The notes under the pieces were generated by a model, which was not told the origin of the DNA, made no database searches, and was given only the letters and a program-made list of their open reading frames with translations. Source: Eubacteriales bacterium (lineage in GTDB: Bacteria > Bacillota > Clostridia > Oscillospirales > CAG-272). Taken from it: 64,000 nt of DNA. The position numbers were made by a program, and so were the translations under genes. Position 1 is the stretch's first letter. Every line of letters starts with the position of its first letter. Positions 1 to 64,000 of the stretch are shown one piece after another. Where the stretch lies: positions 1,865-65,864 of the forward strand of contig JAXDZV010000032.1 of the NCBI GenBank assembly GCA_034086705.1. The letters are read 5' to 3'.

Positions 1-281
1 AGCAGCATGCAAGGCGGATCACCTTGTCCCGCCCTTCCAAAGATATATAACGGATAAATGCGTCTGAATACAGCGCCGTAGTATTGTGCGTTCTCTAAGA
101 AAACCGTAAACCATTGCTGCGCCTTGGCATAAACCACATAATACCCAATCATGAACAGCAGCGAGAGAAATACGGTAATTAAGCTTTGCCTCTTCAGCTT
201 GCGCGAAATTCTTGCTACAACATATCCCAGCACACAGGAAAACGCTAGCACAAACAGGCTCAGCAAGATCCCCCATATCAC
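1..281 (-). CDS. Partial TM-rich ORF (probable permease partner or remnant of the decayed ABC locus), runs off the window start
   Basis: Hand translation of the minus strand, in a frame offset from track ORF 19..306, gives an uninterrupted hydrophobic peptide (V)IWGILLSLFVLAFSCVLGYVVARISRKLKRQSLITVFLSLLFMIGYYVVYAKAQQWF... from a GTG at 279-281 to base 1. Start codon and intactness are uncertain. Confidence 0.3.
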   Translation of the reverse strand, partial: MIWGILLSLFVLAFSCVLGYVVARISRKLKRQSLITVFLSLLFMIGYYVVYAKAQQWFTVFLENAQYYGAVFRRIYPLYIFGRAGQGDPPCML

Positions 282-826
282 CGGCCCGACAATGCGCCCG
301 CATCATTTCTTTGAGCGTATGGGCCGCCTTTGGGTCAAGACCGACAAAAGCTCATCCTCCATGACAATCAGCCGCGGTGCATGCAGCCACGCAGCAACAA
401 TTGCAAGTTTTTGCTTCATCCCATGCGAATAGGCAGCTATTGCCCGTGTCAAGTCCTTCGTTAGATCGAACTGCTGCGCATAAAGTTGTATCCGCTCGCG
501 GCGAGTAACATCATCTATTTGAAAAATATCCGCAATAAAATGCAAATATTGCGTGCCCGTCATATATTCATATAAATCCGGATTGTCCGGGATATAAGCA
601 AGCTGTCTTTTACATGCCAGCGGATCCTGTCGCAAAGCCTCGCCTGCGATCGTGATTTTGCCCTAGTCAAAATGCAAAATACCAACAACCGATTTCAGCG
701 TAGTCGTCTTTCCCGCACCTTTATGCCCGATAAAGCCATAGATCTCTCCCGGCGCAATATGTAACGAAAGATTATCTACCGCCTTTTTTTGCCATACTGC
801 TTTGTCAAGTGCTCAATATTCAGCAT
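282..826 (-). pseudogene. ABC transporter ATP-binding protein, multiply disrupted
   Basis: ATG at 824-826 gives [14 protein letters not shown], then an A7 run (784-790) shifts the frame. The corrected frame reads [39 protein letters not shown] (Walker A), then an in-frame TAG (663-665). Next come the signature-like YSHGMKQKLA and Walker B LIVMEDE, followed by a 1-nt frameshift near 345-352 (DEpFVGLDPKAAHTLKEMM recovered in another frame). No H-loop or C-terminal ABC sequence appears in any frame. Confidence 0.8.
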
Positions 827-2030
827 CTTTGCTTTCTCCCTTATTTATTGCATTTGTCTCTTCGCCGCATATCCCAGCCAAGCTCCCCATGAATGCATGC
901 GCCGCGGCATCTTGATACAACTGGCTGATGATTTGCTGTAAATATGCCCCGTGAGAAAAAGGGACATCACTTTGCCGCCCTGCTGCAACCGCATCCAAAA
1001 ATGCATACATCGCTCCTACATGCCCACGCAACCAGCCACTCGGTGCTGCACGCCCGGGGAATACACCGCCGGGCAGCGCATATCTACCGCCACAGGCAAT
1101 TTTTAAAAAGCCGCGCCTGCCCCCCAGAGTATCCCCGCCGGGCATACGGTTGTCATAATACGCAAGATAATCCAGTTCCATCAAGGAAAATCGCAGCGCC
1201 CCATCTGTCCCGTATATTTCAAATGTAAGCGCATCATCCTCACCGCAGGCAAGTTTGCTGGCCTCCAACGTTCCGACAGCGCCGCATTGCAGTGAAAGCG
1301 TTGCATAAAATGCCTCTTCCGCATTGGTTCGCCAAAGGCTGCCGTCCGCACATGTATGTTCGGGGCAGCCGATCTGTGCATTGCCGCGCACTGCAAACCG
1401 CCCTTGCGGTGTACGGGCAACCGGGCCGCATAAATATACACAAAGATCCAGCACATGAATCCCAAGATCCATCAAAGCACCGCCGCCGCAAATATCTCGA
1501 TTCTGCTTCCACCCCGGTACACGTCCCGGATCTACTGCACTCGCATGCCGATAACAAAAGCGAAATGAGAGAATTCTTCCCAATGCACCGGCATCGATAA
1601 GCTCTTTCGCACGCTGCACAGCACAAAGATACCGATTGTTAAACACAACCTGATGACATACGCCCGCTTGCTCGGACATTCGTGCCACCTGCTCCGCCTG
1701 CGTCGCTGTTGCACACAGTGGCTTTTCGCAATAAATATGTTTATGTGCTGCCAGCGCCCGCAACAGTGTTGCATAATGTGCGCAGTTTGGCGTGCACAAA
1801 TCGATCACATCCACCCCCGGATCCGCAAGCAGCTCCTCTTCCCGCAACACGGCTTTGCAGCCCAGAACGGCCGAGGCTTGATACGTTGTGTCCGGATGTG
1901 CCGTATGCACTGCAACAATTTCCGCCGTAAAGGGCAACGCCCTATAATAAAACGGCAATACCCGAACGGCATATGCATGTGTGCGCCCCATGGCACCGTA
2001 TCCGATCAAGCCAATCCGAATCGTTTGCAT
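813..2030 (-). CDS. Gfo/Idh/MocA family NAD(P)-dependent oxidoreductase
   Basis: Rossmann N-terminus MQTIRIGLIGYGAMGRTHAYA and an EKP motif (IYCEKPL). Start placed at the second Met, which has an AAGGAAA RBS. Confidence 0.8.
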   Translation of the reverse strand: MQTIRIGLIGYGAMGRTHAYAVRVLPFYYRALPFTAEIVAVHTAHPDTTYQASAVLGCKAVLREEELLADPGVDVIDLCTPNCAHYATLLRALAAHKHIYCEKPLCATATQAEQVARMSEQAGVCHQVVFNNRYLCAVQRAKELIDAGALGRILSFRFCYRHASAVDPGRVPGWKQNRDICGGGALMDLGIHVLDLCVYLCGPVARTPQGRFAVRGNAQIGCPEHTCADGSLWRTNAEEAFYATLSLQCGAVGTLEASKLACGEDDALTFEIYGTDGALRFSLMELDYLAYYDNRMPGGDTLGGRRGFLKIACGGRYALPGGVFPGRAAPSGWLRGHVGAMYAFLDAVAAGRQSDVPFSHGAYLQQIISQLYQDAAAHAFMGSLAGICGEETNAINKGESKDAEY

Positions 2031-2069
2031 TTCTTTTTCCTTTCCAGGGAACACATTCCGAGCCTCAGC

Positions 2070-3443
2070 TCACTTCCCAACACAAAACCGCTTGAAAATT
2101 GTATCCGTAATTTCCGTACTTACGCCACGTGCATCCACCTCGCATAGCGCTCCCAGCGCCTGCTCAAGATCCATACAAGCAATATCCTGCGGCTCGCCAC
2201 TTGCAAGCGCCACAACTGCCCGATCTGCCGCCGAAGCCGCTGCCTGCACAGCGGCGTATTGCCGCGCGTTGGATATTACACCGGCATCCGCCAAAAAGCC
2301 TTCCCGCAGATACAACCGTTCCAACCCCGTTCGCAGCACATCTACACCCGAGCCATCTGCCGCACAGATTTCATATTGCGCCGCAAATACCCCCTGCGGT
2401 AGCTCGAGCGGCATCTGTTGCCGCGCATCCCTCTTATTCAGCACCGCAACCGCCAATTTTCCACTCTCACGTACACGCGCAAGAACCGCCTCATCCTCTT
2501 CGTCTATCGGGCGGGACAGATCAAATACGCAAAGCAATAGCTCCGCCTGGTCGATTGCTCGCAGCGAACGCTCAACCCCCAAACGTTCGACAGGATCCTC
2601 CGTCTGCCGAATGCCCGCGGTATCACAAAGTCGCAGTAGCAGCTGCCCCACAACCGCGCTTTCCTGCAACACATCGCGCGTTGTTCCAGCCAATGGCGTC
2701 ACTATCGCACGATCGGTGCCGAGCAACGTGTTAAGCAACGTAGATTTTCCCGTATTCGGCTTGCCGACGATTGCAGTTGGAATACCCTGCACCACCGCAC
2801 GCCCCTGATGGTAACTGTCACACAATGTATGCAGCGCAGCCGCCGCATCCCTGCAAGCAACCTGTAGCTGCTGCGCGGTCAGCTCCGTCAAATCTTCATC
2901 CGGGTAATCGATATATGCATATGTAGATGCTAACAACATGCGCAGCTGCGCTGTCAACGCATCAAGCCGTGTAGACAACGCCCCGCGCGCTGTTGCAGAA
3001 CAGACGCGCACCTTTGCAAGGCTCTCCGCCTCAATTAAATCAATCATGGCTTCCGCCTGCGACAAAGGCAGTTTGCCGTTTTCGAAAGCCCGCCTTGAAA
3101 ACTCGCCTGCTTCCGCCTGTCGTGCCCCCTGTAAAAAGACACTCTCAAGCAGCAGCTGCTGTAACAATCTGCCGCCGTGGCAGGACAGCTCGACAGTATC
3201 CTCTCCGGTAAAGGAGTGCGGCGCAGCATAATAGACAGCGATCCCGTCGTCAATCACTTCTCCTTGCCGCAAAAACTCGCCGTATACCGCCAATCGGGCA
3301 TCTTTCGCCGTAAGCGGTTTTCCATTTTTACGGCGGAAAACATTACGGCACACCGTAAGCACATCCGCTCCGCTGAGACGGATTACGGCTATTCCACCAA
3401 CACCGGGCGGTGTGCAAACGGCTGCAATCACATCGTTTTTCAT
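2070..3443 (-). CDS. mnmE: tRNA modification GTPase MnmE (TrmE)
   Basis: 457 aa. G domain motifs GKPNTGKSTLLN, DTAGIR and NKRD; C-terminal CVGK tetrapeptide typical of MnmE. Confidence 0.92.
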   Translation of the reverse strand: MKNDVIAAVCTPPGVGGIAVIRLSGADVLTVCRNVFRRKNGKPLTAKDARLAVYGEFLRQGEVIDDGIAVYYAAPHSFTGEDTVELSCHGGRLLQQLLLESVFLQGARQAEAGEFSRRAFENGKLPLSQAEAMIDLIEAESLAKVRVCSATARGALSTRLDALTAQLRMLLASTYAYIDYPDEDLTELTAQQLQVACRDAAAALHTLCDSYHQGRAVVQGIPTAIVGKPNTGKSTLLNTLLGTDRAIVTPLAGTTRDVLQESAVVGQLLLRLCDTAGIRQTEDPVERLGVERSLRAIDQAELLLCVFDLSRPIDEEDEAVLARVRESGKLAVAVLNKRDARQQMPLELPQGVFAAQYEICAADGSGVDVLRTGLERLYLREGFLADAGVISNARQYAAVQAAASAADRAVVALASGEPQDIACMDLEQALGALCEVDARGVSTEITDTIFKRFCVGK

Positions 3444-3474
3444 GCTTTCTCCCCTATACTACGCGTATTGCTCA

Positions 3475-3506
3475 CAAAAAAAGGAGCCGCAGTTGCAGCT
3501 CCTTTC
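3475..3506 (-). terminator. Intrinsic terminator after rplA
   Basis: Minus strand reads AAAGGAGCtgcaactgcgGCTCCTTTTTTTGTG immediately after the rplA stop. Confidence 0.6.
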
Positions 3507-3510
3507 CGTT

Positions 3511-4203
3511 TTAACCAAGTTTTGCGTAGTTAACCTTAATGCCAGGGCCCATGGTTGTTGCCAAAACACAGCTCTTGATATACTGACCCTTGGCAGCAGC
3601 CGGCTTCGCCTTGATCACAGCGCCGACAAGCGTATTGAAATTGTCGGTCAATTTTTCCGTACCGAAAGAAGCCTTCCCAATGGGGCAGTGGATAATGTTG
3701 GTTTTGTCCAAACGATACTCAATCTTACCGGCTTTCGCCTCGTGAACCGCTCTGGCAACATCCGGCGTTACCGTCCCAGCCTTCGGATTCGGCATCAAGC
3801 CCTTCGGGCCGAGCACCTTACCAAGCCTACCAATGACGCCCATCATGTCGGGAGAAGCAATTACAACATCAAACTCAAACCAGTTTTCTTTTGTAATTTT
3901 TTCCACCATATCCTCAGCGCCTACATAATCTGCGCCTGCTTCCTTGGCGGCATCTGCCTTTTCGCCTCTTGCAAAAACAAGTGTACGAACCGTTTTGCCG
4001 GTACCGTGCGGCAATACAACCGCGCCTCGTACCTGTTGATCGGCGTGGCGGGAATCCACACCCAGACGAATATGAATTTCTACTGTTTCATCAAACTTTG
4101 CTTTCGCCGTTTGGCAAACCAAAGCAATTGCCTCTGCGCTATCATACAATTTTGCTTTATCATACAGCTTCGCGCTGTCGGTATATTTCTTTCCCTTAAA
4201 CAT
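3511..4203 (-). CDS. rplA: 50S ribosomal protein L1
   Basis: 230 aa, ...[34 protein letters not shown]..., directly downstream of rplK. Confidence 0.95.
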
Positions 4204-4220
4204 CTGTGCCTACCTCCCGC

Positions 4221-4646
4221 TTACTCTTCAACCGTGATGCCCATCGAACGGGCGGTTCCGGCGATCATACTCATTGCAGCCTCAATGCTCGCTGCGTTGA
4301 GGTCAGGCATTTTGGTCTGCGCAATCTTACGGCAGTCTTCTTTGGAAAGCTGTGCAACCTTAACCTTGTTCGGCGTTGCAGAAGCACTCTCTAAGCCGCA
4401 TGCCTTCTTAATGAGCACGGGCGCGGGCGGCGTTTTTGTGATAAAGGAGAAAGAACGATCGGCATACACCGTGATAACAACGGGAATGATCAAGCCGATA
4501 TCATTTTTCGTACGTTCGTTAAAATCCTTGGTAAATGCGGAAATATTGACGCCATACTGCCCCAGCGCCGGACCCACCGGCGGCTGCGGCGTTGCCTTCC
4601 CTGCGGGAAGCTGTAGTTTTACGTAGCCCTGAATCTTCTTTGCCAT
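4221..4646 (-). CDS. rplK: 50S ribosomal protein L11
   Basis: [46 protein letters not shown]. Start at the internal Met preceded by a GGAGGT RBS; the upstream extension in the track is rejected. Confidence 0.95.
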
Positions 4647-4722
4647 GTTTTTACACCTCCAAATGTGGTACTTCATCGGGAAGCCGCTTCTTTTTTTGCT
4701 TCCCTCCCACGTTTTGCAGAGA

Positions 4723-5271
4723 TCAGCCCTCTGCCAGCCGCTTCACGTCTGCAACGCTCAGCTCAATGGACGTATCGCGCCCAAACATGGACGCTTTAAC
4801 CGTAACCGTGCGATTGTCTTGCGAGATTTGCTCCACAATTCCGGTGCTGCCTGCAAGCAGCCCGCCGCAAATCTGCACTGTATCGCCGGGCGCAAAGCCC
4901 AGCTTGACAACCGACGGCTTTGACGTACCTTCACTCCCGATTCCCAATGCAACCACTTCTTCGTCGCTCAGCGGAACCGGTCGAGAACCCGGCCCGACAA
5001 AGCCCGTCACACCTCGCACATTGCGCACGATGTGCCACGTCTCATCCGTCATCACCATGTGCACCAGCACATAACTGGGGAATACCTTGCTTTCCACTTC
5101 CCGAGACACTTCGCCGTCAATCTGGGTAACAAGCTCTGTCGGAATCAGAGTCTCCAAAATCTGCGCACCCATGCCGCGGTTTTCTACAATCTTCTCCAGA
5201 TTCGTCTTTACTTTGTTTTCATAGCCCGAATAGGTATGCACGACATACCACTTCGCCGCAAGCTCCTCCAT
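4723..5271 (-). CDS. nusG: Transcription termination/antitermination factor NusG
   Basis: [19 protein letters not shown] domain and a C-terminal KOW ([21 protein letters not shown]); conserved secE-nusG-rplK order. Confidence 0.93.
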
Positions 5272-5286
5272 GCTGCCCCCTCCGGG

Positions 5287-5511
5287 TCACATCAGGTTTG
5301 CAAGCGCCGTAAGCCCCTTGGAAAAGCCCAAATCCAACAGCGCTATAACAACCGTGCTGATTACCAGCACAACCAGAACCAATGCCGTGTTTTTGACAGT
5401 TTGGGGAAATGCGGGCCAGACAACCTTTTTGAATTCGCTTTTGAATTCACGAAGCAACTTGCCGATTTTGGCAAACAAACCGGGTTTCTTCGCCTTTTTC
5501 TCTTCAGCCAT
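5287..5511 (-). CDS. secE: Preprotein translocase subunit SecE
   Basis: 74 aa, basic N-terminus, FKSEFKKVVWP motif, single C-terminal TM; sits between rpmG and nusG. Confidence 0.85.
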   Translation of the reverse strand: MAEEKKAKKPGLFAKIGKLLREFKSEFKKVVWPAFPQTVKNTALVLVVLVISTVVIALLDLGFSKGLTALANLM

Positions 5512-5525
5512 CTCTTCCTCCGTCC

Positions 5526-5675
5526 TTACTTCGTTTCCTTATGCAAGGTATGCTTGCGGCAGAAACGGCAGTACTTGTTCAGCTCCAGTCTGTCCGGATC
5601 ATTTTTCTTGTTCTTCATTGTGTCATAATTTCTTTGCTTGCACTCGCTGCACGCCAAAGTGATCTTTACTCGCAT
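5526..5675 (-). CDS. rpmG: 50S ribosomal protein L33
   Basis: Not in the ORF track (49 aa). Hand translation: [49 protein letters not shown], with CxxC...CxxC zinc ribbon, an AGGAGG RBS upstream and the canonical position before secE. Confidence 0.9.
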
Positions 5676-5840
5676 TTGTTAGGCACCTCCTGTTAAAACT
5701 TCCCCCACGGCTTTTCCGAATAACCGGGGGCTGTACCTCCCTCGGCGGAACCGCTTGTCCCGCCAACGACGACATGCCGTTTAAAAAGGGGCGGCCCTTT
5801 TTGGGCACGACAAAAAAAGCCCTTTTGTAGAGGTGCGCCC

Positions 5841-5870
5841 ATTTTACCACGAATCCGGCAGCTTTGTCAA
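5841..5870 (-). promoter_or_regulatory. Sigma-A-type promoter of the rpmG-secE-nusG-rplKA operon
   Basis: Minus strand TTGACA - 18 nt - (TGg)TAAAAT, about 160 nt upstream of rpmG. Confidence 0.55.
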
Positions 5871-6011
5871 CCCTTTTTTCGCTTTTTCTTTGGAAAAGCC
5901 TACTTGCATTCGGCCGCATGGTATGGTATACTGCACTGTGTCAAGCTTGATATGCCGCGGGATACATACCGCAAGCATCCGCCCCGGTTGCCGTTGAACA
6001 TCGCGATGCCG

Positions 6012-6977
6012 TTATGGCGCCTCGAGAAAAGAGAAAATCATTGTATAATACCGCACCAGCTCCTCCCGGGATGCCGTAAAAAGGCCGTGCTTTCCGTCGG
6101 GAATCAATACAAAGCGGCAGGCTTGCGCATGTCGTGCAAACCGGCGCTGCGGGCCACGCTTCACCACGCGGTCATTCGTTCCGCTGAGCAAAAGCATAGG
6201 CACCCGAATCTGCGGTGCAACACGATAGACCAACTTGTGCTCTAAGGATATTGCTTCGTAAGTCCAGCCAACGGTGCCGGTAGAGGTTTGACAGCATTCG
6301 TTGCTCAGACGGCAGCGCATATTTGCCGCAAAACGCGCAGGGCTATTGTCGCTACTATGTGCAAAGCTGGCACGCGGATTAAAGTGGCCGGCATGTGAAA
6401 ACGGTTTCTCAAAGCCTTGCTTACGCCCCAGCTGTCGTAGCCGCAACAACACAGCGGACCGCGGAATATTCGAGGTGCGCGGTGCAATCATCGGCGCAGA
6501 TAAAATGGCGCGGCGCACCGGACAATCCGATTCGCTCAGAAAAAGCGCCGCCACCGCCCCGCCCATAGAATGTGAAAACAAGTCAATCTGCACATACTGT
6601 CGCGGCAGAATCATTTGCACTGTAAAAGCACGTACATCCGCCACATACTCGGAAAAACGCGCTACATGCACTACCTGCAGATCCGCTACAGCACGTTCGG
6701 AACGGCCGTGCCCCCGTTGCTCATACAGATATACATCGTAGCCGGCACGGAAAAAGCAGCCAACCATTTCCGTATATTTTTCGGCAAACTCCGTAAAGCC
6801 ATGTACCAGCAGCACTGCTTTGTCGTGTCCCGGGGCGCGGTACGCTTCATAGTAAAGCCGCGCGCCGTCCGGTGCATGAAAATATCCGTGTTGTGCATAT
6901 GGCTTAAGCACTTCTTTCAGCAAAGCAAGTGCTTTGTCATACCCCTGCTCAGGCAAAACCCAGCTCGGTTGGAACAT
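6012..6977 (-). CDS. Alpha/beta hydrolase (lysophospholipase / monoacylglycerol-lipase-like)
   Basis: Nucleophile elbow FSHSMGG, then NDRVV Asp and DGKHGLF His. Start moved to Met106 of the track ORF (MFQPSWVL...); the upstream extension is R/A-rich junk. Confidence 0.8.
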   Translation of the reverse strand: MFQPSWVLPEQGYDKALALLKEVLKPYAQHGYFHAPDGARLYYEAYRAPGHDKAVLLVHGFTEFAEKYTEMVGCFFRAGYDVYLYEQRGHGRSERAVADLQVVHVARFSEYVADVRAFTVQMILPRQYVQIDLFSHSMGGAVAALFLSESDCPVRRAILSAPMIAPRTSNIPRSAVLLRLRQLGRKQGFEKPFSHAGHFNPRASFAHSSDNSPARFAANMRCRLSNECCQTSTGTVGWTYEAISLEHKLVYRVAPQIRVPMLLLSGTNDRVVKRGPQRRFARHAQACRFVLIPDGKHGLFTASREELVRYYTMIFSFLEAP

Positions 6978-7029
6978 ACTGTTTTTCTCCTTCTTCCCGC
7001 ACAGGCAGGCATATTTTTCTTGGAAAGCG

Positions 7030-7929
7030 GTGATACTGTTGATACAAGCGAACCGAAAAAAGGCTGGTATTATTATTCTCGCCGCTGTTCTTCTTTTACT
7101 GTCAAGCGATTTTTTTGCAACCACCGCCATTTGCGATGCCTTTTTTGCCCGTACCATTTGGGATGCCGTCCCTGCAGATTGCACAGCCCTTTGCTTTCCC
7201 GGCGGGGAAGCTACGCTGCAGGGATACCTTTTTCGCCCCGCAGGGCAAAGCGCGGCGCTGGTTGTACTCGCACCGGGCCTTGGGTCTTGCATTGAAGCGT
7301 ACCTGGGCTGCGTGCGTTTTTTAACCCAAAACGGCTATACCGTGTTCTATTTTGATCCAACCGGCAGCGGAAAGAGCGGCGGAAACAGTGCCCTTGGGTA
7401 CGGGCAAATTGTGCAAGACCTACAGTACACACTCTGTTTTGTGCGGGAACAGGCCTACTTTGACAACGACCGCATGCTGCTGCTTGGGCACAGCCGCGGC
7501 GGATTTGCCGTATGCTGTGCAGCCAATGAACCGGATGTCAGTGGGGTTGTAGCGGTCGGCGCGCACAATAGCTGCATGGATGCGATTCTCGCAGCCTCCA
7601 CGCAGCATGTTGGCATGTTTGCCTATTGCAATTACCCCATGCTTTGGCTTGTGCAGGCAATGCGTACGGGCGTGTCATCTGTGCGCCTGCGTGCAGACCG
7701 GGTGCTTGCACAAAGCAACACGCCGACCCTGATTTTTCAGGGCAGATGTGACCGCGCCGCGCCACCGGATGCCTACTCTGTCTATGCATATCGTGATAAC
7801 AGCTTTCCTGCTTCCGTTCAATTTTTCCTATATGACGCTGCAGACAGCTCGCATTCTGCTATGCTGCAAGAAGATGCCCCCGCGCTGCAACAAATTCTTT
7901 CATTTCTCAATACAGTATTGGGGCAATAA
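7030..7929 (+). CDS. Alpha/beta hydrolase with N-terminal membrane anchor
   Basis: Anchor KKAGIIILAAVLLLLSS; elbow LLGHSRGG; later CDRAAP and SSHSAM. The ATG at 6934 would overlap the divergent gene, so GTG at 7030 is proposed; the start is uncertain. Confidence 0.7.
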   Translation: MILLIQANRKKAGIIILAAVLLLLSSDFFATTAICDAFFARTIWDAVPADCTALCFPGGEATLQGYLFRPAGQSAALVVLAPGLGSCIEAYLGCVRFLTQNGYTVFYFDPTGSGKSGGNSALGYGQIVQDLQYTLCFVREQAYFDNDRMLLLGHSRGGFAVCCAANEPDVSGVVAVGAHNSCMDAILAASTQHVGMFAYCNYPMLWLVQAMRTGVSSVRLRADRVLAQSNTPTLIFQGRCDRAAPPDAYSVYAYRDNSFPASVQFFLYDAADSSHSAMLQEDAPALQQILSFLNTVLGQ

Positions 7930-8020
7930 TCTCGCTCATCCCTTGTATTTTTTCATTATACTCTGCGCAAATCGCAAAAGCAACCGACAAATTTAAGGAA
8001 AAGGACCGGGTTTTATTTTT

Positions 8021-9064
8021 ATGGAAATTGTGTTAATCCCTGCACTGCAACCTGACGAAAAGCTGCTTACCCTTTTAGAGGCACTACAGGCACAAAAGCT
8101 GCAAGCCGTCGTCATAGACGATGGCAGCGGCGACGCTTATGACGAAATATTTCAAGCAGCGGAACAATACGGTGCCGTTGTGCGCCGTTTGGCACACAAT
8201 CGCGGCAAAGGCGGTGCGCTCAAATACGGGCTGCAACAAATTATGCAACTTTTTCCTGCATGCAGCGGCGTCATCACCGCAGATGCAGACGGGCAACATC
8301 GCATCAACGACATCCGCGCTGTTCAACAAGAATTGCAACGGGGAGCGGCTTTCGTTCTTACTGTGCGGAATCTGCGCGGCAAAATCCCCAAAAAATCAAA
8401 ACTCGGAAACACCCTCTCTCGCTATGTTTATACCATGTTCACCGGGCATTACTTTGCCGACAATCAATCCGGCCTGCGCGGTTTTTCCGCAGAGCAATTC
8501 AACTGGCTGCTTTTGGTCCCCGGCGAAAAATATGACTACGAATTGAATATGCTCTGCTATGCTGACAAGCAGGCTGTTCCAATTACCACCATTTCCATCG
8601 AAGCTATATACATAGACGGAAACCGTTCTACCCATTTTGATGCGCTGCGCGACACCTTTCGCATTTATCGGCTGCTGCTGCGCTCGGTATGGGCCTCCTT
8701 CGCCGGCGTTTTGCTAACGGAGGTCCTGGTTTTTCTGTTTTCCGTTTGGCTGGGCTATCGCTTTGTGCTGTGTACCGTCTTTACGGCAGTTTTGCTTTCT
8801 GCTTTGGTTACCATTTTGCTCAATCGTTATGTTGTTTTCCGCGCCGTTCCATACCGAGACGGCAGACGGCTGTTTGTTCACGCCTTTTGCCGAGGCCTGC
8901 TTTACACCGTCGGATGTCTGGCAGTCGGATATTATTTTCCGAATATCCCGCTGTTTTGGTCTTTCAACCTTTTTGCATTGCTGTGCATTCCTTTAGAATA
9001 CCTGCTGCATCGCGCACAGCATACAGGGCGGTATCGAGATGTCAATAAAGAAAAAATCTCCTAA
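8021..9064 (+). CDS. Bifunctional glycosyltransferase family 2 / GtrA-like membrane protein
   Basis: N-terminal GT-A fold (IPALQPDEKLL...VIDDGSGD...ADADGQH) and a C-terminal ~120 aa with four hydrophobic helices (GtrA-like). Confidence 0.75.
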   Translation: MEIVLIPALQPDEKLLTLLEALQAQKLQAVVIDDGSGDAYDEIFQAAEQYGAVVRRLAHNRGKGGALKYGLQQIMQLFPACSGVITADADGQHRINDIRAVQQELQRGAAFVLTVRNLRGKIPKKSKLGNTLSRYVYTMFTGHYFADNQSGLRGFSAEQFNWLLLVPGEKYDYELNMLCYADKQAVPITTISIEAIYIDGNRSTHFDALRDTFRIYRLLLRSVWASFAGVLLTEVLVFLFSVWLGYRFVLCTVFTAVLLSALVTILLNRYVVFRAVPYRDGRRLFVHAFCRGLLYTVGCLAVGYYFPNIPLFWSFNLFALLCIPLEYLLHRAQHTGRYRDVNKEKIS

Positions 9065-9114
9065 AATATACGAAGAGGCGTCCACCCGGGAACCCCCGCG
9101 GCGGGCGCCATTTT

Positions 9115-10065
9115 TCACAAACTGCGAAGCAGCTGCGCAGTGCAGGCGCAAACTGTTTGTGCCTGTGCACATCCGTGCATTTTGATCACCGGCTTTACCG
9201 TGCCTAAAAATGCAGCGCCCCCCCGCAAATTCAATTCATACAGTTCTGCCAGGCGCGCAAGAGTTTTTGCTTGGGCCGTCTGTGGGATTGGCAACATACG
9301 CACAGCCTCCATCGCGGCCAGGCCCGCCGCCTCATGTGCCTTCAGCAAAAGATTACCTGCATAGCCGTCACATACAATAACGTCTGCCACGCCGCTGCAC
9401 AAATCGCATCCTTCCACACAACCGATAAACCGGCCGCCCCGCGGGAACTCCAGAGCTTCCAAAGCTGCATATGCCTGCCGTACGCTTTGTGTTCCCTTGG
9501 TGCTCTCTCTCCCTACAGAAAGCACCCCAACGCGAATCTCTGTCCGATGCGGCATCAGCCGAGCGGCATACGCTGCACCCAGCAGTGCAAATTGCTCGTA
9601 TTCCCGCGTGCCGGGTGCCAAATTTGCACCGCAATCCAGCAAAATGACTCGATCTCCCTGCACCGTCGGTATAGCACTTGCAAGTGCGGGCGTTCGCAAT
9701 GGCGGAACCAGCCCCAAGCGGAAAATTGAACCAACCAGCAACGCACCGGTATTACCCGCACTGAGCAGCCCTACCGCCTCCTGCCGCGTGCGCAAGGCAT
9801 CCAGTGCCAACGCCATGGAAGTATCGCCAGCCTCATGCAAAATTGAGTCAGGTGCGTCGCCGGGGGCAATCTGCCGCTCTGCAGGCAAAAGCTCTACTCG
9901 GTTTGCATCCAAAAGGCCGCTTTGTAACGCCTGCTGCACTGCTTCTCCCTGCCCAACCAGTAAAAAAGAGAGATCTGCCTCTGCCTGCAGCGCCATCGAC
10001 GCACCTTGCACCAGTTCCCATGCGCCGTTGTCTGCGCCGCCTAAATCCAGAACAATTTGTCTCAT
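9115..10065 (-). CDS. plsX: Phosphate acyltransferase PlsX
   Basis: MRQIVLDLGGADNG..., SAGNTGA, LLDCGAN, CDGYAGNLLLK, IKMHGCA. Start at Met12 of the track ORF. Confidence 0.88.
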   Translation of the reverse strand: MRQIVLDLGGADNGAWELVQGASMALQAEADLSFLLVGQGEAVQQALQSGLLDANRVELLPAERQIAPGDAPDSILHEAGDTSMALALDALRTRQEAVGLLSAGNTGALLVGSIFRLGLVPPLRTPALASAIPTVQGDRVILLDCGANLAPGTREYEQFALLGAAYAARLMPHRTEIRVGVLSVGRESTKGTQSVRQAYAALEALEFPRGGRFIGCVEGCDLCSGVADVIVCDGYAGNLLLKAHEAAGLAAMEAVRMLPIPQTAQAKTLARLAELYELNLRGGAAFLGTVKPVIKMHGCAQAQTVCACTAQLLRSL

Positions 10066-10163
10066 TTTCGCCTCCGTTTCTGCTGCATCACCACACACCG
10101 TATCACCGCTTCCGCCACGCCGTGGGGGTGCAGTTGACTTTTGTCACAATTCTCGCTGTAGCA

Positions 10164-11828
10164 TTATTCAATAGCAAACAGATAGCGATATACCGGCTGC
10201 CCGCCGTATAAAAACCCAATTTCCGCCTCGGCAAAGTAGGTGCGCAAAACCTGCTCCACTTCTTTTCGCTCCTGCACTGACACATCATCGCCATAAAATA
10301 CCGTGATAACATCTACAGGCAACGCCGGATCCAACGCCTGCACCAACGCCTGTATAGTTTCCAGGGGCGTATCCTGCGCGCATAGCACTTTTTTCTCGCA
10401 CAGTCCCATATACGCACCTTTGCGAATAATAACACCGTCCAGCCGCGCATCCCGTACCGCCTGCGCCACAGCAGCGCTACAGACGCCAAGCATCCCCTTT
10501 TCCATTTCAGCATAAAACTGCTCGCTGTCTGTCACAGAGGGATCCATCAGAGAAAGTGCAGCAAAGCCTTGTGCCATCGAGCGGGTCGGCAACACACGCA
10601 CCTGTGCTCCCTGCCACAGCTGTGCCGCTTGCTGCGCCGCAAGAATCGTGTTCGAATCGTTGGGCAAAACAACCAGCTGCTCGGCATCTGTCAGAGCAAA
10701 GGCTTGCAGAAATTCATCCGTACTTGGATTCTCCGTCTGACCGCCGCGTACCAATGCCGCTGCGCCCATGCGCAAAAACAACTCTGCCATGCCATCCCCC
10801 TGCACAGCAGCTACCACCGCAAAGCGCTGCCGCTCGCGTTCCGCAGGCGTCACCGCAGAGGCTGCAAGCGCACGGGGATGCGACGCACTGTGTTGCAAGG
10901 TCATGTTTTCTATTTTCACCGATAAAAACTCACCCCGCGCATGTGCCCATGCCAATACCTTTTCCGGAGAGAAGGTATGAATATGTATCTTCACCAGCAC
11001 CCCCTCGCGAACGGCAACCAAAGAATCTCCAAGGGCGCTCAGCTCCTTTTTTGCCTCTTCCATAGAGAAAGCATCCAAATCTACGCACCGCGGCATCAGC
11101 TGTAAGATACATTCGGTACAGTAGCCATACTGCATCTGTGCGTCATTCTCCAACAGCAGGTTAACCGTGGCACCATCGGCCGTAAACGGTTCGCTGCGGC
11201 GTGGTTCCTGTCCGAGCAGAGCAGCCTGCATCCCCTCAAAAATACGCACAACCCCTGCACCACCGCTGTCTACCACACCGGCCTGCCGCAAAACCTCCAA
11301 CTTTTCCGGTGTGCGTGCCAGCGACTCCCGCAATACCGGTAAAAGAGCTGCAAACAGCGTTTCAAAATCCGCGAACGCACCGGCGGCCGACAAAAATTCT
11401 GATCCTTCGCGCAACAGTGTCAGCATCGTTCCCTCTACCGGCTGGAATACCGCGCGGTAACTTTTTTCCCGGCCAGCGTCAAAGGCTTTGCAAAAATCGG
11501 CAGGCGTCATGTCGGAAAGTTCTGCCGCCCCATCTGCAAGACCTCGAATAAACTGCGAGAGTATCACCCCGGAATTTCCTCGCGCGCCAAGTAACGCGCC
11601 GCGTGCAAATGCACCCAGATATACGCCGACCGACTCCGTTTGCACGGCTTGTGCCGCCTGCACGGCGCCTTCCATCGTTTTTGACATATTTTTCCCGGTA
11701 TCTCCATCCGGGATGGGGAATACATTGAGCGCATCAATTGCCTGCATATCGTTTTGCAGGCATGCCCAGCCGCCCCGCAGCAGTGTATGCAGACGCACGC
11801 TGTCCAAAACCTGCGTTCTTATCGCCAT
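10164..11828 (-). CDS. fakA: DAK2-domain fusion protein YloV / fatty acid kinase FakA homologue
   Basis: 554 aa. N-terminal Dak2 domain with PIPDGDTGKNM, central and C-terminal YloV-type domains; directly downstream of two DegV genes. Confidence 0.8.
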   Translation of the reverse strand: MAIRTQVLDSVRLHTLLRGGWACLQNDMQAIDALNVFPIPDGDTGKNMSKTMEGAVQAAQAVQTESVGVYLGAFARGALLGARGNSGVILSQFIRGLADGAAELSDMTPADFCKAFDAGREKSYRAVFQPVEGTMLTLLREGSEFLSAAGAFADFETLFAALLPVLRESLARTPEKLEVLRQAGVVDSGGAGVVRIFEGMQAALLGQEPRRSEPFTADGATVNLLLENDAQMQYGYCTECILQLMPRCVDLDAFSMEEAKKELSALGDSLVAVREGVLVKIHIHTFSPEKVLAWAHARGEFLSVKIENMTLQHSASHPRALAASAVTPAERERQRFAVVAAVQGDGMAELFLRMGAAALVRGGQTENPSTDEFLQAFALTDAEQLVVLPNDSNTILAAQQAAQLWQGAQVRVLPTRSMAQGFAALSLMDPSVTDSEQFYAEMEKGMLGVCSAAVAQAVRDARLDGVIIRKGAYMGLCEKKVLCAQDTPLETIQALVQALDPALPVDVITVFYGDDVSVQERKEVEQVLRTYFAEAEIGFLYGGQPVYRYLFAIE

Positions 11829-11831
11829 GGA

Positions 11832-12722
11832 TCAGTTTCCTCCCTCGAGCTGCACCTCTTTGCCAAAGCAAAACGCAATGATTGTACCGGGCCCAACCGA
11901 GGCCCCAACAATCGGTGCAATGGTATTGATATAGACGTCCTTAAAGGGAACCGTATCAGTGATCTGCTGTGCCAACGCCTGCGCCTGTGCCTGCGCATCG
12001 GCATGCGAAACAAACAGCGTTTGCTGCTGCGGCTGCTCCACCGCCTGTGCAATCTGCGCCGCAATTTCCGCACGTGCATTCGCCGCTCCCTTGACTTTTT
12101 TAATAGCAACATTGCGGCCCAGCCGATCGGAAATCAAAATCGGCTTAACGCCGAAGATATTGCCGAAAAAAGCGGACGAGGCGGTTACTCTGCCGGAACG
12201 CCGCAGATACTCTAAATCTTCCACCGTGCCGCACTGATTCATTTGTAAGCAATGCTGTTGCACAGTCTGTGCCACCGCAGCGGCATCTGTCCCCGCATCA
12301 CGCAATGCCGCCGCCCATAGGCAAAGCGCTCCCTGCCCAAGGGAGCTAATCAATGTATCGACACAATAAATCTGTCCTTGCGGGTATTCTTCCCGCAAGC
12401 TCTGCGCAACCATCCGCGCCGTATTGACCGAACCGGACAGTGCACTCGAACACCCCAAATATACTACATCCTGACCCTGCGCCAAGTAAGCGCGAAACGT
12501 TTGTGAAAACAGCGCTGCAGATACCTGCGTGGTAGTGATTCGTTTCCCCGCGCGCATATAATCATAAAACTGCTGCGGCGTATGCGCCTGCCAATCCAGG
12601 CGCGCCGGATATTCCGTACCGTCCACGGTATACCCCATGGTCACATAGGAAATCTGCCGCTGCTGCAGCGTTTCCATGCGCAAATCACATGTTGAATCCG
12701 TCAAAATGACAAACGGTCTCAT
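11832..12722 (-). CDS. DegV family fatty-acid-binding protein (FakB-type)
   Basis: MRPFVILTDSTCDL..., SSALSGS, typical DegV length (~297 aa). Start at Met8 of the track ORF. Confidence 0.85.
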   Translation of the reverse strand: MRPFVILTDSTCDLRMETLQQRQISYVTMGYTVDGTEYPARLDWQAHTPQQFYDYMRAGKRITTTQVSAALFSQTFRAYLAQGQDVVYLGCSSALSGSVNTARMVAQSLREEYPQGQIYCVDTLISSLGQGALCLWAAALRDAGTDAAAVAQTVQQHCLQMNQCGTVEDLEYLRRSGRVTASSAFFGNIFGVKPILISDRLGRNVAIKKVKGAANARAEIAAQIAQAVEQPQQQTLFVSHADAQAQAQALAQQITDTVPFKDVYINTIAPIVGASVGPGTIIAFCFGKEVQLEGGN

Positions 12723-12762
12723 CTTCTTCCTCCGTTCGTGCACCGAGCCTTGGTGCTGTCTT

Positions 12763-13698
12763 TTATTTTCCGCTCAAAATCTGCGTTAGAATTTCCTTTT
12801 CTCGTACGGCCCTCTGTGAAGTCGGCATACCGAAATAGAAAGCTGCACAAAGCCCCGGTCCGATAGATGCGCCGCAGGCCTTTCCCAAATTGACAAACAG
12901 AATCTCCCGCGGATGAATTTGCGCACGGATTCGCTCCGCATAAGCCTGCGCAAGCGATTCGCGTGCAGAATGCGTGATAACAATGGTCTGCTCTGCCGGG
13001 TCTTCAATGGTTTGTGCAATATAGGCAACCGCCGAATCCAGCATGGCGCGCTTGCCCTTGCACTTTCCCATCACTTCAACCATACCGCGCTCATTGAAAT
13101 CCGCCATCAGTTTTAGCCCCAGCATGGACCCGAAAAATGCCTTTGCGTTGGAAACACGGCCGGTTTTAACCAAGAAAAACAAATCGTCCATCGATCCGGA
13201 TTGGTGCAGTCGATGCCGGCTTTGCTCCAAATCCGCCACTACCTGCTCCGCAGATGCTCCCGCGCGCTGCAACGCGGATGCCCGCAGCAACAGCGCTGCA
13301 ATACCGCCGGAATAACACAGAGAATCCACACAGTAAATCTTGCTACCCGGATATTTTTCCATTACCTCTCTTGCAACCTGTACGGTAACGGCATAGGTAG
13401 CACTTAAACCGCTCGAAAGTGACAAACTGATTACATCAACACCGGCAGCGGCATACTTTTCAAATACTCTGTGTACTTCTCCCACAGTCGGCGTAGAAGT
13501 TTTCTGCAGCACTTTGCTGCTGCCCATTTTCGCAAAGAAGGCTTTAATGGCCTCCTGCGGCTCATCCAAGTCAATCAAAGTCTCCTCGCCGCTTTGATCG
13601 TATATAATCCCATGCAGATATTCGGGAATGCCAAGGCTCTCTCGCTGTGCACGTGTCAAATCGCAAGCGGTATCCGGAATCAATACGTACTCTCGCAT
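12763..13698 (-). CDS. DegV family fatty-acid-binding protein (FakB-type), second paralogue
   Basis: MREYVLIPDTACDL..., SLSSGLSATY, 311 aa. Confidence 0.85.
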   Translation of the reverse strand: MREYVLIPDTACDLTRAQRESLGIPEYLHGIIYDQSGEETLIDLDEPQEAIKAFFAKMGSSKVLQKTSTPTVGEVHRVFEKYAAAGVDVISLSLSSGLSATYAVTVQVAREVMEKYPGSKIYCVDSLCYSGGIAALLLRASALQRAGASAEQVVADLEQSRHRLHQSGSMDDLFFLVKTGRVSNAKAFFGSMLGLKLMADFNERGMVEVMGKCKGKRAMLDSAVAYIAQTIEDPAEQTIVITHSARESLAQAYAERIRAQIHPREILFVNLGKACGASIGPGLCAAFYFGMPTSQRAVREKEILTQILSGK

Positions 13699-13922
13699 CG
13701 CTTATTTCTCCCCATCCTTTTTCTCTCAGATGCGTTCTGTGCACACCGAATCCGGGGGCATGCAAGCAACGCTTTGTTTCTTCAGTATAGCACAAGATAC
13801 GAACGCTTTCAACAAATTTGTGTCAAAAAAATGTTGCATTTGCGAAAAAAGGTGGAAATTTTGAAACAATCTGTTATAATAATAAGAAACAGGTGTGTTT
13901 TGCACACCGATTTTATGGAATC

Positions 13923-14906
13923 ATGAGGACTGCTATGCTGGTATGTTGGATTGTTTTTGGTATTGCCGTTTTGCTACTCAGCGGCATCGCCGTAATGCTT
14001 TGGAAAACGGTTCCCATCGCCAAAAAAGTTTATTTTTCTCAGCTTGTACGCGAAACGCCGGAAAAATGGGGGCGCGTCTGTTCTGCACCCGATAACCCCG
14101 AGCAGCTTGCTATGTGGAATGCCGGCTGTGCCTGGGCAGAAGAAAACCGCACACATATGCGCCCCGTCCACATTCAAAACGGGCAGCTTCGCCTCGCGGG
14201 CGAATACTACGATTTCGGAGCGGAGCGCTGTGTTATCATTCTGCCCGGTCGCTGTGAAAGCTTATGTTACTCCTATTACTTTGCGCCACCTTACGTCAAA
14301 GCCGGCTGCAATGTTCTTGTCATTGATACACGCGCACACGGGCAAAGCGATGGGATGTATAATACTCTGGGGCGCTTGGAAAGTGAAGATCTGCTGCTAT
14401 GGATGGACTTTGCGCAGCAAACGCTCGGCAATCGCCAAATTTGCCTGCACGCCGTTTGCGTCGGCTCCAACACCGCGCTGCTTGCAGCCATTAGCTCGCG
14501 TCGCCCGGAGGCGCTTTTTGCAATAATATGCGAAGGTTGCTATGTCTCTTTCCGCGAAACCTTCCGCAGACACATGCTCTATATTCATAAGCCGACCTTT
14601 CCCGTTTTGGACCTATGTATGTGGATGATCCGTCACTACGCAGGCACAAATGTGCGGCGAATTGCACCAATACGCTTAGTGCGGCGCCTGCAACTTCCGA
14701 TCTTATATCTGTTCGGCAAGCAGGATGCGTTCTCTGTGCCGTCTATGAGCCGTCGGCTTTTCCAGGCAACCAAAACACCCCACAAACAGATTGTTTGGTT
14801 TGCAAAAGGTACTCATTCCCACTTACGGCTTGCCAACACCGCACAATATGACCAGAGCGTTCTTGCATTTTTACAGGCGCAAACACGCAGCAAGGAGGTA
14901 TCATGA
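13923..14906 (+). CDS. Membrane-anchored alpha/beta hydrolase, apparent Cys nucleophile
   Basis: N-terminal TM MLVCWIVFGIAVLLLSGIAVML. The elbow position reads LHAVCVGSN (A-x-C-x-G rather than G-x-S-x-G), followed by GKQDAF and GTHSHL. Start at the internal Met (13923). Confidence 0.7.
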   Translation: MRTAMLVCWIVFGIAVLLLSGIAVMLWKTVPIAKKVYFSQLVRETPEKWGRVCSAPDNPEQLAMWNAGCAWAEENRTHMRPVHIQNGQLRLAGEYYDFGAERCVIILPGRCESLCYSYYFAPPYVKAGCNVLVIDTRAHGQSDGMYNTLGRLESEDLLLWMDFAQQTLGNRQICLHAVCVGSNTALLAAISSRRPEALFAIICEGCYVSFRETFRRHMLYIHKPTFPVLDLCMWMIRHYAGTNVRRIAPIRLVRRLQLPILYLFGKQDAFSVPSMSRRLFQATKTPHKQIVWFAKGTHSHLRLANTAQYDQSVLAFLQAQTRSKEVS

Positions 14907-16864
14907 ACAAAAGGGAATCCATCCGGGCGCTGATCCGGCATAAAATGCACACGCTGGAACAAGCGCAACCAACTATGGCAGCTGTTTATGCCGGTATGTT
15001 CGATCGCCCGCAAGCCATTGCCTGTGAAACAAACGACGGCTGCAATATCACGCAACTTTCCTATGCTGAAATGGACCGCCGCATTACAGCGTTTGCCGCA
15101 GCACTGCGGCAGAAAATCGGTGCGCTGCACACGTATATAGCCATTGCAATGGAAAACGGACCGGATTTCATCACTGCATTTTGGGGCGTGTTGCGCAGTG
15201 GCAATAAGCCTTATCTTGTCAACTTGCGCCAACCGTTCTCGATGCAGACACAGGCATTGGCACAGCTGGAAGTACAGTATATCCTTGCCACGGCTCCCGG
15301 AAAGCTCCCCGGCGAGTATCTCCTTTTTGCAGACTTGTCTGACACAAACACCGCTTCTTATGCCGCCGAATCCGGCACTTTTATACAGCAAGACTCCGCT
15401 GCGTTTGAAAATGAGTTTGCACTTTCCTCTTCGGGTACCGGCGGTGCACCCGCCGTTTGTATTTACGACGGTGCGTGTGTGCTTGCCCAGCTGCGTGATG
15501 CCCGTAAGATCCTACAAAAAAACCACCGCATGCAGCAGCATGCAAACGGCGCGCTGAAGCAGCTGGCTTTTTTACCCTTTTATCACGTTTTCGGCTTGTT
15601 CGCCGTCTATTTTTGGTTTTCCTATTTCAGCCGTACCATCGTATTTGTGCGAGATCTGTCGCCCGCCGTATTATGCGGCACAGCGCAGTTGCACGGCGTC
15701 AGCCACATTTTTGCCGTTCCGCTGCTCTGGCATGAAACAGAACGCCTCTTTTTACGGCAGCTGCACCAAATGCCGCCTGCGCAGCAAAAAAATTTCTGGC
15801 GTATACATTCCTTTTCCTTATGGTTGCAGCAGCTATTTCCATACGCCGGCGCCACCGTGGCGCGTATGCTCTTTCGCAGCGTAAACAACCGCCTGTTCGG
15901 AAATACCGTTCGCTTTTGTATCAGCGGAGGTAGCTATATCCGTCCCTCCGCATTGCGTCTGTTCAATGGGCTTGGCTATCCTCTGCACAACGGCTATGGG
16001 CTCACAGAGGCGGGGATCACCTCCGTCGAACTTACTGCCCGCCCCAAACGACGCCTGTGCGGGGCAGTGGGAATGCCGTTTGCCTCCGTGCACTACAGCA
16101 TTGCCAAAGATGGCACTCTCACCGTACAGGGTGATGCTGTTTGCAGAGAAATTCTGCATGACGGGATGCGTATGCAGACAAACAAAAGCATTCAAACCGG
16201 CGATATAGCTTACTTTGACGGCAAAGGATATTTTATTCGCGGCAGACAGTGCGACACCGTTATAACAGAAAGCGGAGAGAATATCAGTCCGGATGCGATA
16301 GAACCGCTGTTTGCTCTGCCGGATGCCTGCGCGCTGTGCCTGCTGGGACTCGGAGAAGACTCCGCGGAGCAGCTGACGTTGGTTGTACAAATCAGCCCGT
16401 ATCTTCCGCCCACACGTCTGGAAGCGCTGCGGCAAACGATTCTGCAAATCAATCATGCATTGCCGCTGCCGCAACAAGCACGCGCGCTTTTTTACACAAC
16501 CGATCCGCTGTTGCCGCCGCAAGCTATCAAAGTGAACCGTCGTGCACTGCGCCAAGGCATTCAGCAGGGTACTATCCGTCTGACCCCCTTCACGGCGCCA
16601 TCCGTCCCCCCCACAGATACCTTTGATCCGGATAGCCCGCTTGCATGCCGTGTGCGACAAATCCTGGCACAAGCTCTGGAAATCGAGGAAACGAAAATCA
16701 CACCGGATGCGCAGCTATTCACGGATTTAGGCGCTTCTTCCCTGCAATATTTTGCAGCCGTCAGCGCTCTTTCGGAGGCGTTTTCCCTGCAGAGTTTTGA
16801 CCAAACGGAGCAATATTGCTATACGCTTCGTCAACTATGCGATTATCTTGCAAAGCATCTGTAA
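14903..16864 (+). CDS. AMP-binding (adenylation) enzyme fused to a C-terminal carrier-protein domain (A-T didomain)
   Basis: SSSGTGGAPAV (divergent A3), NGYGLTEAG (A5), TGDIAYFDGKGYFIRGRQCDTVITESGENISP (A7/A8), IKVNRRAL (A10 Lys). The last ~80 aa form a carrier domain, FTDLGASSLQYFAAVSAL. ATGA overlap with the upstream gene; AAGGAGG RBS. Confidence 0.85.
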   Translation: MNKRESIRALIRHKMHTLEQAQPTMAAVYAGMFDRPQAIACETNDGCNITQLSYAEMDRRITAFAAALRQKIGALHTYIAIAMENGPDFITAFWGVLRSGNKPYLVNLRQPFSMQTQALAQLEVQYILATAPGKLPGEYLLFADLSDTNTASYAAESGTFIQQDSAAFENEFALSSSGTGGAPAVCIYDGACVLAQLRDARKILQKNHRMQQHANGALKQLAFLPFYHVFGLFAVYFWFSYFSRTIVFVRDLSPAVLCGTAQLHGVSHIFAVPLLWHETERLFLRQLHQMPPAQQKNFWRIHSFSLWLQQLFPYAGATVARMLFRSVNNRLFGNTVRFCISGGSYIRPSALRLFNGLGYPLHNGYGLTEAGITSVELTARPKRRLCGAVGMPFASVHYSIAKDGTLTVQGDAVCREILHDGMRMQTNKSIQTGDIAYFDGKGYFIRGRQCDTVITESGENISPDAIEPLFALPDACALCLLGLGEDSAEQLTLVVQISPYLPPTRLEALRQTILQINHALPLPQQARALFYTTDPLLPPQAIKVNRRALRQGIQQGTIRLTPFTAPSVPPTDTFDPDSPLACRVRQILAQALEIEETKITPDAQLFTDLGASSLQYFAAVSALSEAFSLQSFDQTEQYCYTLRQLCDYLAKHL

Positions 16865-16875
16865 GGAGATTGATC

Positions 16876-17535
16876 ATGAAGCCTCTGAAACGTCCGCTGC
16901 AGCGGGTGAACTATCCGGTGCTGCTCTTTACAAAAATTACGGGCGCGTTGCCAAGCTGGCTGTTTTTTCGTCCGCGTATTTACCGTGTGCCAGATGCGCC
17001 GCGCGGCAAGCTGCCCGGCGGCACACTGCTTGTGTCCAATCATACCTCTTTGCTGGATTTTGTTTTATATCTACTCATTTTCCCTTGGAATACCCTTCGA
17101 TTTCTCATTGCGGAGGTGCTTTTTTCGAAAAGCACCGTGCTCAGCCGGCTGCTGTATGCCCTGGGGGGCATTTTTGTGGATCGCACCTCGCATGATTTTT
17201 CCTTTGTGGCAGATGCCGTACGCGTGCTGCAAAGCGGCGGCATCGTAGGGGTATTTCCGCAAGGGCGCCTGCCAATCGGAGATACGCCCTTTCCCTTTCT
17301 GCCAAGCGCCGTCTATATTGCGCTTCGCTCCAATGCCACAATTGTGCCGGTTTATACCGCAGGCGGATATGGCCGCAGACGCGCTCGCGTTGTTATCGGC
17401 GCGCCTTTTTCGCTGCGCTCGCTGCGCAGCGGCAGCGATGAACCAGATCAGGCAGAATTGGCTGCACTGAATGCGATGCTGCAAGCACGCGTTATGGAAC
17501 TTGCGCAAACGCTGCCGCAGGAGAAAAAGCAATGA
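16876..17535 (+). CDS. Lysophospholipid/glycerol-phosphate acyltransferase (PlsC/LPLAT family)
   Basis: HX4D motif NHTSLLD, FPQGR motif, 219 aa, AAGGAG RBS. Confidence 0.85.
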   Translation: MKPLKRPLQRVNYPVLLFTKITGALPSWLFFRPRIYRVPDAPRGKLPGGTLLVSNHTSLLDFVLYLLIFPWNTLRFLIAEVLFSKSTVLSRLLYALGGIFVDRTSHDFSFVADAVRVLQSGGIVGVFPQGRLPIGDTPFPFLPSAVYIALRSNATIVPVYTAGGYGRRRARVVIGAPFSLRSLRSGSDEPDQAELAALNAMLQARVMELAQTLPQEKKQ

Positions 17536-18182
17536 AGACGTTGTTTTTGTTTTTTATGGATCTGGGCAGGCTGCTCTGTGCGCCGCTTTTACTTGTATTT
17601 CGCGTCCGTCGCATGCATTTGGACGGCTCCCCGGCACACACGCTCCCAAAAGGCGGCGCAGTCTTGGTGTGTAACCACGTCGGCTTTTCCGACCCAATGG
17701 TGCTCGGTTGCGCCTTTGCTCCGCGCCGTGTCTTTTTTCTGGCCGCTGAAGCGGTGATGCAGCCGGGCTTGCGCGGTTTTTTGCTGCGGCATGCCGGCTG
17801 TATCCGGATTGACCGCAACGCATGCGATATTGAGGCGATTCGTTCCTGCGTTCAAGTGTTGCAAGCAGGTAAACTATTGTGTATTTTTCCGCAAGGACAT
17901 CTGCAGCATAGCGGCGCACTCGATCAAATCAAGCAAGGCGCCGCCATGATCGCACAGCAGGCACAGGTGCCCCTGATTCCCTTATATACCGATAAGCCCC
18001 CGTCACCGTTTCGCCGTCGGGTACTGATTGTTGGTCAAGCGATTCATCCGCAAGACTACTGTTTTGGAAAATTCCCTCTCCCTGCGGAGCTGCGTACACT
18101 TGCAGACACCACACGCACGGGTATGTTGCGCTGCAAACAAGCATATTCCGCATACGCATATCAAAAAGGAGGCCATTCATGA
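17532..18182 (+). CDS. Lysophospholipid/glycerol-phosphate acyltransferase (PlsC/LPLAT family), second copy
   Basis: HX4D motif NHVGFSD, FPQGH motif; ATGA overlap with the previous gene. Confidence 0.85.
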   Translation: MKTLFLFFMDLGRLLCAPLLLVFRVRRMHLDGSPAHTLPKGGAVLVCNHVGFSDPMVLGCAFAPRRVFFLAAEAVMQPGLRGFLLRHAGCIRIDRNACDIEAIRSCVQVLQAGKLLCIFPQGHLQHSGALDQIKQGAAMIAQQAQVPLIPLYTDKPPSPFRRRVLIVGQAIHPQDYCFGKFPLPAELRTLADTTRTGMLRCKQAYSAYAYQKGGHS

Positions 18183-18418
18183 ACACTTTTGCAGAGTTGC
18201 TCGCATTGCTTAAAACCGTCTTTGCAGACGAAATTTCTTTGCAGGGGATTACCGAGCAGACCCCACTTAACACACTGGGCATCAGTTCCGTCGGATATTT
18301 ATACCTGGCGCTCGCCGTGGAAGAACGTTTCGGCGTGCGGTTTTCCAATGCAGATTTCGTTGCGTTTTCCACTGTGGGTGACGTGGTACGCCGCATTGAG
18401 CAGGGGCACGCGCAATGA
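18179..18418 (+). CDS. Stand-alone acyl carrier protein
   Basis: 79 aa, LNTLGISSVGYLYLALAVEERFGVRF (4'-phosphopantetheine Ser context); ATGA overlap on both sides. Confidence 0.8.
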   Translation: MNTFAELLALLKTVFADEISLQGITEQTPLNTLGISSVGYLYLALAVEERFGVRFSNADFVAFSTVGDVVRRIEQGHAQ

Positions 18419-18819
18419 CCTTTCGCCAGGGACAACCGAGTAGGGGTGATTTGATCCGTGTACACGTTTCATTTTATGATCATTACGGCATTTATGAAAG
18501 CGACACGGCAGTATATGCATTCGGGCTGCCCGACAATACCGGCGTGGCACCTGAAGAAATCTGCGTGGTATGTACCCCGCTGGCTGTTTTCTGCGCCGGC
18601 GGCTTTGTGCAGGTCGCGCAGCTAACGCGTGCCGAACGCAAACAAGCCCGCTCTGCAGACCGGGTGATTGCGGCCGCTCGCGCACGTTTGGGAGAAACGG
18701 GATATCATATTTTGTACAATAACTGTGAGCATTTCGCAACCTCGTGCCTGTTCGGCACGCCGCGTTCCGCGCTGGTAGAAGAGGCACGCGCCTCAATTCG
18801 CAAAAAGCTCGGCCACTGA
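18415..18819 (+). CDS. LRAT / PLAAT (H-RAS-like suppressor) family NlpC/P60 acyltransferase-phospholipase
   Basis: Both family hallmarks are present: RGDLIRVHVSFYDHYGIY (GDLI...Y-H-x-G-I-Y) and HILYNNCEHFATSC (NCEHF catalytic Cys). 134 aa, no signal peptide. Confidence 0.8.
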   Translation: MTFRQGQPSRGDLIRVHVSFYDHYGIYESDTAVYAFGLPDNTGVAPEEICVVCTPLAVFCAGGFVQVAQLTRAERKQARSADRVIAAARARLGETGYHILYNNCEHFATSCLFGTPRSALVEEARASIRKKLGH

Positions 18820-18856
18820 AACAAAGCGGCCGAGCCATCAAAAAGGAGAGAGCGCT

Positions 18857-20812
18857 ATGACTTTTTTACCTGTCACCGCAGAGGAAATGCGTCAACGCGG
18901 CTGGGATCGACCGGATTTTGTCTATGTCTGTGGCGATGCTTATGTCGATCACCCTTCTTTCGGCGCTTCCATTATCACCCGCGTACTGGAGGCGGAGGGC
19001 TTTCGGATCTGTATGCTGGCACAGCCGCGCTTTGACAGCTGCGAGGATTTTCGCCGCTTTGGCTGTCCGCGGCTTGGTTTTTTAGTCAGCGCCGGTAATT
19101 TGGATTCCATGGTTGCTCACTATACCGTTGCAAAACGGCGCCGTACTTATGACTATTATTCTCCCGGCGGAAAAACCGGCTTGCGTCCCGACCGCGCCTG
19201 TATCGTCTACACCAACCGGATTCGGCAGGCATACGGGCATATTCCGGTCATTTTAGGTGGGCTGGAAGCATCTTTGCGACGCTTTGCCCATTACGATTAC
19301 TGGGACGATCGACTGCGCCATTCCATCCTACTGGACAGCGGTGCAGATTTGTTGATCTATGGAATGGGAGAAAACACCGTGCGCCGCATTGCCAAACTGC
19401 TTGACCGCGGAATTCCAATGAACCGCTTACGTGACATCCGCGGCACGGCATGGCTTGGCAAGCGAAATGACCGTGTTCATTTTCCTGTGGCAGGCACAAG
19501 CGACTTTACCACTTTGCGCCAAAGCAAGCTTGCCGTTGCACGGGCATTTTCTTTGCAATATCGCAATACAGATGCCGTTCATGGCGAAGCTGTTGTTGAG
19601 TATTACGGTGACCGCATGCTCGTACAAAACCCACCCATGCCACCACTGACACAGCCTGAACTGGATGCCGTTTACGCCTTGCCCTACGCCCGCGCCTGGC
19701 ATCCGATGTATGATGCCGCAGGCGGTGTACCCGCTTTGGCCGAGGTTAAATTTTCCATCACACATAACCGTGGCTGTTTCGGCGGCTGCAATTTCTGCGC
19801 CATTACATTTCACCAGGGGCGTCAGGTAAGCTGCCGCAGCATTGCAAGTGTAACTGCGGAAGCAAAACTGCTCACCACACTACCTGATTTCAAAGGGTAT
19901 ATTCACGATGTCGGCGGACCGACTGCAAACTTTCGCCGTCCTGCCTGTGACAAGCAGCGTACGCAAGGCGTCTGCAAAGACCGGCACTGCCTGACGCCAA
20001 CGCCTTGCCCCGCACTGCGTGCGGAACACAGCGAATATCTGGAACTGCTGCGCGCCGTAGAAGCAGTTCCGGGGGTCAAAAAAGTGTTTATCCGCTCCGG
20101 CATTCGCTATGACTATCTTCTGGCAGACCGCACACCCGCCGCAGATGCATTTTTCAAAAAGCTGGTTCGCGACCATATTTCCGGGCAGCTTCGCGTCGCA
20201 CCGGAGCATTGCTCAGAAGCGGTTCTACACTGTATGGGCAAAGCCCCGCTTCAAGCTTACCACATCTTCCGCAAGCGTTTTTATACACTGTGTAAACAAA
20301 TGGGGTTGCAACAATATCTGGTGCCCTATCTGATGTCCTCACATCCGGGAAGTACCCTCTCAGATGCAGTTGATCTGGCGCTGTGCATTCGCCAATGGGG
20401 CTGTGAGCCAGAGCAAGTGCAGGATTTTTACCCAACACCGGGTACCGCCTCCACCGTTATGTTTTATACTGGGCTGGACCCTTTTACGGAGCAGCCGGTC
20501 TTTGTTCCGCGCGACCGACATGAAAAACAGATGCAGCGAGCCTTGCTGCAGCCAACACGGCCGCAAAACGCCCCGTTGGTGCGAGAAGCCCTGCAGCAGT
20601 GTGGCCGCACTGAGCTACTCGACGTACTACTGCACGGCTCAGCGCCCGCAAAATACCACCATTCGCCGCCGCAACCGGCAACTTCTGCCAAACGCAAACC
20701 CAGGCAGCACCTTTGCAAGCCGCAGACGCCTACCGCATCCCCACCGCGACCGCGATTGAAAAAAAAGCCCGCGCCCACGGGCAAACAAGCAACGAAGGGA
20801 AAACGATCATGA
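18857..20812 (+). CDS. ygiQ: YgiQ family radical SAM protein (UPF0313)
   Basis: N-terminal PDFVYVCGDAYVDHPSFGASII, radical-SAM CFGGCNFC, basic Pro/Lys-rich tail. Only 37 nt after the LRAT gene, with no hairpin between. Confidence 0.85.
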   Translation: MTFLPVTAEEMRQRGWDRPDFVYVCGDAYVDHPSFGASIITRVLEAEGFRICMLAQPRFDSCEDFRRFGCPRLGFLVSAGNLDSMVAHYTVAKRRRTYDYYSPGGKTGLRPDRACIVYTNRIRQAYGHIPVILGGLEASLRRFAHYDYWDDRLRHSILLDSGADLLIYGMGENTVRRIAKLLDRGIPMNRLRDIRGTAWLGKRNDRVHFPVAGTSDFTTLRQSKLAVARAFSLQYRNTDAVHGEAVVEYYGDRMLVQNPPMPPLTQPELDAVYALPYARAWHPMYDAAGGVPALAEVKFSITHNRGCFGGCNFCAITFHQGRQVSCRSIASVTAEAKLLTTLPDFKGYIHDVGGPTANFRRPACDKQRTQGVCKDRHCLTPTPCPALRAEHSEYLELLRAVEAVPGVKKVFIRSGIRYDYLLADRTPAADAFFKKLVRDHISGQLRVAPEHCSEAVLHCMGKAPLQAYHIFRKRFYTLCKQMGLQQYLVPYLMSSHPGSTLSDAVDLALCIRQWGCEPEQVQDFYPTPGTASTVMFYTGLDPFTEQPVFVPRDRHEKQMQRALLQPTRPQNAPLVREALQQCGRTELLDVLLHGSAPAKYHHSPPQPATSAKRKPRQHLCKPQTPTASPPRPRLKKKPAPTGKQATKGKRS

Positions 20813-21405
20813 GCGAGTTACAGGAAAAATTTATCCGCATTTATCGGGAGAATATTCAGCGCGAAGGCGCCGACAAGCTGCTTGACTGGCTCTGCTCTCC
20901 AGCCAGCGACTTTTTCACTGCGCCCGCTTCCACACGGTATCACGGCGCCTACGAGGGCGGTTTGTGCGAACATTCTATCAATGTTTATGAATGCCTGTGT
21001 GACTATTTGCAGCGGCCACGCGTGCGGGAAATGTACGACCTTGCCCCCTCCGCCCAAACCGTTGCTATCGTAGCCTTATTACACGATCTATGCAAAGTCA
21101 ACTGTTATAAGCCATCTTTTCGCAATGTCAAGGACGAAAACGGAACCTGGCACAAAGTGCCATGTTATGAGTTTGCCGATCCGTTGCCGTACGGACATGG
21201 TGAAAAAAGCGTATATATTATCAGCAGCTTCATGCGGCTGAGTCGTGAAGAAGCGTTTGCTATCCGCTTTCATATGGGCTTTTCAGCGACAGACGAAGCA
21301 CGGCTGGTCGGCGATGCATATGAAAAATTCCCTCTTTGTATTGCGGTATCGACAGCAGATTTGGAAGCTTCTTACTTTGTTGAATCACGCAAAACGAAGC
21401 AATAA
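20809..21405 (+). CDS. HD-domain phosphohydrolase
   Basis: STRYHGAYEGGLCEHS and ALLHDLCK motifs. ATGA overlap with the ygiQ stop; start at Met33 of the track ORF. Confidence 0.7.
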   Translation: MSELQEKFIRIYRENIQREGADKLLDWLCSPASDFFTAPASTRYHGAYEGGLCEHSINVYECLCDYLQRPRVREMYDLAPSAQTVAIVALLHDLCKVNCYKPSFRNVKDENGTWHKVPCYEFADPLPYGHGEKSVYIISSFMRLSREEAFAIRFHMGFSATDEARLVGDAYEKFPLCIAVSTADLEASYFVESRKTKQ

Positions 21406-21503
21406 TCTTTTCGAGTCTTCCGCTTCCTAATAATCAGCAAAGCTGCCATCTTACAAGGGGAAACTACACGTCCCAATGAGCAGCGGTATGTGCGTAAAAC
21501 AGG

Positions 21504-21532
21504 AAAGGCGTGCCCTTTGTGGGCACGCCTTT
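21504..21532. terminator. Bidirectional intrinsic terminator
   Basis: AAAGGCGTGCCC-tttgt-GGGCACGCCTTTT between convergent genes; the first terminator after the 13.9 kb cassette. Confidence 0.7.
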
Positions 21533-21699
21533 TGCACTATGGGGATAGCCACAAGGTAGCGCAAGGGACATCGCTCCTTATTCGGAACGCAATAGGGCAA
21601 GAAAGCACTCGGCTTTCCCTTTGCAGAGCGCACCTGCGGGCTGCCCCGTATAAAAGTGCATCCTTGTGTCTACTCGATCCGCCCCAATTCTTAGAAATG

Positions 21700-22233
21700 T
21701 TATCTGCGCGAGTATTCCTTCTGCACCTTCAAATAAAAGTGTTCTTCGCTTTGCTGACAGGACAGCGTCGTCAATCCCTCGTCTTCACACATTTTCAATA
21801 TAGAATGCATATCTTGAGAATCCAACTTGCCAACACCATAGGTAGTTTTTATTGTTTCGTGAGGCATTTGCACAACTACATCCACGCAAAAAGGAACTGG
21901 ATAAGCTGATGCTATATTGCAATCCCAAATATGAAGTTCCCCACCTCTTTTCAAAACTCTGGTAGCTTCTCCAATGGCCTTTCTTTGTTCTTCTTCCCCC
22001 ATAAACAGTAAAGTAAAGAAGAAGGTCACATTATCAAAAGAATTCGCTTCCTGTTGGAGCTCAGTTGCATCCATAAGCACTTTTTTGCAGACATTTGGTG
22101 CTTCATCAAGTTCTTCCTGTCTGCTGTCGATGGCTGTAACCTGTTCACGATAAAGGCGTCCTATGATACCTTCTCCGCCGCCTCCAATATCAAGAATGTT
22201 ACCTGACAACTCTTTGTGTAAATGCAAAATCAT
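21700..22233 (-). CDS. Class I SAM-dependent methyltransferase (small, AT-rich gene)
   Basis: Motif I ILDIGGGGEGIIG, acidic loop AIDS, post-I LMDATEL; 177 aa. Visibly lower GC than its neighbours. Confidence 0.75.
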   Translation of the reverse strand: MILHLHKELSGNILDIGGGGEGIIGRLYREQVTAIDSRQEELDEAPNVCKKVLMDATELQQEANSFDNVTFFFTLLFMGEEEQRKAIGEATRVLKRGGELHIWDCNIASAYPVPFCVDVVVQMPHETIKTTYGVGKLDSQDMHSILKMCEDEGLTTLSCQQSEEHFYLKVQKEYSRR

Positions 22234-22475
22234 TGTAATCCTCTTCCGAAAATTCCGGTTTGCAGTCCTTTTAGTACCATACTACCACACAACAGAATGA
22301 AACGCAAGAACAGGCACAGTAACGCAAACGACTGTGCCTGTTAACTGTCTTATATACACCGTTCTTTTTCGGGCCGCGGTTTTTCTGCGGCACGGTCGCT
22401 GCGGGATTGCGCACGGCAGGTGCGAAGCCGTCTTGCTTTTCCCTGCAGCGCCGTGCCGTATGCAACCTGGCAACG

Positions 22476-22793
22476 CTATGCGCTGAGCAGATCGATCAAA
22501 ACATCCTTCGCCGTGCAAGGCGTAACCCCGCCGTGTACCAACGCAAAATAAATCTGAAAAGCAAAAACCTCGTCCGTGGAAAAATTGTAAAGCAGCCTCT
22601 CTTCTTCTGTTTTTCCCGCCTTTATTTTAGACAGATAAATCGAATAGGCCCCAGGGTGGGAAAACAGAAGCTCATAGCAAATGAAAAACGGTGTTCCGTC
22701 TTCTCCGTGCATTTCGCGCAGTTCCATTTTCAAAATCCGCAACGCCCGCGGCTGTGTTTCCCTTTCACATTTGGCCAGATATGTATGCAACAT
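22476..22793 (-). CDS. Hypothetical protein
   Basis: Balanced composition (MLHTYLAKCERETQPRALRILKMELREMHGEDGTPFF...), GGAGG RBS before Met19 of the track ORF and a TACAAT -10-like element upstream. No family recognised. Confidence 0.45.
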   Translation of the reverse strand: MLHTYLAKCERETQPRALRILKMELREMHGEDGTPFFICYELLFSHPGAYSIYLSKIKAGKTEEERLLYNFSTDEVFAFQIYFALVHGGVTPCTAKDVLIDLLSA

Positions 22794-23151
22794 TCCCCTC
22801 CGACACCTCCGCTTCATTTCATGGCTGTATTGTACCATGGAATGCACACGAAGAAAAGCAGAATGATTCGCCGCAATCCGACAAAAAACGCGCAGGCTTC
22901 CTTTTTTGGGAAATATTTGTGTGCCGTGGACAAATATTTTGTTGTTTGGTGTCGTTTTTTGCCTGCGAAATATTTTCCTTTCGATTCCTTCGACGCCACT
23001 TTTTCCTTACAAAAACACAAACAGCATACCATTGCGGTATTGTTTTCCATATCTGCCTATAGTCTCCCTTTGCATTCTGCCCTTGCAATATGGTATATTG
23101 AAGACAACATAATGTGATACAGCGGCTTACTGCCGTGAAGGGAGTATCTTT

Positions 23152-23409
23152 ATGCGCCGGTTTTCATCTTTGCCGCAGCCGGGTATACATACGCGTCGTC
23201 TGCTCGGCATCCTACTGCCTGTGATCGCCGTTTTGTTGGCAGAGCAGATTTTGCTTTATTTTGCAGCACCGCCTGAGACACGACTGCACTTTGTCAGCGT
23301 GCTTGCTGACCGCGTGGAGTGCCTGTGTCACTGTTTTGCGGTAACAGTCGGCGGCGCCCTTTTATTGGAATGCGCAGCACCGCATCATGCCGCAAATGAG
23401 AAAAAATGA
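23152..23409 (+). CDS. Small hypothetical membrane protein (two TM segments)
   Basis: AAGGGAG RBS, TTGCAT-18-TATATT promoter-like element upstream, two hydrophobic helices. Confidence 0.5.
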   Translation: MRRFSSLPQPGIHTRRLLGILLPVIAVLLAEQILLYFAAPPETRLHFVSVLADRVECLCHCFAVTVGGALLLECAAPHHAANEKK

Positions 23410-23446
23410 TGCCAATTGACAATTGTTCGGCCGTTTAGATGTTTGC

Positions 23447-25123
23447 TTAAAACAGCCCTGTAATTTGTCCGTCTGCATCCACATCGATTTGCTCTGCAGC
23501 AGGATGTGCGGGCAAACCGGGCATGGTCATAATGTCCCCTGTGCGTACAACCACAAAGCCAGCGCCGGCGCTGACACGCACATCCTTTACCGTCACAAAA
23601 AAGCCACTCGGCGCACCAAGCTTTGCCGGGTCATCGGAAAAGCTGTATTGCGTCTTTGCGATGCACACCGGGCAATGGCCAAAGCCCAAAGCCTCCAGCC
23701 GCGCAAGCTGCCGCTGTGCTGCCGGCGTATACTGTACCCCTTCGCCGCCGTAGACCCGGGTCACGACGGCGTTGATTTTTTCCTGCAATGGCGCCGCGTC
23801 TTCATAAGCGTAGCGAAAAGATGCCGTCTGCTCCGTACACAGCCTGATGACTTCCTGCGCAAGGGCCTGTGCGCCGGCTCCCCCCTGTGCCCATACGGTA
23901 GATGGAATCGCATGCACCCCTTGTGCTGCACAGGCCTGCACAACACAGTCTATCTCCCGGTCCGTATCGTCCGGGAAGCGGTTGACCGCGACCACGCATG
24001 GTAACCCGAACACATCCCGCATATTGCTCACGTGGCGCATCAAATTGGCAAGGCCCTTGTGCAACGCAGGGAGATTTTCTGCGCTAAGCTCTTTTTTCGC
24101 AACGCCGCCGTGCATTTTCAACGCACGTACGGTTGCAACCAAGACAACTGCATTGGGCTGTAAAGACGCCATGCGGCATTTAATATCCAGAAATTTCTCT
24201 GCTCCCAAATCTGCACCAAAGCCTGCCTCCGTTACAGTATATTCTGCGGTGCGCAGTGCCATCCGCGTAGCGGCAACGGAGTTACACCCATGTGCAATAT
24301 TCGCGAACGGCCCACCATGTACAAAAGCCGGGGTACCCTCCAGGGTCTGTACCAAATTCGGCTTCAGCGCATCCAGTAAAAGCGCCGTCATAGCACCCTG
24401 GGCATGCAAATCAGCCGCTGTTACCGGCTGATCCTCTCGGGTGTAGCCAACGATAATGCGCCCCAGCCGCTCCTTCAACTCCGTTACCGATGCGCTCAGG
24501 CACAACACTGCCATGATCTCACTGGCAACGGTGATGTCAAAACCGTCCTCCCGCGGGGTACCGTTCACCGAACCGCCCAGCCCGTCCACGATGTGTCGCA
24601 GCTGTCGGTCATTCATGTCAACACAGCGACGCCAAGTGATTTTTCGCGGGTCTATGCCAAGTGCATTTCCCTGTTGTATATGATTGTCCAGCATGGCAGC
24701 CAGCAAATTGTTTGCAGCGCCGATCGCATGGAAATCACCCGTAAAATGCAAATTGATGTCCTCCATAGGAATTACCTGGGCATAGCCACCGCCTGCAGCA
24801 CCGCCCTTGACACCAAACACCGGCCCAAGAGATGGCTCGCGCAAGGCAACCACGGCGTTTTTGCCCAAGCGGCGCAACCCGTCTGCCAGACCAATTGTGG
24901 TTGTCGTTTTGCCCTCTCCCGCCGGCGTTGGGTTAATGGCGCTTACCAGCACCAGCTTAGCATCCTGCCGCTGCGGCATACGCAGCAGGGAAAGATCAAT
25001 TTTTGCCTTGCGGCTGCCATAGCTTTCCACATAGCGCGCGTCGATCCCGGCACGAGCGGCAACCTCTGTAATCGGCAGGGGCTTTGCCCTGCGCGCAATC
25101 TCAAGATCGGATAAATATTCCAT
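23447..25123 (-). CDS. fhs: Formate--tetrahydrofolate ligase
   Basis: 558 aa, [18 protein letters not shown]..., P-loop [15 protein letters not shown]. Confidence 0.93.
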
Positions 25124-25143
25124 CGGTCTTTTTGCTCCTTTTT

Positions 25144-28100
25144 TTATTCTTTAAAAAATGCAACGGCTGCCTTGAATAGGTGTATGTCATATTCGCCGGG
25201 TACATTTTTATACAATCCGTTGCCTATCCGCTCACTATGCCCCATTTTTCCGAACACTCTGCCGTCCGGAGAAGTGATTCCCTCCACAGCCCAGGCGGAG
25301 TTGTTGGGGTTGTATGCGATCTGATCGGTCGCACGGCCGCCGGCATCCACATATTGCGTTGCAATTTGACCGTTGGCAGCAAGCTGCGCAAGCTGCGCAT
25401 CGCTGGCAATGAATCGCCCCTCCCCATGGGAAATCGGGACACTGACAATATCGCCCGGGTGCATATACCGCAGCCAGGGTGAGCGGTTGGTGACAATGCG
25501 CGTACGAACTATCTTAGACTGATGCCGCCCAATACGATTATACGTCAGTGTGGGAGCAGTGGGATTCGGATCGACAATTTTTCCGAAAGGCACCAATCCG
25601 AGTTTGATCAGTGCCTGAAACCCATTGCAAACACCAAGTATCAGGCCGCCGCGTCTGTCCAGCAAATCTTCCGTTGCCGCTCGCACGGCAGCGTTGCGAA
25701 ATACCGCGGTTATAAATTTCCCGGATCCATCCGGCTCGTCCGCACCGGAAAAGCCTCCCGGTATAAACAGCATCTGCGCGCGCCGCAACGACGCTGCCAG
25801 CGCCGCAACGCTTTGCTCTATGCGTTCCGGAGAAAGATTGTTCAGCACAAGCAACTCCGGCAACGCACCTGCCTCTTCCACGGCGGCCGCACTGTCATAT
25901 TCACAGTTGGTGCCCGGAAATACCGGAATCAAAACGAGCGGCTTTGCCGTGCGCACAGCGGGTGCGGCAGGAGGCGTCTGCAGTTCCGCCGGCTCATCTA
26001 ACGTCGGAATTTCCGTGTCGGCGGATGCTTGCTGCATAGGATATACGCCTTCCAATGTACCACAATAGCACTGTAAAATAACATCTGTCCCCACCTTGGC
26101 ATCCCGGTAGCAAAAGCTTTGTTCCGCAGTGACAACGCCAAGCGGCAGCGCGTCCGGCACGTCTTGCCGCACCGATAAAACAAACGCGCCGTAGCAAACA
26201 TCAAACAGTTCCCGCATGTTGCGCCCGGCATCGAAACAAAAGCCAAACCCGTTGCCAAAGCACATCTTCATAACCGCCTCTGCAACCCCGCCATAGCCCG
26301 GTGTATACGCCGCCTGCACAACGCCGCTGTGTATCAGCGCACTGACTTTCTCATACAACGCTTTCTGAGAAACCGGGTTCGGCAAGCCGCTTGCTTCCAG
26401 CTGCGGCCGCAGCAACACAAGGCGCTCCCCCGCATGGGTACAGGTATTGCAGACTATATGCTCTATTTGTTCTGTCGTGACGGCAAAAGAAACCAGCGTT
26501 GGAGGCACATCCAGCTCCTCAAAACTGCCACTCATGGAATCTTTTCCGCCGATCGCACCAACCCCCAGATCCATCTGTGCCGCAAACGCTCCCAGCAGCG
26601 CTGCAAGCGGCGCGCCCCAGCGTGCCGGGTCTTTTCCAGGGCGCGGGAAATACTCCTGCAGCGTCAAATACACCTCCGAGAAAGATGCACCGGCAGCAAT
26701 TAATTTTGAAACCGATTCTACCACAGCTAAGTATGCGCCGTGGTATGGGCTTTTTTCAGAAATATACGGATTATACCCCCACGCCATCACAGAACAGGTA
26801 TTGGTCTGCCCGTGCGGTACCGGAATTTTCTGCACCATCGCCTGTACCGGCGTTATTTGCCGCACGCCGCCGTAAGGCATCAAAACGGCGCCCGCACCGA
26901 TCGTAGAGTCAAACCGCTCACCCAGCCCCCGTTTATCACAAACATTCAAATCTGCTGCAAGTGTTTGCAGAGCAATGACAAAATCAGAATGAAACGGCCG
27001 GGAATACGGCTCTGCAGGCGCAACCGCAACGCGCGTATGTTTTTGTGCACCGTTAGTATCCAAAAATGCACGGCGCAAATTGACCACGGTTTCGCCACGC
27101 CAGCACATCATAAGGCGCGGTTCTGCACATACCTGTGCCACCGGCGTTGCCAGAAGATTCTCCGCCTGCGCCAACTCAATGAGCTGCGCAGCGTCCTCTG
27201 CTGCCACAACCACTGCCATACGCTCCTGCGATTCGCTGATGGCAAGCTCCGTACCATCCAGTCCTTCATACTTCTTCGGAACTGCGTCTAAATCTATGCG
27301 CAGCCCCTCTGCCAATTCCCCAATTGCGACACAGACACCACCGGCGCCGAAATCGTTACACCGTTTGATCATTTGGCAAGCCTTGGGGTTTTTGAAAAAG
27401 CGCTGCAGCTTTCTTTCCTGTACCGCGTTCCCTTTTTGTACCTCCGCGCCGCAATGCTCCAACGATTGTACCGTATGCGACTTGGAAGAACCCGTTGCAC
27501 CGCCACAGCCGTCTCTTCCTGTTTTCCCACCGAGCAAAATAACAACATCTCCCGCCTGCGGCTGCGCACGGCGTACCTGCTCTGCAGGCGCCGCTGCAAT
27601 AACAGCACCAAGCTCCATATGCTTTGCCAGATAGCCGGGATGATACAACTCATCCACAATTCCGGTTGCAAGCCCGATTTGGTTGCCATAGGAGGCATAT
27701 CCGGCAGCCGCCGTTGTTACAATTTTTCGCTGCGGTAGCTTGCCGGGTAACGTCTTTTCCACCGGCTGCCTCGGATCTGCCGCACCGGTCAGCCGCATGG
27801 CGCCGTATACATATGCTCTGCCGGAAAGCGGATCTCGAATTGCGCCGCCGATACAAGTCGCCGCGCCGCCGAATGGTTCAATCTCCGTAGGGTGATTATG
27901 GGTCTCATTTTTAAACAGCAGCAGCCACGGTTCTTTTTTTCCGTTGCGTTCTACATCGATTTTTACCGTGCATGCGTTGATTTCTTCCGAAGCATCCAAC
28001 CGATCCAAACGGCCGGTTTTCACCAGGTATTTTGCAGCCAACGTTGCAACATCCATCAAGCATATCGGTTTTTTGCTGTCAAGCTGCGTGCGTGTTTGCT

Positions 28101-28848
28101 GATATGTCTGCCAGGTCTTTTGCAAAAGGTCGTCTGCAAACTGCACATCGTCCAGCTGCGTAAGAAAAGTGGTATGGCGGCAATGATCAGACCAATAGGT
28201 ATCAATGACACGCAGCTCTGTCAAAGTAGGATCTCGCTGTTCAGTACAAAAATAATCACGGCAAAACCGAACATCGTCCAAATCCATGGCCAACCCCAGC
28301 CGCTGCGCGAGCGCTTCCAGCGCAAGATCGTCCATTGCACAAAAACCCTCTACCGTCTGAATCGGCGCGGGCTCGGGATATGTCGCCTGCAGCGAAGCCA
28401 CGGGCGCAGGGTCTGCTTGCCGTGCCTCAACGGGGTTAATTAAGTACTTTTGAATACAGGAAAATGCTGCCTGATCCAACTCTCCGTAAAACAAATAAAC
28501 CTTTGCCGTTTTGACCAGAGGCCGCTCTCCTTTGCATAAAAGTTGGATACATTCCGCAGCCGAATCGGCGCGCTGATCAAACTGACCGGGTAAATATTCC
28601 ACACAGAGCATTTGTGCTCCCTTACAATCAGGCGCATCAAATGTGCAAGTATCCACCGCCGGTTCCGAAAGTACCGTCTGTACGGCATATAAAAACGTCT
28701 CTTCGGTAAGCCCCTGCACGTCATAGCGATTCCATATGCGCACATCTTTTAGCGCACGAATTTGCAAAATCTCCCGCAGCTCTGTGCAAAGCGCTTTGGC
28801 TTCGTCGGCAAAAGCAGGCTTTTTTTCTACGTACACCCTATATACCAT
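25144..28848 (-). CDS. purL: Phosphoribosylformylglycinamidine synthase, single-chain (PurS-L-Q fusion type)
   Basis: 1234 aa; AIR-synthase-like repeats and a C-terminal glutamine amidotransferase with GVCNGFQ. Confidence 0.92.
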
Positions 28849-28851
28849 AGC

Positions 28852-30123
28852 TCACTCCCCCAAAATCTGCAACGCTTTCTGCCCGATATCCCGCCGACAG
28901 AAACCGTTTGCAAAATCAACCCTGTCTGCAAGCGCATATGCATCGTTCACCGCTTCGCGCAGCGTTTGCCGCACCGCCGTAACACCAAGCACCCTGCCGC
29001 CAGCGCTGCGCAAGCCATCCTCAGCACACTTGGCTCCGGCAACATATATTTCTTCTCCGGCCGCCGTCTGCGGCAGGTGTATTGGGCATCCGGATTCGTA
29101 GCTGCCCGGATAACCGTTGGATGCCAAAACCACGCAGCAGGCACTCTGCTCACGCCAGCGAACCGGTATGCTGGCAAGCGTACCCTGTGTTGTTGCCTGC
29201 ATCACGCACAGCAAGTCACTTTCCAAAAGCGGCAGCACCACCTGCGTTTCCGGATCTCCGAACCGGCAATTATATTCGATGACCCGCGGCCCCTGCCGCG
29301 TCAGCATTAAACCAAAATACAAGCAACCCCTGAATTCTCTGCCCTCTGCTTGCAGCGCACGCACTGTCGGCAGAAAGATTTTTTGCATACAGAGTTGCGC
29401 GATCTGCGGTGTATAATACGGATTGGGTGCAATCGTCCCCATCCCGCCGGTGTTGGGTCCGGTGTCATTATCATGGGCTCGCTTGTGGTCCATGGAGGAA
29501 ATCATCGGTACAACCGTTGTACCGTCGGTAAAGGTTAAGACAGATACCTCCACCCCTTCCAAGAATGCTTCGATGACAATGCGACTGCCGCTTTCTCCGA
29601 ACTTTCTTTCCTGCATGCTTTGCAAAATTGCCTCTTTCGCCTGCGCACGAGTCTGCGCTATGACAACGCCTTTTCCAAGTGCCAGCCCGTCCGCCTTGAT
29701 CACCAGCGGCAGCGGTGCCTTTTCTGCATAGGCAAGCGCCCGTTCCACATCCGTAAATGCCTCCCAATCCGCAGTGGGAATGCCATACTTTTTCATCAGT
29801 TCTTTGGCATACACCTTGCTTCCTTCGATCATCGCAGCGTTTCTGCGCGGTCCGAAGCAGGCAATCCCCGCCTGCTCCAGCGCATCCACGCAGCCTAATA
29901 CCAGCGGGTCGTCCGGTGCTATCACCGCATAGTCAATCTGTTTTTCAACGGCAAAACGCACAATTGCATCAATGTCTTTTGCAGCAATCGGTACACATAT
30001 CGCATCCGCCGCAATACCGCCGTTTCCCGGCAATGCATAAATCTGCTCTGCTGCCGGGCTCTCCCGCAGCTTCTTAATGATGGCGTGTTCTCGCCCGCCA
30101 CTGCCGACTACCAACAGCTTCAT
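28852..30123 (-). CDS. purD: Phosphoribosylamine--glycine ligase
   Basis: MKLLVVGSGGREHAI..., ATP-grasp core. Start at Met15 of the track ORF. Confidence 0.92.
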   Translation of the reverse strand: MKLLVVGSGGREHAIIKKLRESPAAEQIYALPGNGGIAADAICVPIAAKDIDAIVRFAVEKQIDYAVIAPDDPLVLGCVDALEQAGIACFGPRRNAAMIEGSKVYAKELMKKYGIPTADWEAFTDVERALAYAEKAPLPLVIKADGLALGKGVVIAQTRAQAKEAILQSMQERKFGESGSRIVIEAFLEGVEVSVLTFTDGTTVVPMISSMDHKRAHDNDTGPNTGGMGTIAPNPYYTPQIAQLCMQKIFLPTVRALQAEGREFRGCLYFGLMLTRQGPRVIEYNCRFGDPETQVVLPLLESDLLCVMQATTQGTLASIPVRWREQSACCVVLASNGYPGSYESGCPIHLPQTAAGEEIYVAGAKCAEDGLRSAGGRVLGVTAVRQTLREAVNDAYALADRVDFANGFCRRDIGQKALQILGE

Positions 30124-30142
30124 TCTACGCCTCCCACACACA

Positions 30143-31327
30143 TCAATGGTGAAAAAGTCTGACACCGGTAAAGGCCATCAGAACACCTTCTGCATCGCAA
30201 CGGGCGATTACATCCGCATCCCGAATGGAACCCCCCGGTTGCGCGACATAACGTACACCGCTACGTACAGCACGGGCAATATTATCCGCGAAAGGGAAAA
30301 AGGCATCTGATGCAAGTGCAACGTCTCTTTTTGCCGCAAGAAATGATTCTTTTTCTTCCCGCGTCAGCGGCTGCGGCCGCTTTGTAAAATACTTTTCATA
30401 CTGTTCCGCCGCACAAACATCTTCCTCATTTTGATTAATATATCCGTCAATCACGTTGTCGCGCTCTGGTCTTGAAAGCTCCGGCCGCAGCGGCAGGCCC
30501 AATACCTTTTCATGCTGCCGCAAAAGAAACGTGTCTGCCTTGTTTCCTGCCAGACGGGTGCAGTGAATGCGAGACTGCTGCCCCGCTCCCACGCCGATAG
30601 CCTGTCCGTCCAGCGCATAGCACACCGAATTGGATTGCGTATATTTCAGTGTAATCAGCGCAACAGTCAGATCACGCGCAGCACTCTGCGGAAGCGTTCG
30701 ATTCTGGGTAACAATATTGGAAAGCAGCGCAGGGCTCAGAGAAATATCATTTCGTTTTTGTTCAAAGGTGATCCCGAAAACCTCGCGCCGTTCCGTTGCG
30801 GGTGGTTCATATGCAGGGTCGATTTGTACAATCGTATAGTTGCCGCCCCGCTTTGTACGCAATATCTCCAGTGCACGCGCCGTATACCCCGGCGCAATCA
30901 CGCCATCAGATACCTCCCGTTTGAGCAACAGCGCCGTTGTCTCATCGCAAACATCACTCAGTGCAGCCCAATCCCCGAATGAGCACAGCCGATCGGCTCC
31001 GCGTGCCCGTGCATATGCGCACGCCAGCGGCGAATCGTTCAAATTCGGGATGTCGTCCACAAAACAGGCGTGTTGCAATTTTTCCGATAACGGCAATCCG
31101 ATCGCCGCCCCCGCAGGGCTGACATGTTTAAAAGATGCAGCTGCCGCTACCCCGAGCGATGCACGTAACTCACGTACCAGCTGCCACGCATTACAGGCAT
31201 CGAGCAAATTGATGTAGCCGGCGCGCCCGCCAAGCACGGTGAACGGAAGCTGCGTCCCCTCGGCTGCGTAAACGCGCGCGGGCGCCTGGTTTGGGTTACA
31301 GCCGTATTTCAGTGTGTATTCCTGCAT
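30143..31327 (-). CDS. purH: AICAR formyltransferase (PurH transformylase domain only)
   Basis: 394 aa, LKYGCNPNQ..., C-terminal FTGVRLFHH; lacks the MGS-like IMP cyclohydrolase domain. Confidence 0.85.
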   Translation of the reverse strand: MQEYTLKYGCNPNQAPARVYAAEGTQLPFTVLGGRAGYINLLDACNAWQLVRELRASLGVAAAASFKHVSPAGAAIGLPLSEKLQHACFVDDIPNLNDSPLACAYARARGADRLCSFGDWAALSDVCDETTALLLKREVSDGVIAPGYTARALEILRTKRGGNYTIVQIDPAYEPPATERREVFGITFEQKRNDISLSPALLSNIVTQNRTLPQSAARDLTVALITLKYTQSNSVCYALDGQAIGVGAGQQSRIHCTRLAGNKADTFLLRQHEKVLGLPLRPELSRPERDNVIDGYINQNEEDVCAAEQYEKYFTKRPQPLTREEKESFLAAKRDVALASDAFFPFADNIARAVRSGVRYVAQPGGSIRDADVIARCDAEGVLMAFTGVRLFHH

Positions 31328-32061
31328 TTTTCACACGCTCCTTCGTATTGATTGATTACCCTATCCGTATACTTCTTCGTTTGCAAATCGGTATATCGCA
31401 CATACAACGAAATCCGGTTTGCGCCGTGCAACCCCTGCCACAGGTGTGCTGTAAAAGCGTCAATATCGTCGTCAATCCGAACACACCGAGGCTCCCCTGT
31501 AAAACTCGGAAGCGGATCGCCGTCTGCCTGATATGTATGCAGCAAGTGCCCGCGGCCGCATAAAGCCGGATAGGAAAACAAAAAGCGGTCACACGCGCTG
31601 CCGGACGCGTCCGCACTTTTCAATATGCTCATTTCATAATAAAAATCGTCTTGCTGTAGATGCAGAATGCCGCTGATACGCGGGGTGAAATGCGGTGCGT
31701 CCGGCTCAAAGCACCGCTGTGTCAGCGCCTGCGCAAAGCTGCCGCCCGCTTGAAGCGTTTGTACGATGGTATCCGTTTGATCACCATTTGTAACGACAAG
31801 ACAGTTTTCATACGACCGCACGGCAGCATAGATGATCAGCGACGGATCCTCAACAAGCTCCGGGCGGGCTGCCTGTGTGAAAACCTCTCCCCCGCGTACC
31901 GCAAACACCCGGTTACGGCTATTAGCACTGCGCCCCATAATAAAATACCCACTCACCGCACAGCGCCCGTTTGCAGTTTTTCCGATCAGAATTCCACGCC
32001 CCGGATAGGTGTTTTCCTGTAAAAGCTCCCACGGCGCTTTGCAGTTCTTTTCTTCTGCCAT
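31309..32061 (-). CDS. IMP cyclohydrolase, PurO-like (archaeal-type) family
   Basis: YPGRGILIGKT...GYFIMGRSANSRNR pattern, ~250 aa; overlaps the purH start by 19 nt. Confidence 0.7.
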   Translation of the reverse strand: MAEEKNCKAPWELLQENTYPGRGILIGKTANGRCAVSGYFIMGRSANSRNRVFAVRGGEVFTQAARPELVEDPSLIIYAAVRSYENCLVVTNGDQTDTIVQTLQAGGSFAQALTQRCFEPDAPHFTPRISGILHLQQDDFYYEMSILKSADASGSACDRFLFSYPALCGRGHLLHTYQADGDPLPSFTGEPRCVRIDDDIDAFTAHLWQGLHGANRISLYVRYTDLQTKKYTDRVINQYEGACEKCRNTH

Positions 32062-32134
32062 CTTTTCTTATTCCTCCTTATATGCACGGTAGCCGCTGCG
32101 TTACCGCCGCGTTTGCCCCGTAGATCTGTCTTTT

Positions 32135-32779
32135 TTACTCTTTGTTTTGTTTGGTTTTTTGGTATGTCAGGCACGGCAGCAAAAGCGCACCGGCGCTGTT
32201 GCCGAGCAAAACAAGCAACATAAACCACAGCATCTGCGCGGTATAACAACGCGCTGCTGCAAAATAGAAGAAATCCGCCACAGAATGCTCAAAGCCGCAT
32301 ACCAGAAATACCGGCACACAAAGCAGCACGCCAAGCATTGTATTTTTCTCCCGGTATAGCCGCACAGCACAGTCCATCAGTACCCCGCAAAAGAATCCGC
32401 GCGTAAACACCGTAAAAGCAGATGCACTCAGTTTTGCTGTGCAAAGAGCCTCTGCTGCCTGTGCCACAGCCCCCGCAGCATAACGCATCCATACCCCCAA
32501 AAGCCATACACTTGCTAAATTTGCAAACAACCCAATCAGCAGCGACACCGCCTCCGTACGGCTGCGGCGCTGTATGAAAAATCCTACCTGCCCTGTAAAC
32601 AAAATATACTCTCTGTACAAAATGCAAACCAATGCCACCGAAAACAGCCCCGACGCCACATACCGATTTTCACACAACAAAAACACACATCCACCCACCG
32701 CTATCAGCACACCGGCACAAACGCCGCGCCGCAGCACCTGCAACAAACTGCCTGCTTTGTTTGCTTCACCTACCCCCAT
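32135..32779 (-). CDS. Formate/nitrite transporter (FNT) family channel
   Basis: GFEHSVADFFYF signature and multiple TM helices. Start at the internal Met with an AAGGAG RBS (32779). Confidence 0.8.
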   Translation of the reverse strand: MGVGEANKAGSLLQVLRRGVCAGVLIAVGGCVFLLCENRYVASGLFSVALVCILYREYILFTGQVGFFIQRRSRTEAVSLLIGLFANLASVWLLGVWMRYAAGAVAQAAEALCTAKLSASAFTVFTRGFFCGVLMDCAVRLYREKNTMLGVLLCVPVFLVCGFEHSVADFFYFAAARCYTAQMLWFMLLVLLGNSAGALLLPCLTYQKTKQNKE

Positions 32780-32803
32780 ACACACTCCTTTTCCGCTGAC
32801 CTT

Positions 32804-32930
32804 AAAAAAGCTGGGCGCAATTAAAGTATCGGAATACATTAACTGCGCCCAGACGGTCGGCCCGGAAGCACGAGACCTCCGGTATGTGTTCTTTGCTCCC
32901 ATGCAGTGCTCTGCAGATCCGTCAGTTACA
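32804..32930 (-). promoter_or_regulatory. ZTP riboswitch (pfl motif) with intrinsic terminator expression platform
   Basis: Minus strand: ACTGACGGA...GGGAGC...CCGGAGG...linker...CCGACCGTCTGGGCG, matching the conserved ZTP sub-domains. The 3' CTGGGCGCAG is also the 5' arm of the terminator CTGGGCGCAGTTAA...TTAATTGCGCCCAG-TTTTTT (32804-32852). Downstream genes (FNT, purH, fhs) are classic ZTP-regulated functions. Confidence 0.8.
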
Positions 32931-32955
32931 AAGAACCTATTCTTTTGTTACAATT

Positions 32956-32985
32956 ATTATACCACGGCGCCGTTGAGAGTGTCAA
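32956..32985 (-). promoter_or_regulatory. Sigma-A-type promoter of the ZTP-controlled operon
   Basis: Minus strand TTGACA - 18 nt - (TGg)TATAAT, about 20 nt before the aptamer. Confidence 0.65.
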
Positions 32986-33029
32986 CGAGTCGATTTCATT
33001 GTTCACAAGATGTTCATAAACTTGCTGCC

Positions 33030-34448
33030 TCAGGTACGGAAAAACGCCTTGACAGCACGGTAAGTCTCAAACACATCAAATTTGGAAACGAGCTCAAAGG
33101 GCGCATGCATCGAAAGCACAGGCACACCGATATCAATGGTGTCAATATTATGCTGAGCAATATACATCGCCACGGTTCCGCCACCGCCCTGATCCACCTT
33201 GCCCAGTTCCCCCGTCTGCCAGAGCACGCCCGCATCGTCAAAGCACTGCCGCACAAACCCAAAGAATGAAGCACTGGCATCAGAAGTGCCGCTTTTTCCG
33301 CGGGCGCCGGTATATTTGGTGACAACCACACCGCGGTTGATATATGCAGCGTTGCGCTTATCATACACGGAGGCAAAATTCGGATCATATGCCGCATTGA
33401 CATCGGCACTCAGACACGCGGATGCGGCGCGTACCGCTCGAGGATTTGCACCGCAGGCAAGACTCAGATCTTCCAGCAAGTCCGTCAGGATATCGCACTG
33501 CATCCCGCTGACTCCGTTGCTACCGGTTTCCTCTTTATCTGCCAGCACCGCATATACGGTATGGCGGGGTGCGGAACATTCCAATAGCGCACGCAGCATC
33601 GGATATGCACACACGCGGTCGTCATGTCCATAGGCACCGATCAAGGAACGGTCCAAGCCAACGTCACGTGCGGAAAAGGCCGGAACCAGACACAGCTCAG
33701 AGGTAATCAGGTCTGTCTCCGTTAAGCCGTATTTTTCCTGTAAAAGGCGCAACACATTTAGCTTGATTGCTTCTTCTCCCTGTACGTCGGGGCACGGCTC
33801 TGTGCCGCACAGCGCATTCAAATCCTCTCCGCCGATTGCCTCTGCCAGTGGCTTTGCACTTTGATCCTTTCCCAAATGCGGCAACAAATCGGTAATACAA
33901 AACACGGGATCGCCTGCCTGGTCCCCAATGCAAATTTCAATTTGTTTGCCCGCAGCGGTTACCACTGTGCCATACAACGCCAATGGCAATGTCGGCCATT
34001 GATATTTGCGGATGCCGCCGTAATAATGCGTTTTCAGCAACGCCATGCCGTTTTCTTCGTACAACGGCACCGGCTTCAGATCCAGCCGGGGAGAATCAAT
34101 GTGCGCGGCGGCAAGCCGCACCCCCTTTTCCATCGGTTCGCTGCCGATAACAAACAAATGCAAACTCTTACCGCGGTTGTTGTAATAAAACCGATCACCG
34201 CTGTGAACGGCACAGCCGAAAGTATACGGTTTAAATCCCGCCTGTTCTGCCAACCGCACCGCATACCGCACGCACGCCTGCTCGGTTTTTCCTCCGTCTA
34301 AAAACGCCTTGTAGTCCGCACAAAAAGCTTCTGCCTGAGCGCGGCTTTGTGTCGTCTGCACTTGTGCCGCGGTCTGCGGTGTATAGCACAATGTTTTCCG
34401 CAGCTCTTCCGCTTGTACAGTTTGGTTTAATGATGTTCTGGTTTCCAT
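33030..34448 (-). CDS. M18 family aminopeptidase
   Basis: 472 aa, GAYGHDDRVCAY and LSMHAPFE motifs typical of M18/aminopeptidase I-like enzymes. Confidence 0.7.
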   Translation of the reverse strand: METRTSLNQTVQAEELRKTLCYTPQTAAQVQTTQSRAQAEAFCADYKAFLDGGKTEQACVRYAVRLAEQAGFKPYTFGCAVHSGDRFYYNNRGKSLHLFVIGSEPMEKGVRLAAAHIDSPRLDLKPVPLYEENGMALLKTHYYGGIRKYQWPTLPLALYGTVVTAAGKQIEICIGDQAGDPVFCITDLLPHLGKDQSAKPLAEAIGGEDLNALCGTEPCPDVQGEEAIKLNVLRLLQEKYGLTETDLITSELCLVPAFSARDVGLDRSLIGAYGHDDRVCAYPMLRALLECSAPRHTVYAVLADKEETGSNGVSGMQCDILTDLLEDLSLACGANPRAVRAASACLSADVNAAYDPNFASVYDKRNAAYINRGVVVTKYTGARGKSGTSDASASFFGFVRQCFDDAGVLWQTGELGKVDQGGGGTVAMYIAQHNIDTIDIGVPVLSMHAPFELVSKFDVFETYRAVKAFFRT

Positions 34449-34470
34449 GGTTCATCCGTCCTTTCCGGGA

Positions 34471-35055
34471 TCAAAGACCCCATACATGCTCATATCTGTA
34501 TTTTGCCACGCGGCAACGGCGAACATACTCTGCCGTCTCGGAAATGGGAATCTCCAAAAGTACGCCATCGCGGGAGAGGGCGGGATCCGCCAGCCATTTT
34601 TGCACTCTGCCGATTCCCGCATTATACGCCGCATAAACAGTTTCCCAATTTTCAAATTGCCGGTACAGATAGCTCAAAAGGTAGGTGCCCGCGTCAATAT
34701 TCACCGCGGGGTCGTACAGCGCAGCCGGATCATACACCTGAGCCCGTACGGTACACAGCCATTCATACGTTGTCGGCATCAGTTGCATCAAACCGACCGC
34801 CCCCACATGCGATACGGCATCTGCCGCAAATCCGCTCTCTGTGCGAATGACAGCGTAGATCACCGCCTGTGGCACCCCATGCTCCCGGGAAGCAGCGCAA
34901 ACCAGCTCTGTATACTGCATCGGATACGCCGCCTTCTGCGCAGCACGCGTCGCAGCCTCTCCCGCCTTTCCCAAAAAGAAAAAGACCGTTACAATCAGGG
35001 TGGTTGTCAACAGCACACAAAGCACAAAACATGCCCCGCGCCACAGCGCTCTCAT
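34471..35055 (-). CDS. Lytic transglycosylase (SLT domain) with N-terminal anchor
   Basis: IRTESGF (catalytic Glu), GLMQLMP, AYNAG. Confidence 0.85.
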   Translation of the reverse strand: MRALWRGACFVLCVLLTTTLIVTVFFFLGKAGEAATRAAQKAAYPMQYTELVCAASREHGVPQAVIYAVIRTESGFAADAVSHVGAVGLMQLMPTTYEWLCTVRAQVYDPAALYDPAVNIDAGTYLLSYLYRQFENWETVYAAYNAGIGRVQKWLADPALSRDGVLLEIPISETAEYVRRCRVAKYRYEHVWGL

Positions 35056-35693
35056 TGCGCACCGCCCGCCGCCACGGCCCGGGCACGCAACTCGGAAAAT
35101 AAGGTTTGCGCTGCATGTTCAAACGCCTGTTGTGTGCCGTTATTTTCCAAAATATAATCGCACCGTGCACGCAGCGCCGCATCGTCCAATTGCGCCGCAA
35201 TGCGCGTTTCTGCCGCCGATTGCGAAATATCGTCTCGCTCCGTTATGCGCGCAATGCGCAGCTCTTTGTGAGAAACTACCCCCACCGTGACATCGCATTG
35301 CCGGTCAAACCCGCTCTCAAACAACAGCGGCGCGTCTATGACGACAAGCTCTGCCCCCGCCGCACGCTGCGCCGCAAGCCAGGTACCGCAGGCGGCAAGA
35401 ATATACTTGTGCGTAACCGCGTTTAACCTTGCTTGCTTCTCCGCACGCCTGTGTTCATCTTCTTCTCCAAAAACCATCTGCGCCAGCCGGCGGCGATTGA
35501 GTGTTCCGTCGGCACGTAAGATCCCCGTTCCGAAAAACTCAATCAACTCAGACAGGCACGGCGTGCCAGGCGTTGTTACCGCACGAGACAACAAATCCGT
35601 ATTCAGCGAAGGAATTTGCATTTGCTCCAACGCTTGGCAAAGGGTGGTTTTTCCCACACCGCTGCCACCTGTCAACCCGACAACCATCATCAT
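35052..35693 (-). CDS. coaE: Dephospho-CoA kinase
   Basis: MMMVVGLTGGSGVGKTT P-loop and VIDAPLLFE. Start at the Met25 cluster of the track ORF. Confidence 0.88.
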   Translation of the reverse strand: MMMVVGLTGGSGVGKTTLCQALEQMQIPSLNTDLLSRAVTTPGTPCLSELIEFFGTGILRADGTLNRRRLAQMVFGEEDEHRRAEKQARLNAVTHKYILAACGTWLAAQRAAGAELVVIDAPLLFESGFDRQCDVTVGVVSHKELRIARITERDDISQSAAETRIAAQLDDAALRARCDYILENNGTQQAFEHAAQTLFSELRARAVAAGGAQ

Positions 35694-35730
35694 ATCGTGT
35701 TTTTCCTTTCCGGCCTGTGTTGCAGAATCT

Positions 35731-37092
35731 TTATGTGAAATCCGCTGCAATCGGCGGCGCAGCACGACGCGCCGCGATGCCCGCGCGAATCACGCCTGAC
35801 AGCGTTGCTGCATCTGCTGTCTGCTGCATACCGCTTTCCAACTCTTTTAGCGTTGCCTGGCCGGCCGCAATTTCATCTTCTCCCAGGAAAATGACATACG
35901 GAATGCCAAGTTTATCTGCATAGGCCAGCTTGTTCTTCAGTTTCTTTGCCTCCGTGTGTAACTGGCAGCGAATACCGTCTGCACGCAGCGCCGTAGCCAG
36001 AGAAACAGCACTGTCCAACTGCGGAGTCATAGGCAAAATCAAAACATCTGCCGGCGCAGTTAATACTGCATCGTTGAGCAACCCCTGCTCCTGCAATACA
36101 TAAAACAGCCGCGTCAACCCAATAGAAATTCCCACGCCCGGCAGCACACGATCCGTATAATATCCAGCCAGATTGTCATACCGTCCGCCGGAGCAAATGG
36201 ACCCAATCTGCGGATACTCCGGCAAAATTGTCTCATACACCGTGCCGGTATAATAATCCAGCCCACGCGCAATGGTCAAATCTACACAAAACGCTTCCTG
36301 CGGTACACCAAAGGCGTCCAAATACCGCAAAACGGTCTCAAGTTCTTGTACCCCGCGGTCAAAAACCTCGCTGCGCCCACAATAGCCGTGTAACATCTCT
36401 AACAGAGACTCGCCACGTACCTGCGCGCCGACAAATGCAGTCACCTCCCGGGCAGTCTGCACCGACAGTCCCTGCTCTATCAACAGTTCTTCAACTTTTT
36501 CCGCACCGATTTTCTCCAGCTTATCGATGGTTCGTAAAATCATCTCCGAACGGTCCCCCACGCCCAATATCTCAAAAAAACCGTTCAGAATCTTGCGATT
36601 GTTGACCCGGATACAAAACCGGCGCAGCCCCATATCGCAGAAAGTGCGATAGATAATGCTCGGAATCTCCGCCTCATTGATAATATCCAGCGTCCCGTCA
36701 CCGATGATGTCAATATCCGCCTGATAAAATTCCCGAAACCGCCCGCGCTGTGTGCGCTCACCGCGGTATACCTTACCAATTTGATAGCGCCGGAAAGGAA
36801 AAGACAGCTCCGCTGCGTGCAGTGCCACGTACTTCGCAAGCGGTACAGTTAAATCAAACCGCAGCGAAAGGTCTGCATCCCCTTTTTCAAACCGGTAGAT
36901 TTGCTTTTCTGTCTCCCCGCCCCCCTTAGCAAGCAAAACCTCGCTTGCCTCGATGATGGGAGTGTCCAGCGGCGTAAAACCGTATAATGCATATGTGCGG
37001 CGCAGAATCTCCATCATACGCTCCATCTGCATCTGCTGCGCCGGCAGCAGCTCCATAAAGCCGGACAGTGTCCGCGGCCTGACTTTTTCCAT
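35731..37092 (-). CDS. hisS: Histidine--tRNA ligase
   Basis: Class II motifs, KVYRGERTQRGRFREFYQADIDIIG, GGRYDNL. Start at Met86 of the track ORF, with an AAGGAGAG RBS. Confidence 0.9.
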   Translation of the reverse strand: MEKVRPRTLSGFMELLPAQQMQMERMMEILRRTYALYGFTPLDTPIIEASEVLLAKGGGETEKQIYRFEKGDADLSLRFDLTVPLAKYVALHAAELSFPFRRYQIGKVYRGERTQRGRFREFYQADIDIIGDGTLDIINEAEIPSIIYRTFCDMGLRRFCIRVNNRKILNGFFEILGVGDRSEMILRTIDKLEKIGAEKVEELLIEQGLSVQTAREVTAFVGAQVRGESLLEMLHGYCGRSEVFDRGVQELETVLRYLDAFGVPQEAFCVDLTIARGLDYYTGTVYETILPEYPQIGSICSGGRYDNLAGYYTDRVLPGVGISIGLTRLFYVLQEQGLLNDAVLTAPADVLILPMTPQLDSAVSLATALRADGIRCQLHTEAKKLKNKLAYADKLGIPYVIFLGEDEIAAGQATLKELESGMQQTADAATLSGVIRAGIAARRAAPPIAADFT

Positions 37093-37147
37093 GCTTCTTC
37101 TCTCCTTGTTAGCTTTGTTCCATTTGCGGTATTTTTTGCTGCGCCTC

Positions 37148-38254
37148 TTACGATGGCGGTGTATTTGCCGTTTGCACAGGCACAATTCGAAACCCCGCCG
37201 CTTTTGCAAGCCGGTTATATACGGCAAGCCCAATCCCCTGCGGTTGCGGCAACGGCGCATAAATACATACAGCGTCTGTATCATCAAAAGCGCGCAAACA
37301 GGCAAAAAGCCTGTGCGCCTGCATCTGTACGTCATCGCGCGGACCAAGGGACATGGTCAGCGGCCCCTGCAAAAGAGCTTCATCTTCCGCATAACACAAA
37401 ATCCCCGTATGTGGCTGAGCCCGCTTTTCCAAAAGCGCCGCCCGCTGTGCCGCCGGCGTACCCCTGAGCAATGTAACCGTTGCACGCGGAGCATAGTGCC
37501 TATATTTCATGCCGGGCGCCTGCGGACGCAACGTCTCATTTGCCTGTTGCAGCACCGTTTGATCCAATGCAACACGGTTCGTTCCCACCGCTTGCTGCAG
37601 CATCTGCGGCGTAACTGCACCCGGACGCAACACCGTCAGCGTTTCATCCTCCTGCAGCCGAATAACCGTAGACTCCACGCCTACCGCCGCATCCGGGCCG
37701 CATAAAATCATATCTACCCTACCATATAGATCACGGATAACATGCTGTGCCGTTGTGGGGCTGGGTTTTCCGGATAAATTGGCGGACGGCGCCGCCACCG
37801 GAACCCCGGCTTGTAAAATCAGCGTACGCGCCGCTTGCTCTGACGGCAGCCGAAGGCCCACCGTTGAAAGCCCCCCCGTTACACTATCCGGAATACAGGC
37901 ACGCTTTTGCACAATCATCGTCAGCGGGCCCGGCCAAAACCGTGCCGCCAGCTCTTCAAACAGCGGAGTGGGATAGGCAAATTGCGCCGCCTGCGCTGTC
38001 TTTGCAATATGTACAATCAGCGGATTGTCCGCCGGGCGGCCTTTCGCGGCATAAACCCGCCGCGCCGCATCAGGATCCAGCGCGTTTGCACCTAAACCAT
38101 ACACAGTTTCCGTGGGAAACGCAACCAAACCGCCTCGGCGCAAGCACTGCGCCGCCCGGGCAAGCTGCTGCTGTGCATCCGGTGCCGATAAATCAATCAG
38201 CTCTGTTTGGAGATTTGGTGCTGTCGGTGTATGAATTGCATTGTTCTGTTCCAT
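37148..38254 (-). CDS. tsaC: L-threonylcarbamoyladenylate synthase (Sua5/YwlC/TsaC type with C-terminal Sua5 domain)
   Basis: GGLVAFPTETVYGLGANAL and SANLSGKPSPT. Start at Met33 of the track ORF. Confidence 0.88.
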   Translation of the reverse strand: MEQNNAIHTPTAPNLQTELIDLSAPDAQQQLARAAQCLRRGGLVAFPTETVYGLGANALDPDAARRVYAAKGRPADNPLIVHIAKTAQAAQFAYPTPLFEELAARFWPGPLTMIVQKRACIPDSVTGGLSTVGLRLPSEQAARTLILQAGVPVAAPSANLSGKPSPTTAQHVIRDLYGRVDMILCGPDAAVGVESTVIRLQEDETLTVLRPGAVTPQMLQQAVGTNRVALDQTVLQQANETLRPQAPGMKYRHYAPRATVTLLRGTPAAQRAALLEKRAQPHTGILCYAEDEALLQGPLTMSLGPRDDVQMQAHRLFACLRAFDDTDAVCIYAPLPQPQGIGLAVYNRLAKAAGFRIVPVQTANTPPS

Positions 38255-38267
38255 GTGTTGCCTTTCT

Positions 38268-39365
38268 TTACTGTATCTGCATCTGCGTCGTCTGCCCCGG
38301 CGGCGACGTCGTATCGCTCTGCTGTGCCGCCTGCGCCGCAAGCAGAGCATCGATCAAACGATCCATATCCCCGTTGAGAACCCCTTCCAGCGAATACAGT
38401 GTCAGATTGATGCGATGATCGCTCACACGGCCTTGCGGAAAATTATACGTGCGGATTCGCTCAGAACGGTCCGCCGTGCCAACCTGCGCACGCCGTTGCC
38501 CGGCAATGCGCTCTTGTTGCGCTGTGCGTTCTCGCTCATAGAGCTTGGCACGTAAAATGCGAAGCGCCTTGTCTTTGTTTTTAAACTGGCTGCGCTCATC
38601 TTGACATTCTACCACAATTCCCGTAGGCAAATGAGTAATGCGGATGGCGCTCTCGGTTTTGTTGATATGCTGCCCCCCCGCACCGCTGGATTTACAGCTT
38701 TCTATTTTGAGCTGCGCAGGCAACAGTTCCACCTCAACCTGATCTGCCTGCGGCAGCACCGCAACGGTCGCCGTGGATGTCTGGATGCGCCCCTGCGACT
38801 CCGTGCGGGGCACCCGTTGCACACGGTGTACGCCGCTTTCATATTTCAGCCGCGCATACGCTCCCGTGCCATTGACCAAAAAACAAACTTCGCGCAGACC
38901 GCCTAACTCCGTCTCGCTTTGCGACATAAGCTCTGTGTGAAAACCGCGGCGCGTGGCATACATGCAATACATGCGGTACAGATCTGCCGCGAACAGCGCA
39001 GCCTCTTCCCCACCTGCCCCTGCGCGAATCTCCATCACAACCGCCCGGTCATCATCTGTATCCTGGGCAGCATGCGCCAGCATGCTTTGCAGCTTTTGCC
39101 AGATAGCTCGCTGCGTTTTCTGAGCAGTTTGTACTTCCTGTGCCGCCAGCGCAGCAAGCTCTTCGTCTTGTAGCAATTCCTCCGCTTGTTGCTGCTGACG
39201 CTGTGCCGCAAGATACTCCTCATACACAGCTGCCAGCGGCTCTTTTTGTGCGTATTCACGCCGAAGCGTCGCATACTGCTGACGATCCCGTAGAATCTGC
39301 GGCTGCTGCAAAAGCGCCGCAAGCTCCGCAGTGCGTGCCCGCAGCGCCTCAAGCTTTTCCTGCAT
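38268..39365 (-). CDS. prfA: Peptide chain release factor 1
   Basis: RVPRTESQGRIQTST (RF1 PxT-type tripeptide context) and SGAGGQHINKTESAIRITH. Confidence 0.92.
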   Translation of the reverse strand: MQEKLEALRARTAELAALLQQPQILRDRQQYATLRREYAQKEPLAAVYEEYLAAQRQQQQAEELLQDEELAALAAQEVQTAQKTQRAIWQKLQSMLAHAAQDTDDDRAVVMEIRAGAGGEEAALFAADLYRMYCMYATRRGFHTELMSQSETELGGLREVCFLVNGTGAYARLKYESGVHRVQRVPRTESQGRIQTSTATVAVLPQADQVEVELLPAQLKIESCKSSGAGGQHINKTESAIRITHLPTGIVVECQDERSQFKNKDKALRILRAKLYERERTAQQERIAGQRRAQVGTADRSERIRTYNFPQGRVSDHRINLTLYSLEGVLNGDMDRLIDALLAAQAAQQSDTTSPPGQTTQMQIQ

Positions 39366-39558
39366 CGCTCACAACCTCCCTAACCGCCCGCTCAAATGCG
39401 ATGCGCTCCATGCGCACCACTCTACCGCATCCACAACAGGCAGCCCCGATATCCGCGCCAACACGCAAAATTCGAAACCGATCCGTACCGCAGGGATGCA
39501 CTTTACGCATTCTTACCACCGTGCCTACGCACAACTGTTCTCGCTCCATGCAAGACAC
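39349..39558 (-). CDS. DUF951 family small protein
   Basis: VGTVVRMRKVHPCGTDRFRILRVGADIGAACCGCGRVVRMERIAFERAV fits the DUF951 pattern (HPCG...GADI...C-x-x-CG). Overlaps the prfA start by 17 nt; Met4 is an alternative start. Confidence 0.7.
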   Translation of the reverse strand: MSCMEREQLCVGTVVRMRKVHPCGTDRFRILRVGADIGAACCGCGRVVRMERIAFERAVREVVSDAGKA

Positions 39559-39687
39559 CTCGCTCTTTGCAATCGTCTTATCTTATCATATCCTGCCTGT
39601 TTTGTAAATATCTGTCCGGATAAAAATCTCCTGCGTTCATGATTTCGTTGCAAGCGCAAAGTTTTTCAAAAACTTGCAGGTTTTCTC

Positions 39688-39716
39688 TTGTGAAAATGCA
39701 AAACACATGTTATAAT
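39688..39716 (+). promoter_or_regulatory. Sigma-A-type promoter
   Basis: TTGTGA - 17 nt - (TGt)TATAAT, 85 nt upstream of the 39801 gene. Confidence 0.55.
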
Positions 39717-39800
39717 AAAATCCTATTTTCGAATCTTTGCGCGTCAAAGACTCCTATTTGACGCCGTACAACGCATTTACCGGAAAGGAGCGATCGATTT

Positions 39801-41255
39801 ATGCAAGAAAACAACTGTGAAAAAATGCAGGATTCGCCGACATTGCAATTCTCCCAGCAAACCAATCTGCTGGAACAAGCGGCCTATAAATATCAACTGC
39901 AAGACAGGCAAACGCCGAATTTGTACCGCCAACTTTACGATTATGCATCTGTACCAAAGGTTTCCTTTAACCACCGCAGTGTTCCTTTATGCATGCCGGA
40001 AAATATCTGGATGACAGACACCACCTTTCGCGACGGGCAGCAATCTACCTCGCCGTTTACGGAAAAGCAGATTGTGGCGCTCTATCGTCTGCTGGCAAAG
40101 CTGGGCGGTCCGAAGGGGTTGATTCGGCAAAGTGAATTTTTTGTTTACACGGAAAAAGACCGCCGCGCCGTACAGGCGTGTATGGATACGGGGCTTCCCT
40201 TTCCGGAGGTTACCACTTGGATTCGCGCCAACGAGCAGGATTTCAAACTTGTAAAAGATTTGGGAATCCGCGAGACAGGCGTGCTGCTCTCCTGCTCCGA
40301 TTACCATATTTACAATAAAATGGGGCTCACACGTGCCCAGGCAATGGATCGTTACCTGGGCATTGTGCGCCGCATTATGGAATACGGTATTTCCCCACGT
40401 TGCCATTTTGAGGACATTACCCGGGCAGATTTTTACGGCTTTGTTGTTCCGCTTGCCGCAGCTTTGGAGGATTTGTCACGTCAAAGCGGCATCCCCGTAA
40501 AAATTCGTGCATGCGATACCATGGGATTCGGAGTTTCCTATCCGGGTGCTGCGCTGCCCCGCAGCGTTGGCGGCATCATCTACGGGCTACACCACTATGC
40601 CGGCATTCCCTCTGAGCGTTTGGAATGGCATGGGCATAACGATTTTTACAAAGTTGTCACCAACGCCGCTACTGCGTGGCTGTATGGATGTTCCTCCGTC
40701 AATTGCTCCATGCTGGGTATCGGAGAACGCACGGGCAACTGCCCACTGGAAGCGATGGTCATTGAATATGCGTCACTGCGCGGCACACAGGATGGTATGG
40801 ATCTCTCGGTGATCACAGAGATCGCCCGGTACTTTGAAGAAGAAATCGGATACGAAATACCGCCGCGCACCCCGTTTGTCGGCCGCAATTTTAATGTAAC
40901 ACGCGCCGGCATTCACGCAGACGGGCTGCTCAAAGATGAAGAAATTTACAATATTTTTGACACCGCAAAAATATTGAATCGGCCTGCCTGCGTCGCCGTA
41001 GATGCACACAGCGGACTGGCAGGTATCGCGCACTGGCTCAACAGCTATTTCCGATTGGAAAAAGAAGATGCCATAGACAAACGGGCGCCGTTGGTTGCTG
41101 CAATCAAAGAACAGGTAGACGCCTTGTATGCAAACGGGCGCTGCACCGTCATGGGAGACGGCGAGTTGGAGGATATTCTGCGTCGCACAGATTATTCCGC
41201 GTATGAGCATTACGCGCACATACACCAACTCGCAAAAAACAAAGATAATGCGTAA
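39801..41255 (+). CDS. HMGL-like (DRE-TIM) Claisen condensing enzyme, homocitrate/isopropylmalate synthase family; probably citrate (Re)-synthase
   Basis: IWMTDTTFRDGQQS core, HGHNDF metal site and the long N-terminal extension seen in clostridial Re-citrate synthase-like proteins. The specific activity is an inference. Confidence 0.6.
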   Translation: MQENNCEKMQDSPTLQFSQQTNLLEQAAYKYQLQDRQTPNLYRQLYDYASVPKVSFNHRSVPLCMPENIWMTDTTFRDGQQSTSPFTEKQIVALYRLLAKLGGPKGLIRQSEFFVYTEKDRRAVQACMDTGLPFPEVTTWIRANEQDFKLVKDLGIRETGVLLSCSDYHIYNKMGLTRAQAMDRYLGIVRRIMEYGISPRCHFEDITRADFYGFVVPLAAALEDLSRQSGIPVKIRACDTMGFGVSYPGAALPRSVGGIIYGLHHYAGIPSERLEWHGHNDFYKVVTNAATAWLYGCSSVNCSMLGIGERTGNCPLEAMVIEYASLRGTQDGMDLSVITEIARYFEEEIGYEIPPRTPFVGRNFNVTRAGIHADGLLKDEEIYNIFDTAKILNRPACVAVDAHSGLAGIAHWLNSYFRLEKEDAIDKRAPLVAAIKEQVDALYANGRCTVMGDGELEDILRRTDYSAYEHYAHIHQLAKNKDNA

Positions 41256-41270
41256 AAAGGAGAGATGTAC

Positions 41271-41789
41271 ATGAAGCACCCGCTGCATCCGGACGCAATG
41301 CTGGGTGACTTCGCCGCCGTGACACCCGCGCTGCTGCACGCGTACGGGGTGCGCGCGCTTTTGTGCGACATCGACAACACCCTTGTTCCCTATGAAGAGG
41401 CGGAGCCGACAGACGCAGTTCGCCGCTGGCTAGCAGCACTGGCAGATGCCGGTATTTGCATCGGCTTTGTGTCCAACAACGACCCTGCGCGGGTCAACCG
41501 CTTTAATCAATCGCTGCAGCTGTTTGCCTACGCCAAGGCCGGCAAACCCTCTACGCGTGCGGTTCGAGCTTTTCTTGCACAGTCAGGCATGGCGCCGCAG
41601 CAAACGGCATTGTTGGGAGATCAACTTTTTACAGATGTACTGTGCGCGCGTTGCAGCGGTCTGGTTAGCTTTCTCGTACCGCCTATTCGTGATAAAAAAA
41701 CACTGTTTTTCCGTACAAAGCGTCTGCTGGAAAAACCTTTCCTCGCTTCCTTCCGAAAAAAACAAAAAAAAGCCCGCCGCTGCGTATAA
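41271..41789 (+). CDS. yqeG: YqeG family HAD-IIIA phosphatase
   Basis: LLCDIDNTLVPY, GFVSNN, GDQLFTD. Second ATG chosen for its 8-nt spacing from the AAGGAG RBS. Confidence 0.82.
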   Translation: MKHPLHPDAMLGDFAAVTPALLHAYGVRALLCDIDNTLVPYEEAEPTDAVRRWLAALADAGICIGFVSNNDPARVNRFNQSLQLFAYAKAGKPSTRAVRAFLAQSGMAPQQTALLGDQLFTDVLCARCSGLVSFLVPPIRDKKTLFFRTKRLLEKPFLASFRKKQKKARRCV

Positions 41790-41843
41790 ACTGCGCTGCA
41801 GCGGGCATTCTGTTAGCAGAACCACAAAAAAACGGAGGTCTTT

Positions 41844-42332
41844 ATGGAGCAATCGAAAAACACCTGCCGCGGCTGTGCCGGACAGGAAAAGCAAGCACCG
41901 GACGAAAAGCTGCTGGAAGAAATACTCAAAAACACGAAAATGGGAAGCGACGCCATGATCACTCTGCTGGGAAAGCTGGAAGATACGCAGCAACCGCTGC
42001 GACAGGATCTGGCAACCCAGCTTGACGGATACCAGAATTTTGCAGCGCAGGCAACACGCCTTTTGGTTCAACGCGGAAAGACACCTACCGAACCTAAGCG
42101 TACCGCGACTTTGCCTTCACAATTCGGCATTCAGATCAGCACGCTCACCGACCACTCTCCCTCAAAGCTTGCAGAGCTTGTCATCAACGGCTCTACCATG
42201 GGGATTGTTGAGCTTTCCCGCGCTATGCACCGCTGCGGCACCGACGGCTGTGCCGCCGACGTGCAAAAACTGGGGCAAGACGTACTCAACTTCGAAGAGG
42301 GAAATCTTTCCAAAATGAAAACTTATTTGTGA
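41844..42332 (+). CDS. Hypothetical helical protein (internally duplicated helical halves)
   Basis: 162 aa, good coding composition, followed by a strong terminator. No family recognised with confidence. Confidence 0.5.
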   Translation: MEQSKNTCRGCAGQEKQAPDEKLLEEILKNTKMGSDAMITLLGKLEDTQQPLRQDLATQLDGYQNFAAQATRLLVQRGKTPTEPKRTATLPSQFGIQISTLTDHSPSKLAELVINGSTMGIVELSRAMHRCGTDGCAADVQKLGQDVLNFEEGNLSKMKTYL

Positions 42333-42343
42333 GCGCGCCCTGT

Positions 42344-42386
42344 ACGGCGTGCCGCATGCGCGGGCATGCGGCACGCCGTTTTTTGC
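42344..42386 (+). terminator. Intrinsic terminator
   Basis: ACGGCGTGCCGCATGC-gcgg-GCATGCGGCACGCCGT followed by TTTTTT. Confidence 0.85.
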
Positions 42387-42425
42387 GTGATACCCAAGCA
42401 GAACGCAAAATTCATCAAATGTATC

Positions 42426-42454
42426 TTGCAATTTATCAACCTGCGCGATATAAT
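42426..42454 (+). promoter_or_regulatory. Sigma-A-type promoter of lepA
   Basis: TTGCAA - 17 nt - TATAAT. Confidence 0.65.
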
Positions 42455-42528
42455 GTATAAAATAGGGTTTTTGTGGGATCGGCGTGACACAGCGCCGTCA
42501 CCAACCACCGGATAGAGGAAGCAAACGT

Positions 42529-44334
42529 ATGGCGGACAGAGAGCATATTCGAAATTTTTCCATCATTGCACACATTGACCACGGAAAAAGCACACTGGCA
42601 GATCGACTTTTGGAACTGACAGATTCCGTTTCCGCACGGGATATGGAAGCCCAGCTTTTGGATAATATGGACATCGAGCGTGAGCGTGGCATTACCATCA
42701 AAGCACGTGCTGTGAAAATGAATTACCGTGCCGAAAACGGGGAAGTCTATGAGCTCAATCTCATCGACACACCCGGCCACGTAGACTTTAGCTACGAAGT
42801 TTCCCGTTCTCTCAAAGCCTGCGAAGGAGCGCTGCTGGTTGTCGATGCTACACAGGGCATCGAGGCACAGACATTGGCAAACGCCTATCTTGCCGCCGAT
42901 ACCGACCTTACCATTCTGCCGATCATCAACAAAATTGATCTGCCAAGCGCAGATGCACCGCGGGTTCAGCGGGAAATTGAAGATGTGATCGGTATTGATG
43001 CACAGGATTGTCCCTGTGTCAGTGCAAAAGCAGGCATCGGGATTCGCGCGGTTTTGGAGCGGATTGTTCGCGATATTCCCTGTCCTGCCGGTGATGCACA
43101 GGCGCCGCTTCGGGCACTGATTTTTGACTCTTATTATGATTCCTACCTGGGTGTTGTCGTTGAGGTTCGGTTATTCGACGGTACGGTACGCGCAGGAGAC
43201 CATATCCTCATGATGCACACCGGCGCCCAATTTGAGGTGGTTGAGGTAGGGTCTATGAGCGCGTTCGGCCTTTCCCCGGCAGAGTGTCTGCGTGCAGGAG
43301 AAGTCGGCTATATTACCGCCTCTATCAAAAGCGTACGAGATACACGTGTAGGAGATACCGTCACCATTGCAGACGCCCCTTGCGCAGCACCGCTGCCGGG
43401 CTTTAAGCAGGCGCAGCCGATGGTCTTTTCCGGCATCTATCCCGCAGACGGTTCCAAATATGCGGATTTGCGCGAAGCGTTGGAAAAACTGCAGCTTAAC
43501 GACGCCGCGCTTACGTTTGAACAGGAAAGCTCCGCGGCGCTCGGATTCGGCTTTCGCTGCGGCTTTTTGGGGCTTTTGCATATGGAAATCGTTCAAGAAC
43601 GGCTGGAGCGCGAATTTGACCTGGATCTGATCACCACCGCGCCAAGCGTCATTTATGAGTTGGAATTGCGTAACGGAGAGACGGTGCATATCGACAACCC
43701 GCTCAGCTTTCCCCCGCCGGATGAAATTGCACAAGCACGAGAGCCCATCATCCGTGCCGCTATCATTACCCCCACCGAATACGTCGGCGGCATCATGGAA
43801 CTGTGCCAGCAGCGGCGCGGCACCTTCAAAGATATGAAATATGTGGATGCAGACCGTGCGGAATTACGTTACCTTTTGCCGCTGAACGAAGTAATTTATG
43901 ATTTTTTTGATGCACTGAAGAGCCGCTCTCGCGGGTATGCCTCGCTGGACTATGAGCTGTGCGGCTATGAAAAATCCAACCTTGTTAAGCTGGATATTTT
44001 GCTTGCAGGCGAACCGGTTGATGCACTTTCTTTCATTGTCTTTGCAGATAACGCCTATACGCGCGCACGCAAAATGTGCGAAAAACTAAAAGAAAATATC
44101 CCGCGGCAACTGTTTGAAATTCCCGTACAGGCCGCGATCGGCGGAAAGGTAATTGCGCGGGAAACCGTTAAGGCAATGCGCAAGGACGTGCTTGCAAAAT
44201 GCTACGGCGGTGACATTACGAGAAAGAAAAAACTGCTGGAAAAGCAAAAAGAAGGTAAAAAAAGAATGCGAAAATTCGGTACGGTGGAGGTTCCGCAGGA
44301 GGCCTTTATGGCAGTGCTGAAACTAGACGATTGA
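42529..44334 (+). CDS. lepA: Translation elongation factor 4 (LepA)
   Basis: [35 protein letters not shown]; ~600 aa. Start at Met16 of the track ORF. Confidence 0.95.
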
Positions 44335-44356
44335 GCAAGAAAGGAAGAATTGCACC

Positions 44357-45577
44357 ATGAAAAAACAAGAAGTATTCAAAAAACTGGGGCTCTATGTGCA
44401 CATTCCCTTTTGCATCCATAAATGCGCATATTGTGATTTTTACTCGACCGATCGTTTCGGCCAAGACGGAGAGCATCCGCAAATCAAGGCATACTGCAAA
44501 GCGCTGCGCTACCATCTGCGCATGGTAGGGGAAAAGGTGACGGATTACGATGTGGATTCCGTCTATATCGGAGGCGGAACGCCGACGGCGCTCAGCAGTG
44601 CATTGCTGTGCAGTATTGTCAAAGAAATCAAAAACGATTATTACGAAGCCGACGCATTGGAATGGACTGTGGAATGCAATCCCGCCACCTCTGACTACGC
44701 CTCTTTGCGCCGCCTGCGCCGTTGCGGCGTCAACAGACTGTCTATCGGTCTGCAATCCGCCAATGCGCAGGAACTGACAGCGCTGGGCAGAATTCATACC
44801 AAAGAAGAATTTGAAGAAACCTTTTTTCAAGCACGGGATGCAGGCTTTGAAAATATCAATGTCGATGTGATGTTCGGGATTCCGCATCAAACACAGGATT
44901 CCCTGCTGGAAACCCTGTCTTATATTGTTTCCCTGGAGCCTGAGCACATCTCGCTGTATAATCTGATTTTAGAGGACGGAACTCCGCTGTTTAAAAAGCG
45001 GGAAAGCCTTGTATTGCCGGATGAAAACGAAGAATTTGCCATGTACCAGGCAGCGATTCGGTTTTTGGCGGAAAACGGGTATGCACAATACGAAATTTCC
45101 AATTTTGCCAAAGAGGGCTACCGTTGTCGCCATAACTTACGCTACTGGCAGGGAGAAGAATATCTCGGCTTTGGCCCGGCAGCGCATTCTTATTATGCCG
45201 GCCACCGCTTTGCCATAGCGAAAGACACAGAGCAGTACATACAAATCATGCGCGGCAAGCCCAAACAGCTTCCTGCAGACCTGCTCAGTGAAAATGAGCG
45301 CATCCACCGCCGCGATGAACTGATCGAATACATCATGCTGCGGTTACGGCTTTGTGAAGGAATAGACTGCGCTGATTTTGCCGCTCGCTTTTCCGGTGAT
45401 TTTGAAGCAATCTTCGGCAAAAAGTGTGCAGTATACGTCAAGCACGGTTTTATGCAGCACCAGGACAACCGCTATGCACTGACGCCAAAGGGCATGTTTG
45501 TCAGCAACACCATTATTTCTTCTTTGTTCCCGGATTCTGTGCTGGAAAAAAGTTTGAAGAAAGGACCCCGTTACTGA
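44357..45577 (+). CDS. hemW: Radical SAM family heme chaperone HemW (HemN-like)
   Basis: LYVHIPFCIHKCAYCDF; conserved lepA-hemW order. Confidence 0.88.
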   Translation: MKKQEVFKKLGLYVHIPFCIHKCAYCDFYSTDRFGQDGEHPQIKAYCKALRYHLRMVGEKVTDYDVDSVYIGGGTPTALSSALLCSIVKEIKNDYYEADALEWTVECNPATSDYASLRRLRRCGVNRLSIGLQSANAQELTALGRIHTKEEFEETFFQARDAGFENINVDVMFGIPHQTQDSLLETLSYIVSLEPEHISLYNLILEDGTPLFKKRESLVLPDENEEFAMYQAAIRFLAENGYAQYEISNFAKEGYRCRHNLRYWQGEEYLGFGPAAHSYYAGHRFAIAKDTEQYIQIMRGKPKQLPADLLSENERIHRRDELIEYIMLRLRLCEGIDCADFAARFSGDFEAIFGKKCAVYVKHGFMQHQDNRYALTPKGMFVSNTIISSLFPDSVLEKSLKKGPRY

Positions 45578-46017
45578 TGGCAAAAGAGCTTCCCGCGCGC
45601 AACGCAAAAAAGCAGAAAAAGCCGTTTCCATGGGGCAAGGCTCTGTGTTTTTTGCTGCTTATCGGCGGATATTTCGCGCTGTACAAACTGATTATGCCGT
45701 TTTTCCCGTGGATTATGTATATCAACAGCGGCGCTGCGGCACTGCTGCTTGTCGCATTTTACATCGTCAATCAGGGCTTTTCGGCAAAGCCCGTGAAGGC
45801 ATCCGATTTGCCGCGCGAATGGACACGGGAAAAGCGTGAACAGTATGCAGCACAGAGTGCTCGGCGTAAAAAAGCCGGCCGGGTTCTGCTGTACATTTTG
45901 GTACCCATGCTGTTTGCCATTTTGCTCGATTATCTCTTTTATTATCTCTATGAATCGCCCGGTGCACCGTTCTACCCAGAGCAAACGGCTTGCCTTGCCG
46001 GATGGCGGTGCCTATGA
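45577..46017 (+). CDS. Hypothetical membrane protein (3-4 TM)
   Basis: MAKELPARNAKKQKKPFPWGKALCFLLLIGGYFALY...; TGATG overlap with hemW and ATGA overlap with rsmG. Confidence 0.55.
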   Translation: MAKELPARNAKKQKKPFPWGKALCFLLLIGGYFALYKLIMPFFPWIMYINSGAAALLLVAFYIVNQGFSAKPVKASDLPREWTREKREQYAAQSARRKKAGRVLLYILVPMLFAILLDYLFYYLYESPGAPFYPEQTACLAGWRCL

Positions 46018-46790
46018 CAGCACGCGAGGATACGGCGCCCATAACATATGCGGCGTTTGCTGCGGAAATAGCATCTGTGTTTTCTGCCAATGCACTGGCT
46101 TTGCCGGATTCCGCACAAACAGAGCAACTTTATACGCTGTTATGCCTTTTGGACCGGGCAAACCGGCATATGAATCTAACAGCCATCCGGGATGCGCACG
46201 GTGTTTTGGTACGCCATTTTGCAGACTGTGCACTGGCAGCGCCCTGCTTTCCAACGCACGCCCTGGTTGCTGATATCGGCGCAGGCGCGGGCTTTCCAAC
46301 ACTCCCGTTGGCCATTTTGCGTCCGGACTTACAATGGGTCGCCGTGGATGCAACTGCAAAACGTGTAGAATATGTGCGACAGAGCGCACAAGCGCTTTCT
46401 TTGCACCGTGTCAGTGCCGTGTGTGCGCGGGCAGAAGCGCTGGGGCATGCTTCCTCTTTTCGAGAAAGCTTTGACGCGGTCTGCGCCAGAGCTGTGGCAC
46501 GTATGCATATACTGTGTGAGCTGTGTCTGCCTCTTTGCCGGGTCGGTGGTGTCTTTCTCGCCATGAAAGGAAAGAACGCCCTGCAGGAATGGGATCAGGC
46601 GGCGCACGGAGCAACACTTTTAGGCGGCACACTGCATAAAGACCATACTTTGTATCTGTATGATCCCAACTGCTCTGCCGCAGAGCCGGACGCCTGTGCC
46701 GCACGACATGTGCTGTGCATTGCAAAAACCGCGCCGACCCCTCCGCTTTATCCGCGCGCCTACGGCAGCATTGTCAAAAAACCGCTTTAG
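46014..46790 (+). CDS. rsmG: 16S rRNA (guanine527-N7)-methyltransferase RsmG
   Basis: NLTAIRD...VRHFADC...DIGAGAGFPTLPLAI...AVDATAKRVEY...ARAE. Confidence 0.85.
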   Translation: MTAREDTAPITYAAFAAEIASVFSANALALPDSAQTEQLYTLLCLLDRANRHMNLTAIRDAHGVLVRHFADCALAAPCFPTHALVADIGAGAGFPTLPLAILRPDLQWVAVDATAKRVEYVRQSAQALSLHRVSAVCARAEALGHASSFRESFDAVCARAVARMHILCELCLPLCRVGGVFLAMKGKNALQEWDQAAHGATLLGGTLHKDHTLYLYDPNCSAAEPDACAARHVLCIAKTAPTPPLYPRAYGSIVKKPL

Positions 46791-46808
46791 GAGCAGAAGG
46801 GCTGAAAA

Positions 46809-47663
46809 ATGATCACCGAATTCATGCAAAAAAGCCAATCTGGCGTAGTCTATTATGAGGACCCCAAGCTGGGCGATTCCGCCTTGCGGCATGGCTTTGC
46901 CACGCGAAAAGGCGGCGTAAGCACCGCACCGCACCTTGCTTCGATGAATCTCGGCTTTTTCCGCGGAGAGCCACAAGCAATCACGCAGGAAAACCATGCC
47001 CGCTTTGCAGCGGGGCTGGGAATTCCTCCTGCGCAGCTTGTCTTTGCCAATCAAACCCATACCCACACTGTTTATACTGTAACAGCAGCACACCACGGGG
47101 TCGGCGTCACAAAGCCACCCGTATATTTGCCCGGCACCGACCCGCAGGATCCCGTCAACGAAGTGGATGCGCTTGTCACAGCGCAGCCCGGTGTTGCCCT
47201 CGGAATCCGAGTTGCAGACTGTGTACCGCTTTTGTTCTACGATCCGGTAGCACACATAATCGGGGCTGCACACGCAGGCTGGCGCGGCACACTGGATCAC
47301 ATTGCCCCACTGACACTGTATACCATGGAAGAAGCCGGCGCACATGCACCGGATGTTCGTGTTGCCATTGGGCCTTCGATCGGCGCATGCTGCTATACGG
47401 TGGATCACGCCTTTTATGAAAAGTTTTTACAACAGCTCGGCACGCAAATTTGTGCCGCAGCCTTTTCCGACACAGACACCGCACATCCACGCGTTTCGCT
47501 GGCGCGTATCAATGAAGAACTTTTAACGGAGGCTGGTGTGCTTCCGGAGCATATCCATACCACCTCGCTTTGCACGTGTTGCTCCCCGGCAATTTTTCAT
47601 TCGCACCGGGCCACCGGCGGCAAACGCGGTACAGGTGGTGCGCTGATTTGGATGCAACCGTAA
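46809..47663 (+). CDS. pgeF: Peptidoglycan editing factor PgeF / YfiH (DUF152 laccase-domain) family
   Basis: NQTHTHTV, VADCVPLLF, AHAGWRGT, CTCC...FHSHRA. Confidence 0.85.
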   Translation: MITEFMQKSQSGVVYYEDPKLGDSALRHGFATRKGGVSTAPHLASMNLGFFRGEPQAITQENHARFAAGLGIPPAQLVFANQTHTHTVYTVTAAHHGVGVTKPPVYLPGTDPQDPVNEVDALVTAQPGVALGIRVADCVPLLFYDPVAHIIGAAHAGWRGTLDHIAPLTLYTMEEAGAHAPDVRVAIGPSIGACCYTVDHAFYEKFLQQLGTQICAAAFSDTDTAHPRVSLARINEELLTEAGVLPEHIHTTSLCTCCSPAIFHSHRATGGKRGTGGALIWMQP

Positions 47664-47773
47664 GGCGCGCATCCCCCTCTCTGCCAGTAAAAGAAAAATA
47701 AACCACACATTTTCGCAGCACAGCAACCGCTTTGTTTGTTGGGATTGTCTGTGCAAACTTGGGAGGAAGTGCC

Positions 47774-49060
47774 ATGCAGCCCTTGGCAGAACTTTTACGG
47801 CCGCGTACTTTTGATGAAATGGTCGGTCAGACGGCTTTGGTCGGAGAAAACGGAGTTCTGCGCCGCTTTGCAAAGACCGCCCGTTTTTCCAATATGATTT
47901 TCTACGGGCCACCCGGTGTGGGAAAAACAACCGCGGCCGCCATTTTGGCAAGTGCAACGGAAAAGCAGCTACACCGCCTCAATGCTACCACCGCCACCTT
48001 GGCAGACATCCGCGAGGTCATTGCCTCCACCGCAACGGTTTTCGGCAGCGGCGGCGTGTTGCTGTATTTGGATGAAATACAATATTTTAACAAAAAACAA
48101 CAGCAGTCTTTGCTTGAATTTCTGGAAGACGGCCGCATTACACTAATCGCGTCTACCACGGAAAACCCATACTTTTATATTTATCCGGCGCTTCTTTCCC
48201 GCTGCGCCGTGTTTGAGTTCAAGCCGCTCACACAGACAGACATTTGCCCTGCGCTGCAGCGTGGGCTTTCGAAGCTGTGTGCTCTGTATGGGGAAAAAAC
48301 AGCATCTTCGGAGGTGCTGCAAACCATCGCGGCCGGCTGCGGCGGCGATGTTCGCCGGGCGCTTGGAATTTTGGAGAACGCCTACCACAGTGCATCGGAA
48401 CAGATCACTCCAGAGCAAGTGGAGCTGTTTTTGCCCGCCGTGCTTTCTGCCTTTGACCGCGACGGCGACGGGCACTATGATCTGCTCTCCGGCTTGCAAA
48501 AATCCATTCGCGGATCCGACCCGGATGCAGCATTGTTTTACCTTGCAAAGCTGCTGGAGGGTGGCGATTTGCTCAGTGCCTGTCGCAGGCTGCAGGTTAT
48601 CGCTTCCGAAGATATCGGCCTTGCTTATCCATTGGCGGCAGTTGTTACACAGAGTTGCGTGCAGGCAGCGCGAGAACTGGGATTGCCGGAGGCCTCGATT
48701 CCACTGGCACACGCCACTGCTTTGTTGGCAACCGCTCCGAAATCCAACGCGGCCAACGCCGCTTACTGCGCAGCAGCGGCAGACGCGCGCGCGGGGCTTG
48801 GCAATGAGTTGCCTCCCGCCATCCGTGACGCGCACTATCCCGGCGCACAAGCTCTGGGACGCGGGCAGGGATACCAGTACCCGCATGACTTCCCAAATCA
48901 CTATGTCGCACAGCGCTATTTGCCGCTGGATCTCGGGCAGCGACAGTATTTTACCTTCGGTGACAGCAAACAGGAACAGGCGGCCGCCGCCTACGCGCAG
49001 GCGATCCGTACCCAGTGTGAGGAACCGCCGTCTGCACCGCAAAATAAAAAGAAACAATAG
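47774..49060 (+). CDS. rarA: Replication-associated recombination protein A (RarA/MgsA AAA+ ATPase)
   Basis: LRPRTFDEMVGQ, FYGPPGVGKTTAA, LYLDEIQYFNK, MgsA C-terminal domain (SGLQKSIRGSDPDAALFYLAKLLEGGD). Confidence 0.9.
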   Translation: MQPLAELLRPRTFDEMVGQTALVGENGVLRRFAKTARFSNMIFYGPPGVGKTTAAAILASATEKQLHRLNATTATLADIREVIASTATVFGSGGVLLYLDEIQYFNKKQQQSLLEFLEDGRITLIASTTENPYFYIYPALLSRCAVFEFKPLTQTDICPALQRGLSKLCALYGEKTASSEVLQTIAAGCGGDVRRALGILENAYHSASEQITPEQVELFLPAVLSAFDRDGDGHYDLLSGLQKSIRGSDPDAALFYLAKLLEGGDLLSACRRLQVIASEDIGLAYPLAAVVTQSCVQAARELGLPEASIPLAHATALLATAPKSNAANAAYCAAAADARAGLGNELPPAIRDAHYPGAQALGRGQGYQYPHDFPNHYVAQRYLPLDLGQRQYFTFGDSKQEQAAAAYAQAIRTQCEEPPSAPQNKKKQ

Positions 49061-49074
49061 GGGGAGGAATCTGT

Positions 49075-50766
49075 ATGCAAAAATTTTCTGCCATCGAATA
49101 CCACCGTCCGGATCTGGCGCAGATCCACGCACTAATCGATCAGACCGCCCAAATTTTGCGCACCGCACCCGATGCCGAACACGCGCTTGCGGCGTTCACC
49201 GACTATCGCACACAAAGTGCGGCTTTTGAAACCATGTATTCCGTTGCCCAGATCCGCAGTACCATGGACACAACCGACCCGTTTTATGAAGCGGAAATGA
49301 ATTTCTTCCATGAAAATCTGCCTGCGTTGTCCGTACGGGAAAAAACAGTCACGCAGGCAGTGCTTACCAGCCCGTTTCGCGACGCTTTTGCGCAGCACTT
49401 CGGTACGCCTTGGCTGCGCAGATTAGAATCGGCCCAGCGACTGGCAGACGAAGCAATTATTCCCGAACAGATCGAACAAGCTAAGCTTGAACAGGCCTAT
49501 GCCAAAACGGTTGCCGGCTGTTCGGTTTCCTTCCGAGGAGAAACCTGTAATTTTTATGCTTTGCTGCGCCATATGCAAAATCCAGACCGCTCCATACGGC
49601 GTGCGGCTTTTACGGCATGGAGCGAACTGTACCGCAGCGTTTCGGATACACTGGATGAGCAATACAGCGCATTGGTGCAATTACGCTGCCGTATGGCACA
49701 AAAGCTTGGATATCCCAGCTATATTGAAATGGCATATGAGATGCACGGTAGATACGATTACTCCCCCGCAAACATTGCCGCCTTCCGCGATGAGGTACGT
49801 CGCGTCATTACACCAGTGTGTACAGAACTGTTCGAGCAACAGCGTCGCCGTTTGCATGTTGACAGGCTGCATTGGTATGACGAAGCACTCGTCTTTCCGC
49901 AGGGCAACCCGGTCCCCCGCGGCACAGTTGCGCAACTTTTAGATGCCGCGCAAAAAATGTACCGGGCACTCTCTGTGCAAACCGGCGAGTTTTTCGATTT
50001 CATGAAGCAATATGAGCTGTTTGACCTACCCAGCCGGCCCGGCAAACACATGGGCGGCTATTGTTCCTATCTACCCTCGCTCAATGCGCCGTTTATCTTT
50101 TCCAACTTTAACGGAACCAGCGCAGACGTAGATGTGCTGACACATGAAGCCGGGCACGCCTTTGCCTCCTTCACAGCAGCAAAATTTGTACCGCTGTCTG
50201 ATCTGATTTGGTCCACCAACGAAATCAACGAAATTCACTCCATGACCATGGAACTGTTTACCTACCCCTGGATGGATCTATTTTTCGGCGAACAGGCAGA
50301 GCGGTATTGCTATGCGCATCTTTGCCAGTGCTTGTGTGTGATTCCATATCTGTGCTGTGTGGATGAATTTCAGCACAAAGTATTTGAAAACCCCGCTATG
50401 ACTCCTGCACAACGCCGCGCCGCATGGAGACAAAGCGAGCAGAGCCTGATGCCCTGGCGTGATTATGAGGGCAGCGACTTTTTGCAAAGTGGCGGGTTCT
50501 GGATGCAAAAGCAGCATATTTTTCTTTATCCGTTTTATTATATCGATTACGCACTGGCGCAGCTTTGTGCCTTTTCTCTCTTTGATGCTTATCAAACAGA
50601 TCGACAAGCCGCATGGCAGCGCTATCTTGCGCTGTGCCGCGCCGGCGGAACAATGGGATACTTCCAAACGCTGCAAAGCGCCGGGCTTACGCCGTTGTTT
50701 CAGCCTGGTGCGATAGAGGCGGCGGTGATACCAATCGCGCGGCAACTACTGCGCGCAAATCTATGA
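49075..50766 (+). CDS. M3B family oligoendopeptidase (PepF-like)
   Basis: 563 aa, zinc motif HEAGHAF. Confidence 0.85.
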   Translation: MQKFSAIEYHRPDLAQIHALIDQTAQILRTAPDAEHALAAFTDYRTQSAAFETMYSVAQIRSTMDTTDPFYEAEMNFFHENLPALSVREKTVTQAVLTSPFRDAFAQHFGTPWLRRLESAQRLADEAIIPEQIEQAKLEQAYAKTVAGCSVSFRGETCNFYALLRHMQNPDRSIRRAAFTAWSELYRSVSDTLDEQYSALVQLRCRMAQKLGYPSYIEMAYEMHGRYDYSPANIAAFRDEVRRVITPVCTELFEQQRRRLHVDRLHWYDEALVFPQGNPVPRGTVAQLLDAAQKMYRALSVQTGEFFDFMKQYELFDLPSRPGKHMGGYCSYLPSLNAPFIFSNFNGTSADVDVLTHEAGHAFASFTAAKFVPLSDLIWSTNEINEIHSMTMELFTYPWMDLFFGEQAERYCYAHLCQCLCVIPYLCCVDEFQHKVFENPAMTPAQRRAAWRQSEQSLMPWRDYEGSDFLQSGGFWMQKQHIFLYPFYYIDYALAQLCAFSLFDAYQTDRQAAWQRYLALCRAGGTMGYFQTLQSAGLTPLFQPGAIEAAVIPIARQLLRANL

Positions 50767-51341
50767 ATACCTCGCAGAAAAATATGCAGCTGATGCCAAG
50801 TCTTTCTTTGTCCCGCAGCGCTGTTCTTGCACTTGCGGCGCGCGGCATGACCGTGGCAACGGCAGAATCCTGCACCGGCGGATGGATTGCCGCAAGCCTG
50901 ACGGATATTCCCGGTTGCTCTGCCGTTTTGGACGGCTGCGCCGTCACCTACGCTAACCGCATCAAAGAGCAACTTTGCGGCGTTAGCCCAGACACGCTGC
51001 GTCAATTCGGCGCTGTCAGCCCGCAGACCGCGCAACAGATGGCGCAGGGCATCCGCAAAACCATGGCATCGTCTGTGGGGCTGGCAAGCACCGGCATCGC
51101 CGGACCGGGCGGCGGCAGTACAGAAAAGCCGGTTGGTCTGGTATATATCGCTTGTGCCAGCGAAAACCGCTGCCTGTTTCGGAAGTTACTTCTCCATGCA
51201 GACGCCTCCATTGCGCGCAGGGCAGAGGAGACGCCGGAGCAGGCAGCGCGCCGCAGCATCCGGATGCAGGCAACCGACGCCGCACTGGAACTGCTGCTCA
51301 CATTTTTACAAAATGAACCGGAAAGGAAAGAAAAGCTATGA
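50763..51341 (+). CDS. CinA C-terminal domain protein (nicotinamide-nucleotide amidohydrolase PncC-like)
   Basis: VATAESCTGGWIA...GAVSPQTAQQMA...STGIAGPGGG. ATGA overlap with pepF; the start is uncertain (an alternative Met lies 7 codons in). Confidence 0.8.
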   Translation: MNTSQKNMQLMPSLSLSRSAVLALAARGMTVATAESCTGGWIAASLTDIPGCSAVLDGCAVTYANRIKEQLCGVSPDTLRQFGAVSPQTAQQMAQGIRKTMASSVGLASTGIAGPGGGSTEKPVGLVYIACASENRCLFRKLLLHADASIARRAEETPEQAARRSIRMQATDAALELLLTFLQNEPERKEKL

Positions 51342-52030
51342 AAACTTGCAACACGTGCGGAAAAGAAATTGCCAACGACGCCCGCTTTTGTACCTATTGC
51401 GGCGCCTTAACCGCACAAAATGCCGCCACCACGCAAACCGAGCCGCAGCAAAGCACACCGCAACAGAGTGCGCCGCAACAGAGCGCACCGCAACAGAGCG
51501 CACCGCAACAGAGCGCGCCGCAGCAAAGTGCGCCGCAGCAAAGTGCACCGCAACAGAGTGCGCCGCAGCAAAGTGCACCGCAACAGAGCGTGCCGCAGCA
51601 AAGTGCACCGCAACAGAGCGCGCCGCAGCAAAGTGCACCGCAAAGCACTGCTATGCCGGACTATCCGGCCGCTCCCGCCGCACCTGCTAAGCAGGCAATC
51701 TCCTATCGGGGTGCGCCGATGTCGTATGCACAGCAAAATTTTTCCTCGGCCTATCGTCCGCTTGGTGCGTGGGCATATTTCGGTCTCTCCCTATTGTTCA
51801 GCGTTCCGCTGGTTGGTTTTATCTTTATGATTGTTTTTGCCTGCGACGACAGCGCCATCAATCGACGCAACTTTGCCCGCAGCTACCTGATTCGCCTTTG
51901 CTTCGTGGTGCTCGGCTTGCTTATCATCGGGGGACTGTTATTCTGCTTGATAGATCGTTTTGCAATCTTCGGCAATTTTCCGCTTTATCATTCCGGGGTT
52001 TCACATGCCTTTCAAAGCAGTCTTTTTTAA
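51338..52030 (+). CDS. Zinc-ribbon membrane protein with PQQSA repeat linker
   Basis: N-terminal CNTCGKEIANDARFCTYCG, 13 PQQS(A/T/V) repeats, C-terminal hydrophobic helices. Confidence 0.75.
   Translation: MKTCNTCGKEIANDARFCTYCGALTAQNAATTQTEPQQSTPQQSAPQQSAPQQSAPQQSAPQQSAPQQSAPQQSAPQQSAPQQSVPQQSAPQQSAPQQSAPQSTAMPDYPAAPAAPAKQAISYRGAPMSYAQQNFSSAYRPLGAWAYFGLSLLFSVPLVGFIFMIVFACDDSAINRRNFARSYLIRLCFVVLGLLIIGGLLFCLIDRFAIFGNFPLYHSGVSHAFQSSLF
51443..51637 (+). repeat. 13 x 15-bp in-frame tandem repeat (encodes PQQSA)
   Basis: Units alternate between CCGCAACAGAGYGCR and CCGCAGCAAAGTGCR (synonymous CAA-CAG / CAG-CAA swap). Confidence 0.95.
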
Positions 52031-52052
52031 CCGAGTTTCACCGTGTCGCGTC

Positions 52053-52081
52053 TTGACGTGCGACCCGTTTTGTTGTATGAT
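52053..52081 (+). promoter_or_regulatory. Sigma-A-type promoter
   Basis: TTGACG - 17 nt - TATGAT, 65 nt upstream of the 52147 gene. Confidence 0.55.
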
Positions 52082-52146
52082 AAGGTCTATATAAGTGCGG
52101 CCGCCCTGCGCCGCATACAGGCAGGGAGAAAGATGAGGATATAGCA

Positions 52147-53322
52147 ATGACACAAAGAGTTCAAATTCCGCGTTCGGAGTTTCAGCAGAGAGTGCAGCGC
52201 GCCGCGGCACTGCTACGTGAGAGAAATCTGGACGTGCTTGTCGTAAACGGGTCTGAGGCGGATTATGCCAATACACGGTATTTTTCAAACTTTTGGCCGG
52301 TATTCGAGCGCTGCGGTGTTGCAATTTCCGCCGCCGGTGACTGTGCAATCATGGTCGGTCCGGAGTCTCAGATTTTCGCCGCCGATTTCGGCGTAATCGA
52401 AAAGGTATATGTTCTGTATGAGTACCGCGAAAGCGCAAATCCCGCATATCCCGAACTGAGAGTACAAAAATACAACGATGTCTTCGCAGGCATCGGCGTA
52501 CACGGCAAAAAGCTACGCATCGGTGTTGCCGCATGGCTTGATACCAACGTGGTCATGATGGAAGGTCTGCGCGATGCTTATCCGGAAGCGGAAATCGTTC
52601 GTGCAGACGACATCATGGTACAACTGCGCATGGTAAAAAGTGATAATGAAATTGCCTGCCTGCGCGAAGCCGCCCGTATCACACAAATTGCAACCGACGA
52701 GGTTATCCGGCACATTCGCCCGGGCGTAACAGAGCTTTCCCTGGTCGGCATCGCACAGAAAACCATATATGAAAACGGTGCAGAATACGAAGGGTTGCCG
52801 ATGTACTGCTTCTCTGAGCGAAGCACCAAACATGCGATCTCCCGCTCTTCCTACCGTGAGATTCAAAAAGGGGATATCGTACAGCTCAATCTCTCTGCAA
52901 AAGTTTGCGGCTATTCGCCTTCCATCGGTATTCCCGTTTGCTGCGGCAAACTCAGCCCGGAAAAGCGCGAATTGGTTGAGTTCGGCCTGCAGGCACATCT
53001 GTGGACAGAGCGGTATCTGCGCGCCGGTATCGTTGCGGCCGACGTTGCAAAAGACTTTATAAAATTCTTCCGGGAAAACGGCAAAGAAAAGAATTATTTT
53101 TACGGCCCCTGCCACGGCCTTGGCCTGATCGAAGTGGAATCTCCGTGGATGGAAACCGTCTCCGAATACAAACTGCAGAAAAACATGACTTTCCAAATCG
53201 ACACCTTCGTCATGGGCGATACCTTCGGGCTTCGCTGGGAGAAGCCTATCGCCATCACCGAAAACGGCTGTACGATGCTCTGTGAGCGGCAACTCGGCCA
53301 AATCTATGAAATCGACTGCTGA
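52147..53322 (+). CDS. M24 (creatinase/prolidase fold) family protein lacking canonical metal ligands
   Basis: N-terminal creatinase_N-like domain plus pita-bread domain. The ligand positions read LNLSAKVCGYSPS, CHGLGLIEVES, QIDT and RWEKP (see finding). Confidence 0.75.
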   Translation: MTQRVQIPRSEFQQRVQRAAALLRERNLDVLVVNGSEADYANTRYFSNFWPVFERCGVAISAAGDCAIMVGPESQIFAADFGVIEKVYVLYEYRESANPAYPELRVQKYNDVFAGIGVHGKKLRIGVAAWLDTNVVMMEGLRDAYPEAEIVRADDIMVQLRMVKSDNEIACLREAARITQIATDEVIRHIRPGVTELSLVGIAQKTIYENGAEYEGLPMYCFSERSTKHAISRSSYREIQKGDIVQLNLSAKVCGYSPSIGIPVCCGKLSPEKRELVEFGLQAHLWTERYLRAGIVAADVAKDFIKFFRENGKEKNYFYGPCHGLGLIEVESPWMETVSEYKLQKNMTFQIDTFVMGDTFGLRWEKPIAITENGCTMLCERQLGQIYEIDC

Positions 53323-53330
53323 GGTGCACC

Positions 53331-53702
53331 ATGGTCAATGCAAACGGAAAAACAACCTGGGTGTTTCCGGATTTGGAAATGCCCCCTGCGGGGCATTCTC
53401 CGCTGTTCGGCCATGAAAGCATCATCGTGCTCAACATGAACGACTCACCGGCACAACTACGCATGACGTTGTATTTTGCCGACCGTGACCCCATTCGCGC
53501 TTTGCCCTGTACCGTGCAGCCGAATCGGGTGCGCTGCCTGCGTACGTATAATCCTGATGATTTTGGCGGTGTAGAAATTCCACGCGAGGTACAATATGCG
53601 CTGCGCATTGACAGTGACTTACCCATTGTTGTGCAATACGGCAGACTGGATACCCGTCAGCCGAATATGGCATTTTACACGGTTATGGGCTTTTCAAATT
53701 GA
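53331..53702 (+). CDS. Sensory-rhodopsin-transducer-like (ASRT family) protein
   Basis: 123 aa. The pattern W.FP......HESIIVLN..D..A.....YF.DRDP......V...R.......IP......A.....LPIVVQYGRLDTRQ matches my recollection of the Anabaena ASRT / TM1070 family. Confidence 0.7.
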   Translation: MVNANGKTTWVFPDLEMPPAGHSPLFGHESIIVLNMNDSPAQLRMTLYFADRDPIRALPCTVQPNRVRCLRTYNPDDFGGVEIPREVQYALRIDSDLPIVVQYGRLDTRQPNMAFYTVMGFSN

Positions 53703-53745
53703 GCTTGTCCTCAGACCACTCTATTAAGAAACGAAGGTTACAAAA

Positions 53746-54639
53746 ATGCTGGATCTAAACAAAGTATATGTTATTATCGGTGTAGATACCGAAACAGACG
53801 TTGGCAGTTTTACTCCCTTTTATGAAGGGGTAAAGCACGGCGTTCCCAAGCTGCTGCAAATGTTTGCGGACAACGATGTGCGCGGCACCTTCTTCTTTAC
53901 CGGAGAAGCAGCGCACAAAAACCCGGATATCGCACGTATGGTCGCTGCCAGCACAAGTGAGGTCGGCTGCCATTCTCTGTATCATGAAACCATCGGAGAC
54001 GAGCTTTTTCCGCTGCCTGATTTAAAACCGCTGCTGCCGCATGAAGTATTTCCGCGGCTGGAGCTGGCAACCAAATGGGTAGAGCAAGCGGCAGGCGTGC
54101 ATCCCACATCCTTCCGTTGCCCGCGTCTTTGGGGCTCTACCGCGGTTTGCCGTGCGCTGGAGGAACTTGGCTATCTATGTGACTGTACTTATCCAATGTA
54201 TTTCTATCGTGATAAATATGCCCCCTATCACCCCAGTGCAGACGACTGGACGCGCGCGGGTGACATGAAACTCGTTGAGATTCCGAATTTTGCAGACATG
54301 ATCATGCAATCTACTGATCCCGGGCTTGAGCGGGACCGAGATCAATGGCCGCTGTTCCGCACGGCAGGCGCCGGCGTAATGATGGAAAAAATCCGCGGCT
54401 TTGTGGATTTTGTACATGCAAAACAACTCCCCGCCGTAGTTTGCCTTTACATTCATCCCTGGGAGTTTATTCCCTGCGAAAAAACCTACCATTTCGGGGA
54501 AGCATCCGTCACCCCGGACGCTTTCATCACGGAAAACTGCGGCGAGGTCGCCTGCAGAGAAATGGATACACTCATCCGCTCACTCAAGGCCTACGGTGCT
54601 ACCTTTGTCACCGCCGGCGAGCTGGCGCAGATGGTTTGA
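53746..54639 (+). CDS. Polysaccharide deacetylase (CE4/NodB-like) family protein
   Basis: GVDTETD, TFFFTGE, CHSLYHE, IHPWEF. Confidence 0.7.
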   Translation: MLDLNKVYVIIGVDTETDVGSFTPFYEGVKHGVPKLLQMFADNDVRGTFFFTGEAAHKNPDIARMVAASTSEVGCHSLYHETIGDELFPLPDLKPLLPHEVFPRLELATKWVEQAAGVHPTSFRCPRLWGSTAVCRALEELGYLCDCTYPMYFYRDKYAPYHPSADDWTRAGDMKLVEIPNFADMIMQSTDPGLERDRDQWPLFRTAGAGVMMEKIRGFVDFVHAKQLPAVVCLYIHPWEFIPCEKTYHFGEASVTPDAFITENCGEVACREMDTLIRSLKAYGATFVTAGELAQMV

Positions 54640-54653
54640 GGAGGCGCATACAC

Positions 54654-55208
54654 ATGCAAACGTATCAGATCACCGTGGCCGGTTGCCGCCGCGATTTGCC
54701 GCTGTGCCCGGTTAATGATTCGCTCAGTATTGCCGCTTTTGTAATTTTCGGTGACGTGGAGTTGACCTGTGCCTGCGCGCATGCTCTGTTAGAAAAGGTT
54801 CCCCCGCACGACATTATGATCACCGCGGAATCCAAGGGGATCCCGCTGGTTTATGAGATGGCCCGACAGGAAAATGCTGCACACTATCTCATCGCACGCA
54901 AAGCTCCCAAGCTCTACATGCGGGACATCCTGCAAGTAGACGTGCGCTCCATCACAACTGCAGCACCACAGACTCTCTATTTGGACGGCGCAGATGCTGC
55001 ACTGCTGTGCGGCAGGCGTGTTTTAATTGTAGATGATGTCATTTCTACGGGAGAAAGCCTGCACGCATTGGAAAAACTGGTTCTCACCGCCGGCGGAAAT
55101 ATCGTTGGCAAAGCCGCTATTTTAGCGGAGGGAGAGGCAACAGAGCGGAAGGACATTGTTTACCTTGCCCCACTGCCCCTGTTCAATCCGGACGGAACCG
55201 AAAAATAA
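54654..55208 (+). CDS. Type I phosphoribosyltransferase (adenine-PRT-like)
   Basis: PRPP-binding loop VLIVDDVISTGESL. Start at Met104 of the track ORF. Confidence 0.75.
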   Translation: MQTYQITVAGCRRDLPLCPVNDSLSIAAFVIFGDVELTCACAHALLEKVPPHDIMITAESKGIPLVYEMARQENAAHYLIARKAPKLYMRDILQVDVRSITTAAPQTLYLDGADAALLCGRRVLIVDDVISTGESLHALEKLVLTAGGNIVGKAAILAEGEATERKDIVYLAPLPLFNPDGTEK

Positions 55209-55244
55209 TGTCTGTTCTATTCTGAACGGAAAGGATTTGCCCTC

Positions 55245-56639
55245 ATGAAATTATCTTTACGGTATCTTTGTCTGCTGCTCGCCGTATTGCTCCCTTGTAC
55301 GTTGCTGCTTGCCTGCAGCTCCCGTACGGAGAATCCCCCTGCCGGGGCGGATACACAACCAGTAGATTATACGGAAAACGTAATGGTAAGTCAAAATTAT
55401 CATCTGAGCCTTGGAATGGCCTACTATTACTTTGACTCCTACTATCAAAGCCTACAAAAATATTACGGCAGCTATTTTCAAAGCATTACCGGAATTGACC
55501 CCGCCAAATCTTTGCGATCACAGACGATGGAAGATGGGAGCACAGCCTTTGAGTATCTGCTGCAGGGGCTCATCTGGCCGAATTTGTTGGAACTGCTCTG
55601 TCTAAACGAAGCAGCGCAAGCTGCGGACTTTATACTGAGCGAAGATCAGCAAGCCGCCGTTCGACGGGAAGCGGAGGCCGTGGATCTTTCCGGTAAAGAT
55701 TGGATCGACACAGAATCGCTGGTGTATTTCAACGCTCTGACAACGCGCGCCGGATTATATCAAGAACATTTGCAAAACAGCTACGTTTATACCGATGCGG
55801 ATTTTGACGCCTACGCTGCTGACCAGGGTACTGCGCTGCAAACGGCAGAATATCTGTACTACACGATACAGACCTCGGATTTGTCAGACGAGCAAAAAAG
55901 CGCGCTGACCGAACAGCTGGACACACTCAAAACGCTGCACAACTGCGATGCCTTTACAAAATCGTTTACAGATATTTTGCAACAACTCTATCCCATTCTG
56001 ACAGCAGAAAGTATTTCAGCAGCCCTGGAAAAGAGCCGCACCTTGACAACGGACAGCAACTCTGTTACCCTGCTGAACACATGGAGCAAGAGCGCCGACC
56101 TTGCTCCGGGGGATGTTACTTATTATACAAACGATGCCGGTACGGCAATCACCGTGGCCTGCTTGCTGCGCGCTCCGTTTTATGACGAGCAGCCGACCGC
56201 TACAGTGCGCCACATTCTGGCACGAACGGAAACAGCAGGATCCGCACAGGCCGCGCATACCACGGCGCAAGCCTGGTATGACAGTTGGTGTGCGACAGAC
56301 CGTACAGAAGCCTCTTTTATCGCATTTGCCGAGAAAAACAGCGAAGACCCCGGCTCAGTGGCCGCCGGTGGCCTGTACGAAAATATCGCGCCCGGACAAA
56401 CTGTCGATGCGTTTGACAGCTGGTGCTTTGCGCCAAATCGCTCTCCGGGAGACAGCGGCCTTGTTGATACGGAATACGGTACGCATGTGATGTATTACTG
56501 TCACCAGGGGCTGCCACGCTGGAAAGCAACCGCGCTGACACAAATGCGCAAGCGTGACTTTTCTGCAGAGCTGACTACATTTATCGAGCGTTTCACCGTG
56601 AAAGAAAATGAAACGCTGCTGCAAAATATCGAGCTTTGA
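55245..56639 (+). CDS. Lipoprotein with C-terminal parvulin-type PPIase domain (PrsA-like)
   Basis: Lipobox LLLACSS; C-terminal VRHIL...GGLYENIAPGQTVDAFDSW...GTHVMYY. Confidence 0.7.
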   Translation: MKLSLRYLCLLLAVLLPCTLLLACSSRTENPPAGADTQPVDYTENVMVSQNYHLSLGMAYYYFDSYYQSLQKYYGSYFQSITGIDPAKSLRSQTMEDGSTAFEYLLQGLIWPNLLELLCLNEAAQAADFILSEDQQAAVRREAEAVDLSGKDWIDTESLVYFNALTTRAGLYQEHLQNSYVYTDADFDAYAADQGTALQTAEYLYYTIQTSDLSDEQKSALTEQLDTLKTLHNCDAFTKSFTDILQQLYPILTAESISAALEKSRTLTTDSNSVTLLNTWSKSADLAPGDVTYYTNDAGTAITVACLLRAPFYDEQPTATVRHILARTETAGSAQAAHTTAQAWYDSWCATDRTEASFIAFAEKNSEDPGSVAAGGLYENIAPGQTVDAFDSWCFAPNRSPGDSGLVDTEYGTHVMYYCHQGLPRWKATALTQMRKRDFSAELTTFIERFTVKENETLLQNIEL

Positions 56640-56655
56640 GCATATTTTTTTCTAT

Positions 56656-56694
56656 GCATCGCCGGCGGTTTCTTCCGGCGGTGCTGCTTTTTTT
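56656..56694 (+). terminator. Intrinsic terminator
   Basis: GCATCGCCGG-cggtttctt-CCGGCGGTGC then TGCTTTTTTT. Confidence 0.75.
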
Positions 56695-56848
56695 GAAGAC
56701 TGCAGCATCAAAAACACACGCATTTTTTTCGCCGTTTTTCAGCTAATACACTCTGTGAAATTTGCTAACAATTCTTTTTGGGCTACTCTACAGATTAAGC
56801 AACTATTCACAAAATTTATAAAAATACAGAAAAAGCCTTTCCAAAACC

Positions 56849-56877
56849 TTGACAAATCAAGAAACTATGCGTATAAT
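56849..56877 (+). promoter_or_regulatory. Consensus sigma-A promoter
   Basis: TTGACA - 17 nt - TATAAT (both hexamers perfect). Confidence 0.75.
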
Positions 56878-56883
56878 AATTGA

Positions 56884-57211
56884 AAATTTAGTAAGCACGG
56901 GAGCATAATTCGATGAACGCAGCAACGCGAAAAATGGATGCCGAAAAAACCGGTGCGCAAGCAACGGCGTCTTTTTGCTGCGCCGATTCTGCCAACTGTG
57001 CCGTTTCCGGGAGCGTCGCTGTCCTCGCGATGCTCCCGTTTTCTGTTTTAAACGTCTGCGCGGCGGTTCGACTGCCGGAGTCGATTGGAATTTTCCGCAT
57101 CGGAATACCTGCCGACCATACCGCAAACGGAAGCGAAACGGAACGGATAGCCGCAGCTTGAGGCTGCGATGCTGTCCAAGGTCCCGCCGCTTTCGGCGGG
57201 ACCTTGTTTTT
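56884..57211 (+). promoter_or_regulatory. Structured ~330-nt leader with two successive intrinsic terminators (unclassified cis-regulatory RNA)
   Basis: Terminator 1 at 57009-57049 (GGGAGCGTCGC/GCGATGCTCCC + GTTTTCTGTTTT); terminator 2 at 57178-57211 (AAGGTCCCGCCG-cttt-CGGCGGGACCTT + GTTTTT). Each has a distal upstream complement able to compete: 56897-56906 ACGGGAGCAT with 57030-57039, and 57060-57066 GCGGCGG with 57184-57190. Confidence 0.55.
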
Positions 57212-57279
57212 GTATCTGACCGGCCAGCGGCTTTCGCCCCGACCGATAAGATAAATTTATCAATTAAGGAGTAACCGAT

Positions 57280-58422
57280 ATGAAAACCTCTACGAAATTG
57301 GTTGCCGCTTTTCTGGCGGTATTGATGAGTGCATGTCTGTTTACCGCTTGTGCAAAAACAGACCAAGAAAATCCAGACGCCGACAAGGCTGCCTCTTTCT
57401 TCCTGGGGGCAACCGGTCCGCTGACCGGTGATGCTTCTTCTTACGGGATTTCCGTTAAGAACGGCGCACAGCTTGCTGTACAAGAAATCAACGCAGCAGG
57501 CGGTATTAACGGTATTCAGATTTTCTTTGATATGAAAGACGACAAGGCAACAGCAGAAGATGCCGCAACCGGCTATGACGCTTTGATGGATGCCGGCATG
57601 CAAATCTCCCTCGGCAGTGTAACCTCCGGTTCATGTGAATCTTTTGCCTCTAAGAGTGAAGCAGACAATCTGTTCTTTATCACGCCTTCTGCTTCCGCTG
57701 CGTCCGTCATTGCAGACCGCGCCAACGCTTTCCGTGTCTGCTTTGGAGACCCGGACCAGGGTACGCTCGCCGCAAAGGAAATTGCCAAGAGCTATACCAA
57801 GATCGGTGCAATTTATGACAACAGTGACCCGTATTCCAAAGGAATTTACGAAGCGTTTGACGCTGAGATGAAGAATCTCGACAAGACCTATACCGTACAG
57901 ACTTTTGACCAGGAAACCAAAAAAGACTTTTCCACACAGGTAGAAGCTCTGAAGGATTGTGATGTTATTTTTCTGCCAATCTACTACACCGAGGCCGGTT
58001 TGATCGCAAAAACCTGCTCTGCGAAAGGCTGTGCAGCGCTTTTGTACGGATGCGACGGTCTGGACGGCGTGGTTGACATGATTGATGATACCGTCACCAA
58101 TACCATCAAATATATCACACCTTTTGACGTGAACAGTACCGACGAAAAAGTCAGCTCTTTTGTGGCCGCTTATAAAAAAGCTTACAACGCAACGCCTGAC
58201 CAATTTGCAGCAGACGCCTATGATGCCGTTTATGCCATCGCGCAAGCTATGACAACTGCAAATGTCACAGATGCGAATATTTCCGCAAGGGATCTGTGCG
58301 AAAAAGTTAAGGCTGCCATCACAGCAGATTCCTTTAAGCTCGCCGGCGTCACCGGCACTATGACCTGGGACGCTTCCGGCGCCTGCAACAAGGAGCCGCA
58401 GATCGTCCAGATCAGCAAATAA
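57280..58422 (+). CDS. Branched-chain amino acid ABC transporter substrate-binding lipoprotein (LivJ/K family)
   Basis: Lipobox LFTACAK, type I periplasmic-binding fold (GATGPLTGDASSYG...), first gene of a livHMGF-type operon. Confidence 0.85.
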   Translation: MKTSTKLVAAFLAVLMSACLFTACAKTDQENPDADKAASFFLGATGPLTGDASSYGISVKNGAQLAVQEINAAGGINGIQIFFDMKDDKATAEDAATGYDALMDAGMQISLGSVTSGSCESFASKSEADNLFFITPSASAASVIADRANAFRVCFGDPDQGTLAAKEIAKSYTKIGAIYDNSDPYSKGIYEAFDAEMKNLDKTYTVQTFDQETKKDFSTQVEALKDCDVIFLPIYYTEAGLIAKTCSAKGCAALLYGCDGLDGVVDMIDDTVTNTIKYITPFDVNSTDEKVSSFVAAYKKAYNATPDQFAADAYDAVYAIAQAMTTANVTDANISARDLCEKVKAAITADSFKLAGVTGTMTWDASGACNKEPQIVQISK

Positions 58423-58448
58423 GATAAGAACACAGACGGTTTGTGGGT

Positions 58449-58500
58449 GCCGGCACGGGACATTTCCGCGCCGGCTGCAGCCGTTTTGTGCCGTTTTCCG
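58449..58500 (+). terminator. Possible intra-operon attenuating hairpin after the binding-protein gene
   Basis: GCCGGCaCGG-gacattt-CCGcGCCGGC followed by T-rich GTTTTGTGCCGTTTT. The T-tract is offset, so the call is weak. Confidence 0.3.
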
Positions 58501-58601
58501 GGCCGCGGCGCCGCTGCTCCGCGCCTTTGCTGTTTTTTGTAGACAGCTCCCTGCAGGCAGCGCTCCGCACGCCGCAGCTACCGAAGAAAGGACCTTGAAA
58601 G

Positions 58602-59465
58602 ATGAGTATTATATTGGACGGGTTAAGCCTCGGCGCCATATACGCGCTGATCGCGCTCGGCTATACCATGGTATACGGCATCGCAAAGCTGCTGAACTTT
58701 GCACATGGCGATATCATCATGGTCGGCGCTTACGCGATTCTTTGCACGCTGAATTTGTGCGGCAATGTATATGCCGCCTTTGCCGTCGCCGTTGTTTTAT
58801 GCACCGCAGCCGGCATCCTGGTTGAAAAGTTTGCCTATAAGCCGCTGCGTGGTGCCTCACCGCTGGCCGTACTGATCACCGCCATCGGCGTCAGCTTTTT
58901 GCTGCAAAGCCTTGCCCAGCTCCTTTTCGGTGCAAAATCCCGCCCGGTCTCTCTGCCTTCCTTCGGCAGCTTTTCCGTCGGCGGCATCGTTATCAATTTT
59001 TCCACGATTATCACCCTGGCAGTCGGTGCGGCTATTATGGCAGCTCTGACGCTGTTCGTTAAAAAAACACGCATCGGTAGAGCTATGCAAGCCGTTTCCG
59101 AAGACCGCGGTGCGGCACAGCTGATGGGTATTAACGTGAATGCAATCATTTCCATTACCTTTGCCATTGGCTCTGCTCTCGCTGCATTTGCCGGCCTGTT
59201 TTACCTGATGCAGATTCCATCCGTTAGTCCGACGCTGGGTTCCATGCCCGGGATTAAAGCATTTACCGCCGCCGTTATCGGTGGCATTGGCTCCATTCCC
59301 GGCGCCATGCTCGGCGGTGTCATGTTAGGCGTCATTGAGAAGCTCTGTCAGAGCATTCCGCTGATCAGCCCGTATACTACAGCTATCGAATTTGCCGTGC
59401 TGATTTTGATTTTGCTGGTACGTCCGGTGGGTCTTCTCGGCAAGAAAAAGAGAGAGAAGGTGTAA
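58602..59465 (+). CDS. livH: Branched-chain amino acid ABC transporter permease (LivH type)
   Basis: 287 aa, MSIILDGLSLGAIYALIALGYTMVYG... typical LivH N-terminus. Confidence 0.88.
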   Translation: MSIILDGLSLGAIYALIALGYTMVYGIAKLLNFAHGDIIMVGAYAILCTLNLCGNVYAAFAVAVVLCTAAGILVEKFAYKPLRGASPLAVLITAIGVSFLLQSLAQLLFGAKSRPVSLPSFGSFSVGGIVINFSTIITLAVGAAIMAALTLFVKKTRIGRAMQAVSEDRGAAQLMGINVNAIISITFAIGSALAAFAGLFYLMQIPSVSPTLGSMPGIKAFTAAVIGGIGSIPGAMLGGVMLGVIEKLCQSIPLISPYTTAIEFAVLILILLVRPVGLLGKKKREKV

Positions 59466-59470
59466 GGACG

Positions 59471-60625
59471 ATGACGATGCGGAAAAAAAGCAACATTAAA
59501 TTCAAGTATTTCGTCAATTATCTGCTTGTTGCCCTTGCGCTGATTATCTGTATTGTGCTTGGGCAAAACGGCATGCTCAGCCGCAGCGCGATGACCCTGC
59601 TGCCGCGTATCGCATACAGCATTATCCTTGCGGTTTCTCTGAATTTGGTCGTCGGTTTTCTCGGCGAACTAAGCTTAGGACATGCTGGCTTTATGTGCGT
59701 GGGTGCCTACATTGGCTGTTATTTTGCAAATTATCTGCACACCGTGCTGCAAAGTAATCTGTTGATTCTGGTGCTGTCGATGCTTTGCGGGGGCCTTGTG
59801 GCCGCTCTGTTCGGCTTTATCATTGGTTTGCCGGCTCTACGTCTCAAAGGAGATTATCTCGCAATCGTTACATTGGCGTTTGGTGAAATTGTCCGTAACG
59901 TCTTTAAAAACCTTCCCTTCTTCGGGGGCGCCATGGGCTTGAAGACAACCAAATATCCGTCTTCCTCTTTATATATCGTCGCCTTCTCGGTTGTGCTGGT
60001 GGTTCTTTTCCTGATTCAAAATCTGATTCGTTCCAAACACGGGCGTGCTATCACCGCCATCAGAGACAATGAAATTGCCGCGCGCGCCATGGGAATCAAC
60101 GTCACATATTACAAAATCGCCGTGTTTGTGCTCGCTGCTTTTTTTGCGGGACTTGCCGGCGTTCTGTACGGACATTTAAATACCCCTATTTTGTATACCT
60201 TCTTTTCTTACAATTACTCCATAGAAATTCTGGTCATGGTAGTTTTGGGCGGCATGGGCTCTGTGACCGGCTCCATCGTCGCAGCTACCCTAATCACCTA
60301 CGTCAACTTTTTGCTGCAAAGTAAGCTTTCCGGGGATCTTGCCGCAATTCGCCTTTTGGTCTATGCGCTGATTCTGATTGTTGCCGTATTGTATAACAAC
60401 GCCCCAGCGCTGCGTCCGCTGCGGGAAAAGCTGAATCTAAAACGGCTGGGAGCAAAGCTCTTTTCCCGCCGCACCCGTCCGGAGACTGTGCGCGATGACG
60501 ACGCAGCGTGGGATCGCATCGATACCAAAATCAAAATGGACGAGCTGCTGAGCGTAGAGCTACGGGCAGACCCGCAAGAACCGGACAAACCGGATAAAAC
60601 GCAACAGGAAAAGGAGACAACGTGA
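59471..60625 (+). CDS. livM: Branched-chain amino acid ABC transporter permease (LivM type)
   Basis: Multi-TM, GELSLGHAGFMCVGAY, LRLKGDYLAIVTLAFGEI; hydrophilic C-terminal tail. Confidence 0.85.
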   Translation: MTMRKKSNIKFKYFVNYLLVALALIICIVLGQNGMLSRSAMTLLPRIAYSIILAVSLNLVVGFLGELSLGHAGFMCVGAYIGCYFANYLHTVLQSNLLILVLSMLCGGLVAALFGFIIGLPALRLKGDYLAIVTLAFGEIVRNVFKNLPFFGGAMGLKTTKYPSSSLYIVAFSVVLVVLFLIQNLIRSKHGRAITAIRDNEIAARAMGINVTYYKIAVFVLAAFFAGLAGVLYGHLNTPILYTFFSYNYSIEILVMVVLGGMGSVTGSIVAATLITYVNFLLQSKLSGDLAAIRLLVYALILIVAVLYNNAPALRPLREKLNLKRLGAKLFSRRTRPETVRDDDAAWDRIDTKIKMDELLSVELRADPQEPDKPDKTQQEKETT

Positions 60626-60626
60626 T

Positions 60627-61397
60627 ATGGCGGAATACATGCTGCAAACCGAGCATCTTGGAATTTCCTTTTCCGGGCTAAAAGCCGTGCAGGACGTCAA
60701 TCTGTGTGTCAAAAAGCGGCAACTTTACGGTCTGGTCGGGCCAAACGGAGCAGGTAAAACCACGGTGTTTAATCTGCTCACCGGTGTATACCAACCGACC
60801 ACCGGCGCTTTCTATTTGGATGGCGAGAAGCTCAACGGAAAATCACAAGAAACCATCAACCACAAGGGCATCGCCCGTACATTTCAAAATATCCGCTTAT
60901 TTAATAATATGAGTGTCATCCGCAATGTTTTGGTTGGTTTGCACAATCAACCGGAATATCGCTGCGGAACCCTGCAAAGTATGCTCCGTCTACCCCGTCA
61001 CTATAAAACAGAACGCATCATGCGAGAACGCGCTAAAGAAATTTTACGCATCTTTGACCTGGAGCAGGAACGCAACAACCTCTCTTGCAACCTGCCCTAC
61101 GGCAAACAGCGTAAGCTGGAAATTGCCCGGGCACTGGCAACCAACCCCAAACTGCTTTTGCTGGATGAGCCGGCAGCGGGTATGAATCCGCATGAAACGG
61201 AAGAATTAATGGAAACAATCCGGTATATCCGGGACAGCTTTGACATGACAATTCTGCTCATTGAACACGATATGAAATTTGTTTCGGGATTGTGCGACGA
61301 GGTTACCGTGTTAAACTTCGGCACGGTATTGGCGCAAGGCGATACAAGAACAGCCCTTTCCGATCCCGAGGTCATCAAGGCGTACATCGGAGGTTAA
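60627..61397 (+). CDS. livG: Branched-chain amino acid ABC transporter ATP-binding protein (LivG type)
   Basis: GLVGPNGAGKTT, LLLLDEPAAGM, IEHDM. Confidence 0.9.
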   Translation: MAEYMLQTEHLGISFSGLKAVQDVNLCVKKRQLYGLVGPNGAGKTTVFNLLTGVYQPTTGAFYLDGEKLNGKSQETINHKGIARTFQNIRLFNNMSVIRNVLVGLHNQPEYRCGTLQSMLRLPRHYKTERIMRERAKEILRIFDLEQERNNLSCNLPYGKQRKLEIARALATNPKLLLLDEPAAGMNPHETEELMETIRYIRDSFDMTILLIEHDMKFVSGLCDEVTVLNFGTVLAQGDTRTALSDPEVIKAYIGG

Positions 61398-61400
61398 CAG

Positions 61401-62117
61401 ATGTCACAACCTTTACTCACAGTCAAAGACCTAACCGTCTATTACGGTGTGATTCAAGCACTGCGTGGCATATCCTTTTCGGTCAACCGCGGTGAAATCG
61501 TCACCCTCATCGGCGCCAACGGGGCCGGCAAAACAACAACCATGCAAAGCATTATGGGCCTCGTTCCCATCCGGTCTGGGCAAGTTCTTTTCGATGGAAA
61601 AGACATTACAAAAACGCCCTGCCATAAAATTGTACATCTGGGCATGACGCAGGTACCGGAGGGGCGGCGTGTGTTTTCAGAGCTGACCGTATACGAAAAT
61701 TTGCTCATGGGCGCTTACTCGGAATCCGACAAAAAAACGCTGCGCAAAAATTTAGACGAGATTTACGCATGGTTCCCGAGATTACAGGAACGGAAAGATC
61801 AAGTTGCAGGCACGCTTTCCGGCGGCGAACAACAGATGCTTGCGATGGGCCGTGCCATGATGAGTCGCCCTACGCTGCTAATGCTGGATGAACCCTCTAT
61901 GGGGCTTTCTCCGCTGCTGGTAGATCAAGTTTTCGACATCATCCGCAGTTTTCATAAAAACGGTACCACGGTTTTACTGGTCGAACAAAATGCAGGGAAA
62001 TCCCTTGCCATCTCTGACCGCGCATATGTACTGGAAACCGGCAGCATTGTTCTTTCCGGCAGCGGCGAAGAGTTGCTGCGCAGTGAGGATGTAAAAAAGG
62101 CATATTTGGGCGGTTGA
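61401..62117 (+). CDS. livF: Branched-chain amino acid ABC transporter ATP-binding protein (LivF type)
   Basis: LIGANGAGKTT, LSGGEQQMLAMGRA, LMLDEPSMGL. Confidence 0.9.
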   Translation: MSQPLLTVKDLTVYYGVIQALRGISFSVNRGEIVTLIGANGAGKTTTMQSIMGLVPIRSGQVLFDGKDITKTPCHKIVHLGMTQVPEGRRVFSELTVYENLLMGAYSESDKKTLRKNLDEIYAWFPRLQERKDQVAGTLSGGEQQMLAMGRAMMSRPTLLMLDEPSMGLSPLLVDQVFDIIRSFHKNGTTVLLVEQNAGKSLAISDRAYVLETGSIVLSGSGEELLRSEDVKKAYLGG

Positions 62118-62175
62118 CTGCCCGAAGGCTTGCTTTGCCGAGGAACCGGCCTTTTTACGCGAATATATCTAAGAT

Positions 62176-62215
62176 CGCGTGTCTGTGCTTTTGGCCGGAC
62201 ACGTGTTTCTTTTTT
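62176..62215 (+). terminator. Candidate intrinsic terminator after livF
   Basis: CGCGTGTC-14 nt loop-GACACGTG then TTTCTTTTTT. Confidence 0.45.
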
Positions 62216-62246
62216 CCAAACCCGCAAACAAGGGAGCGGTGTCCGT

Positions 62247-62298
62247 AAAACAGAGAATCCTCCGTATGCCCTATACCATACGGAGGATTCTCTGTTTT
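62247..62298. terminator. Perfect 22-bp-stem palindrome, bidirectional terminator-like
   Basis: AAAACAGAGAATCCTCCGTATG-ccctatac-CATACGGAGGATTCTCTGTTTT. Confidence 0.7.
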
Positions 62299-62518
62299 CC
62301 CAATTCCCGAAATTTACATAAAAACCCGCCTTTGCACCGTCCCTATAACAAGGCGGCACTGCATTTTGACCGTATCGGTTTCCTCTACGAAAGCAGAAAA
62401 CAACCTACAAAAATGCACACTGCTCCGCCAACAGAACCGAAAAGCACCCTTTTCCTTCTGAAAGTGACTTCTGCCAGATATCTCTCCGGCGGAACATCTC
62501 GCCCACAACGCCGACACT

Positions 62519-62548
62519 AACAAAGAGCCCGGGAATTGCCGGGCTCTC
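62519..62548 (-). terminator. Candidate terminator after the aconitase gene
   Basis: Minus strand AGAGCCCGG-caattc-CCGGGCTCT then TTGTT; weak T-tract. Confidence 0.4.
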
Positions 62549-62573
62549 CTGTGCGCTTGTTCTACAGCGACGG

Positions 62574-64000
62574 TTATTCCGTCTTCTGTTTTTGTGTATC
62601 ATTGACCAGGCAGCCTGCCCGCAAAATCTGCTGTTGCTCCGCGTCAAGCGGCCCCGTTGTTAAACTCAGTGTCTGTTGCGTACCATCCGGCCGAATCAGC
62701 ACCGCCTCCAACGGCTGCTGCCCACCGAGTTTTTCCCGTACGCCCGGCAACAAAATATAGTCGCCGACAGCAAAGGGCAGCATCTGCCCGTCGTACAGCA
62801 GCGGCAGCATCCCCCAGTTGATCAAATTGCTGCGATACCGCTTGGTTGCATATTCTCGGGCAATATTGGCTGCGCCTCCGAGCACGCGCTGACAGGATGC
62901 CGCCTGCTCCCGCGCTGATCCATCTCCAGGCCGATTTGCATAGATCACGCTGCCACGGCTTAACGGCGCATCATCACCAAGACGTTGGCGTATTATTTCT
63001 TTCAAAAAGGCAGGCAGCTCTTCGTCACGCGCCTGCTTCGCCCGGGCAACGTATGCCGGATCCTTTCGGGAAAGCGTAAACTCTGCAAGCCCCATAGGAT
63101 TGGAGCGATACGAAGAGGTTTCCCCGGAGGGAATGAGTTCGTCAGTGGTTGTAACCGGATCTGTGATAACCGAGCAAACCTTCAAAAGAAGATTTTCACG
63201 CAGCGGCTCAATCTTAGGCCAGTCTTTAATATTCGGCCCGATGCGTAACGGCGTTTCCGGCTGCGGCTTACCGTACCCATAATAGCATCGCCGGTCATAC
63301 ACGCTGCGGTCGAAGGTATATTCCGGGTCGGTATACGTTACTTCCATTTCAGTTGCAGGCGTCAAATACCCCCCGTTGGCAGCAGTTGCTGCGATGGAGC
63401 GTGCATCCATCAACGCCACCGCCGCAATCTGGCCAGATGCCGGTTTTGAGCCCTCCCGGTTGGGGAAGTTTCGCGTGGAGTGGCGAATCGATAGACCGCG
63501 ATTGCAGGGAACATCCCCCGCGCCAAAACACGGACCGCAGAAAGCAGTACGTTGGATACATCCTGCCTCTACCAGCGTTTGCATGACACCGGTTTGCATC
63601 AACGCCAAATTAACCGGCTGACTTGCTGGGTACACTGACAGGGAAAAGGCACCGTTTCCGGTTGAGCGGCCGCGTAAAATATCTGCAGCGGCGCACAAAT
63701 TATCATAGGTACCGCCTGCGCAGCCGGCAATCACGCCCTGGTCCACCCGCAGCTTTCCGTTTTCCAGTTTATCCGTCAGATGCAGCTCCACACCTCCCAG
63801 CTGCTCTTTGGCTCGCTGCTCGCAGGCATGCAGCACATCTTTGGGATTGTCCCGTACATCTGCGATTTTATATACAAGGCTGGGATGAAAAGGCATAGCA
63901 ATCATCGGCTCTACCGCAGACAAATCAATAACAACCGCACGGTCATACAATGCACCCTGCTGCGGCTGCAACGGGCGATACTCCTGCGCACGGCCGTGCT
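62574..64000 (-). CDS. Aconitate hydratase, C-terminal ~475 aa (gene continues past the window end)
   Basis: FCGPCFGAGDVP (cluster Cys region), IRHSTRNFPNREGS, swivel domain GSAREQAASCQRVLGGAANIAREYATKRYRSNLINWGMLPL. Confidence 0.85.
   Translation of the reverse strand, partial: HGRAQEYRPLQPQQGALYDRAVVIDLSAVEPMIAMPFHPSLVYKIADVRDNPKDVLHACEQRAKEQLGGVELHLTDKLENGKLRVDQGVIAGCAGGTYDNLCAAADILRGRSTGNGAFSLSVYPASQPVNLALMQTGVMQTLVEAGCIQRTAFCGPCFGAGDVPCNRGLSIRHSTRNFPNREGSKPASGQIAAVALMDARSIAATAANGGYLTPATEMEVTYTDPEYTFDRSVYDRRCYYGYGKPQPETPLRIGPNIKDWPKIEPLRENLLLKVCSVITDPVTTTDELIPSGETSSYRSNPMGLAEFTLSRKDPAYVARAKQARDEELPAFLKEIIRQRLGDDAPLSRGSVIYANRPGDGSAREQAASCQRVLGGAANIAREYATKRYRSNLINWGMLPLLYDGQMLPFAVGDYILLPGVREKLGGQQPLEAVLIRPDGTQQTLSLTTGPLDAEQQQILRAGCLVNDTQKQKTE

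Follow-up and report, generated by a model that had tools for sequence, protein, structure and literature searches.

Within the 64,000-nt stretch of DNA analyzed here (the window), ORF calling placed six close-set genes on the plus strand between positions 13923 and 18819, in a housekeeping chromosomal context of native GC content. These encode a membrane-anchored alpha/beta hydrolase with a Cys nucleophile (abH, 13923-14906), an adenylate-forming (ANL) enzyme with a fused carrier domain (A-ACP, 14903-16864), two PlsC/LPLAT-family acyltransferases (PlsC1, 16876-17535; PlsC2, 17532-18182), a free acidic ACP of 79 amino acids (18179-18418), and an LRAT/PLAAT-type NlpC/P60 Cys enzyme (LRAT, 18415-18819). 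The tight packing described in the first-pass annotation was borne out by the ORF calls and the sequence: four junctions are ATGA start/stop overlaps (at 14903, 17532, 18179, and 18415), and A-ACP and PlsC1 are separated by an 11-nt gap, with AAGGAG at 16863-16868 and the ATG 7 nt downstream. The Pfam set that it had predicted (PF00501, PF00550, two PF01553, PF04970, and an alpha/beta hydrolase family) was recovered, with matches for all six proteins exceeding the gathering scores, and the motifs quoted for PlsC1, PlsC2, and LRAT were found in place. Its claim that PKS/NRPS parts are absent was upheld as well: searches for KS, condensation, TE, and PPTase domains came up empty in the six proteins and the scanned flanking ORFs, which cover most of the window.

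Catalytic residues of the encoded proteins

As had been proposed, abH is a membrane-anchored alpha/beta hydrolase, with an N-terminal transmembrane helix and PF12146/PF00561 matches. Its AF2 model (pLDDT 93.9) contains a helix spanning residues 2-41, and the top Foldseek matches were the Pf2001 esterase and monoacylglycerol lipases. The nucleophile is Cys179 in H-A-V-C-V-G, the other catalytic residues being Asp268 and His298/His300; H176, C179, G181, D268, H298, and H300 are invariant among 36 homologues. The nucleophile is not a Ser, and the Ser following Cys179 is unconserved. Cys alpha/beta hydrolases include SyrC/CmaE-type acyl shuttles, dienelactone hydrolase, and PhaC, and SyrC and CmaE are carrier-to-carrier shuttles with a Cys nucleophile in this fold. 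More Lys residues follow the transmembrane helix than precede it, and the protein has many conserved Cys, both of which fit a cytoplasmic catalytic domain.

A-ACP matched PF00501 at 1.4e-31 and PF00550 at 6.4e-07, with the predicted phosphopantetheine site at carrier Ser613. It retains the A5, A7, A8, and A10 residues; Y365 and G366 are more than 90% conserved, whereas E369, T432, D434, R448, and K543 are invariant. The P-loop is degenerate throughout the family, and in the AF2 model (pLDDT 87) about 55 helical residues are inserted. In ANL enzymes, an A4 motif lacking Asp is of the acyl/aryl-acid type rather than the amino-acid type; the A4-type motif of A-ACP, LAFLPFYHVFGL, is LPFYH-type and without Asp, which points to an acyl/aryl-acid-type A domain. 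Foldseek found every ANL class about equally close (13-19% identity), and, combined with sequence searches, placed the A domain equidistant from fatty-acyl-, aryl-, dicarboxylate-, and amino-acid-activating enzymes. It is a deep-branching ANL domain without assignable substrate.

Both acyltransferases have an intact HX4D motif. PlsC1 (PF01553 at 3.3e-15) carries NHTSLLD at residue 55 and FPQGR at 127, and its HX4D is conserved in 83 sequences; PlsC2 (PF01553 at 5.6e-25), a paralog with about 31% identity to PlsC1, carries NHVGFSD at residue 48 and FPQGH at 119. The nearest solved structure is TmPlsC (5kym) in both cases, for PlsC1 by sequence. Both proteins score below the TIGR00530 cut-off (46.9 versus 102.95 for PlsC1) and have FPQG in place of FPEG, so that the acceptor may be something other than a glycerophosphate. 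The resemblance to the logic of E. coli Aas seen in the first-pass annotation is supported by PlsC2, whose best full-length NCBIfam matches are acyl-[ACP]--phospholipid O-acyltransferases (PRK08633, 73 bits).

The free ACP (PF00550 at 2.9e-09) has a conserved Ser in an N-S-I / I-S-S motif, and its family has a median pI of 4.2. Every housekeeping AcpP model scored below its cut-off; helix II/III is AcpP-like, and hhalign found the protein as similar to the AcpP of E. coli and B. subtilis as to the fused carrier. LRAT (PF04970 at 9e-20) has His23 and Cys104, the latter in NCEHF, and could be aligned with the PLAAT3 structure 4dot (7.5e-06), both His and Cys falling on their counterparts. At the third triad position, 66 of 68 sequences have Gln, but the protein of the window has Ala.

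The fak/plsX block and conservation of the core

The cassette had been described as divergent from a fakB-fakB-fakA-plsX operon, and the ORFs agree: on the minus strand, 9115-13698 holds two fakB genes (12763-13698 and 11832-12743, with DegV/FakB1 NCBIfam matches), fakA (10164-11828), and plsX (9115-10098), the last two assigned from the Dak2/FakA and FA_synthesis Pfam annotation of orthologous loci. The 224-nt spacer between fakB1 and abH (13699-13922) forms a divergent control region in which a promoter scan indicated promoter-like sites in opposite directions (13853-13880, plus; 13812-13784, minus), each with 10 of 12 positions matched and an extended TG. It also contains a TTTCAACAAA box, which recurs in 16 of 29 orthologous spacers, and a GGTGTG-TTTTG-CACACC hairpin at 13892-13908.

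Beyond plsX lie three further genes, so that the functional neighborhood is larger than the six genes and extends over about 6012-18819. A GT2 glycosyltransferase (8021-9064, plus strand; PF00535) resembles polyprenyl-phosphate glycosyltransferases, with C-terminal transmembrane segments at residues 219-329 and sub-threshold NCBIfam matches to AglJ, PpgS, and ArnC; found in 33 of 35 loci, it always accompanies plsX and not the core. A second membrane-anchored alpha/beta hydrolase with a transmembrane segment (abH2, 7030-7929, plus strand; PF12146/PF00561/PF00326), likewise present in 33 of 35 loci, has a Ser nucleophile in GHSRGG; its start is uncertain, the ORF being open from 6934 with GTG at 7030 as the likely start codon. 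The third (abH3, 6012-6977, minus strand; PF12146 at 1.5e-41), found in 29 of 35 loci, is a lysophospholipase-L2-like alpha/beta hydrolase with HSMGG and a sub-threshold match to PRK10749 (1.8e-36), and translation probably starts from the Met at 6977, though the ORF reaches 7292.

Relatives of A-ACP were found in 332 species genomes, and all 80 A-ACP-bearing genomes examined were Oscillospirales MAGs. Lack of co-localization in related genomes had been named beforehand as a possible refutation, and the homologues proved clearly co-localized: the gene order recurs in more than 80 loci whose A-ACP is 39-58% identical to that of the window, which argues against a chance grouping. The co-occurrence of the six genes is real, but what is conserved as a unit is a core of five genes (A-ACP, PlsC1, PlsC2, ACP, and LRAT), from which abH is excluded as it travels with fakB. 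PlsC1, a PlsC2-sized slot (about 650 nt), and ACP were kept in all 73 loci with enough downstream sequence. LRAT, whose PF04970 assignment was confirmed, is an accessory member (59 of 66 loci), with the family Gln replaced by Ala in the window.

In relatives, the second block runs lysophospholipase-like hydrolase, hydrolase, GT2, plsX, fakA, fakB, fakB, hydrolase. The suggested link between the cassette and these genes found support in that the core lies less than 10 kb from fakA or plsX in 34 of the 35 well-flanked loci. Since this holds despite four relative arrangements of core and block, selection on proximity rather than inherited order can be argued, although inherited synteny could explain part of the linkage because all examined carriers are related Oscillospirales. 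abH is invariably divergent from fakB1, even when the core is elsewhere, and so belongs at least equally to the fak side. The reported absence of a PPTase holds for the window, where tblastn with the relatives' PPTase gave no match, but not for the relatives, 30 of which have an Sfp-type PPTase adjoining the core; this marks the carriers as private. A CE4 deacetylase, absent from the window, was observed in 14 of the 35 well-flanked loci, and in many loci its gene separates abH from A-ACP; its best matches are the XrtA-system deacetylase, NodB, ArnD, and GlcNAc-PG deacetylase, and it and LRAT each occur without the other. No recurring exporter or LplT-like transporter was seen in the core neighborhood.

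A possible route of membrane lipid acylation

From the observed gene content, catalytic motifs, conservation, and linkage, we infer substrates, order of steps, and product as follows. The module may use scavenged fatty acids to acylate a membrane lipid in a carrier-dependent manner, a reading to which we give a probability of about 45%. The ANL domain would adenylate a free, non-amino carboxylic acid (a fatty acid being the likeliest) and load it as a thioester onto Ser613 of its own C-terminal carrier. The free acidic ACP would be the second acyl donor, loaded in trans by A-ACP or, as we favor, by PlsX from acyl-phosphate made by FakA/FakB. PlsC1 and PlsC2 would each move an acyl group from a carrier thioester to a hydroxyl of a glycerol-based acceptor (a lysolipid, or glycerol-3-phosphate and then lysophosphatidate) at the cytoplasmic membrane face, giving two acylations with separately controlled acyl sources. 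LRAT could add an optional third transfer to an N or O target. The product may be a diacylated or N-acylated lipid. The anchored abH, with its catalytic domain in the cytoplasm, would form a thioester intermediate and either off-load or shuttle carrier-bound acyl groups or produce the lyso-acceptor.

Several observations favor membrane lipid acylation: (i) the domains and catalytic residues are intact and conserved, the core being kept in 73 of 73 loci with fakA/plsX within 10 kb in 34 of 35; (ii) PlsC2 resembles the Aas-type acyltransferase domain and both PlsCs are closest to TmPlsC; (iii) the A4 motif is acyl/aryl-type and the free ACP is acidic and AcpP-like; (iv) the conserved block holds a lysophospholipase-L2-like hydrolase; and (v) an Sfp-type PPTase adjoins the core in 30 loci and abH features fit cytoplasmic catalysis. 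The equidistance of the A domain from the ANL classes, its degenerate P-loop, and the PlsC scores below TIGR00530 with FPQG instead of FPEG count against it.

The conserved GT2 neighbor and the CE4 deacetylase of 14 loci leave room for a glycolipid or surface-polymer target. By Nod factor, lipid A, or HexSDF logic, GT2 would add an N-acetyl-hexosamine to lipid or polyprenyl phosphate, the deacetylase would free the amine, and LRAT and/or the PlsCs would attach carrier-borne fatty acids, yielding an N-acylated amino-sugar lipid or surface glycan. The likeness of GT2 to polyprenyl-phosphate glycosyltransferases, its place beside plsX in 33 of 35 loci, the position of the deacetylase in many loci, and the deacetylase's best matches agree with this, and aminoglycolipids are known to be products of paired GT2 and deacetylase enzymes in both C. 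difficile (PMC10128005) and P. aeruginosa (PMC12713373). The HexSDF, GlcN-PG, and ArnC/ArnD GT2 + CE4 pairs that these neighbors resemble (PMC10128005, PMC12713373), however, lack carrier-dependent acylation, and no flippase was seen near the cassette. LRAT shares the PF04970 fold and the His/Cys (NCEHF) dyad with LRAT/PLAAT enzymes and S. aureus LnsA, which transfer acyl groups, N-acylation included, via a thioester intermediate (PMC7387801, PMC13559823), but has no C-terminal membrane anchor, signal peptide, or LnsB/CPBP partner, and its third triad residue is Gln (Ala in the window) instead of His. As its gene adjoins ACP, the donor may be acyl-ACP rather than phospholipid, as for papain-fold BtrH, which N-acylates an amine using acyl-ACP (PMC10318531). 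Because the window has no deacetylase, only 14 of 35 loci have one, deacetylase and LRAT occur separately, and GT2 is tied to plsX and not to the core, we regard this scheme as unlikely, though ahead of the other alternatives.

It is more doubtful that assembly takes place on the carrier. Here the carrier of A-ACP would receive a hydroxy acid or another bifunctional acid from the A domain, PlsC1 and PlsC2 would acylate this tethered backbone with fatty acids taken from PlsX-loaded free ACP, and abH would release or transfer the product like a thioesterase or SyrC/CmaE-type shuttle. Such a scheme would give distinct roles to two carriers whose mutual similarity does not exceed their similarity to AcpP, and would suit the two acyltransferases, the private PPTase of relatives, and a deep-branching A domain without assignable substrate. 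abH has the Cys nucleophile of carrier-to-carrier shuttles, with Asp, His, and an alpha/beta fold, and is encoded beside two carriers; yet it is membrane-anchored and closest in fold to esterases and monoacylglycerol lipases, and its gene stays with the fak promoter and not with the core. Moreover, tailoring enzymes are missing from the cassette, and we know of no PlsC-family enzyme acting on a carrier-tethered acceptor.

Improbable, too, is a secreted or minor bioactive lipid (for example an N-acyl amine or amide, or an acylated small molecule) in place of a bulk membrane lipid: the A-T didomain, extra carrier, and Sfp-type PPTase of relatives are NRPS-like, LRAT-type enzymes perform N-acylation (PMC7387801, PMC13559823), and the hosts are gut Clostridia, but the context is housekeeping with native GC, no exporter recurs, and linkage of the cassette to core lipid genes persists over hundreds of species, unlike patchy secondary-metabolite clusters. 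Least probable of all is that the free ACP, PPTase, and two PlsCs (one a GPAT, the other an LPAAT) are the cell's sole phosphatidate-synthesis machinery, working with Fak/PlsX to make up for a lack of FASII and/or PlsY: the locus does hold all the other parts for making phosphatidate from exogenous fatty acids (FakA, two FakB, PlsX, ACP, and two PlsC-type enzymes, with a PPTase in relatives), and the window yielded no further ACP, fab gene, or PlsC, but this covers 64 kb only, ACP and both PlsCs fall far below housekeeping cut-offs, and A-ACP would be superfluous.

Relation to known acylation systems

For the favored membrane lipid acylation, the nearest precedent is E. coli Aas, which with LplT re-acylates lysophospholipids (PMC11416262) and likewise combines a PlsC-type HX4D acyltransferase with an ANL enzyme turning free fatty acid into an acyl-carrier thioester. 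In the cassette, however, the genes are separate rather than fused, the ANL enzyme bears its own carrier domain and is joined by a second private ACP in place of AcpP, there are two acyltransferases plus LRAT and Cys-hydrolase genes, no LplT-like transporter recurs nearby, the hosts are Gram-positive-type, and the proteins miss the equivalog cut-offs by a wide margin. The soluble acyl-ACP synthetases AasS and AasC are likewise ANL enzymes that supply phospholipid synthesis with acyl-carrier thioesters made from free fatty acids (PMC12086093, PMC6167442), but AasS loads free AcpP, whereas the cassette carrier is in cis, and the cassette ANL enzyme, with its degenerate P-loop and insertion, is only about 15% identical to solved AasS. 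Vibrio cholerae AlmEFG (PMC4278540) also combines an adenylating enzyme and a small carrier with an acyltransferase, by which the acid on the carrier is esterified to a membrane lipid; AlmE, though, is a DltA-like glycine activator, as opposed to the acyl/aryl-type A domain here, and AlmG is one of the lipid A late acyltransferases rather than a PF01553 PlsC. FakAB-PlsX-PlsY-PlsC is the exogenous fatty-acid pathway (PMC10146087, PMC6509188), and the Enterococcus auxiliary ACP AcpB, encoded beside plsX, is used for exogenous fatty acids (PMC6509188). The cassette is similarly tied to fakB-fakB-fakA-plsX with an auxiliary ACP gene near plsX; those systems, however, have no adenylating enzyme, fused carrier, paired non-canonical PlsCs, or LRAT, and AcpB serves FabT regulation and PlsX instead of a private acyltransferase set. 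Literature searches turned up no paper describing the cassette and, as first surmised, no characterized system of such composition. The five-gene core is kept in hundreds of uncultured gut Clostridia, near fatty-acid scavenging genes.

Gene organization in the window

The six open reading frames described in the first-pass annotation are all present on the + strand of the window and encode an alpha/beta hydrolase (abH, 13923-14906), an ANL adenylating enzyme with a fused carrier domain (A-ACP, 14903-16864), two acyltransferases (PlsC1, 16876-17535, and PlsC2, 17532-18182), a free carrier (ACP, 18179-18418), and an LRAT protein (18415-18819). As had been noted, start and stop codons overlap as ATGA at four of the junctions, and the fifth is an 11-nt gap with an AAGGAG. 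Purine-rich stretches lie 5' of the four overlaps, and the AAGGAG overlaps the stop codon. Pfam searches returned exactly the families predicted, all above gathering thresholds, with PF00501 and PF00550 fused in A-ACP, PF01553 in both PlsC proteins, and PF04970 in LRAT. The genes fakB, fakB, fakA, and plsX lie upstream of the cassette and are divergent from it, and the wider system, from the hydrolase gene abH3 through LRAT, spans about 6012-18819. At its far end (6012-7929), the reading frames listed for abH3 (- strand) and abH2 (+ strand) overlap by about 360 nt; starts at Met 6977 for abH3 and GTG 7030 for abH2 are likely and would yield a short divergent pair.

The 224-nt spacer between abH and fakB1, the fakB copy divergent from it, contains promoter-like sites in both directions. 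An AT-rich box, TTTTCAACAAAA, is present in the window as TTTCAACAAA at 13806-13817, where it overlaps the -35 element predicted for fakB. It recurs at comparable positions in 16 of 29 orthologous fakB1-abH spacers (the window and loci L008, L009, L013, L016, L018, L032, L040, L046, L047, L055, L056, L060, L062, L065, and L069), a count not controlled for the kinship of the sequences. The box could be an operator common to both operons. Between the abH start codon and the promoter predicted on the + strand lies a perfect hairpin (GGTGTG-TTTTG-CACACC, 13892-13908), which was detected in none of the other loci.

Since the GC content is even over the whole window and the flanking genes are housekeeping ones (nusG, rplA, mnmE, pur genes, hisS, prfA, and lepA), the region is native chromosome, which rules out a horizontally acquired island. 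A gene for a YgiQ-family radical SAM protein starts 37 nt 3' of LRAT, with no terminator-like site between them. The next gene encodes a product of about 195 aa that matches nothing in Pfam or NCBIfam (both genes within 18857-21405). This product and its equivalent in L002, a locus of the nearest lineage, share 88% identity, far above the conservation of the cassette proteins. This pair stands behind the cassette only in the window, L002, and L005, so both genes were ruled out as members of the system. Farther downstream, a purine/one-carbon cluster on the - strand (23447-32902) encodes formate-tetrahydrofolate ligase, a 1234-aa fused FGAM synthase, PurD, and a formate/nitrite transporter, together with an AICARFT-only PurH and a separate PF07826 (PurO-like) IMP cyclohydrolase, i.e. 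a split PurH function with an archaeal-type cyclohydrolase.

Conservation of the core and its linkage to the fak/plsX block

More than 1,000 relatives of A-ACP were present among the candidates scored, and a scan of one genome per species detected relatives in 332 species. The best 120 share a single architecture of about 640 aa, and the few with a named source are labelled Oscillospiraceae or Clostridia MAGs. The best 80 loci all derive from MAGs (Acutalibacteraceae, Oscillospiraceae, Faecousia, Avispirillum, and others), mostly of gut samples, and these 80 examined carriers of A-ACP are uncultured Oscillospirales from humans, ruminants, and birds. The window proteins were mapped onto 83 loci. 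Of these, 73 had 2.3 kb or more of sequence downstream, and every one of the 73 contained PlsC1, ACP, and, between them, a slot of about 650 nt. BLAST missed PlsC2 in 16 loci because the protein is too diverged; the slot is filled by PlsC2 every time, and its apparent lack there is an artefact of search sensitivity. LRAT is present in 59 of 66 loci, and its absence from the remaining seven was confirmed directly where the downstream sequence sufficed.

Equally conserved is a second block, with the order abH3 (-), abH2 (+), GT2 (+), plsX, fakA, fakB, fakB (all -), and abH (+), the last sometimes followed by a CE4 deacetylase gene. Of the 35 loci that have at least 9 kb on each side, 34 have fakA or plsX no more than 10 kb from the core. 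Four arrangements occur, since the block is found in both orientations and the core at both of its ends. That the two units have stayed adjacent through such rearrangements, with proteins no more than 39-58% identical, is good evidence that they are functionally coupled, and the expected co-localization of homologues was thus borne out. The hydrolase gene is divergent from fakB1 in every case; therefore, the six-gene unit proposed at first holds for the window, but the conserved core comprises five genes (A-ACP to LRAT), and the hydrolase is a hinge between the two units.

Clustering of the unassigned neighboring reading frames identified further recurrent families. A 165-aa Sfp-type phosphopantetheinyl transferase (PF01648 and PF22624; best NCBIfam matches AusB and AcpT) directly adjoins the core in 30 loci, for example at L018:9325-9819 (- strand), indicating that the carriers often come with their own activating enzyme. 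The 64-kb window contains no copy, in agreement with the first-pass annotation, whose statement does not extend to these 30 relatives, and the window carriers must depend for activation on an enzyme whose gene lies elsewhere. Neither a deacetylase nor another ACP was found in the window. In the relatives, the top match of the CE4 deacetylase, below threshold, is to the XrtA-system deacetylase model, followed by weaker ones to NodB, ArnD, and GlcNAc-PG deacetylase, and GT2 resembles polyprenyl-phosphate glycosyltransferases. With these two enzymes, the cassette might instead N-acylate an amino-sugar lipid; GT2 belongs to the conserved block, and the deacetylase is an occasional member. The hydrolase abH3 resembles lysophospholipase L2, and no transporter recurs among the neighbors. 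Small zinc-ribbon proteins with several transmembrane segments, sometimes in two to four tandem copies, are encoded immediately 5' of A-ACP in 29 loci (e.g. L039:9480-9935, + strand), the window having only a weak, unlinked relative at 51338-52030; in 26 loci, the gene for a DUF2953 protein separates the core from abH3. No condensation or ketosynthase domain, and none of the DH/KR domains of aryl-polyene clusters, was detected in the six proteins, the flanking reading frames scanned, or the recurrent neighbor families of the 83 loci, which rules out a PKS, NRPS, or aryl-polyene cluster, as had been concluded before.

Sequence features of the cassette proteins

A-ACP carries the ANL core motifs A5 (YGxTE), A7 (TGD), A8 (GRxD), and the A10 Lys; across 42 sequences, no substitution occurs at E369, T432, D434, R448, D451, or K543, and conservation at Y365 and G366 exceeds 90%. 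The carrier serine, Ser613, is also invariant. The canonical A3 P-loop (T/S-S-G-T-T-G-x-P-K-G) is degenerate throughout the family, with S-T-S-A-T-S-L-x-E-V as the consensus and S-S-S-G-T-G-G-A-P-A in the window, neither containing Lys. The A4-type motif, LAFLPFYHVFGL, lacks Asp. Amino-acid-activating domains use this Asp (FDxS) to bind the alpha-amino group, and its lack is the pattern of ANL enzymes that activate acyl or aryl acids, which makes amino-acid (Dlt/Alm-like) activation unlikely. Another rival reading is that an acylated hydroxy acid is put together on the fused carrier. The A domain matches feruloyl-, OSB-, malonyl-, fatty-acyl-, and amino-acid-activating enzymes with indistinguishable scores (phmmer against the PDB; AF2 and Foldseek), and no class is preferred. 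The AF2 model is confident (pLDDT 87) and contains a helical insertion at about residues 273-330.

The free ACP is acidic (family median pI 4.2) and has an AcpP-like helix II/III (NSIgmLYMAmalEEeF), and its serine motif, N-S-I in the family and I-S-S in the window, is not DSL. Its fold is ACP-like as well, but its best scores against AcpP-type NCBIfam models are 17-25 bits, with cut-offs of 65-92, so that by these models it does not qualify as a housekeeping AcpP. In hhalign comparisons, it was no closer to the fused carrier than to the AcpP of E. coli or B. subtilis, so the two carriers are not interchangeable copies, and recent duplication was ruled out.

PlsC1 and PlsC2 are old paralogues, about 31% identical, with a conserved HX4D motif. 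Both retain an FPQG block, block III reading FPQGR and FPQGH, respectively, versus the canonical FPEGTR, and their TIGR00530 scores are 46.9 and 78.5 (cut-off 102.95). PlsC2 is nearest to Aas-type acyl-[ACP]--phospholipid acyltransferases.

LRAT matches PF04970 at 71.6 bits (cut-off 24.3). In its alignment with human PLAAT3, the catalytic residues His23 and Cys104 (within NCEHF) are matched, and all 68 sequences have both. At the third triad position, 66 of the 68 carry Gln; the window protein has Ala, as does P0121, its 98%-identical cluster mate. PLAATs have a second His at this position and a C-terminal membrane anchor, whereas LRAT has neither, no C-terminal hydrophobic segment being found in it; nor does it have the LnsB partner of LnsA (PMC13559823). 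All 13 matches in a search for domain fusions were single-domain proteins. A papain-fold enzyme that takes acyl groups from an ACP is exemplified by BtrH (PMC10318531). In L002 and L005, whose A-ACP is 57-58% identical to that of the window, LRAT has been lost, and this loss together with the Ala suggests that in the window lineage LRAT may be under relaxed selection or being lost.

The hydrolase is better conserved (50-69% identity) than A-ACP, and its invariant residues are H176-x-x-C179-x-G181, D268, and H298/H300. Since C179 is invariant and the neighboring Ser is not conserved, the nucleophile is Cys. In the model (pLDDT 93.9), a long N-terminal helix precedes a standard alpha/beta fold, and the Foldseek neighbors of the model (an archaeal esterase and monoacylglycerol lipases) are generic, pointing to no specific family. 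Lys is more frequent after the transmembrane helix than before it, and there are many conserved Cys residues, which suggests a cytoplasmic catalytic domain. The Cys elbow with Asp and His resembles that of SyrC/CmaE-type alpha/beta-hydrolase shuttles.

Proposed function and biological meaning

Among known systems, the closest in presumed working is Aas/LplT (PMC11416262), here joined to the Fak/PlsX pathway (PMC10146087). The Aas-like logic proposed at first, split up and expanded, is supported: the HX4D acyltransferase domain of Aas is shared and occurs in two genes, whereas Aas unites acyltransferase and ANL in one polypeptide and employs the housekeeping AcpP and the LplT flippase, and the cassette has separate genes, an ANL-fused carrier, and a private ACP, without LplT. 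Against PRK08043, the Aas equivalog model, the cassette proteins score 25-41 bits (cut-off 886). No description of the cassette, or of a characterized system of this composition, was found in the literature, as the first-pass annotation had supposed; coverage was incomplete, and this is absence of evidence only.

These findings led us to hypothesize, at slightly less than even odds (about 0.45), that the cassette is a module in which carriers pass scavenged fatty acids on to a membrane lipid. The gene content, the motifs, and the linkage were observed directly, and we infer every substrate and product. The A domain would load its own fused carrier, and the free ACP might receive its acyl group from the A domain in trans or else from the neighboring PlsX, which would use acyl-phosphate made by FakAB, with Enterococcus AcpB as a precedent (PMC6509188). 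PlsC1 and PlsC2 would each move one chain onto a glycerol-based acceptor, LRAT would provide an optional third transfer, and the Cys hydrolase, through a thioester, might off-load or shuttle carrier acyl groups or, alternatively, supply the lyso-acceptor.

A more far-reaching reading, which we regard as possible though doubtful, is that the core and the Fak/PlsX block form a previously unrecognized lipid assembly line of gut Oscillospirales, in which two orthogonal acyl-activation routes (FakAB/PlsX to the private ACP, and ANL to its own carrier), two non-canonical PlsCs, and LRAT for a third chain would yield an undescribed class of bacterial lipid, e.g. a tri-acylated or N-acylated glycerolipid or aminoglycolipid. 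Such a line might act in place of PlsY/PlsC in these organisms. The acylation module has two further rivals: the product might be a specialized signalling lipid, or the cassette might be a housekeeping substitute for PlsY/PlsC.

The system is real, strongly conserved, uncharacterized, and made of known enzyme families. Its enzymological novelty lies in (i) an ANL enzyme whose P-loop is degenerate and whose carrier is in cis, (ii) a bacterial LRAT encoded next to an ACP, and (iii) a membrane-anchored alpha/beta hydrolase with a Cys nucleophile. The use of host and dietary fatty acids by Firmicutes is currently explained by FakAB, PlsX, PlsY, and PlsC, and the cassette is a conserved additional module attached to this pathway. 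If it directs acyl chains or makes a new acylated lipid, predictions of membrane composition would change for a major and little-studied section of the gut microbiota, there would be consequences for FASII-inhibitor resistance, and the cassette could be a source of immune-active lipids.
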